Shown: piece after piece, positions 1-19,202 of the stretch
Numbering within the stretch: the stretch's first letter is position 1
How the letters are laid out: each line of letters begins with the position of its first letter
IMG/VR virus record: IMGVR_UViG_2565956716_000004
Direction: 5' to 3' (one strand)
DNA: 19,202 nucleotides
Origin: a virus
Taxonomy: Duplodnaviria > Heunggongvirae > Uroviricota > Caudoviricetes
Notes under the pieces: generated by a model
Databases searched by the model: none
What the model was told of the DNA's origin: nothing
Seen by the model: the letters and a program-made list of their open reading frames with translations, nothing else
Program-made: the position numbers and the translations under genes

Positions 1-1284
1 TTACAGACTTCTGGAAGGTTGCGCAGCTCTTACAACACGCGGTTGATCTTCCGCAGCGTCTTCCAGCGCACTTAAATCACGGTCTTTCACTTCTGGCATT
101 TTCAGCGCAGAGATTAAACCAATCACTGAATATGCCATGATCATAATGGCGATCGGATACCAGGATTCCGTCATGGTGCAGAAAATACCCGCCAGGATAG
201 GACCAAAACCGGAAGCGATAAGACCACCAATTTCTTTAGAAATGGCCATCCGGGTAAAGCGGTTTTTACAGCCGAACATTTCTGCCATGGTAATGTTTTC
301 CAGAGCAAATAATCCCAGCACCGCACAGTTATGAATCACAATCAGTGCAACCATAATGGTGCTCGGGGCATAGCTTTTATCTACAATGATAGAAAGCATT
401 GGCCATGCCAGCACAATCGCGGAGGTATTCATAATAATATACGGGATCCGGCGACCAATTTTATCGGATAACCAACCAAGGAACGGAATGGTCATAAAGC
501 CGAGAATCGAACTAATCATCAATGCATCTGTTGGAATTGCTTTGTTAAACAATAACGTCTGCACTAAATAGCCTGCAAGGAAAGTCTGAATTAACCCGGA
601 GTTACCCGCCTGACCAAAACGCAGCCCTGTTGCCAGCCAGAAGGATTTGCTCTGGAACATGCTACCAGCAGGTGCAGGTTTTGCTGTGGGTTGGTTGCTG
701 TCATTAACCTTCTCAAAGACCGGGCTTTCTTTCAGATTCATACGTAACCAGATAGCAAAGACCATCACGACAACGCTCGCCAGGAACGGTATACGCCATC
801 CCCACGCCAGCAGTTCCTCTTTACTGAGAATGAAGAACATAAAGGCCCAGATTGCCGTTGCGCTCAAGGTTCCGCAGTTAGTTCCCATAGCTACAAATGA
901 GGAGATAATTCCGCGCTTACCTTTTGGTGCATATTCCGCCAGCATCGTACCGGCACCGGAAATTTCCGCACCTGCACCCAACCCCTGAATAATACGCAGC
1001 GTCACCAGCAAGATGGGGGCAAAAACACCAATCTGTGCATAGGTCGGTAACACACCAATTAAGGTGGTACAGATCCCCATCATGGTGATGGTAATAAAGA
1101 GCACTTTTTTACGCCCTATTCTGTCGCCCATTTTGCCGAAAATAAATGCTCCGACAATACGCGCCACATAACCTGCACCGTAGGTTCCCATTGCCAAAAT
1201 TAACGCCATTGCCGTTGATGATTCAGGAAAAAATATTTCATGAAACACCAACGCTGCGCCGAGCGAATATAACTGGAAATCCAT
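1..1284 (-). CDS. ydfJ: MFS-family transporter YdfJ (427-aa form; N-terminus appears truncated relative to full-length orthologues)
   Basis: ORF 1..1284 (minus), ATG at 1282-1284, TAA at 1-3. Translation is a polytopic membrane protein with MFS sugar/metabolite-transporter signatures (GxLxDRxGRR-like motifs) and matches my memory of E. coli YdfJ, the gene flanking the Qin prophage. Confidence 0.88.
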   Translation of the reverse strand: MDFQLYSLGAALVFHEIFFPESSTAMALILAMGTYGAGYVARIVGAFIFGKMGDRIGRKKVLFITITMMGICTTLIGVLPTYAQIGVFAPILLVTLRIIQGLGAGAEISGAGTMLAEYAPKGKRGIISSFVAMGTNCGTLSATAIWAFMFFILSKEELLAWGWRIPFLASVVVMVFAIWLRMNLKESPVFEKVNDSNQPTAKPAPAGSMFQSKSFWLATGLRFGQAGNSGLIQTFLAGYLVQTLLFNKAIPTDALMISSILGFMTIPFLGWLSDKIGRRIPYIIMNTSAIVLAWPMLSIIVDKSYAPSTIMVALIVIHNCAVLGLFALENITMAEMFGCKNRFTRMAISKEIGGLIASGFGPILAGIFCTMTESWYPIAIMIMAYSVIGLISALKMPEVKDRDLSALEDAAEDQPRVVRAAQPSRSL

Positions 1285-2000
1285 AATTCACAGATGTTTT
1301 TTCTCATTCTGTGGTTTCCTTGGCGCTTTCTAGGTTTTTTCAGATAGTTACATTTTTTCAAAAGCATCCTGAGTTCGATCTTACTATCTATCTGTGGCCT
1401 ATTTCTGTCCCATATATGCCCCAAAAAACACCCCAACAGATAAGCAATCTTTTCATGGTGTTACGCGTAAAAACAATAACGGCTTGAAATTATTCAATAC
1501 ACTCTCGAAAGTGCATCAGCCAACCGCAGAACGTTATTGCATACAACGTTTCTGCGGCATATCACGAAACGATTACTTAATGACTGGGACTTCAGACCAC
1601 TCAATATCCGGTACAATTATGTATCAACGCAGTTTAACAACACCCTATATTTAATCCAGAGTGCGAGCAACGTTGTCCCTTTCTCTTTTGCACTCTTAAA
1701 ATATACGATTACTTAAGTGAAGATGCTTGACGAATCGCCAAATAAAACATCTTCATCAGCATAAAAATCCATATATGATTGAAAATTTAGTCATTAATAC
1801 CATTCATATCTGAATACTAACCTAATACGCTTACTAACCGTGAGAAATCTTTTTTTTCGACTTAATCACTCGAAATAAACTTTCACTCAATTGAAAACAA
1901 TTAGCTACAATTATCATTGCAATATCAAATCAAACATAACAACTTGCATAAATTCTCATGGGATACAGCATCAGTTGTGCCAAACACATAAGGAATTGAA

Positions 2001-2198
2001 ATGGACGGAGAAAGCTTTAACTTTGATGACAATGATATTGAATTTATTGCTTCAATGTATGCATCATGTAAATTATCAGGAAGTATCGCCCCCATAATGC
2101 ATATAATGGTTAGCATTCCAAAAAATAAGAAAAAACAATTCTACGAACGAGTTGAGCATTATTGTAGTTTATATTCCAATAAAAACCCACCTTCTTAA
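2001..2198 (+). CDS. Small hypothetical protein (65 aa) in the AT-rich left-end region
   Basis: ATG at 2001 preceded by AGGA (1991-1994) at 6-nt spacing. No recognisable family. Overlapping alternative ORFs exist, so coding status is uncertain. Confidence 0.3.
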   Translation: MDGESFNFDDNDIEFIASMYASCKLSGSIAPIMHIMVSIPKNKKKQFYERVEHYCSLYSNKNPPS

Positions 2199-2342
2199 AT
2201 TCGCTGCATTCTAGTGGATTCCATTAAGAAAACAATGACATACACTCAAACACATCTTTTTTATCAACAGTGAATTTCAGTTCGGCCAGTTTTTACCAGC
2301 TATTATAAAAATAGCACCCATATAAAGTTTTTACCCCACAGG

Positions 2343-2430
2343 TACAGCTGGCCATTCGATAACCGCACTAAGGAAGTGCCAACACGACATCAGCAAGACC
2401 CGATATTTCTTCCATGCCGCCAGCAACGAT
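2343..2430 (-). pseudogene. Relic 3' end of a second tail-fibre-assembly (tfa) gene
   Basis: Reverse-strand translation reads [29 protein letters not shown], which parallels the C-terminus of the intact Tfa at 3019-3600 ([29 protein letters not shown]). Nucleotide similarity to 3030-3110 is visible by eye. No upstream coding continuation. Confidence 0.45.
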
Positions 2431-2901
2431 GTTAAGGTTAAATTAATTATAAAAAAATATATTATAATTCCATCTTCGCATTAAATTTTAACCTTTAATC
2501 TCCACACGGAACAAGTTGCATAGGTGACTATATTAAGAAAACTTATAACCACCAAAAAGATTTGCTTTGCAAGCAAAAACAGTGACCATTGACTCTAAGA
2601 AAATTCCGATCTATTGTTAGTGTCATCAAAGTTACTTAACAGTATTCCGAAATGAAAATACAAAGCAAGCTAATTGTCTTATTAAACATTATCATTGCAT
2701 TTATATTATTTGAGCTTTTAGCTCAAAAATTTGGTTTGAGTACATTATTTTAAAGCAAGATAAACAATATCGGGCACTCTAGTTTTTATAATTAACAATT
2801 AAACGCCCATAAAATGTTATTTACTTTTCTTCGCTATTGTCATATCTTAATATAGTGGCTTACGCCACTCTACTTTCATCATATTTTGTACGTTTATGTA
2901 C

Positions 2902-2932
2902 TCGCCATGAAGCTCTTTCATGGCGATTTTTT
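2902..2932 (+). terminator. Rho-independent terminator (plus strand)
   Basis: Perfect 10-bp stem tcgccatgaa (2902-2911) / ttcatggcga (2917-2926), 5-nt loop, followed by tttttt (2927-2932). Confidence 0.5.
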
Positions 2933-3018
2933 ATTCTTAATCCAAGAACATACTCCCTACCTATAGAAAAATCACTTTTTGAACAAAAGAATAACGTATT
3001 TAGGTAATCATTACGAAT

Positions 3019-3600
3019 TTACCCTATAGGTGCTACTGGCCATTCAATATCCGGTGCAGTTGTTGTATTAACACGGTTCAGCAACACCCGATACTTCTTC
3101 CAGGCTTCCAGCAACGAGATTTCTTCCTCCGTTGCAATTTCCAGATCTGCAGCATCCTGAAGCGGCGCAATATGCTCACTGGCTACCTGCATCAGGTTGT
3201 TTTTTGTTTCTTCCGCCTCCCGGATCCGGAACAGTTTTTCTGCTTCCGTATCCTTCACCCAGGCTGTGCCGTTCCACTTCTGATATTCCCCTTCCGGCGA
3301 TAACCAGGTGACATTTTCCGGTAACGAGCCAAGTTCAGAAATAAATAACGCGTCGCCGGAAGCCACGTCATAGACGGTTTTTCCCCGATGATCTTCAACG
3401 AGATGCCACGATGCCTCATCACTGTTGAAAACAGCCACAAAGCCAGCCGGAATATCTGGCGGTGCAATATCGGTACTGTTTGCTGGCAGACCTGTATGAG
3501 GCGGAATATATGCGTCACCTTCACCAATAAATTCATTAGTTCCGGCCAGCAGATTATAAATTTTTATGGTCCGTGGTTGTTCACTCATTCTGAATGCCAT
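3019..3600 (-). CDS. tfa: Tail fibre assembly protein (lambda Tfa-like)
   Basis: 193-aa product beginning [24 protein letters not shown] and ending [12 protein letters not shown], near-identical to lambda Tfa as I recall it. Its ATG (3598-3600) overlaps the stop of the upstream stf ORF in a TAATG arrangement, as in lambda. Confidence 0.9.
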
Positions 3601-5297
3601 TATGCAAGCCTCACAATATAGTTAAATGCGATGTTTTTGACGGTGTTTTCCGCGTTACCAGCAGCGTTAACGGTGATGGTGTGTCCATGTGAACCAATCG
3701 CAACGGAGTGCGTGTGTGCACCAATACCGACAGTATGTGCGTGTGCACCTGCAGATGCTGCTGTGCCGGACAGTGAGTGGCTATGGTTACCATCTGTACT
3801 GGTATTAGCTAACGCCCCCGTAGACATACCTACTGAGCCTTGTACACCCCAGGTATTTTGACCTGAGCTTGTATAACCATATTGATAAGTATCTTTAAAA
3901 ACACTGGGGTTAAATCGACGGCCATCTCTATGGCTGTGATTACCAGCTGCATTCGTGCTGCCACTTAAACTATGGGTATGCGCACCAGTGTTATTCGTGG
4001 ATTTAGTGCCGTAATCAAACGACGATGTGGTTTTCGTCCCCAAATCAGTACTGGATGCGCTGGCGCTGTGGGTATGCGATTTTATGCCGTCCTGTTCCTG
4101 AGACAATACGGCACGACCACTGGCGGGCTTGCCCTTAATCGTCCAGCCACGCATATCAGGGATCACGCCTGACGGATAAGCGGCTGCAAGTTTCGGGTAG
4201 GCAGATTTGTCAAAAGTCTGCCCCTGCATCAGGGCATAACCAGACGGAACGGTATCTGATGGCCACGGGATTGGTGCGCCGACTGGGTAGCTTTCTGGTG
4301 GAAGATTTTTCGAGGTATAAACTTCTGCCCAGTCTTCCTCAAAACCATAACCGTCTCTTGAAGAACGGTAGAACAGACCACCATTTCTGTAATGCGCCTT
4401 CATCTGCAAGGTCCGGCAACTTCCGACTCCGGTATAGAAGTTAACCAGAATATAGCTGTCGCCAGAGCGGGTGACATTATAAGCGCCTGATTCGGCATTC
4501 CAGGGAACGCCACCATCCGCATCGGCATATGTATCCGTTGCCCTTCTGGCAAAAGCAGCCACATGCGCGGCGGTTAAAGTAATATCTTTGGAACCATCAA
4601 ACTCAACACCAGAAACCCGTCTTGGCGTTTGCAGCTTTGTTGCTGTTAATGCATTACCGTTCAGACTTGCGGACAGTTTGGTTCCAATAACCAGTTCGCC
4701 GGTTGCGTTATCAATAGCAAACGGTCTTAATGTATTCCAGCCACCATAAACATCACCTTGATTGGTAAGCAGCAGGTAAGTTTTAGCGCCATCATTACGC
4801 CATAATGCCCCATACTCCCCACCTATCATTCGAATCTGATTACCACCACGCGCTACAATTTCGTCTGTGGCAAAAAGTTTTTTGCACGACAAGTTATCGT
4901 TAACGATTAATGAATGAGACTCATAAAAACCACGCCCACTCTTAAAATCAAGGATAACGTCCGCCGCGATACATTCAGTCGCCGGATTTGTTGCCCCAAA
5001 CTTATAGGTCGTATCATTAACAACGAGATCAGCACCAGGTGCGGATATTGACAGGCCATCTTCGATAAACGCAAAAACAGGGAAAGCAGCGCCATCAACA
5101 TAGAACACAGAGCGCAAATCATCGCCCTTATTACTCATCATTATTGAGTGGATGGCTCGTTCATTGTTTTGATATTGCCAGAACATTCCATAAGCATAAC
5201 GCCCCCTGTCAGTCCAGCCACCAGGCATAACAAATCCGTTATTCGAGCAACCCACCAGCGATATCAGCAGGAACAGGCAGATCACAGGTTTTTTCAC
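3600..5297 (-). CDS. stf: Chimeric ORF: lipoprotein signal at the Rz1 (o-spanin) position fused in frame to a side-tail-fibre (Stf) C-terminal region
   Basis: C-terminal ~250 aa carry lambda-Stf-type motifs ([60 protein letters not shown], HxH repeats GAHTHS/GNHSHS/GAHAHT, ending [11 protein letters not shown]). The N-terminus [18 protein letters not shown] is a lipobox signal starting with GTG at 5297, in the +1 frame inside the 3' end of Rz. The true start and the fusion junction are not resolved. Confidence 0.7.
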
Positions 5298-5562
5298 GGC
5301 GGAGAATCTCCCGGTATTCGATTACGGTTTTTTCGGTGCTGGTGTCGATCAGGGAGTTAAGACTGTTGGCATGTTCTGCAACCTGATTGAATCGATTGAA
5401 GTTGAATGCCTGGGTGGCGATTACCTGCCCCAGCATAGAGTTGTCACTTCGCAGAACGTCGTTATCGCTCTGAAGATTACTGGCGTAAGAGCAACTCTTG
5501 ACGAGAGCGACCGAAAGGCCAGCAATAACGACAACGCCTATAAGATCCGGATTAATTTTCAT
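5239..5562 (-). CDS. Rz-like i-spanin (inner-membrane spanin subunit)
   Basis: ATG at 5560-5562 overlaps the endolysin TGA (5559-5561) as ATGA. Product [21 protein letters not shown] has an N-terminal transmembrane helix then a helical region. Position immediately after the endolysin. The supplied longer ORF (to 5655) is probably an over-extension. Confidence 0.6.
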
Positions 5563-6101
5563 TGCTCCAGCCCCCAGCACGCCAGTGCGCTTTCCTGATC
5601 GCGCCGCTCGACCTGCCCATAACAGCCATTCTTCTGCCCTTTTGTCAGGCGGCAATCACGCCCACCATCTTTTATCCACCAGCGAATCGCCTCGCATGCC
5701 CCCTTACGATCATCGGCATTCAGCCGCTTATAAAACGTCGACGGGAAACACTTACCGGGGCCAATGTTATAGGGACAAAATGACGCTATACCCGCTTTCT
5801 GTGGTTCGGTCAGTGGCACTTTAATATTGCGCTCCACCCATGCCAGCGCCTTATCCCGTTCAATGGCGTTAACCTGGTCGCATTTTTCCTTCGACAGTTT
5901 CATACCGGGAAAAACGGGTTTTCCATCCACCACCGTGGCACCCCGACAGATGGTCCAGATGCCGGAACCATCGCGGTATGCCGTTGTGTGGTTACCTTCT
6001 TTTTCATTCAGAAACTGGTCGAGAATATCAGGCGCAGGCGCACCGACGGCAATCAGTGCCAGAACGGCAGCCGACAGGCCGTATCTGATTTTTACGTTCA
6101 T
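5559..6101 (-). CDS. SAR endolysin, T4-type lysozyme (GH24), RrrD/RrrQ/phage-21 R family
   Basis: 180-aa product MNVKIRYGLSAAVLALIAVGAPAP (signal-anchor-release-like N-terminus) followed by EGNHTTAYRDGSGIWTICRGAT (E-D-T catalytic arrangement of T4 lysozyme family). Closely matches my memory of E. coli prophage lysozyme RrrD. No obvious Shine-Dalgarno upstream of the ATG at 6101. Confidence 0.9.
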   Translation of the reverse strand: MNVKIRYGLSAAVLALIAVGAPAPDILDQFLNEKEGNHTTAYRDGSGIWTICRGATVVDGKPVFPGMKLSKEKCDQVNAIERDKALAWVERNIKVPLTEPQKAGIASFCPYNIGPGKCFPSTFYKRLNADDRKGACEAIRWWIKDGGRDCRLTKGQKNGCYGQVERRDQESALACWGLEQ

Positions 6102-6206
6102 GGATTTTTATCAGGATTTATCGGTTTCTGAACCCTGGATATGTTTATCTGTCCCGGCCTGTTGAATCAGGCAAGGAATAGTTAAATACAATAGAGAGGA
6201 TTGTTT

Positions 6207-6479
6207 ATGGACAATAGCACCATTTCTCTACAGGAGTTGCTCGACTGCATTTCCAAGCTTCGGGATGATGTAAATGCCCTTACTGTCGCATTTTCATATC
6301 TGGCATTCTCAATTCCCAAGGAACAAATGCAACCAACACTGGCATCGCTCCAGCTTGAATCACTCAACCCCAAATGGTCCCAGCAACAACAAAATTCTTT
6401 CAAGTGGCTGGCGATATTACTGGAAGAAAAATATGCTGGTGAAATTACCATTTCGGCGGAGTCTTCAGAGAACCAGTAA
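6207..6479 (+). CDS. Hypothetical protein (90 aa) encoded antisense within the lysis cassette
   Basis: ATG at 6207 with AGAGGA (6195-6200) 6 nt upstream, TAA at 6477-6479. Helical-looking product MDNSTISLQELLDCISKLRDDVNALTVAF. Overlaps the 3' end of the ydfR-like gene by 35 nt convergently. Confidence 0.45.
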   Translation: MDNSTISLQELLDCISKLRDDVNALTVAFSYLAFSIPKEQMQPTLASLQLESLNPKWSQQQQNSFKWLAILLEEKYAGEITISAESSENQ

Positions 6480-6789
6480 TTCTTCCCGGTAGCTTTCCTT
6501 TGTAGGTTATCCACACATTCTGCGCCTCTAAAATTATGGGGCGCTTTTCCGGCGACAGCTCATCCCCTTCACATAACCCGGCAGCAACATCCAGGAAGAC
6601 CTGTCTGATGCTCCTTCTGGCTGCTGCCTCATAAAACTCCAGCGCGGCACCTTCAACACGGTCCAGCGAGATGTCCAGGTCAAAAATTTCACCGTCAAAG
6701 CGTTCTTTGTCCCGTAACGCTAAAGTTACCGTAACTTTATTCTCAAAATTGCGGATCCCTTTCACAATCAGTTCATATTTTTGAGTCAT
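6445..6789 (-). CDS. ydfR: YdfR-like (DUF1327) phage protein located between holin and endolysin
   Basis: Product MTQKYELIVKGIRNFENKVTVTLALRDKERFDGEIFDLDISLDRVEGAALEFYEAAARRS matches my memory of Qin YdfR over the N-terminal ~70 aa. The C-terminal ~40 aa appear divergent. Confidence 0.65.
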   Translation of the reverse strand: MTQKYELIVKGIRNFENKVTVTLALRDKERFDGEIFDLDISLDRVEGAALEFYEAAARRSIRQVFLDVAAGLCEGDELSPEKRPIILEAQNVWITYKGKLPGRITGSLKTPPKW

Positions 6790-6793
6790 TGAA

Positions 6794-7009
6794 TTACTCT
6801 CCCCGTGCAGCCTTACGCTTGTCTTCTTTAATCTTGAAATAAAGGTTTGTCAGGTACGTCAGCAGGCCAAATACCAGGCTACCCAGCACACCTATTGCTG
6901 CCCACTGTGAGGGCGTGACTTTATCGAGCAGCTGTAAAAACCAGTAGCCAGCACTGCCTGCGGAGGTGCCGTAGGCAATGCCTGTTGAAATTTTGTCCAT
7001 GGATTTCAT
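6794..7009 (-). CDS. Class II pinholin, phage 21 S / EssD-EssQ family
   Basis: 71-aa product [71 protein letters not shown], near-identical to S21-71 as I recall it, including the dual-start MKSM motif. ATG at 7007-7009. The supplied ORF extension to 7066 is rejected. Confidence 0.88.
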
Positions 7010-7110
7010 AGCCTCACCCCCGCACGGAACGGATGGCATAGTTATTATGTGTAGGCTTCCAGACACATCAATCGGAGCCTTAATTGATATATATGCTGGA
7101 GACGATGCAA

Positions 7111-7135
7111 TATAAAAAGCTCGCCGTAGCGAGCT
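7111..7135 (-). terminator. Rho-independent terminator (minus strand) between the lipoprotein moron and the holin
   Basis: Stem agctcgc (7118-7124) / gcgagct (7129-7135), loop cgta. On the minus strand the hairpin is followed by a U-run (plus-strand A-run 7114-7118). Confidence 0.45.
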
Positions 7136-7260
7136 AATAAAATGTATTTCTCTGATATTATGTTTATTTGTATTAGCTCAGACTTGACATCACAGGTTTC
7201 GTATATAGAACATCATCAAATCTGTCAGTTTGCTATGAATGAGATATAGTAATTGAAGAG

Positions 7261-7656
7261 CTAACCTCGCATGTCAAAGCCAGATTTCTGAAAATCTCTG
7301 TAGACTTCCGGATTGTTGAAGGCCGGAAATTTGGCTTTATGAGCTGCGGACTTTATCGCTTCGCAATAGGCTTTATCACCGTTACTGGTAGATATTTTTA
7401 ACGCCGTGCCATCCTGAGAGAATTCCATATGCAACCTGCATTTTTTCCCTTTCCAGTTATGCGGCTCATCAAGTTTGGCATTAATTGCAGCTCTGATTCC
7501 CCGCGCTTGCGCCCCCCATTCATCCTGATCATCCCAGCGTCCTGAACTGCAACTACCTGTAGCAGTAGTTTTGTGGCAATCTGAAGGGTGTAAAGGTGTG
7601 CATCCCGCAACAAAACCGACCCAAAAAGTCAACATAACGATTTTCTTTAATCCCAC
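7261..7656 (-). CDS. Lipoprotein with divergent TolA C-terminal (domain III)-like fold
   Basis: GTG at 7654-7656 with GAGGAG 6 nt upstream. Signal peptide plus lipobox (FVAGC). C-terminal region KGKKCRLHMEFSQDGTALKISTSNGDKAYCEAIKSAAHKAKFPAFNNPEVYRDFQKSGFDMRG aligns by eye, at roughly 30% identity, to TolA domain III. Confidence 0.65.
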   Translation of the reverse strand: MGLKKIVMLTFWVGFVAGCTPLHPSDCHKTTATGSCSSGRWDDQDEWGAQARGIRAAINAKLDEPHNWKGKKCRLHMEFSQDGTALKISTSNGDKAYCEAIKSAAHKAKFPAFNNPEVYRDFQKSGFDMRG

Positions 7657-7806
7657 TTCTTGCTCCTCAATCCATTAAAATCTCAGCAATAGTAGTTGTT
7701 ACGTCCGCCACTGGCTCAGAGCTGACTATCCGCTAGATTTAGCTCAGTGCCGTAGTTGTGTCAGAACAAACCTAAGCCGAAACCGTTTATTACAAAACAA
7801 TAAATA

Positions 7807-8235
7807 TCAGGGTTTAAAATCCAGCACCCCATTTTGAAATACTTTATATACTTCCGGCGAAGGGGGGGCAGGTATATCAGCATTCTTTATCGCATTCATC
7901 GCTTCACGACATAAATCGAGGTCTCCACTTTCTCTTTTAACCTCCAGTAGAAGGCCATTCGGGGCCATATGCATTCTCAGTGTACACTCTTTTCCTGAAT
8001 ACTTACTCGCATCCCCGAACTGTTTTTCGATGGCGCTCTTGATTTGATGGGCATACAGACGGATATCCTCACTAACATCAGAAGTACGTTCAGATGAACT
8101 CACATACTGTGTCTCTATTGCTTTATCGGAGTAATATGATGTACGGTCATGATAATTTGTCGATACAGCATCAGTGCACCCGATAATAATCCCACTAATA
8201 ATCAACGTAAGAATTGATGCGCTACGAAAACCCAT
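7807..8235 (-). CDS. Lipoprotein carrying a TolA domain III homologue
   Basis: ATG at 8233-8235. Signal peptide with lipobox (IIIGC). The C-terminal 85 aa (DIRLYAHQIKSAIEKQFGDASKYSGKECTLRMHMAPNGLLLEVKRESGDLDLCREAMNAIKNADIPAPPSPEVYKVFQNGVLDFKP) align nearly residue-for-residue with the E. coli TolA C-terminus as I recall it (...YAGQIKSAIESKFYDASSYAGKTCTLRIKLAPDGMLLDIKPEGGDPALCQAALAAAKLAKIPKPPSQAVYEVFKNAPLDFKP). Confidence 0.8.
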   Translation of the reverse strand: MGFRSASILTLIISGIIIGCTDAVSTNYHDRTSYYSDKAIETQYVSSSERTSDVSEDIRLYAHQIKSAIEKQFGDASKYSGKECTLRMHMAPNGLLLEVKRESGDLDLCREAMNAIKNADIPAPPSPEVYKVFQNGVLDFKP

Positions 8236-8768
8236 TTTTCCTCACATATGTCATATAGTAAAGGATTATATATACCGTTGTTTTGGACGCTCAAACAGCG
8301 AATCAGATCAAATAAAACGCACATTTGTTAACATTTACACAAAGTCTGCGTGGGATATTCTGAAAGAATATCCATAATGTGGAGAGAATCTATTGAAGTG
8401 CATGGTGCCGGGGGCCTCCCGGTGAATTCAGTACCAGCACCTGAATCCACGATTATCCCATATACCTACTCGCTGATTGCCCCTCCGCACAGGGGGATTC
8501 ACCATGCCAGTTTCTTTTAACAAACTCCCCGCAAACCAGAGAACAGTCAACCGCCTGAATTGTGAAGTATTTAAAAATTTCTCCCGCTAACTGATACCCG
8601 GCTAACAGTCTGGCGTTTTCTTTTTCAGCAACGGGAAAGCAACAACTACCACACCCGCCACCAGCACACCGTCAGCCAGCACTGACATTATCCGGCTGCT
8701 GCAATGCCATTCACAAAAACAGTAAGCAATCACTTTTTACCGTAACAGGTGATAATCCAGATATGTAT

Positions 8769-9095
8769 CTACCCCAGATGAGTAATCCGAAGTTCATCCA
8801 TACCACAGGTCCTGGCTATTCTGTTGTACTCCTGAACAAGAGCAAATAATTCTGAATTAGCAACCATGAACTCATCGCAAACCCTCTGTATAGCATCACT
8901 ATTCAGAATAATAACGTCTCTTCCCGAAAGACGATCAGGAGCACAGAACAAAACTGTCAAACGGCTGAAGGCCTTTGCTCGTGCTGCATTGACTATATCA
9001 ATACGCTGCCTAAGGATGAAACACCCCGACGCCTCATCAATATTCACTCTACCCACACCATATGAATGATAAATATTTAATGCTGAAAAAACCAT
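8769..9095 (-). CDS. Hypothetical protein in the moron slot downstream of the prophage tRNAs
   Basis: ORF with ATG at 9093-9095 (alternative TTG at 9122), TAG at 8769-8771, no convincing Shine-Dalgarno. Product MVFSALNIYHSYGVGRVNIDEASGCFILRQRIDIVNAARAKAF. No family recognised. Confidence 0.35.
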   Translation of the reverse strand: MVFSALNIYHSYGVGRVNIDEASGCFILRQRIDIVNAARAKAFSRLTVLFCAPDRLSGRDVIILNSDAIQRVCDEFMVANSELFALVQEYNRIARTCGMDELRITHLG

Positions 9096-9232
9096 TAGAC
9101 CGTATAACAAACACTCAATCAATACTTAACAGAACTTTTATTTTTGACAAACATATAATGTTTTCAACAATATCCTGAGCCAGGTATATTCCAGTATAAG
9201 GCTCTGCCGGAAGGAATCTGGAAGAATGAATA

Positions 9233-9309
9233 TGGCGCGCTGTACTGGATTCGAACCAGTGACCGATTGCTTAGAAGGCAATTGCTCTGTCCGGCTGAGC
9301 TAACAACGC
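9233..9309 (-). tRNA. tRNA-Arg (anticodon UCU)
   Basis: Reverse complement folds as a cloverleaf: acceptor GCGTTGT/ACAGCGC, anticodon stem ATTGC/GCAAT with loop CTTCTAA (anticodon TCT), T-loop GGTTCGAATCC, 3' CCA encoded (9233-9235). Confidence 0.85.
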
Positions 9310-9343
9310 TGAATACCGATAATGGACCGCCATCGGGGACCCG

Positions 9344-9359
9344 CCCCCCCCCCCCCCCC
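9344..9359. repeat. Homopolymeric C16 tract (G16 on the minus strand) between the two tRNA genes
   Basis: Sixteen consecutive C at 9344-9359, read directly from the sequence. Confidence 0.9.
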
Positions 9360-9420
9360 GCACCAACAACCCTGTTATCGTGTCGTCTGCTCTTCCTGAT
9401 AAGCTCATGGCGGTTTGTGA

Positions 9421-9496
9421 TGGTGGCCCTTGCTGGATTTGAACCAGCGACCTGGCGATTATGAGTCGCTCGCTCTCACCACTGAACTAAAGGACC
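9421..9496 (-). tRNA. tRNA with anticodon CAU (Met/Ile2-lysidine type, ileZ-like)
   Basis: Reverse complement: acceptor GGTCCTT/AAGGGCC, anticodon loop CTCATAA (anticodon CAT), T-loop GGTTCAAATCC, 3' CCA encoded (9421-9423). Confidence 0.85.
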
Positions 9497-9531
9497 GGGA
9501 GCAGAATAATAACGGTCCGTAATTAATTCCG

Positions 9532-9559
9532 CAATAAAAAACCCGCTCGGTGGCGGGTT
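9532..9559 (-). terminator. tR'-like rho-independent terminator downstream of the late promoter
   Basis: Stem aacccgc (9540-9546) / gcgggtt (9553-9559), 6-nt loop. On the minus strand followed by UUUUUAUU (plus-strand A-run 9536-9540). Confidence 0.6.
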
Positions 9560-9606
9560 GTAGAAACTCTTCTAACGTCAGGTATAAAAAGCCCATCTTT
9601 ATGACG

Positions 9607-9634
9607 AATTTACCACAGATTCCGGAAAAATCAA
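9607..9634 (-). promoter_or_regulatory. PR'-like late promoter immediately downstream of Q
   Basis: On the minus strand: -35 TTGATT (9629-9634), 16-nt spacer, extended -10 TGGTAAATT (9607-9615). Lies between the Q stop (9640) and the terminator, as for lambda PR'/qut/tR'. Confidence 0.45.
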
Positions 9635-9639
9635 CCTTG

Positions 9640-10461
9640 TTACCTAGTTACCTTTTTTAACTGCCGCTCAGCCCATGCTTCTTCAATATCAAACCGGGTC
9701 ACCAGCGCATCATAGAATTTCTTAACTGTTTTTTCCCATGACGCGCGTGTTATCTGGTTTGTCACCTCGCATATAGCATTAAATGCCTCCGTTGATGGTA
9801 GTCTTTCATAGCCACGACCACCACAACGCTGGCAGTCTCTGATAACAGGCATACCACGTTTTACCGACTCTTCACGGTGAATGGCGACACCACGCCCACG
9901 GCAATCCTTACAGGCGGTGGAAACCTCACCCTTTCCGCCACACTCCGGACAGGCAACTTTTACCACCTCCCTGACTTTTTTCCATTCTTCCCAGTAAGAC
10001 GGATACACACCTTTCGTACACTTTGCCCATACCGGCGGCTTACCATCCGGATACTGGACCTTGTTTGTAAAAACTACGCTTTCAATAAATTTTTCCCCAT
10101 AGCAACAAGGGCACTGCTTTTTACTCGCTGCGCTGCGGGCATAATCCTCAAAAGCGTACGAAGCCATAATGCGCATCACTAACGGTTTTATTTCTGCCGG
10201 AAGTTTTCTCAACGCCGCCACACGATCGCACCGACTGAGTGCATAATCTGCCAGTAATTCTGTTGCCCGCGCCCTGTCATTCATACTGATGCCCATTTTC
10301 CCCAGGAACGCAGAAAACCCCATCTCAGCCCGATTCTGTGTCATGCCCTGCGCGGCCATCACATCAGTGATACTCAGCGCATCTTTTGACGTTGAGGCCG
10401 ATGCATCGGTCAGGCAAGGGGATTTTGGGGAGTAGTATTTCGGTAAATCTTCCAGTTTCAT
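9640..10461 (-). CDS. Late-gene antiterminator Q (phage 82/21-type, QuuQ-like)
   Basis: 273-aa product with three DnaJ-type CxxCxGxG zinc-finger motifs (CPECGGKG, CKDCRGRG, CQRCGGRG). ATG overlaps the rusA TGA as ATGA. Position upstream of PR' and the lysis genes. Confidence 0.8.
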   Translation of the reverse strand: MKLEDLPKYYSPKSPCLTDASASTSKDALSITDVMAAQGMTQNRAEMGFSAFLGKMGISMNDRARATELLADYALSRCDRVAALRKLPAEIKPLVMRIMASYAFEDYARSAASKKQCPCCYGEKFIESVVFTNKVQYPDGKPPVWAKCTKGVYPSYWEEWKKVREVVKVACPECGGKGEVSTACKDCRGRGVAIHREESVKRGMPVIRDCQRCGGRGYERLPSTEAFNAICEVTNQITRASWEKTVKKFYDALVTRFDIEEAWAERQLKKVTR

Positions 10462-10832
10462 TTTTTGACCTGCTCTTCATGCATTATGGGGTAAATCTTC
10501 ACCCCCATACGTCCACCAGATACTGGCTGACCACGAACGATATTGATTTCATCAAACTGCTCATCGTCCATTAACACTCCCGCATGCGTCAGCGCATCCA
10601 GCGGTGCTTTAAGGATATTGTCCAGGTCGCGACGACGCTTATCCGGTGGCTCTGCAATCACCTTTATCGCCAGCCTTCCGGACAGGCTTAATTTCAGCCG
10701 CTGCTGGCGAACAATAAGCGCCACAGCCCGGCGATAACGCTTTCCCTCCTCCGAGATAAAATATGTGCTGCCACGGCGTCGCCAGTAAGTGTTCACCGTC
10801 GGCGGGTAAGGTAAAACCAAATCTATGAGCAT
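10458..10832 (-). CDS. rusA: Holliday-junction resolvase RusA
   Basis: 124-aa product with a RusA signature (PPDKRRRDLDNILKAPLDALTHAGVLMDDEQ). Located in the nin region immediately upstream of Q. Confidence 0.85.
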   Translation of the reverse strand: MLIDLVLPYPPTVNTYWRRRGSTYFISEEGKRYRRAVALIVRQQRLKLSLSGRLAIKVIAEPPDKRRRDLDNILKAPLDALTHAGVLMDDEQFDEINIVRGQPVSGGRMGVKIYPIMHEEQVKK

Positions 10833-10844
10833 CAGTCACCTCTT

Positions 10845-11894
10845 TTACCCAAGCACGCCAGTTGCAAAGGCGTGATCAAGAAAACGAAAGATTAAATCAA
10901 CCTGAGAACCATGCTTTTCTTCGAACGCCAGCGGATCCGCATGAAGCTCGTTGTGATGCTCCCGACACAGCGGTAGCGTGAAAATATCGTGAGATTTTGT
11001 CCCCATTCCGCCCTGACCATGACCAATCAGGTGATGGGGATCGTCGGCTGGCTTACCACAACACGCACACGGCTGTGTCTTCACCCAGCGTGTGTATTTC
11101 TCGTTAACCCAGCGGCGACGTTTAGGTCGTTTCATAAAAGATTCCGGAGACTCAGGATCAACGGCAATGCTTACCACCGTCTTTTCCTGTAGTGGGTGTT
11201 GTTCCTGGTGGGCGTGAGGCAACAGTGCAAGATTTTTTGTGCGCTGTTTCAGTATGCTGGTGGCGGTCTGCTCTCCCGGTACGATGTCGCTTTCACGGTA
11301 CATTGAGCGGATTTTTTCCGCACGCAACCCCAGCGAACGACGTAATACCGCTTCCGGTAGCGCGTCCGCCACCTGATTGCGGACCGCCCACCAGGATAAT
11401 TCAGCCAGAGATAATTCACGCTCCTGCGTACCGCTTATTGCGTGACCGATGACGTCAATCATCCATGCTGACAGGTTTTGATGAGCAACTTGCTCGAGTG
11501 ATTCGGATGTCTGGTCACGCAGCTGGTTGTCGCAGTGCCAGCACAACACCATTGCGCCGGTACCATAACGGTGAATGACGGTTTCGCTGTGATGATAATC
11601 GCCGTGTGGCCACTGGCAGGATTTAATATGGCGCAACAGCCAGTCAGACAATGCACCAGCACCACCAGCAGCACGAATCACCCGTGCGTTACTGAAAAAC
11701 GGCAGCAATGTTTTGTCTTCCACCAGCGGCTGGCGAGCGGCAGGAACGACCCCGGACGGCAGATTACGCATGCTTTTCGGTTCCGGCTCCACCAGTAACC
11801 GGGTATTGTGGAATACCGGCATGGATTCACGGCCCGGCTTAACGATCACCAGCCCGAGTTCCGGTACCAGAACAGGTCGAAGTAATACCCGCAC
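10845..11894 (-). CDS. ydfU: DUF968 family phage protein (YdfU-like) with C-terminal HNH-like Cys/His motifs
   Basis: 349-aa ORF, GTG at 11892-11894 with GGAGG 4 nt upstream. C-terminus CACCGKPADDPHHLIGHGQGGMGTKSHDIFTLPLCREHHNELH. Same length and position as Qin YdfU as I recall it. Confidence 0.7.
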   Translation of the reverse strand: MRVLLRPVLVPELGLVIVKPGRESMPVFHNTRLLVEPEPKSMRNLPSGVVPAARQPLVEDKTLLPFFSNARVIRAAGGAGALSDWLLRHIKSCQWPHGDYHHSETVIHRYGTGAMVLCWHCDNQLRDQTSESLEQVAHQNLSAWMIDVIGHAISGTQERELSLAELSWWAVRNQVADALPEAVLRRSLGLRAEKIRSMYRESDIVPGEQTATSILKQRTKNLALLPHAHQEQHPLQEKTVVSIAVDPESPESFMKRPKRRRWVNEKYTRWVKTQPCACCGKPADDPHHLIGHGQGGMGTKSHDIFTLPLCREHHNELHADPLAFEEKHGSQVDLIFRFLDHAFATGVLG

Positions 11895-11895
11895 G

Positions 11896-12174
11896 TTACC
11901 TCCAGATGCGTTGCTGGAATGTGTGGGACGGACGCGGTGGGCGTTCGGAGTAAGGCAATCTGACTGAGATTATCCAGTGACGGTAGTCGAGGCTAAGGGC
12001 TTTTTTAACCTCGTATCCGCGCCTGCGGTAACACTGAATTATCCATTCAGCCTGCTCTTCAGTGCATGGTGGATGCTGGAACCAGTCCGATTTGAATGCA
12101 TGAAAACGCCGTCCGCACCTGCTGGCAAAGACGGCAGAATCATCAGAATTGTGTAATTTGGTATCGTGCGCCAT
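11896..12174 (-). CDS. Hypothetical phage protein (92 aa from the internal ATG), translationally coupled to the DUF968 gene
   Basis: ORF stops at 11896-11898, 1 nt before the DUF968 start. Start taken as the Met of MAHDTKLHNSDD. The longer ORF to 12285 is less likely. No family recognised. Confidence 0.4.
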   Translation of the reverse strand: MAHDTKLHNSDDSAVFASRCGRRFHAFKSDWFQHPPCTEEQAEWIIQCYRRRGYEVKKALSLDYRHWIISVRLPYSERPPRPSHTFQQRIWR

Positions 12175-12540
12175 CGGTTGTCTCTGCTGGCGCAGCAGGT
12201 GCCAGTTGTTCAGGCTGGCGTATAAAGTATAAATAAACTGGTTCCAGTGTAAAGCCCCTACATTAATGGAATAAAAGTCAAACAACAGATTGTTGGGATA
12301 AACACAACGCTTATTATTAAAAGCGATTAGATAAATTAAATTTTAATGTTATGCAATTTTACCAGATCACCATAACATCTCGTTTGAAACCACCAAAACA
12401 ACAACCATATCAATTTTGATTATGTTAAAGTGAGTAAATATGGAAAACAACAAATCTGCACATTACGCTCCTTTTTTATCTGTGATACTTTTTGTTTTAT
12501 GCTGTGTGTGGGCATTATTTTTATAAAAATATTTACAGAT

Positions 12541-12564
12541 AAAATAAACCCGCCGAAGCGGGTT
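12541..12564 (-). terminator. Rho-independent terminator downstream of hok (minus strand)
   Basis: Stem aacccgc (12547-12553) / gcgggtt (12558-12564), loop cgaa. On the minus strand followed by a U-run (plus-strand aaaata 12541-12546). Confidence 0.5.
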
Positions 12565-12632
12565 AAGTGCGGGTGCATTGAGGATGCCTGACACATCAGA
12601 GGTGGCGAGGGATTTCTCCCTCGCCTGGTCTC

Positions 12633-12788
12633 TTACTCCTCAGGTTCGTAAGCTGTGAAGACAGCGACCTCCGTCTGGCCGGTTCGGAGTCGTACCTCGC
12701 AGAGGTCTTTCCTCGTTACCAGTGCCGTCACTATGACGGTTAAACAGATGACGATCAGGGCGATTAACATCGCCTTTTGCTGCTTCAT
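12633..12788 (-). CDS. hok: Hok-family type I toxin (HokD/RelF-like)
   Basis: 51-aa product MKQQKAMLIALIVICLTVIVTALVTRKDLCEVRLRTGQTEVAVFTAYEPEE, near-identical to E. coli HokD as I recall it. ATG at 12786-12788. The upstream in-frame extension to 12845 is an ORF-finder artefact or mok-like overlap. Confidence 0.88.
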   Translation of the reverse strand: MKQQKAMLIALIVICLTVIVTALVTRKDLCEVRLRTGQTEVAVFTAYEPEE

Positions 12789-13405
12789 AGCCTGCTTCTC
12801 CTTGCCTTTCGGCACGTAAGAGGCTAACCTACATGTGTCTAGCATGAAATTGGCCTCAGATTAATGTTAAGCGTCTTGCAGGACGCGTAATGTTAACTGG
12901 GGCTTTTCTCTATCTGCCTTTGGTGTTCATGCCTGAGGCAGATAGCCTCAAGCACCCGCAGCAATTCTACTTAACTCACGTCACCTCGCCAATATAAAAT
13001 CAATCAGAAAGGCGATCCGTAAGAACAACAGCAAGACAATAAATTGCCATTACAGCCGCAATAGCTAGCGCACATTTGAGAACCAGCACGACAACCTCCT
13101 GTATTGGACGTACACCAGTCCTGATAAATATGAGGCTGTCTCATCATTGATTCAATATAACTATTGGGTATAGTTTCTGTGATTTTGTTCTGTAGAAATG
13201 GAACACAACAACCAGTCACCACCAGCACTTCTTTAAATACGCCAAGTCCGACGCAAGCTAACCTTCTAGTCCGCTTTGAGCGATCTGTAGACATTGCTAG
13301 CAGCCTTCTGTGTGAATTCTCAGGGAGCAGGTCGGCATAGCATCACGTTGAGGCTCTTACCCTACTTGTTGACACCAACCCTAACTCCACAGACTGATTC
13401 ATAAA

Positions 13406-14407
13406 TTAGTAATCTGCGTATTTCGCACTTTTCAGAAATGCTTTCATATTTTCATTAGGTCGCTCAATTTCGAAGTTACTTCCATATAACTCTTGTAATT
13501 TTGGCCATAACTTACTTAATAACCCTCTCCTGCGATAAAATGGATGTATCCAAACGGTAGATAGGTACGGAGAATTTGCATTTGAATTGTTTATTGTGAC
13601 CAGCCCAACTAAACATTGTCGATAACCACTATTATCCATTGATTGTATTTCTTCGACGAATGGATACGCGATTACATCAGTCCAACCATGATCGGTTGTA
13701 TCCCATTGCATTCCGTCATGACATTCCTTCGACTGATAGCGGCGTAAAGCTACACACGCGAGCTTTTGCCAATCTGGAGAATTAATTGTGATCTCTTCAT
13801 CGTATGACGCGCCTATTGGAGCGGGTATTGGTCTGATTAATCCAGCATGGCATTCATCATAGAACTTCATGTTTCCCTCAGAAACGTTGTGTACGTTGGG
13901 TTGCTCCATGTGTGCGCCATTCAAAAATAGCTCTGATAGTAGTGTATCTACACTGTAATCTTTATTGATTATTGTCGGCTTAGAGTTTTTCTTATTAAGG
14001 CCGCGAGTAACGATTTTTTGATCAATGTTAACAACATGGAATAATCCGTCGGGGAGACTAGCGAACCACGATGGGGCATCGGACCAGAATAGCATGCCTT
14101 TTGTACTTCTTAAGAGTTTAATTAAGTTAATACAAGCTTCTTCACTAGTCTTGCCGTTGATGCGAAGTATGTTAGGACTAAAGTAATATTCATCCATATC
14201 AGGGAATGCAGCTTCGCAAAACTCCTGTACATAATTTAGCACCTGGATTCTACAGAGATCATCATAGCTGGTAATAACTAAGGGGATATCTTCATTACTA
14301 TTATGATTATCAATAATGCAATCTATAGCGAGACTTACTGCTTTGCGTATCACTTCAGTTGAATCTAACGACTCTAAAAATTTTGTCTTTCGTGTGCGAA
14401 TATCCAT
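13406..14407 (-). CDS. Cargo gene B: 333-aa protein with an unassigned N-terminal region and a GNAT-like acetyltransferase motif near the C-terminus
   Basis: ATG at 14405-14407, TAA at 13406-13408, 15 nt downstream of gene A. Residues ~285-301 (VWIHPFYRRRGLLSKLW) resemble GNAT motif A (RimI-type V-x-P-x-x-Q/R-R-R-G-x-G/A). AT-richer than the flanking phage genes. Confidence 0.65.
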   Translation of the reverse strand: MDIRTRKTKFLESLDSTEVIRKAVSLAIDCIIDNHNSNEDIPLVITSYDDLCRIQVLNYVQEFCEAAFPDMDEYYFSPNILRINGKTSEEACINLIKLLRSTKGMLFWSDAPSWFASLPDGLFHVVNIDQKIVTRGLNKKNSKPTIINKDYSVDTLLSELFLNGAHMEQPNVHNVSEGNMKFYDECHAGLIRPIPAPIGASYDEEITINSPDWQKLACVALRRYQSKECHDGMQWDTTDHGWTDVIAYPFVEEIQSMDNSGYRQCLVGLVTINNSNANSPYLSTVWIHPFYRRRGLLSKLWPKLQELYGSNFEIERPNENMKAFLKSAKYADY

Positions 14408-14422
14408 GTATGACCTGCGCTA

Positions 14423-15385
14423 TTAAAATTCATGAATGAACGGTTTGTCATCTGGTTGCAAAATGGTGGTTTTATTCGTTGCTACATTTAAACTGTTGTA
14501 GAGCATAATTGCCAGGTTCGATGCATTTTCAATCAGCGTTTCAAGATCCTGGTCTGTAATCACTACGAGGTTCCCTTCTTTATCCTTTCCACCACGATGC
14601 ACTAAGTGATTTCGATTGAGGGTTGCCAATTCAATAGCTTCTATCGGACAGTCTTTTTGTACTTTTATATCGAATGTAGCTTCATAGCGGTCGATTACCT
14701 TTTTAGTGCTATGCCAGCTTGCACTGATCAAGTGTTCCTTGATTGACCTGATTAGCTCTCCCCTAATTTTCTCGATGGGTTCACCCTTGAAAGGCAACGC
14801 AGCAATATCTTTGCTTACTTTAAATTCAGTCTTACCTTTTTCTATACAATTGGCTATGTAGACATCATCTTTCTCTATAGAATTAATGAATAGCTCAACA
14901 TAAAGCGTTTCCAAAGCTGTAATAACATTCGTGTAGAGCAAACTAAGCAAGTGGTTTTTTTGCTGTTGTTCAGTTTTATCTTTTGCAAGTTTTTTTATTT
15001 TATCGATATTATCAATGAATTTTAAATACGGATTACCGGAAGACGTTACAGCGTCGTAGATATCATCATCGTACCAATCATCTATATTATTTGAGTTTCC
15101 AGACCAGTCAAAACATTGTGTTTGTAATTCATCTACTAATTCCTCAATATACTCAGATTTAACATATTGACCGAAGATGGATTGTAGTTCTTCGCTCGCA
15201 TCATACGGCCCGCCATATATGTAAGCATAGCCACCTTCTCTACTTTCATACGGACAAGCATTTGCCGGATCTTCAAAGTTTTCAAAGAACCAGTTTTTCA
15301 TTACTTCGAGTTGATCTTTTTTGCTTATGTATTTTAAAGATTTTAGTGGAACTTTCTTTCCATTAACCTCGAAAACAATTTTCAC
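14423..15385 (-). CDS. Cargo gene A: 321-aa protein with a HEPN-like Rx4H motif (RNHLVH, ~residues 259-264)
   Basis: Start assigned to GTG (15383-15385) with AGGGAG (15395-15400) 9 nt upstream. The supplied ORF extension to 15535 overlaps the promoter and is rejected. AT-rich: sampled 60-nt windows are about 32-40% GC by hand count, against about 55% in the adjacent replication gene. Confidence 0.65.
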   Translation of the reverse strand: MKIVFEVNGKKVPLKSLKYISKKDQLEVMKNWFFENFEDPANACPYESREGGYAYIYGGPYDASEELQSIFGQYVKSEYIEELVDELQTQCFDWSGNSNNIDDWYDDDIYDAVTSSGNPYLKFIDNIDKIKKLAKDKTEQQQKNHLLSLLYTNVITALETLYVELFINSIEKDDVYIANCIEKGKTEFKVSKDIAALPFKGEPIEKIRGELIRSIKEHLISASWHSTKKVIDRYEATFDIKVQKDCPIEAIELATLNRNHLVHRGGKDKEGNLVVITDQDLETLIENASNLAIMLYNSLNVATNKTTILQPDDKPFIHEF

Positions 15386-15418
15386 GATGTAACGCTCCCT
15401 TGTATCAATTGCGCAACT

Positions 15419-15427
15419 ATTATACCA
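15419..15427 (-). promoter_or_regulatory. Extended -10 promoter element (TGGTATAAT) for the cargo operon
   Basis: Minus strand reads TGGTATAAT about 30 nt upstream of the GTG start. No strong -35, which is consistent with extended -10 promoters. Confidence 0.4.
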
Positions 15428-15576
15428 CAGCGAAATACAGGGCATAACCTGCCTCCTTAAACTAACATACCATGAGCCAGCAATGTCCGCTATTGGCACA
15501 AAGCGGACAACCACGCTAGCTCTACCCTGTGCCACAAAATGTCAATTTGCATCTGAACTAATGCACTTTAATCTCG

Positions 15577-15999
15577 TCACTTCAATAAATACCGAACATC
15601 ACCCTGATAAAACGACAATATGCGCTGCATAACTTCACTCTTCCGGCACTCGCGACAGATTATGTTCTGACGCCTGTCGTAGCGACGTATTTCTCCGTCA
15701 GGTAATGACCAGATAAGGTCCGGATCAACCGCAGATGGTTTCTTCAGCTTTGCCCTTGAGAGCTTTTTACGGGCATTTTGCCAGTCCTTACGCGCCTGTT
15801 CAGACGGGAATAACCCGTAACCAGAGTTGCATACATCGCCGCTGGCAACCAGCTCTCTTGCGAGAACGCTCATCAGATATCTTGTCGCACCTGTCTTGAC
15901 TTCCAGTTGCCGTAACGTCTCACGCCCACTCTGGCGTACGAGTTCAACAACCTGTCCTTTAATTTTTTCCCGCTCTTCTTGTGTAAAAACTTTTGCCAC
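15577..15999 (-). CDS. Hypothetical phage protein (140 aa) downstream of the replication initiator gene
   Basis: GTG at 15997-15999 with AGGAGG 4-5 nt upstream. Basic product (MAKVFTQEEREKIKGQVVELVRQSGRETLRQLEVKTGATRYL, Cys pair CRECRK). No family recognised. Confidence 0.55.
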   Translation of the reverse strand: MAKVFTQEEREKIKGQVVELVRQSGRETLRQLEVKTGATRYLMSVLARELVASGDVCNSGYGLFPSEQARKDWQNARKKLSRAKLKKPSAVDPDLIWSLPDGEIRRYDRRQNIICRECRKSEVMQRILSFYQGDVRYLLK

Positions 16000-16039
16000 A
16001 AGCCCTCCTGAAAATTACCTCATGACCAGAAATTAACAC

Positions 16040-17110
16040 TTACCCCCTGAAGCCCGGCGGAATTTCGTTATCCGGTTCAGAAATATGATTCACACAACGC
16101 TGGTTGTTCGTGCCGCTTACCGGGAGCAACCAGGGGTTCTCAAAATTCCGGTCCGGTCCAAAAAACGTCGTCGCTCGCTGAACAAATTCCGTTCCCGTTT
16201 TCCCGGTAGCCGCCAAGTATCTTGCGTAACGCCTCACGCCATCCAGCATGGCCTCTGGTGGCACCCCCTCGCGTAATCTGGCCTTCCAGGCACTGAAAGC
16301 GGATTTCTTCGGGTTTGCCCCAGCACGCAACGGGTACTCCCGCCAGACCTGTTCGAACACATCCGGATAATCCACTCGTCCCACAGACTGCCCGGTGTTT
16401 TCCGGGACTACCCGATCGGCTTCCCGCTGAATGGCGGAATCGGCTTCGGGCTGCTGCAGTTGGTGTGATTGCTCCGGCCTTGCGGTCATCACCTGCTGCA
16501 CAGCGCCCGAATCGGCTTTCAGCGCATACGCTGAATCGGCTTCCGGTGTCGTGCCTGCTGGCTGACCAAGATTGACGGTCTGAACATCCCCTGCCTGGTT
16601 CGTGGCGTTTTTTACGCCATGGACCATAGTGTTTTGATCTTCTTGATCTGTATCTTTATCTGTATCTTTATCTGTCGTGACTCGTCGTGACATGTGCGTG
16701 ACATTTCGTGACGCGCCGTGACAATCGCCATTTTGTTCCCGCTTTCTTTCCCTCTCTCGCTGCGCCCTCTTGCGCTCTGCAGGAGATTTTGCGGTTTGCG
16801 AAATATTGCCGTTGTCCTCTTTAAGCACCTGGCGTTTTTCCCATCCAGTGATTAAATCACCATCAAGTACCCGCCCCTGCATCGTCTGCAAAATTGAATC
16901 AATTACCTCTTCTGTCACGTCGAGCGCACTTGCCAAATCTTCTGTCGTGACATCAATGTGACCTCGCGTGACATTTCGTGACGCGCTCACCAGGAGGTGG
17001 ATATACACTGCCATCACTGTTGCAATTGGCTGCCCTGACACCCTGGCAATTGTTCGCCACTTAGGGTCATTTGGCATGTCATGCCATAATCTGAGCCAGG
17101 CGTTAGCCAT
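16040..17110 (-). CDS. Phage replication initiation protein (replisome-organiser type; origin iterons embedded in the gene)
   Basis: ATG at 17108-17110 with GAGGTGA upstream (the supplied ORF starts at GTG 17116). The C-terminal region DVFEQVWREYPLRAGANPKKSAFSAWKARL resembles the conserved C-terminus of phage replication organiser proteins. Two CGTGAC iteron arrays lie inside the coding sequence, like lambda O/ori. Confidence 0.65.
   Translation of the reverse strand: MANAWLRLWHDMPNDPKWRTIARVSGQPIATVMAVYIHLLVSASRNVTRGHIDVTTEDLASALDVTEEVIDSILQTMQGRVLDGDLITGWEKRQVLKEDNGNISQTAKSPAERKRAQRERERKREQNGDCHGASRNVTHMSRRVTTDKDTDKDTDQEDQNTMVHGVKNATNQAGDVQTVNLGQPAGTTPEADSAYALKADSGAVQQVMTARPEQSHQLQQPEADSAIQREADRVVPENTGQSVGRVDYPDVFEQVWREYPLRAGANPKKSAFSAWKARLREGVPPEAMLDGVRRYARYLAATGKTGTEFVQRATTFFGPDRNFENPWLLPVSGTNNQRCVNHISEPDNEIPPGFRG
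16666..16712. repeat. Iteron array 1: five CGTGAC repeats at 10-11 bp spacing (candidate replication origin)
   Basis: CGTGAC at 16666, 16676, 16687, 16697 and 16707, flanked on the low-coordinate side by the tandem AT-rich repeat atctttatctgt x2 (16636-16660). Confidence 0.7.
16946..16982. repeat. Iteron array 2: four (C/T)GTGAC repeats at 10-11 bp spacing
   Basis: CGTGAC at 16946, TGTGAC at 16957, CGTGAC at 16967 and 16977; an inverted copy GTCACG at 16914-16919. The motif block cgtgacatttcgtgacgcgc is shared with array 1. Confidence 0.65.
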
Positions 17111-17181
17111 ACTCACCTCTTCTGATACCGAATCTTTTTACTCACGAGTTGCCGGAAGCGATTCGATATGGCTATTGTCAG

Positions 17182-17499
17182 TCAATGTACTGCCACAGCA
17201 TTTCCTGCCGGGCCACCACGGTTCATCTGATTGAAACCGGCGATTGCCACTGCGACAAAATCATCAGCGTCTCTCACCAGTCGCTCCCGCGTCTCCACCA
17301 GCTCCCGAAAATAAGCTGAACTGTGGCTGCGCATTCTGGCCACCAGCAAAGGTGGCATTGCCTTTTCGATCGCTGGTAACAACGCCTGAATTTTTTCAAC
17401 TGCATCAGGGGTGTCTTTCTCTATCCAGCGGAAAATTTTCTGGGTATTGCGAGCCAGGGCTTCCGGATGGCTGTCGTCGTACAGTTCAGGAAACGTCAT
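17182..17499 (-). CDS. Hypothetical early-operon protein (105 aa) upstream of the replication gene
   Basis: ATG at 17497-17499 (the supplied ORF starts at TTG 17505). Helical-looking product MTFPELYDDSHPEALARNTQKIFRWIEKDTPDAVEKIQ. No helix-turn-helix or other family recognised. Confidence 0.45.
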   Translation of the reverse strand: MTFPELYDDSHPEALARNTQKIFRWIEKDTPDAVEKIQALLPAIEKAMPPLLVARMRSHSSAYFRELVETRERLVRDADDFVAVAIAGFNQMNRGGPAGNAVAVH

Positions 17500-17574
17500 A
17501 CCCAACTCAAAATAAGCCTGGGTTATCTGGCAAAAACTGATCCCGAGTCAGGCTGATTCTTAATGTTCAACTGT

Positions 17575-17606
17575 CGCCGGTTGTGACTGGTATTCTGCAA
17601 CCGGCG
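17575..17606. promoter_or_regulatory. 9-bp perfect inverted repeat with 14-bp spacer in the divergent xis / early-operon intergenic region (candidate operator)
   Basis: cgccggttg (17575-17583) and caaccggcg (17598-17606). No flanking T-run on either strand, so unlikely to be an intrinsic terminator. Confidence 0.35.
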
Positions 17607-17635
17607 CTCGTCTGATGTAAGAGATAAAGAAATCG

Positions 17636-17887
17636 ATGAGCGAAGTAATCATGATTGTCTCTCCCGGCAAATGGGTATCCGAAGAGCAGTTAATTGCGCT
17701 GAAAGGAATAAAAAAAGGTACGTTAAAAAAGGCCCGGGAAAAATCGTTTATGGAAGGAAGGGAATATAAGCATGTCGCTCATGACGGTATGCCATGGGAT
17801 AACAGTCCATGCTTTTACAACCTGGAAGAAATTGATCGCTGGATTGAGCGCCAGGCATCAGCGAGACCAAGACGTCATCTTACTTGA
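17636..17887 (+). CDS. xis: Excisionase-like protein (Rac YdaQ-type Xis)
   Basis: 83-aa ORF immediately upstream of, and co-oriented with, the integrase. The sequence MSEVIMIVSPGKWVSEEQLIALKGIKKGTLKKAREKSFMEG matches my memory of Rac-type excisionase-like proteins. Confidence 0.7.
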   Translation: MSEVIMIVSPGKWVSEEQLIALKGIKKGTLKKAREKSFMEGREYKHVAHDGMPWDNSPCFYNLEEIDRWIERQASARPRRHLT

Positions 17888-17906
17888 CTAAAAGCCACAC
17901 TAACTA

Positions 17907-19202
17907 ATGAGAGAAGTTGAAATGAAATATCCGACAGGCGTGGAAAACCATGGAGGGAAATTACGTATCTGGTTTGTTTATAAAGGCGTAAGAGTCAGGG
18001 AAAATCTGGGGGTTCCTGACACAGCAAAAAACAGGCGCGTTGCAGGTGAACTACGCGCCTCTGTTTGTTACGCAATAAAAACTGGTGTTTTCGACTATGC
18101 AAAACAGTTTCCCTCCTCACGCAATCTGGAAAAATTTGGTGAGGCCCGACAAGATTTAACCATAAAAGAACTGGCTGAAAAATTTCTGGCACTGAAAGAA
18201 ACTGAAGTCGCCAAAACATCACTCAACACATACCGTGCCGTCATCAAAAATATCCTGAGCATAATCGGTGAAAAAAATCTTGCCTCATCGATTAATAAAG
18301 AAAAATTACTGGAGGTTCGTAAAGAGTTACTGACTGGATACCAGATCCCCAAAAGTAACTATATTGTTACACAACCAGGGAGATCGGCTGTAACTGTAAA
18401 TAATTACATGACAAATCTTAACGCCGTGTTCCAGTTTGGTGTTGATAACGGTTACCTGGCAGATAATCCGTTTAAGGGGATCTCGCCATTAAAGGAATCA
18501 AGAACCATTCCGGATCCTCTTTCGCGGGAAGAATTTATCCGTCTTATCGATGCGTGCAGAAATCAGCAAGCAAAAAATTTATGGTGTGTTTCTGTTTATA
18601 CTGGCGTTCGCCCTGGTGAGCTGTGTGCACTTGGATGGGAGGACATAGATCTGAAAAATGGAACAATGATGATCAGGAGAAATTTAGCAAAAGACCGTTT
18701 CACGGTACCAAAAACACAGGCGGGAACCAATCGGGTCATTCATCTTATTAAGCCAGCAATCGACGCTCTCCGGAGTCAGATGACATTAACGAGACTGAGC
18801 AAAGAGCATATCATTGATGTTCACCTCAGAGAGTATGGCAGAACAGAAAAACATAAATGCACCTTTGTTTTTCAACCTGAAGTATCAGCGAGAGTAAAAA
18901 ATTATGGTGACCATTTTACCGTTGACTCAATAAGGCAGATGTGGGACGCAGCGATAAAACGTGCCGGACTCCGCCATCGAAAATCATATCAGTCGAGACA
19001 TACTTATGCCTGCTGGTCGCTGACAGCTGGTGCTAACCCGGCATTTATAGCAAACCAGATGGGCCATGCAGATGCGCAAATGGTATTTCAGGTATACGGA
19101 AAATGGATGTCTGAAAACAATAATGCACAGGTAGCTTTGTTAAATACACAGTTAAGCGAGTTTGCCCCAACCATGCCCCATAACGAAGCAATGAAAAATT
19201 AA
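17907..19202 (+). CDS. int: Tyrosine integrase (lambda-family, IntR-like, with N-terminal arm-binding region)
   Basis: 431-aa ORF (probable start at MKYPTGV) ending with TAA at the window end. C-terminal catalytic-domain signatures are present (R...HxxR...Y region: SRHTYACWSLTAGANPAFIANQMGHADAQMVFQVYGKW). Confidence 0.9.
   Translation: MREVEMKYPTGVENHGGKLRIWFVYKGVRVRENLGVPDTAKNRRVAGELRASVCYAIKTGVFDYAKQFPSSRNLEKFGEARQDLTIKELAEKFLALKETEVAKTSLNTYRAVIKNILSIIGEKNLASSINKEKLLEVRKELLTGYQIPKSNYIVTQPGRSAVTVNNYMTNLNAVFQFGVDNGYLADNPFKGISPLKESRTIPDPLSREEFIRLIDACRNQQAKNLWCVSVYTGVRPGELCALGWEDIDLKNGTMMIRRNLAKDRFTVPKTQAGTNRVIHLIKPAIDALRSQMTLTRLSKEHIIDVHLREYGRTEKHKCTFVFQPEVSARVKNYGDHFTVDSIRQMWDAAIKRAGLRHRKSYQSRHTYACWSLTAGANPAFIANQMGHADAQMVFQVYGKWMSENNNAQVALLNTQLSEFAPTMPHNEAMKN

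Follow-up and report, generated by a model that had tools for sequence, protein, structure and literature searches.

A deletion scar joining an Rz1 lipoprotein signal to a tail-fibre fragment in a Qin-site lambdoid prophage of Escherichia coli

The window (the whole stretch of DNA that was analysed, 19,202 nucleotides) carries a prophage element located between rspB/integrase and a 5'-truncated ydfJ, where the K-12 cryptic prophage Qin has its attachment site. The genes of interest are all encoded on the minus strand, where a late lysis cassette is followed directly by one open reading frame (ORF) of 565 aa and then by tfa. This arrangement had been described in the original prediction from the nucleotide sequence and was recovered here, with the ORF at 3600-5297 (minus strand) and its GTG start at 5297. 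Two details were added to that description: Rz itself is truncated (107 of 178 aa), and ydfR lies between the holin and endolysin genes. The features are as follows, in the order of transcription.

6794..7009, minus strand: holin of the phage 21 S / EssD type, the first gene of the late lysis cassette (Pfam Phage_holin_2_1, E=1.2e-35; PGAP essD)
6445..6789, minus strand: ydfR (DUF1327), between the holin and the endolysin (Pfam DUF1327, E=7.6e-43; PGAP YdfR family protein)
5559..6101, minus strand: endolysin, a lysozyme of the rrrQ type (Pfam Phage_lysozyme, E=1e-23; WP_001101168.1)
5239..5562, minus strand: truncated i-spanin gene Rz, 107 of 178 codons (phrog_214; PGAP pseudogene missing C-terminus)
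3600..5297, minus strand: chimeric ORF of 565 codons, Rz1 signal plus the C-terminal half of Stf (ORF list, lipobox rule)
5241..5297, minus strand: remnant of the embedded o-spanin gene Rz1, 19 codons with GTG start, signal peptide and lipobox (identity to intact Rz1, lipobox rule)
5240..5241, no strand assigned: deletion junction, a 2-nt overlap (TA on the minus strand) common to both parental sequences (base-by-base comparison, megablast, three-way alignment)
3600..5240, minus strand: 3' part of stf, the last 546 codons and the stop (identity to OkiPb01681 stf; Pfam; PGAP pseudogene missing N-terminus)
3019..3600, minus strand: tfa, the tail fibre assembly chaperone gene, intact (Pfam Caudo_TAP, E=3e-42; PGAP tfaQ, WP_001593356.1)

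The PGAP annotation divides the region into two pseudogenes, at 5562-5242 ('hypothetical protein, missing C-terminus') and 5249-3600 ('tail fiber protein, missing N-terminus'). Neither the ORF list of the window nor the PGAP annotation contains a recombinase between tfa and ydfJ.

The chimeric ORF begins within the end of Rz. The Rz ATG is at 5562, 265 nt from the GTG at 5297, which places the GTG in the +1 frame of Rz and, as had been proposed, exactly where an Rz1 gene would start; the same GTG is present in the intact relatives mEp237 and CFSAN061769. The N-terminus of the encoded protein satisfies the PROSITE-type lipobox rule (K2, K3, Cys17 in LVGC, Ser at +2), and a pattern match found a positively charged n-region, a hydrophobic h-region and the lipobox consensus in the leader, as expected of a putative signal-peptidase-II substrate. 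Residues 1-19 are those of Rz1, and residues 20-565 are residues 587-1132 of the Stf encoded by OkiPb01681. At the codon level the join reads TGC-TCG-AAT / AAC-GGA-TTT, with Rz1 C17-S18-N19 followed by Stf N587-G-F, while the Rz frame reads GAA-TAA across the same point and terminates there, its stop codon TAA (5241-5239) arising at the junction. Four Pfam domains (Gp34_trimer, gp37_C, Collar, and Phage_fiber) were detected in the ORF, which matched phrog_295 with E=3e-151, and its residues 335-565 matched the receptor-binding tip of T4 gp37 (PDB 2xgf) with E=3e-85. Together with the Caudo_TAP match of the following gene, these hits agree with the predicted in-frame run into a lambda-Stf-type C-terminus with HxH repeats and then tfa.

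An in-frame join between Rz1 and stf is statistically unremarkable, because the upstream side offered two frames that overlap, those of Rz and Rz1. Among the possible phases at the join, 2/3 fuse either Rz or Rz1 to stf, and 1/3 fuses Rz1. The long open frame of the chimeric ORF is simply inherited from stf.

To assess what remains of the two spanins, we compared them with intact relatives. In mEp237 and CFSAN061769, a 48-aa Pro-rich o-spanin is encoded from the same GTG inside an Rz of 171-178 aa. The Rz1 remnant matches residues 1-19 of the intact 48-aa CFSAN061769 Rz1 without a difference and is close to the Rz1 of mEp237. The start and the lipobox of an o-spanin are retained, and, in line with the original prediction, the Pro-rich body is gone: 19 residues are kept against 48, only C17-S18-N19 of the mature protein is left, and the parental Rz1 sequence TRTVYVPAPCTPIPADLMKPMIVPLPPAQ is replaced by Stf sequence. 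The i-spanin, which in its full-length form has an N-terminal TMD and a complete periplasmic coiled-coil, is reduced to 107 of 178 residues. Pfam gave no match for the truncated Rz, and PHROGs identified it as an Rz-like spanin (phrog_214) covering profile positions 14-113 of 176, compared with 14-175 for the intact 178-aa parent.

The element thus resembles the lambdoid embedded Rz/Rz1 pairs (phrog_214, phrog_456; PMC5295617, PMC6139136) in its +1-frame Rz1 within Rz, its lipobox and its phrog_214-like Rz N-terminus, but differs from them in that Rz is without its C-terminal 71 residues and Rz1 without its whole Pro-rich mature domain. As these two defining features fail, the element is no longer a member of the spanin family. 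In lambda, nonsense mutations in Rz abolish lysis anywhere but in the last codon, and the Rz1 stretch rich in proline is essential (PMC5295617); from these mutant data the window spanin should be null, and spanin function would have been lost from the element.

The tail-fibre part was treated in the same way. The Stf remnant, which corresponds to residues 631-1176 in the numbering of the CFSAN061769 Stf, is 99.96% identical at the DNA level to stf of OkiPb01681, and residues 17-565 of the chimeric ORF share 99.3% protein identity with Stf of the phages PhiR34_1 and Kati. Like these lambdoid Stf proteins with a T4 gp37-type tip, the fragment has a collar, HxH repeats and the gp37-type receptor-binding tip at its C-terminus, with tfa directly downstream. 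In contrast to them, it is without the N-terminal 586 residues, including the 'prophage tail fiber N-terminal domain', by which the fibre is attached to the tail, and homology starts only at residue 587 of 1132 (OkiPb01681) or 631 of 1176 (CFSAN061769) of the full-length protein. Because the N-terminal domain is absent, the element does not encode a functional Stf.

To locate the two parental sequences, a 651-nt probe across the junction was searched against a phage collection. Probe positions 1-361 matched Rz regions (mEp237, 93%), positions 360-651 matched stf of Kati, ev099, mEp332, and PhiR34_1 at 100%, and megablast split the probe at query positions 360/361. Not one of the 50,697 phage records contained both halves contiguously. 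The fused N-terminal region is therefore not the normal, non-chimeric part of a protein family of intact phages that had been considered as the alternative to a deletion.

Bacterial genomes with an intact version of the region were then compared with the window. CFSAN061769 was found by a hybrid query that combined the 5' part of the window Rz with the 3' part of the mEp237 Rz, seeking genomes with an intact Rz, and a closer parent, OkiPb01681, emerged from the search with the chimeric ORF. In OkiPb01681 the rspB/ydfJ (Qin) site is likewise occupied by a prophage, in this case of full length, with flanks ~99.95% identical to the window, and most of its protein accessions are shared with the window's element, among them tfa (WP_001593356.1); the endolysin accession (WP_001101168.1) is common to the window and the full-length prophages. 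Window positions 2999-5241 are 99.96% identical to OkiPb01681 and positions 5237-17526 are 99.94% identical. At the junction, 22,605 bp present in OkiPb01681 are missing in the window. This extra DNA comprises the 3' ends of Rz/Rz1, a hypothetical gene (cos side), DUF1441/small terminase, the large terminase, the portal, a protease-capsid fusion, head-tail and tail genes, the tape measure, J, lom, and the first 1757 nt of stf. The CFSAN061769 prophage is likewise collinear, with flanks 98.6-99.0% identical and ~22.66 kb missing from the window.

Base by base, identity on the Rz side extends to 5240 and identity on the stf side begins at 5241, the two overlapping by TA, and the alignment suggested at the outset for finding the junction thus places it at 5241-5240. 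A 5-nt overlap in the BLAST result was an artefact of gapped extension; the base-by-base comparison gave 2 nt. As expected of a deletion pseudogene, the sequence on either side of the join follows that of an intact element in the same order, and the intact element has additional DNA between the two sides. At the level of sequence comparison, the collinear full-length prophages at the same site show that the packaging, head and tail genes were lost in a deletion of 22,605 bp that fused Rz1 to stf, with a cryptic prophage as the remainder, as had been proposed. One illegitimate-recombination event at the 2-bp overlap, from the middle of Rz/Rz1 to the middle of stf, excised the whole segment. It cut Rz to 107 of 178 aa and reduced Rz1 to its signal peptide plus three mature residues, the remaining 19 Rz1 codons falling by chance in phase with stf codon 587. 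No virion would be possible after such an event. The scar was very probably left by a recent deletion, accidental in nature, in a lambdoid prophage at the Qin site of E. coli, with the chimeric ORF as a by-product.

K-12 Qin is the closest described relative, and the element is another, independently decayed Qin-site prophage. The two occupy the same site between rspB and the truncated ydfJ and share the module order Q, holin, ydfR, endolysin, Rz/Rz1 ... stf, tfa; in Qin too the head/tail block is deleted and a C-terminal Stf fragment adjoins tfa, residues 62-320 of StfQ being 75% identical to residues 309-565 of the chimeric ORF. They differ in the scar itself. In Qin the upstream breakpoint lies in nohA (a small-terminase homologue), rzpQ/rzoQ are annotated as intact, the StfQ remnant has 320 aa, and pinQ is present, whereas in the window the breakpoint lies inside Rz/Rz1, the remnant has 546 aa and a lipoprotein signal, and there is no pin.

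To reveal the distribution of the scar, a 120-nt junction probe was searched in 5,426 complete E. coli genomes and was found 100% identical in 60 of them. The carriers include pig, human, poultry, pet and water isolates and the serogroups O177, O100 and O39, all of them H21. The window, a segment of an E. coli chromosome, shares 4.1 kb with E. coli MSHS 472 at 100% identity, and 57 further complete genomes come close to this. The exact 565-aa protein was found on 574 contigs in a large protein collection, labelled 'tail fiber protein' or 'hypothetical protein'. The identity of the junction in 60 genomes and its absence from phage records point to a single event, which is very recent in evolutionary terms, judging from the near-identity to the intact prophage of OkiPb01681.

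Roughly 53 of the 60 carriers keep the chimeric ORF intact, and its 1.7 kb show 0-1 SNP in most carriers. The ORF is interrupted by ISVsa5 in strain 2017.06.05CC and by IS3 in CUPS TF 6/1_01, carries a 1-nt frameshift in strains 571 and 774, and has lost its 3' end, together with the 5' end of tfa, through a secondary deletion in VE-T2. Elsewhere in the prophage, IS3 was found between ydfR and the endolysin gene in EC12, EC15 and EC18, and in xis in Res13-Lact-PEB01-20. There are at least four independent disruptions of the chimeric ORF (two IS insertions, the frameshift and the secondary deletion) among 60 near-identical carriers, a pattern that would be what neutral decay predicts. The 1.7-kb frame is still open simply for want of time in which it could have been closed. 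The chimeric ORF appears to be under no detectable selection, as judged from the disruption events only, since the sequences are too similar for dN/dS.

The expression of the ORF depends on its genomic context, in which a second scar was found at 17522-17526, with GTTAT microhomology and 5,335 bp missing relative to OkiPb01681. This deletion removed the 5' end of ydaT, cro, the LexA-family repressor, ydfA/B/C, dicB, ydfD, and the exonuclease gene. It is younger than the first, because only two genomes, MSHS 472 and OHT76-1, share its junction. Since it also removes the native promoters upstream of Q (9638-10459), Q-dependent late expression in the window genotype is probably not inducible. The carrier Res13-Lact-PEB01-20 keeps the immunity region, and most carriers probably keep the repressor/cro/Q circuitry (one carrier checked); in such carriers, induction could therefore lead to expression of the chimeric ORF along with the lysis genes.

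The late transcript of an intact lambdoid phage, antiterminated by Q, covers the lysis genes first, then the head and tail genes, and finally stf-tfa, and the gene order after the deletion would place the chimera and tfa directly behind the lysis genes in that transcript. If transcription of the late operon took place, the fibre fragment would be routed to Sec export and lipidated by virtue of the native Rz1 start. Exported in this way, with neither the tail-attachment half nor the cytoplasmic Tfa chaperone, the fragment would probably misfold. A promoter/terminator consensus scan of 2900-9700 was at chance level (14 promoters found vs 11.9 expected) and is uninformative for expression.

The fusion may be read instead as an exapted, selected protein, i.e., a functional outer-membrane lipoprotein that displays the receptor-binding tip and acts in superinfection exclusion or receptor masking. 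The N-terminus fits such a protein, with the native Rz1 start, a canonical lipobox and a Ser at +2 that predicts outer-membrane sorting. Rz1-type lipoproteins, however, occupy the inner leaflet of the outer membrane, facing away from an incoming phage. They are described as outer-membrane proteins that face the periplasm (PMC5295617), and a receptor-masking role is mechanistically awkward because of this orientation. The gp37-like tip is complete and tfa is kept, but the translation of Tfa has no signal peptide, so an exported fibre would be without its chaperone. The exact protein does occur on 574 contigs; the event is nonetheless so young (99.95% identity to the intact prophage) that an open frame needs no selection, and the ORF was independently inactivated at least four times among the 60 near-identical carriers. 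There is also no pin invertase and no dedicated promoter, the promoter scan being at chance.

A precedent exists in StfE2 of the cryptic prophage e14, an inversion product of PinQ/PinR that is reported to block T2 adsorption (PMC12529663). StfE2 is likewise a chimeric ORF in a cryptic prophage and includes the C-terminal part of a tail fibre. It differs in being short, in arising by reversible site-specific inversion and in having experimental support (PMC12529663), whereas the ORF in the window arose by an irreversible deletion, carries an export signal, is known from sequence alone and gives no sign of selection. A StfE2-type system goes with an adjacent Pin-family invertase and an invertible segment with inverted repeats, whereas in the window no recombinase lies between tfa and ydfJ; at the corresponding position pin is present in K-12 and PhiR34_1.

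Exaptation is accordingly given very little weight. The lipid-anchored receptor-binding protein suggested in the original prediction appears unlikely, and the evidence leans against a function, because the ORF is disrupted in carriers and the window has lost the immunity/early-promoter region upstream of Q. That the Rz1-signal::Stf-tip fusion is made when the late operon fires, exported, lipidated and stable enough to alter the envelope or phage adsorption seems very doubtful, and would be most plausible in carriers whose repressor/Q circuit is probably still present (one checked). Overall, it is quite improbable that the fusion does something, the small probability being kept because StfE2 of e14 is reported to block phage adsorption (PMC12529663).

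The Rz1 leader would be irrelevant if translation began at an internal start and yielded a cytoplasmic, Tfa-assisted Stf fragment like the annotated 320-aa StfQ of K-12. K-12 does annotate this N-terminally truncated protein beside a comparable scar, and the homology-based PGAP pseudogene begins at codon 17 of the chimeric ORF. At the in-frame ATG, GTG and TTG codons of the first 160 codons, however, no Shine-Dalgarno-like motif at usable spacing was found except for a weak one at the TTG of codon 61, whereas the Rz1 GTG, the start position in intact relatives, keeps its native translation context with GGGAG ~10 nt upstream. These motifs lend the internal start no support and leave it as improbable as exaptation. 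If the chimeric ORF is translated, the lipoprotein leader would be its likeliest N-terminus, because GGGAG precedes the Rz1 GTG and no comparable internal motif occurs in the first 160 codons.

A history without any deletion, in which recombination brought an stf-tfa module into a lysis-only element or faulty assembly produced the join, has a practically negligible probability and was rejected. Tail-fibre genes are well-known mosaics and the first 292 nt of the stf part are 100% identical to several unrelated phages, but the two flanks, which include tfa, the spacer downstream and the attachment side at ydfJ, are collinear with and 99.95% identical to one full-length same-site prophage, and the junction recurs in 60 genomes that were finished independently and on 574 contigs.

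As a recent deletion scar, the Rz1-stf join is a new example of a well-known pseudogene-forming process, and RefSeq/PGAP already flags it. For annotation it is a caution, since what GenBank lists on hundreds of contigs as a 'tail fiber protein' consists half of o-spanin signal, half of fibre, while RefSeq records two pseudogenes. The carriers document prophage decay at a single site as a dated succession of steps, which could serve to estimate decay rates, leading from the intact prophage to the loss of 22.6 kb of structural genes (60 genomes) and on to lineage-specific IS insertions, a frameshift and secondary deletions, with the 5.3-kb immunity loss in 2 genomes. A new biological question would arise only if the fusion were shown to be produced and to act; exported and lipidated, it would be a natural lipid-anchored receptor-binding protein whose exaptation from a prophage remnant has just begun.

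Apart from the Rz1-stf deletion (the 22,605-bp loss that joined the Rz1 lipoprotein signal in frame to the 3' part of stf), a second deletion scar was detected in the immunity region, affecting about 17180-17884.

17522-17526, second deletion junction, with a 5-nt microhomology (GTTAT)

Sequence comparison with the prophage of OkiPb01681, full-length and at the same site, showed that 5,335 bp are absent from the window, with loss of the ydaT 5' end, cro, the LexA-family repressor, ydfA/B/C, dicB, ydfD, and an exonuclease. The second junction was found in only two of the 5,426 genomes, MSHS 472 and OHT76-1, and this narrow distribution indicates that the deletion postdates the Rz1-stf deletion.

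The chimeric Rz1-signal/Stf ORF is inconsistently annotated by PGAP. In CUPS TF 6/1_01 (L013 401-1972) it is cut off by IS3, and the leftover piece, starting from the Rz1-derived GTG, is treated as a genuine gene product under the name 'tail fiber protein' (WP_416046289.1), whereas the ORF is called a pseudogene in other carriers of the junction.

The remaining features include three RNA family matches at the Rfam gathering level.

2569-2998, AT-rich segment of 430 bp between tfa and ydfJ
3059-3257, minus strand, IS009 (225 bits), within the tfa coding sequence
6207-6479, plus strand, 90-aa ORF antisense to the ydfR-endolysin interval
7261-7656, minus strand, tandem ORF 1, between the Q/tRNA region and holin
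7807-8235, minus strand, tandem ORF 2, between the Q/tRNA region and holin
8346-8536, minus strand, STnc100 sRNA (110 bits)
9233-9309 and 9421-9496, both minus strand, two tRNA genes a short way downstream of the antiterminator gene Q
12783-12957, minus strand, sok antitoxin RNA, adjoining hokD

The AT-rich segment contains a terminator-like hairpin (2902-2926, plus strand) and is shared with CFSAN061769, a second full-length comparator, but is missing in the otherwise near-identical OkiPb01681 prophage. No pin invertase was found in the tfa-ydfJ interval of the window, in contrast to the K-12 Qin prophage and phage PhiR34_1.

The antisense ORF is annotated by PGAP as a hypothetical protein (WP_001593363.1) in every related prophage inspected. 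The tRNA genes, positioned relative to Q as in Stx-type lambdoid phages, are one tRNA-Arg(TCT) and one with a CAT anticodon, assigned to Met by ARAGORN versus Ile by PGAP.

Both tandem ORFs, whose annotation is that of TolA C-terminal-domain proteins, have lipobox-like N-termini (…FVAGC in 7261-7656, …IIIGC in 7807-8235); according to PGAP, ORF 2 is a pseudogene in MSHS 472 and intact in OkiPb01681. They are candidate moron genes that may act on Tol-dependent colicin or phage entry.

Follow-up and report, generated by a model that had tools for sequence, protein, structure and literature searches.

Two predicted lipoprotein genes between Q and the holin

Two neighbouring minus-strand genes were analysed in a window of 19,202 nt (the whole stretch of DNA under study): gene A (7807–8235), an intact open reading frame for a predicted lipoprotein of 142 aa, and gene B (7261–7656), which encodes a predicted lipoprotein of 131 aa. 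Gene A starts with ATG behind a Shine-Dalgarno sequence, GAGG, at 8243–8240, and gene B with GTG behind a Shine-Dalgarno-type GAGGAG at 7668–7663. As an earlier note on this DNA had described, each reading frame combines a signal peptide and lipobox cysteine with a C-terminal domain.

The upstream end of the slot is the late-gene antiterminator Q (9640–10461, minus strand; Pfam Antiterm, E = 2.6e-55; 'antitermination protein' in RefSeq). It is followed by a terminator-like site (9559–9540; terminator scan), two phage tRNA genes in the order tRNA-Met/Ile(CAU), tRNA-Arg(UCU) (9233–9496, minus strand; ARAGORN and Rfam), a DUF3927 gene and an STnc100-family sRNA gene (8346–8536, minus strand; Rfam RF02076, a full-length match with 110 bits against a gathering score of 47). 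The sRNA gene, directly upstream of the gene A promoter candidate, is context here and may belong to one accessory block with A and B. Genes A and B and a terminator come next, and then the downstream end of the slot, the P21-type holin gene S (6794–7009, minus strand; Pfam Phage_holin_2_1, E = 8.7e-36; essD in RefSeq), a DUF1327 gene and the endolysin gene. The earlier note had placed the pair in a late-operon slot, and it does lie there, between Q with its tRNAs and the holin and in the same orientation. As a correction to that note, the E. coli prophage that carries A and B is defective: it lacks head and tail genes, and its xis is frameshifted.

The GC content is 37–47% across A and B, compared with 50–54% for Q and the endolysin gene, and the slot varies between prophages, which carry both genes here, A alone elsewhere, and different types of Q. 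The pair therefore shows the base composition and the presence or absence at one slot among related phages by which morons are recognised. Other cargo of the lambdoid Q-to-holin interval (stx1 or stx2 with nanS-p; lpxR with the PasD sRNA) occupies the same place after Q, a terminator-like site and tRNA genes; the layout with the tRNA pair downstream of the terminator-like site is the one found upstream of stx in Stx phages. The likeness extends to an sRNA of the STnc100/PasD family upstream of the cargo, and one variant of A is followed immediately by a nanS-p-like esterase gene, as stx is. The cargo itself differs, being a TolA mimic at this locus and a toxin or a lipid A deacylase in the others.

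A sigma-70-like promoter candidate for A and B lies at 8265–8294 on the minus strand (TTGAGC, 18-nt spacer, TATAAT; 10/12 in a consensus scan). The 3-kb region contains 10 promoter-like sites where 6.7 ± 2.5 are expected in the same scan, and the candidate, suggestive as it is, should be read as a consensus match and not as proof. It is kept in loci of 91%-identity variants apart from a single change to the –10 element, while 66%-identity variants have unrelated AT-rich sequence instead. On the other side of the pair, 125 nt past the stop codon of B and ahead of the holin gene, the terminator scan finds an intrinsic-terminator-like hairpin with a T-run (7108–7135, minus strand; stem 7135–7118, 7 bp with five G-C pairs). 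The minus-strand terminator read earlier after B is thus present as a terminator-like hairpin. That hairpin, the promoter-like site and the low GC content are in keeping with the moron-like architecture claimed with it, with the reservation that both signals are consensus matches. The two signals suggest that A and B may be expressed independently of the late transcript.

Predicted fold and lipid anchor of A and B

Protein A consists of a signal peptide (MGFRSASILTLIISGIIIGC) ending in the lipobox IIGC, with Cys20 encoded at 8176–8178 and Thr at position +2, a disordered Ser/Thr/Tyr-rich linker (residues 21–55; 8071–8175, minus strand) and a TolA domain III (residues 56–142; 7810–8070, minus strand). 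The domain matches Pfam PF06519 (TolA_C) with 82.6 bits (E = 2.4e-23; cut-off 25 bits) and TolA-III chains in the PDB with E values of about 1e-27 (phmmer). Against residues 336–421 of E. coli K-12 TolA it is 60% identical over 86 aa without a gap (E = 7e-31), the same value that had been estimated by eye, and it is nearer to E. coli's own TolA than to other TolA representatives (50–57%). The AlphaFold2 model has pLDDT values above 90 for residues 51–142 and below 50 for residues 1–50.

Protein B has the signal peptide MGLKKIVMLTFWVGFVAGC with lipobox VAGC, Cys19 (7600–7602) and Thr at +2, followed by a highly conserved, Cys-containing N-terminal motif (residues 20–48; 7513–7599, minus strand) and a divergent TolA domain III (residues 49–131; 7264–7512, minus strand). 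It scores 54.6 bits against PF06519 (E = 1.3e-14; cut-off 25 bits), shares 34% identity with TolA over 77 aa and 29% with A, and is modelled with pLDDT above 90 over residues 41–131.

We took as TolA-III fold the succession of helix, two strands, helix, short helix and C-terminal strand, superposable on solved TolA-III. The AlphaFold models of A and B superpose on solved structures with an rmsd of 0.6–1.1 Å, the best Foldseek matches of the predicted structures being 2x9a_B for A (TM 0.96, rmsd 0.6 Å) and 3qdp for B (TM 0.89, rmsd 1.1 Å). The earlier note had staked its interpretation on this fold, and Pfam, AlphaFold2 and Foldseek support it in both proteins. Compared with E. coli TolA-III (residues ~333–421; PDB 1TOL, 1S62, 2X9A and 3QDP/3QDR), A and B also have the same disulfide cysteines. 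The TolA pair Cys363/Cys388 corresponds to C84/C109 in A and C73/C98 in B and is invariant in all aligned homologues.

Neither protein has the three-domain architecture of genuine TolA. Their matches span model positions 293–386/387 and 265–362/362 (NF007065/TIGR02794), and the NF007065 scores of 107.8 (A) and 53.7 bits (B) compare with a cut-off of 213. The transmembrane domain I and the long helical domain II are absent, which leaves A and B uncoupled from TolQR and the proton motive force, and a lipoprotein signal stands in their place. The genomic setting differs likewise: the genuine cluster, ybgC-tolQRA-tolB-pal-cpoB in the K-12 genome used for comparison, does not contain A and B, which belong to a prophage late region.

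As a criterion for lipoproteins, which is one of sequence only, we used a positive n-region, a hydrophobic h-region and a lipobox of the form [LVI][ASTVI][GAS]C. Both signals conform to it, and the cysteine is conserved across divergent homologues, also in those whose signal peptide has otherwise changed; in the A family it is kept in variants of 91%, 74% and 65–69% identity. A recognisable lipobox is present in 63 of the 96 short family representatives. At position +2, the stand-alone TolA-III lipoproteins examined have Thr, Ser, Ala or Gly; Asp does not occur. By the rule of the Lol pathway, a +2 residue other than Asp directs a lipoprotein to the outer membrane. Since Thr occupies this position in A and B, both are predicted to be anchored there, at the membrane opposite to that of TolA.

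The two proteins differ in how much of the ligand-binding surface they retain. The β3 residues D418 and K420 of TolA are required by g3p-N1, ColN-T and TolB, and g3p also contacts the helix formed by residues 334–349 (PMC4339652). The C-terminus of A, L417-D418-F419-K420-P421 in TolA numbering, is identical to that of TolA, so that the β3 edge used by g3p, ColN and TolB is preserved, and 11 of the 16 helix positions are identical with no proline brought in. By sequence comparison, the surface for g3p-N1, colicin N and TolB (helix and β3) thus appears nearly intact in A. On the helix-1 surface of B, only 4 of 14 positions are identical to TolA. Lys368 of TolA pairs with Tyr58 of colicin A, a residue essential for their complex, and is lost in both proteins: the A family has His (as in A itself), Tyr or Asn at this position, and B has Glu. 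Colicin N, g3p and TolB are for this reason likelier ligands than colicin A, and tolerance to colicin A through direct capture by A or B seems doubtful.

Selection, distribution and relatives

In current annotation, A is a tolA pseudogene and B has a truncated signal peptide (RefSeq); PGAP labels 7807–8067 'tolA, incomplete, missing N-terminus'. These labels hide both genes from surveys of lipoproteins and morons. Taken at face value, they would make A a captured tolA fragment with a fortuitous signal peptide and no function, a reading to which we give almost no credence. Its open reading frame is intact over 142 aa and has a Shine-Dalgarno sequence, and the lipobox cysteine persists down to 65% identity. 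The dN/dS ratio is 0.09–0.35 in the domain and 0.3–0.6 in the linker, with dS up to 0.46, which shows A to be under purifying selection despite its RefSeq label. The DNA of A has moreover diverged from chromosomal tolA beyond a blastn match, so that it is no recent fragment of that gene, and of 5426 complete genomes 898 contain an A-type gene, which in 893 is present over at least 80% of its length. Selection and the conserved lipobox together effectively refute the pseudogene reading.

Among complete E. coli genomes, carriage is 16–23%, from about one in six for A to one in four for B, and the A–B pair is found at 99% identity or more in about 780 complete genomes, this defective prophage included. 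A-type genes are known only from this slot of lambdoid prophages, often without B. The B family is found on the chromosomes of about 30 other Enterobacterales species, as a single gene with no phage genes nearby, and also on pO157 and other IncF plasmids. The earlier description of the two genes as tandem paralogues is therefore overstated: instead of a diverged duplicate of A, B is a member of a separate and far more widely distributed family. B is not an obligate partner of A either, for the 91% and 66% variants of A stand alone, and the lone chromosomal copies rule out that it is restricted to phages.

The B family has 368 homologues, those listed being 78–89% identical and coming from Citrobacter, Enterobacter, Serratia, Klebsiella and Raoultella. 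Its dN/dS ratios are 0.06–0.08 for the domain and 0.01–0.10 for the N-terminal motif, which shows that B too is under purifying selection. The motif contains an additional pair of cysteines, C27/C36, that is kept in clade members with 27–58% identity; in distant members the Cys pair is conserved and the Trp residues are not. We considered the motif (GSCSSGRWDDQDEWG) as a mimic of a colicin TolB box and rejected this, as phmmer gave no match in PDB sequences and distant members keep the Cys pair alone. The resemblance is probably due to chance.

These properties raise the possibility, chiefly for B, that the TolA-III fold serves as a general β-strand-addition module for a non-classical cellular ligand (an outer-membrane protein, Pal or a peptidoglycan enzyme) and modulates envelope physiology with no decoy function. 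The breadth of the B family as a single chromosomal gene would fit such a role, as would its extreme conservation across genera, the N-terminal Cys motif, which is invariant and without an equivalent in TolA, and the diverged helix-1 surface. However, the flanking genes of chromosomal copies differ between genera, as expected of an accessory or mobile gene rather than a housekeeping one. Copies of B are also carried by a prophage, by pO157 and by further IncF plasmids, and some chromosomal neighbours are genes of defence or competition (GmrSD with HEPN, an uncharacterised ATPase-like ORF, a bacteriocin exporter). We regard such an envelope factor as unlikely on balance.

Bacteriocin loci recur among the relatives. 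In Rouxiella and Serratia grimesii, a B-family copy lies beside an ABC bacteriocin exporter with a C39 peptidase. A third clade of TolA-III lipoproteins is found on ColE1-type plasmids of Klebsiella, where it lies next to a colicin-like operon of the cloacin/klebicin type, with tRNase, immunity and lysis genes, and to a gene that encodes a secreted TonB C-terminal domain. Its presence on such plasmids has been noted without explanation (PMC10269471). The Klebsiella protein shares the combination of lipobox and TolA_C, travels on a mobile element and is likewise uncharacterised; it differs in being 39% identical to A and in its partners, a TonB_C protein and a bacteriocin operon in place of phage late genes. 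The same design on a mobile element is seen in the B-type protein of pO157, WP_001453090 (88% identical to B).

The earlier note had also suggested that the pair could aid lysis together with the adjacent holin. Un-energised TolA-III would then compete for TolB or Pal, and the selected effect would be a dominant-negative weakening of Tol-Pal. Bulk synthesis from the Q-dependent late transcript, just ahead of the holin, might loosen the outer membrane and give faster or fuller lysis or more vesicles, and on bacteriocin plasmids the same effect would aid toxin release. Several observations are in keeping with this: A and B share the orientation of the late operon in which they lie, A-type genes are confined to this lambdoid slot, and the Klebsiella clade adjoins a bacteriocin operon with a lysis gene. 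TolA β3 mutants that lose TolB binding also have a leaky tol phenotype, so the outer membrane is indeed destabilised when this site is interfered with (PMC4339652). The proposal nevertheless fits poorly, because purifying selection maintains the pair in a defective prophage unable to make particles, and because B-family genes stand alone on the chromosomes of some 30 species with no lysis genes nearby, as well as occurring on pO157. In addition, a spanin gene (Phage_lysis) is already present downstream in complete relatives, and the promoter-like site and terminator suggest expression apart from the late transcript. We therefore consider a lysis or release helper improbable.

Candidate decoys for TolA-dependent uptake

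The interpretation we favour, with confidence just short of even, is that A and B are un-energised, outer-membrane-tethered competitors of TolA that confer tolerance to Tol-dependent colicins and Ff phages. Both proteins would be secreted, lipid-modified and most probably anchored on the periplasmic side of the outer membrane, where they would display a folded TolA-III unlinked to the TolQR motor. Because such a domain could bind ligands and, without domains I and II, could not transduce force, A and B would compete with genuine TolA for its domain III ligands. The likeliest ligands of A would dock by β-strand addition to β3 and helix 1; candidates are the g3p N1 domain of Ff-type filamentous phages, a colicin N-like TolA box and the N-terminus of TolB, on which nuclease colicins depend indirectly. 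B resembles A in fold and anchor, but its helix-1 surface has diverged and its N-terminus carries a conserved motif of the disulfide type; it probably has a different or additional partner. The benefit under selection would be that a lysogen tolerates Tol-dependent bacteriocins and filamentous phages, perhaps with some perturbation of Tol-Pal as the cost.

This decoy interpretation, which the earlier note had put forward, is consistent with the g3p-N1/ColN/TolB surface kept by A, with the lipoprotein nature of the stand-alone relatives and with the third clade beside a bacteriocin operon. In its favour, the dN/dS ratios of 0.06–0.35, the presence in about 780 genomes and the lone B-family genes point to selection and persistence independent of lysis, and the Klebsiella plasmid clade and the Rouxiella/Serratia grimesii exporter indicate an association with bacteriocin loci. 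Against it, titration of TolB should cost outer-membrane integrity, which is awkward for genes carried by 16–23% of strains. The promoter, a consensus match, is not kept in the 66%-identity variants, and for B the helix-1 surface is far from that of TolA. Ff phages, furthermore, need F pili, which most strains lack. Neither A nor B matches any PADLOC defence model, and the one PHROGs match, phrog_5772, is of 'unknown function', so that both sequences lie outside the defence and exclusion families described in these two collections. The known affinities for TolA-III are weak (g3p ~12–15 μM, ColN 2–3 μM, TolB ~40 μM; PMC4339652), and a decoy would therefore need high local abundance.

Titration at this interface has a reciprocal precedent in filamentous phage superinfection resistance, in which periplasmic pIII-N1 (g3p) sequesters TolA, alters sensitivity to deoxycholate and colicin A and lowers phage uptake by 4 logs (PMC10424213). 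The same interaction between TolA and its ligand would be blocked in both cases, with the difference that the ligand titrates TolA there, whereas a TolA mimic would titrate the ligands here. The full-text literature search found no functional study of A/B-type TolA-III lipoproteins, which appear never to have been studied so far. A ciprofloxacin-induced CP-933O gene tied to 'TolA' (PMC11125564) is a tail-fibre gene in the supplementary table.

The mechanism proposed for A and B resembles an artificial situation in one respect and known morons in another. Levengood-Freyermuth, Click and Webster reportedly described in J Bacteriol in 1993 that TolA-III free in the periplasm gave wild-type cells tolerance to colicins E1, E2, E3 and A and also made them leaky. 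The isolated domain in a tolA+ cell is said to have acted by competition, giving tolerance to group A colicins together with leakiness of the outer membrane, which is the mechanism we propose. That construct was artificial, soluble and over-expressed, whereas A and B are natural, diverged and, by prediction, lipid-tethered. Among morons, Bor and Lom of lambda are familiar examples, and Llp of T5 and Cor of phi80, N15 and mEp phages inactivate FhuA. A and B may be like the Llp/Cor type, small accessory lipoproteins borne by prophages that protect the lysogen by disturbing an envelope uptake route shared with colicins. They have no relationship to it in sequence or fold, giving only TolA_C in Pfam and phrog_5772 in PHROGs, and they would mimic a periplasmic energy-transducer domain rather than block an outer-membrane receptor.

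More broadly, and as a rather doubtful extension, lipid-anchored TolA-III proteins and the adjoining secreted TonB C-terminal domains might be widespread, unrecognised 'energy-transducer decoys' of Enterobacterales prophages, plasmids and chromosomal islands. By capturing translocation domains at the outer membrane, they would provide broad tolerance, independent of immunity proteins, to filamentous phages and to bacteriocins that use Tol or Ton, with the A and B families specialised for different sets of ligands.

In the periplasm, group A colicins and Ff/CTX-type filamentous phages share TolA-III as their point of entry, and the same domain is the end at which Tol-Pal delivers force. Natural, mobile and un-energised copies of TolA-III are common in complete E. 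coli genomes and are also present on pO157. If the decoy interpretation is true, they would represent a new kind of resistance determinant, which relies on mimicking how the host itself takes up such agents and not on losing a receptor or on immunity to one particular toxin, and they could help to explain why many natural isolates tolerate colicins without a matching immunity gene. They would also bear on the design of colicin- or phage-based antimicrobials and offer the Tol-Pal field ready-made, natural dominant-negative probes.

Predicted TolA-III lipoproteins encoded by genes A and B

Genes A (7807-8235) and B (7261-7656) are minus-strand ORFs and lie exactly where the earlier note placed them. 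A encodes 142 amino acids from an ATG with GAGG ahead of it. It begins with a lipoprotein signal of typical form (MGFRSASILTLIISGIIIGC), in which the lipobox is IIGC and position +2, the residue after the lipobox cysteine, is Thr. B encodes 131 amino acids; its GTG start lies six bases downstream of GAGGAG, and Thr again occupies +2 in its N-terminal sequence, MGLKKIVMLTFWVGFVAGC. Outer-membrane-type +2 residues occur throughout the family.

Both proteins match the Pfam TolA C-terminal family (PF06519) well over threshold (E-values of 2.4e-23 for A and 1.3e-14 for B), and against the NCBIfam models of full-length TolA the match of each is confined to the final ~80-100 positions; neither has domain I or II. 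A aligns without gaps to residues 336-421 of E. coli K-12 TolA, up to the common C-terminus LDFKP, with 60% identity, which agrees with the earlier estimate by eye. B shares 34% identity with TolA and 29% with A, and the TolA disulfide cysteines are conserved in both. AlphaFold2 gives pLDDT values above 90 for residues 51-142 of A and 41-131 of B, and below 50 for the ~30-residue mature N-termini ahead of the domain. The top Foldseek matches for both are solved structures of E. coli TolA domain III (TolA-III), the best being 2x9a_B for A (TM 0.96, rmsd 0.6 Å) and 3qdp for B (TM 0.89, rmsd 1.1 Å), with TonB C-terminal domains only far below them. The TolA-III fold, on which the earlier reading depended, is thus present in both proteins according to alignment and structure models.

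The mature N-terminus of B (residues 20-48; 7513-7599, minus strand) carries the motif C-x-PLHPSxCHKTTAxGSCSSGRWDDQDEWG. It is near-invariant across genera, and clade members with as little as 27-58% identity still have its extra Cys pair. The motif is not modelled by AlphaFold2, and no counterpart was detected in PDB sequences.

A and B are real genes under purifying selection. Pairwise dN/dS is 0.09-0.35 for the domain and 0.3-0.6 for the linker of A, and 0.06-0.08 for the domain and 0.01-0.10 for the mature N-terminal 29 residues of B, where dS lies between 0.2 and saturation. RefSeq/PGAP labels A (7807-8067) an N-terminally incomplete tolA pseudogene and begins B (7261-7635) at an internal ATG, so that the charged Lys-Lys n-region of the signal peptide is lost. 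Both calls look wrong because of lipobox conservation, the dN/dS values and the ATG start of the pO157 homologue; for A, pseudogene status is essentially excluded.

The Q-to-holin slot of a defective prophage

In this segment of the E. coli chromosome, ydfJ carries the insertion of a Qin-like lambdoid prophage that is defective and 18 kb long. The prophage comprises an integrase, a frameshifted xis, replication and nin-region genes, hokD/sok, the late-gene antiterminator Q, two tRNAs, a lysis cassette, a truncated tail-fibre gene and tfaQ. No head or tail structural genes are found in the whole window (1-19202). Only a remnant is left: besides the interrupted ydfJ and the frameshift in xis, the tail-fibre gene and the gene that follows the endolysin are both cut short. 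The defective element keeps a type I toxin-antitoxin, a hokD-type toxin gene with sok antisense RNA (Rfam RF01794; 12630-12957, minus strand; full-length match, 119.9 bits), and an IS009 RNA (Rfam; 3059-3257, minus strand; full-length match, 225 bits) lies within the tail-fibre assembly gene tfaQ.

Despite this decay, the block from Q to the endolysin, including A and B, is intact. Its order is Q (Pfam Antiterm), a terminator-like site (9559-9540), tRNA-Met/Ile(CAU), tRNA-Arg(UCU), DUF3927, an STnc100-family sRNA, A, B, a minus-strand terminator (hairpin stem 7135-7118 plus T-run), a P21 S-type holin of the pinholin family (6794-7009, minus strand), DUF1327, and the holin's lysis-cassette partner, an endolysin (5559-6101, minus strand) whose N-terminus, YGLSAAVLALIAVGA, looks signal-anchor-release-like. 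The promoter candidate before A (TTGAGC-18-TATAAT; 8294-8265, minus strand) is a consensus match only, in a region where 6.7 ± 2.5 such sites would be expected and 10 were counted. Between A and B, neither a terminator nor a promoter was detected, and the two are therefore probably co-transcribed. GC content is 37-47% across the A-B block compared with 50-54% in Q and the endolysin. Gene order and low GC uphold the proposed late-operon moron slot, and the terminator-like hairpin and promoter-like site are consistent with it. In strain KSC9, an IS66-family element sits between B and the holin and disrupts neither gene.

In Stx phages, stx occupies this same slot, and one A-type variant (a homologue of A) lies directly upstream of a nanS-p-like esterase, in the same placement as stx. 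The STnc100 sRNA (Rfam RF02076; 8346-8536, minus strand; full-length match, 110 bits against a gathering score of 47) is directly upstream of A and its promoter candidate. A preprint relates STnc100 to the PasD sRNAs, whose neighbours in EPEC/EHEC prophages include Q and lpxR (10.64898/2026.05.13.724894). This suggests a recurring layout of sRNA and envelope-modifying cargo in the slot.

Ligand surfaces and a putative decoy mechanism

We propose that A and B would act as outer-membrane-tethered, un-energised TolA-III domains competing with TolA for its ligands, because they combine an isolated TolA-III fold with a lipoprotein signal of outer-membrane type and lack domains I and II, and because they are under purifying selection and carried by prophages, plasmids and chromosomal islands. 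Wild-type E. coli reportedly becomes leaky and tolerates colicins E1, E2, E3 and A when free TolA-III is present in its periplasm (Levengood-Freyermuth et al., 1993). Conversely, periplasmic N1, the TolA-binding domain of filamentous-phage pIII (g3p), titrates TolA, with a 4-log loss of phage uptake and altered responses to colicin A and deoxycholate (PMC10424213).

Colicin A pairs with β2 of TolA-III (Leu375-Pro380) and makes cation-π contacts to Lys368, Lys379 and Lys396, of which Tyr58-Lys368 is the strongest; complex formation requires Tyr58 (PMC3365938). g3p-N1, colicin N and TolB bind the opposite edge by β-strand addition to β3, for which the backbone amides of Asp418 and Lys420 are indispensable; proline at 418 or 420 abolishes all three interactions and gives a tol phenotype, and helix 334-349 is also contacted by g3p (PMC4339652). 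The TolB N-terminus binds by parallel strand augmentation with a Kd of 40-250 µM (PMC7066135).

Placed on A by ungapped alignment, the β3 residues Leu417-Asp418-Phe419-Lys420-Pro421 are identical, Pro416 is replaced by Val and no new proline appears; in helix 334-349, 11 of 16 positions are identical. The β3 strand of B retains Phe412 and Asp418, with conservative changes and no proline, and its helix is identical at 4 of 14 positions, core residues only. On the colicin A side, A retains Leu375, Leu376, Lys379 and Lys396, and the main contact, Lys368, is His (Tyr or Asn in variants); B has Glu at 368, Ser at 379 and His at 396. The A domain is closer to E. coli's own TolA (60%) than to the other TolA representatives searched (50-57%). 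In view of this mapping and closeness, A looks competent to bind the β3-side ligands of its host's TolA. B looks, from its substitutions, like a re-specialised module, and a distinct cellular partner, for B especially, is a fair if rather unlikely alternative to competition with TolA.

Two families, their relatives and the likely benefit

The earlier note took A and B for tandem paralogues. They are instead two families and not a tandem duplication: their distributions differ, and A-type genes often occur without B. A-type proteins were found only in E. coli and Shigella, as variants at 91%, 74% and 65-69% identity, all of which keep the lipobox cysteine despite differences in the signal peptide; no B gene accompanies the 91% and 66% variants. 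Without exception, A-type genes occupy the slot between Q and holin in lambdoid prophages, whose Q and holin types differ. For B, 368 homologues were detected (78-89% identity among the matches listed) in Citrobacter, Enterobacter, Serratia, Klebsiella and Raoultella, and a scan of species-representative genomes adds 31 loci in about a dozen further genera. There, B is a lone chromosomal gene with flanks that vary by genus, and nothing within 6 kb of it is homologous to the Q, holin, endolysin or integrase of the window. The strict confinement of A to the late operon would suit a helper of lysis or vesicle formation, with the same biochemistry as a decoy; we consider this role improbable, since it fits the distribution of B poorly.

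Pfam matches (precomputed) identify a GmrSD and HEPN pair beside B in Serratia marcescens. ORF translations point to a C39-peptidase ABC bacteriocin exporter in Rouxiella and S. grimesii, a genuine tonB gene in Lelliottia and a large uncharacterised ATPase-like ORF in Klebsiella indica, whose defence role is a reading of sequence only. These cases hint, anecdotally, at defence or competition neighbourhoods.

Plasmid pO157 and further IncF plasmids carry a B-type gene of 88% identity. In a set of 5426 complete E. coli genomes, 898 contain A-type DNA (959 of 962 places chromosomal), 1269 contain B-type DNA (826 chromosomal and 536 plasmid places) and about 780 contain the exact A-B block at ≥99% identity. 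Among 50,697 phage genomes, the pair occurs only in Escherichia phage mEp460_ev081 (LR597641.1, 4359-5333). Judging by its name, this phage may be a derivative that was evolved or arose by recombination, and it may then owe the block to the defective prophage of a host.

A profile of A, B and relatives retrieved 597 proteins (E ≤ 1e-3) from 1.84 billion cluster representatives. Among the best 150, 96 have at most 170 residues, and 63 of these 96 show a recognisable lipobox, a share biased toward lipoproteins by the signal peptide in the profile. Named members come from Erwinia, Klebsiella, Serratia and Dryocola. TolA-III relatives are encoded in 1300 plasmid records, and hundreds of Klebsiella plasmids carry one. 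On Klebsiella ColE1-type plasmids of 10-12 kb, the gene for a TolA-III lipoprotein (lipobox LTAC) precedes one for a secreted TonB_C protein, and the pair adjoins a colicin-like tRNase/immunity/lysis operon; in K. pneumoniae plasmid NZ_CP028788.2 (4908-5641), the lipoprotein gene overlaps the start of the signal-peptide-bearing TonB C-terminal gene. An IncF plasmid clade (lipobox ITAC) adjoins a thioredoxin-fold gene. A TolA-like gene on a cloacin-like plasmid has been noted without functional comment (PMC10269471).

RefSeq already names such proteins 'TolA C-terminal domain-containing', and PHROGs lists the family as phrog_5772, of unknown function; no PADLOC model matches A or B, and our full-text literature search found no functional work on them. 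The domain is well known, but work to date has dealt with it within TolA or in the form of artificial dominant-negative fragments, whereas A and B are a natural, mobile and, by prediction, lipid-anchored version. The reading we favour, tentatively, is that selection may favour the genes because they let the carrier tolerate Tol-dependent bacteriocins and filamentous phages. The grounds are that the genes stay intact in a prophage no longer able to lyse productively, that B is altogether independent of phages, and that a sister clade occurs together with a bacteriocin operon and a counterpart bearing a TonB domain.

Follow-up and report, generated by a model that had tools for sequence, protein, structure and literature searches.

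A two-gene block in the cargo slot of a Qin-like Escherichia coli prophage is the published anti-phage system DS-33

The window (the whole 19,202-nucleotide stretch of DNA that was analysed) comes from a Qin-like E. coli prophage and contains an AT-rich block of two co-oriented minus-strand ORFs, here called A and B, separated by a spacer of exactly 15 nt. DUF977/replisome-organizer genes lie on one side of the block and hokD/sok on the other. Within the block the GC content is 0.32-0.42; the replication flank has 0.46-0.61 and the hok flank 0.42-0.51. An earlier sequence-only reading had described this arrangement, including the AT-richness relative to the flanks and the location between the replication module and hok, and the gene and composition checks bear it out. 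The main features of the operon are:

14423..15385, minus strand: gene A, DS-33A (WP_014639476.1), 320 aa, HEPN defence effector (ORF, RefSeq, 100% identity to the tested DS-33A)
13406..14407, minus strand: gene B, DS-33B family (WP_023277548.1), 333 aa, PHROG 16994 (ORF, RefSeq)
15395..15400, minus strand: AGGGAG, Shine-Dalgarno sequence of gene A (sequence)
15419..15427, minus strand: TGGTATAAT, putative extended -10 promoter element of the A-B transcript (sequence; conserved as TGnTAnAAT)

The reading frame of gene A is open from 15535. We take the GTG at 15385 as the start, since it is the start used by RefSeq (WP_014639476.1) and agrees with the N-termini of homologs; the GTG start and the Shine-Dalgarno sequence proposed earlier are thus retained, with a protein of 320 rather than 321 aa. 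The extended -10 element is also present as proposed, and TGnTAnAAT is kept wherever the cassette occurs in an unrelated context, Aeromonas among them, and in loci from which A has been deleted. A consensus promoter scanner did not list the TGGTATAAT site at 15419-15427, which we attribute to its poor -35.

A and B correspond to an operon that was cloned as DS-33, with the working name "GNAT", in the DefensePredictor study (Science 2026, PMC13092281). In comparisons with the sequences printed in the supplement, the tested DS-33A (WP_014639476.1) and window A agree at 320/320 residues (100%), DS-33B and window B agree at 330/333 residues, and the gene order is the same. Given that A is identical and B differs at only three residues, the block is DS-33. 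The sequence-only reading had suggested an undescribed anti-phage system. The assignment to anti-phage defence is confirmed by the published plaque data, but the claim of novelty fails, as cloning of the operon, proof of its protection and its genetic dissection are already published (PMC13092281); as a discovery lead, it has been overtaken by the DS-33 publication. Main-text literature on RiboL-PSP, on HEPN with GNAT and prophage, and on the RefSeq accessions contained nothing relevant, the accession being found in supplementary tables only. DS-33 is absent from the main-text discussion of the study, which gives the phenotypes in supplements only and proposes no mechanism (PMC13092281).

When carried on a low-copy plasmid along with the region predicted to be its native promoter, DS-33 protected E. 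coli MG1655 against T7, T3, Bas26 and Bas67 by 2-6 logs (PMC13092281). The A+B construct was challenged with a panel of 24 phages, and the mutants were followed up on five (PMC13092281). For wild-type DS-33, log10 protection in two replicates was 3.8 and 2.6 for T7, 3.3 and 2.4 for T3, 4.0 and 2.0 for Bas67, and 5.0 and 5.9 for Bas26. Defence was abolished by deletion of the HEPN gene (log10 protection of ~0 for all phages) and by the R258A substitution (<=0.8). With the GNAT gene deleted, the corresponding values were 4.8 and 4.3 for T7, 3.3 and 3.3 for T3, 4.0 and 3.3 for Bas67, and 5.0 and 4.9 for Bas26, and protection was equal to or above that of the wild type in 9/10 comparisons (PMC13092281). 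The HEPN gene and R258 are therefore required for DS-33 protection, while the GNAT gene is dispensable in the published test. DS-33 is not an obligate two-gene system, as the GNAT deletion keeps full protection; both families are mostly solo elsewhere.

Gene A encodes a HEPN/RES-NTD1 domain and a RiboL-PSP-type HEPN domain with an invariant Rx4H motif:

15110..15310, minus strand: HEPN/RES-NTD1 domain of A, residues about 26-92, presumed to be sensory or regulatory (Pfam PF18870, conservation)
14462..14968, minus strand: HEPN domain of A, spanning residues about 140-308 and containing the invariant E159
14597..14614, minus strand: predicted catalytic motif R258-N-H-L-V-H263, Rx4H (invariance, helix position, R258A)

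Against PF18870, window A scores 22.2 bits, under the gathering score of 27.4; the domain is detected in 43/44 members of the A family at E<=0.01 (best 1e-6), and several homologs have precomputed PF18870 matches. This N-terminal domain is the best-conserved part of the family, with invariant W32, F33, D39, P40, P45, G51, G52, G58, G59 and P60. Membership in RiboL-PSP-HEPN (PF18735) is assigned by transitivity, since 21/44 aligned homologs match the profile (best E 7e-11) and window A itself has no match at E<=1. A has the four-helix HEPN fold, and its structural matches include the HepT toxins 8xdj, 5yep and 7ae2. According to Anantharaman et al. (2013, PMC3710099), HEPN proteins are characterized by Rx4-6H at the end of helix 3, with a polar residue following the R and an acidic residue upstream. 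A has all of these: helix 248-263 ends in the motif, and E159 is the upstream acidic residue. Among 44 homologs, with identities as low as 26%, R258 and H263 never vary, and E159 is likewise invariant. The HEPN assignment made from the sequence is thus upheld. The RNHLVH motif that had been picked out is present with its R and H invariant, although it had been numbered one residue too high (259-264 instead of R258-H263). A likeness to Abi_2 (AbiD/AbiF, PF07751) had also been suggested; we reject this identity, as Abi_2 is absent among the Pfam matches of A and its 44 homologs, where HEPN/RES-NTD1 and RiboL-PSP-HEPN appear instead.

PADLOC returned no match for A, B or the 44 A homologs, NCBIfam returned none for A or B, and a PDB sequence search with the A and B family profiles gave nothing meaningful. 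Of the 80 best loci, 78 have A as a solo gene; its neighbours are heterogeneous, and no conserved alternative partner was found among these 78. The dN/dS of A is 0.06-0.16. DS-33A has been validated, and it belongs to a HEPN/RES-NTD1 plus RiboL-PSP-HEPN architecture that is very widespread, its relatives being stand-alone genes in at least 239 species, but little studied mechanistically.

Gene B represents a separate family borne by mobile elements, with its own N-terminal domain and a C-terminal GNAT fold:

13883..14407, minus strand: N-terminal alpha/beta domain of B, residues about 1-175 (confident model)
13409..13855, minus strand: GNAT-fold domain of B, residues about 185-333, with the motif-A-like WIHPFYRRRG
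13541..13543, minus strand: codon P289 of B, invariant in the family and leucine in the tested DS-33 allele (alignment, allele comparison)

The structural model of B is confident (pLDDT 90). The N-terminal domain has no Pfam, NCBIfam, PADLOC or PDB sequence match and is confined to a small family of full-length proteins (about 11 clusters at 50% identity). The C-terminus, read earlier as GNAT-like, indeed has the GNAT alpha/beta fold and contains VWIHPFYRRRG, in which W286, H288, P289 and R292 are invariant in 39 homologs. Acetyltransf_1 scores 20.0 bits against window B, for a gathering score of 20.7, and matches 16/39 homologs (best E 6e-6). The loop of B reads R292-R-R-G-L-L compared to R/Q-x-x-G-x-G/A for motif A; R292 is invariant and the glycines are not conserved. 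The family is conserved across genera down to 38% identity, with 38 invariant columns, and the ORF is intact in 42/42 surveyed copies with the invariant motif preserved. The dN/dS of B is 0.24-0.39, paired or solo alike, and B is under purifying selection with or without A.

Window B and the tested DS-33B allele differ by I41T, P289L and Y330H. The window carries the common allele (I41, P289, Y330), found on at least 1000 contigs, whereas the tested clone carried the rare L289 allele, found on 31. Since the tested B had a rare substitution at an invariant residue, B was not fairly tested.

The A and B families both consist mostly of solo genes in mobile elements, and the conservation check that the sequence-only reading had advised shows that the pairing is confined to one clade and that the slot varies among prophages. 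From E. coli to Aeromonas, at identities as low as 79-86%, the pair has stayed together with the same 15-nt spacer; relatives of A at <=76% identity are found without B, and relatives of B at <=62% identity without A. The contexts in which B is solo are P4-like, ICE, Mu-like and defence-island. On at least five occasions, A was deleted or disrupted while B and the promoter common to both genes stayed in place: these are two deletions that arose independently, an IS1 insertion (locus L090), a broken A (L120) and a 5´-truncated A (H53). DNA alignment of A-deleted loci beside B revealed that the promoter and a 3´ remnant of A remain; protein-level searches beside solo B found no remnants of A. 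The long-kept pairing hints at some functional link between A and B.

The best explanation, in which we have considerable confidence, is that the block is the published defence system DS-33, a cassette of 2.24 kb that the Qin-like prophage bears in its nin-type cargo slot. We propose that it defends through A in the following way. In the lysogen, A would be produced constitutively and be kept auto-inhibited, and infection by a sensitive phage may be sensed via its conserved N-terminal domain. A HEPN dimer would then build a composite R258/H263 active site that could cleave host RNA, most likely tRNA anticodon loops, for which HepS, DARNA and PrrC offer precedents, or mRNA. The ensuing stop in translation would abort the infection. 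B would be co-transcribed but independent of A, or would at most dampen A. The sensor role of the N-terminal domain and the RNA target are suggested by analogies.

HepS is a solo HEPN abortive-infection protein of the Salmonella prophage Gifsy-1 that is auto-inhibited and cleaves tRNA (PMC13043305). Like A, it is prophage-borne, works alone without an inhibitory partner, sits in a lambdoid accessory slot after replication genes and needs Rx4-6H for defence (PMC13043305). By these parallels, HepS is likely a functional model for A; no sequence homology between the two was found. PD-T4-2 (Vassallo et al., 2022), which comprises DUF262 and PF18735 HEPN proteins, has the RiboL-PSP-HEPN Pfam family in common with A, and the DS-33 authors list PD-T4-2_B as remotely homologous to A, with a probability of 96.1 across 55% of the protein (PMC13092281). 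However, A has no DUF262 partner and carries HEPN/RES-NTD1 instead. We reject membership in PD-T4-2, as neither A nor its 44 homologs have a PADLOC match to this system and the neighbours of A in the window are the DUF977 gene and B. Exactly the architecture of A, a MAE_18760/MAE_28990-clade HEPN plus HEPN/RES-NTD1, was catalogued by Anantharaman et al. (2013, PMC3710099); unlike the window operon, the examples in that computational survey were not reported to have a GNAT neighbour.

What B does can be read in several ways. The one that survives best, to which we give a little less than an even chance, is that B is independent cargo serving the mobile element, as a defence against other phages, a counter-defence or a host-modifying acetyltransferase, with A self-sufficient and sharing its promoter. 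AcrVA5, for example, is a GNAT-fold anti-CRISPR. B and its stand-alone GNAT homologs (about 160 aa) are found directly after phage replication genes (L125), in satellite-like islands (L124, L101), ICEs (L116) and plasmids (L119, L120), and in defence islands (the P0164 contig); the final word-index search for the stand-alone homologs gave 5 proteins only. The retention of B and the promoter after deletion of A, and the purifying selection on solo B, also fit independent cargo. On the other hand, B alone (the HEPN deletion) failed to protect against the five phages tested. For these phages, which are all HEPN-dependent and were tested with the rare L289 allele, there is no sign of B-specific protection. 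In addition, protection that is equal or stronger in 9/10 comparisons upon GNAT deletion suggests that B may not be fully independent of A.

We consider it unlikely that A and B form a toxin-antitoxin-like pair, in which the acyltransferase B would neutralise or tune the HEPN toxin A, for example by acetylation, and infection would relieve this control. The tight operon, with its 15-nt spacer conserved from E. coli to Aeromonas, is what such a pair would lead one to expect, as is a pattern of decay in which A is always lost and B always kept. Without the GNAT gene, T7 protection rose by 1.0 log in one replicate and 1.7 logs in the other, and a stronger effect could be masked by P289L at an invariant residue in the tested B. 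However, the GNAT-deletion strain is viable and protective, such that B is no essential antitoxin, at least in that allele background, and we reject the essential-antitoxin model. The presence of A relatives without B (<=76% identity) and of B relatives without A (<=62%), as well as the similar purifying selection on B with and without A, also argue against the pair, and the AlphaFold table of the DS-33 study lists no A-B interface score (PMC13092281). Type VII HepT/MntA systems resemble A-B in having a HEPN RNase, as predicted for A, beside an adjacent enzyme gene. They differ in that the partner here is a GNAT-fold protein and not an MNT nucleotidyltransferase, B is dispensable, and A is not lethal without B.

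We give a similarly low probability to the idea that the common P289 B has acyltransferase activity and restrains or tunes A by covalent modification, as a GNAT counterpart of MntA-HepT (type VII). If so, the finding that the GNAT is dispensable would reflect the rare P289L clone, and both the identity of A as the partner lost on decay and the 1-1.7 log gain in T7 protection on removing even the L289 B would be explained. The GNAT toxins of TacAT and AtaRT are about 170 aa and are encoded beside a small RHH/DUF1778 antitoxin. B shares the GNAT fold with these toxins but has 333 aa with an extra N-terminal domain, and no small RHH/DUF1778 antitoxin gene was found beside B or the stand-alone GNAT homologs. 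Finally, B is very unlikely to be a decaying passenger with no current function: while it is dispensable for defence and its dN/dS exceeds that of A, its ORF and invariant motif are intact in all surveyed copies, its family is conserved across genera, its model is confident, and it has repeatedly been retained when A was lost.

The operon lies within a discrete cassette of 2.24 kb that has 10-bp inverted-repeat ends:

13269..15508, minus strand: whole mobile cassette, comprising hairpin, promoter, A, B and 3´ tail (BLASTN against unrelated contexts)
15485..15508, minus strand: left-end hairpin GTCCGCT-N10-AGCGGAC, the first 10 nt of which (GTCCGCTTTG) are the inverted repeat of the last 10 nt of the cassette
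13269..13282, minus strand: right-end motif CGCTCAAAGCGGAC, which in its last 10 nt (CAAAGCGGAC) repeats the left end in inverted orientation (right-end alignment)

In BLASTN comparisons of the window with unrelated contexts (Serratia L003, IncF plasmid L119, Providencia plasmid L120, P4-like L101, Enterobacter L113-115 and the umuDC element L099), the homology runs every time from 15506-15509 to either 13268/13269 or 13332. The left-end hairpin has a DNA folding energy of -9.3 kcal/mol (z -4.1), and the right-end hairpin is weak. Within the window, the pattern CGCT-N(3-12)-AGCGGAC is restricted to the two cassette ends, with 0.05 occurrences expected. No target-site duplications were seen at the ends, and for this reason we do not call the cassette a transposon. 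The phage GenBank collection matched the flank only and not the cassette. The left-end hairpin is also present in prophages that do not have the cassette, where it is followed by different cargo (L127, L128). Depending on the prophage, the slot holds A and B, QueH or almost nothing, consistent with the variable cargo site proposed from the sequence. The cassette has sharp inverted-repeat ends and is spread over prophages, plasmids, ICEs and satellites, which could shed light on cargo exchange at this slot.

The A-B locus comprises the following features:

12783-12957, Rfam match to sok
13004-13294, minus strand, 96-aa ORF that starts exactly at the cassette right end; RefSeq calls no gene
13269-15508, minus strand, 2.24-kb mobile cassette holding the promoter, A and B
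13406-14407, minus strand, gene B, encoding the GNAT-fold protein, 333 aa (ORF list)
13541-13543, minus strand, codon 289 of B, proline here and leucine in the published DS-33B allele
14423 (stop)-15385 (GTG start), minus strand, gene A, encoding the HEPN protein, 320 aa, in a frame open from 15535
15395-15400, minus strand, AGGGAG upstream of A (window sequence)
15419-15427, minus strand, TGGTATAAT upstream of A (window sequence)

The ORF list, the sequence and the GC profile agree with the sequence-only reading that two co-oriented minus-strand ORFs, with a 15-nt spacer, lie in an AT-rich block (GC 0.32-0.42 versus 0.46-0.61 for the replication genes). Since the RefSeq protein WP_014639476.1 uses the GTG at 15385 and homologs begin there with MK or MN, we take this codon as the start of A, which makes the protein 320 and not 321 aa long; the motif placed at residues 259-264 is present, with the numbering one residue off (R258/H263). 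In an identical locus of E. coli KSC9, the gene order is Cro/CI, YdaT, replisome organizer, DUF977, A, B, hokD, DUF968, RusA and antiterminator. Window 1400-3000 is likewise AT-rich (GC 0.29-0.37).

The supplement of the DefensePredictor paper (Science 2026, doi 10.1126/science.adv7924; PMC13092281) tabulates WP_014639476.1 as part of DS-33, a two-gene anti-phage system with the working name GNAT that is marked as replicated. Window A is 100% identical to the HEPN protein DS-33A, and thus the finding was already known and the operon, proposed to be an undescribed system, is DS-33. DS-33 is absent from the main-text discussion, and no mechanism, trigger or target is proposed (PMC13092281). Three points remain of interest: the common B allele, the ends of the cassette and, for a HEPN architecture that is very widespread, its trigger and target.

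Published plaque data for DS-33 (raw, two replicates, log10 protection; PMC13092281)
Wild type: T7 3.8/2.6; T3 3.3/2.4; Bas67 4.0/2.0; Bas26 5.0/5.9; T5 0.8/0.1
HEPN deletion: T7, T3 and Bas67 ~0; Bas26 0.5/0.3; T5 0.5/0.1
R258A: T7 0.8/0.5; T3 -0.3/0.3; Bas67 0.5/0; Bas26 0.7/0.4; T5 0.4/0.3
GNAT deletion: T7 4.8/4.3; T3 3.3/3.3; Bas67 4.0/3.3; Bas26 5.0/4.9; T5 1.7/0.5

These data (PMC13092281) bear out the defence role suggested for the operon. A is therefore necessary, sufficient without B and dependent on the Rx4H arginine, and B is dispensable and by itself gives no protection against the phages in the table. That the two genes form an obligate system is refuted both by the genetics, as the GNAT deletion keeps protection, and by the gene distribution.

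The published "dispensable" result may nonetheless understate B, as the cloned allele is the rare L289. The cloned DS-33B differs from window B at I41T, P289L and Y330H, and P289 is invariant in a 39-sequence alignment of the B family, with proline at this position in all 42 B copies of the comparison loci. The window B allele occurs on at least 1000 contigs versus 31 for the L289 allele. Protection by the GNAT deletion was equal to or higher than that of the wild type in 9 of 10 comparisons; with T7 the gain was 1.0 and 1.7 logs. Such a pattern hints that B may be mildly inhibitory, and an expression artefact would account for it equally well.

The domain calls of HEPN for A and GNAT for B were correct; the supposed resemblance of A to Abi_2 was not, and Abi_2 is ruled out with no match among A and 44 homologs. 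The HEPN/RES-NTD1 match of window A falls below threshold (22.2 bits versus a cut-off of 27.4), PF18870 is matched by 43 of the 44 aligned homologs (identity down to 26%) and PF18735 (RiboL-PSP-HEPN) by 21. R258, H263 and E159 are invariant in this alignment, as is an N-terminal motif, WF..NFEDP....PY.S.EGGY.YI.GGPYDA. Fusions of HEPN/RES-NTD1 to HEPN domains of the MAE_18760/MAE_28990 clade were already catalogued by Anantharaman et al. 2013 (PMC3710099). PD-T4-2_B of the PD-T4-2 system has the PF18735 family in common with the A family, but its partner is a DUF262 protein, and the PADLOC PD-T4-2_B model gave 0 matches to the A family. PADLOC and NCBIfam searches gave no match for A or B, and each belongs to a PHROG without assigned function. 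The Acetyltransf_1 score of window B is borderline (20.0 versus a cut-off of 20.7), with matches in 16 of 39 B homologs; residues 1-175 form an alpha/beta domain for which no family assignment was found. In an exhaustive profile search, the full-length B family proved tiny (~11 clusters at 50% identity), and residues ~177-330 had stand-alone relatives of ~160 aa. These GNAT homologs are also found in a phage, directly after its replication gene, and in integrase-bearing islands.

At least 239 species genomes, from many phyla, encode relatives of A. Among the best 80 A loci, B adjoins A only in the two closest (≥98% identity) and the neighbours of A in the remainder are heterogeneous; A is mostly a solo gene. 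B is also mostly solo among its distant relatives (38-62% identity), which were found in a Shewanella island (comparison locus L108), Idiomarina (L109), a Serratia ICE (L116), Marinomonas beside an Abi_2 gene (L121), a Mu-like phage (L123) and a defence island (TerB, BrxD-like ATPase, helicase, B, Mrr, HEPN/Toprim-NTD). Conservation of the pair, always with the 15-nt spacer, holds within one clade (B identity ≥79%) and not beyond it. Here the pair is found in Qin-like prophages of E. coli (209 of 5426 complete genomes), on plasmids, IncF and others, in Klebsiella, Citrobacter and Providencia, in a umuDC element (L099) and in a relaxase-bearing island of Aeromonas. Within that island in Aeromonas caviae (L110-L112, ~6200-8300), A-B lies immediately next to a SIR2 gene, which is convergent, and a cREC_REC gene, an arrangement that looks like a small defence island.

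Decay was one-sided. In solo-B loci at 86% identity, the promoter and leader of A run straight into its 3´-terminal 50-70 nt; as two distinct junctions are present, at least two deletions of A have occurred. Further damage to A consists of an IS1 insertion in a Qin-like locus (L090), a break on a Providencia plasmid and a 5´ truncation in one genome (H53); no loss of B was seen in the A-B clade. dN/dS was 0.06-0.16 for A and 0.24-0.39 for B, paired or solo alike. On the comparative data alone, A and B would be autonomous cargo genes that came together a single time as an operon, with A the costly partner. In some E. coli prophages, a deletion has taken out A together with codons 1-132 of B, so that the first 118 residues of a DnaC-like helicase loader, extending to the Walker A motif, are joined to B residue 133 (P0148, the fusion protein of L106, 5644-6606).

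Homology across unrelated contexts always spans window 15508/9 to 13269. The cassette is bounded by a perfect 10-bp inverted repeat, GTCCGCTTTG ... CAAAGCGGAC, within CGCT-N-AGCGGAC motifs (15485-15508 and 13269-13282), the left copy lying inside a stable hairpin (-9.3 kcal/mol, z -4.1). CGCT-N(3-12)-AGCGGAC occurs in the window only at these two ends (0.05 expected). On plasmids and chromosomes, in an ICE-like element and in a P4-like satellite, the cassette stops at the same ends; target-site duplications were not seen there. As anticipated for a variable slot, different Qin-like prophages hold A-B, the epoxyqueuosine reductase QueH or just ~220 nt of filler, and cassette-free prophages retain the left hairpin, then QueH or filler, then the right motif. 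The motifs look like cargo-exchange junctions, and the DUF977-hokD slot (window 13269-15508; L127 2742-3554; L128 2736-3814) is a site of cargo exchange. On an IncF plasmid of K. variicola (L119, 7212-7451), a relB antitoxin gene directly adjoins the left end of the cassette, with IS26 past its right end. In K-12 Qin the corresponding slot carries relBE, which hints that the plasmid segment derived from a prophage. The 96-aa ORF at the right end, with a cysteine-rich C-terminus (CASYCGCNGNLLSCCCSYGSPF), is conserved in Qin-like loci (L082, L090, L106) and may simply belong to the hok/sok upstream region.

By analogy only, the closest models for how A might act are HepS and DARNA/PD-T7-3. HepS, a solo prophage HEPN protein in the same slot as A, is auto-inhibited, triggered by a tail tip protein and cleaves tRNA (PMC13043305); DARNA/PD-T7-3 is triggered by SSB-bound ssDNA and also cleaves tRNA. 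The prophage carries tRNA genes for Arg (TCT; 9233-9309, minus strand) and with a CAT anticodon (9421-9496, minus strand; Ile per RefSeq) just downstream of the antiterminator gene, which may be relevant if its own or rival HEPN effectors cleave tRNAs. Elsewhere in the prophage, Rfam sRNAs IS009 (3059-3257) and STnc100 (8346-8536) lie on the minus strand.
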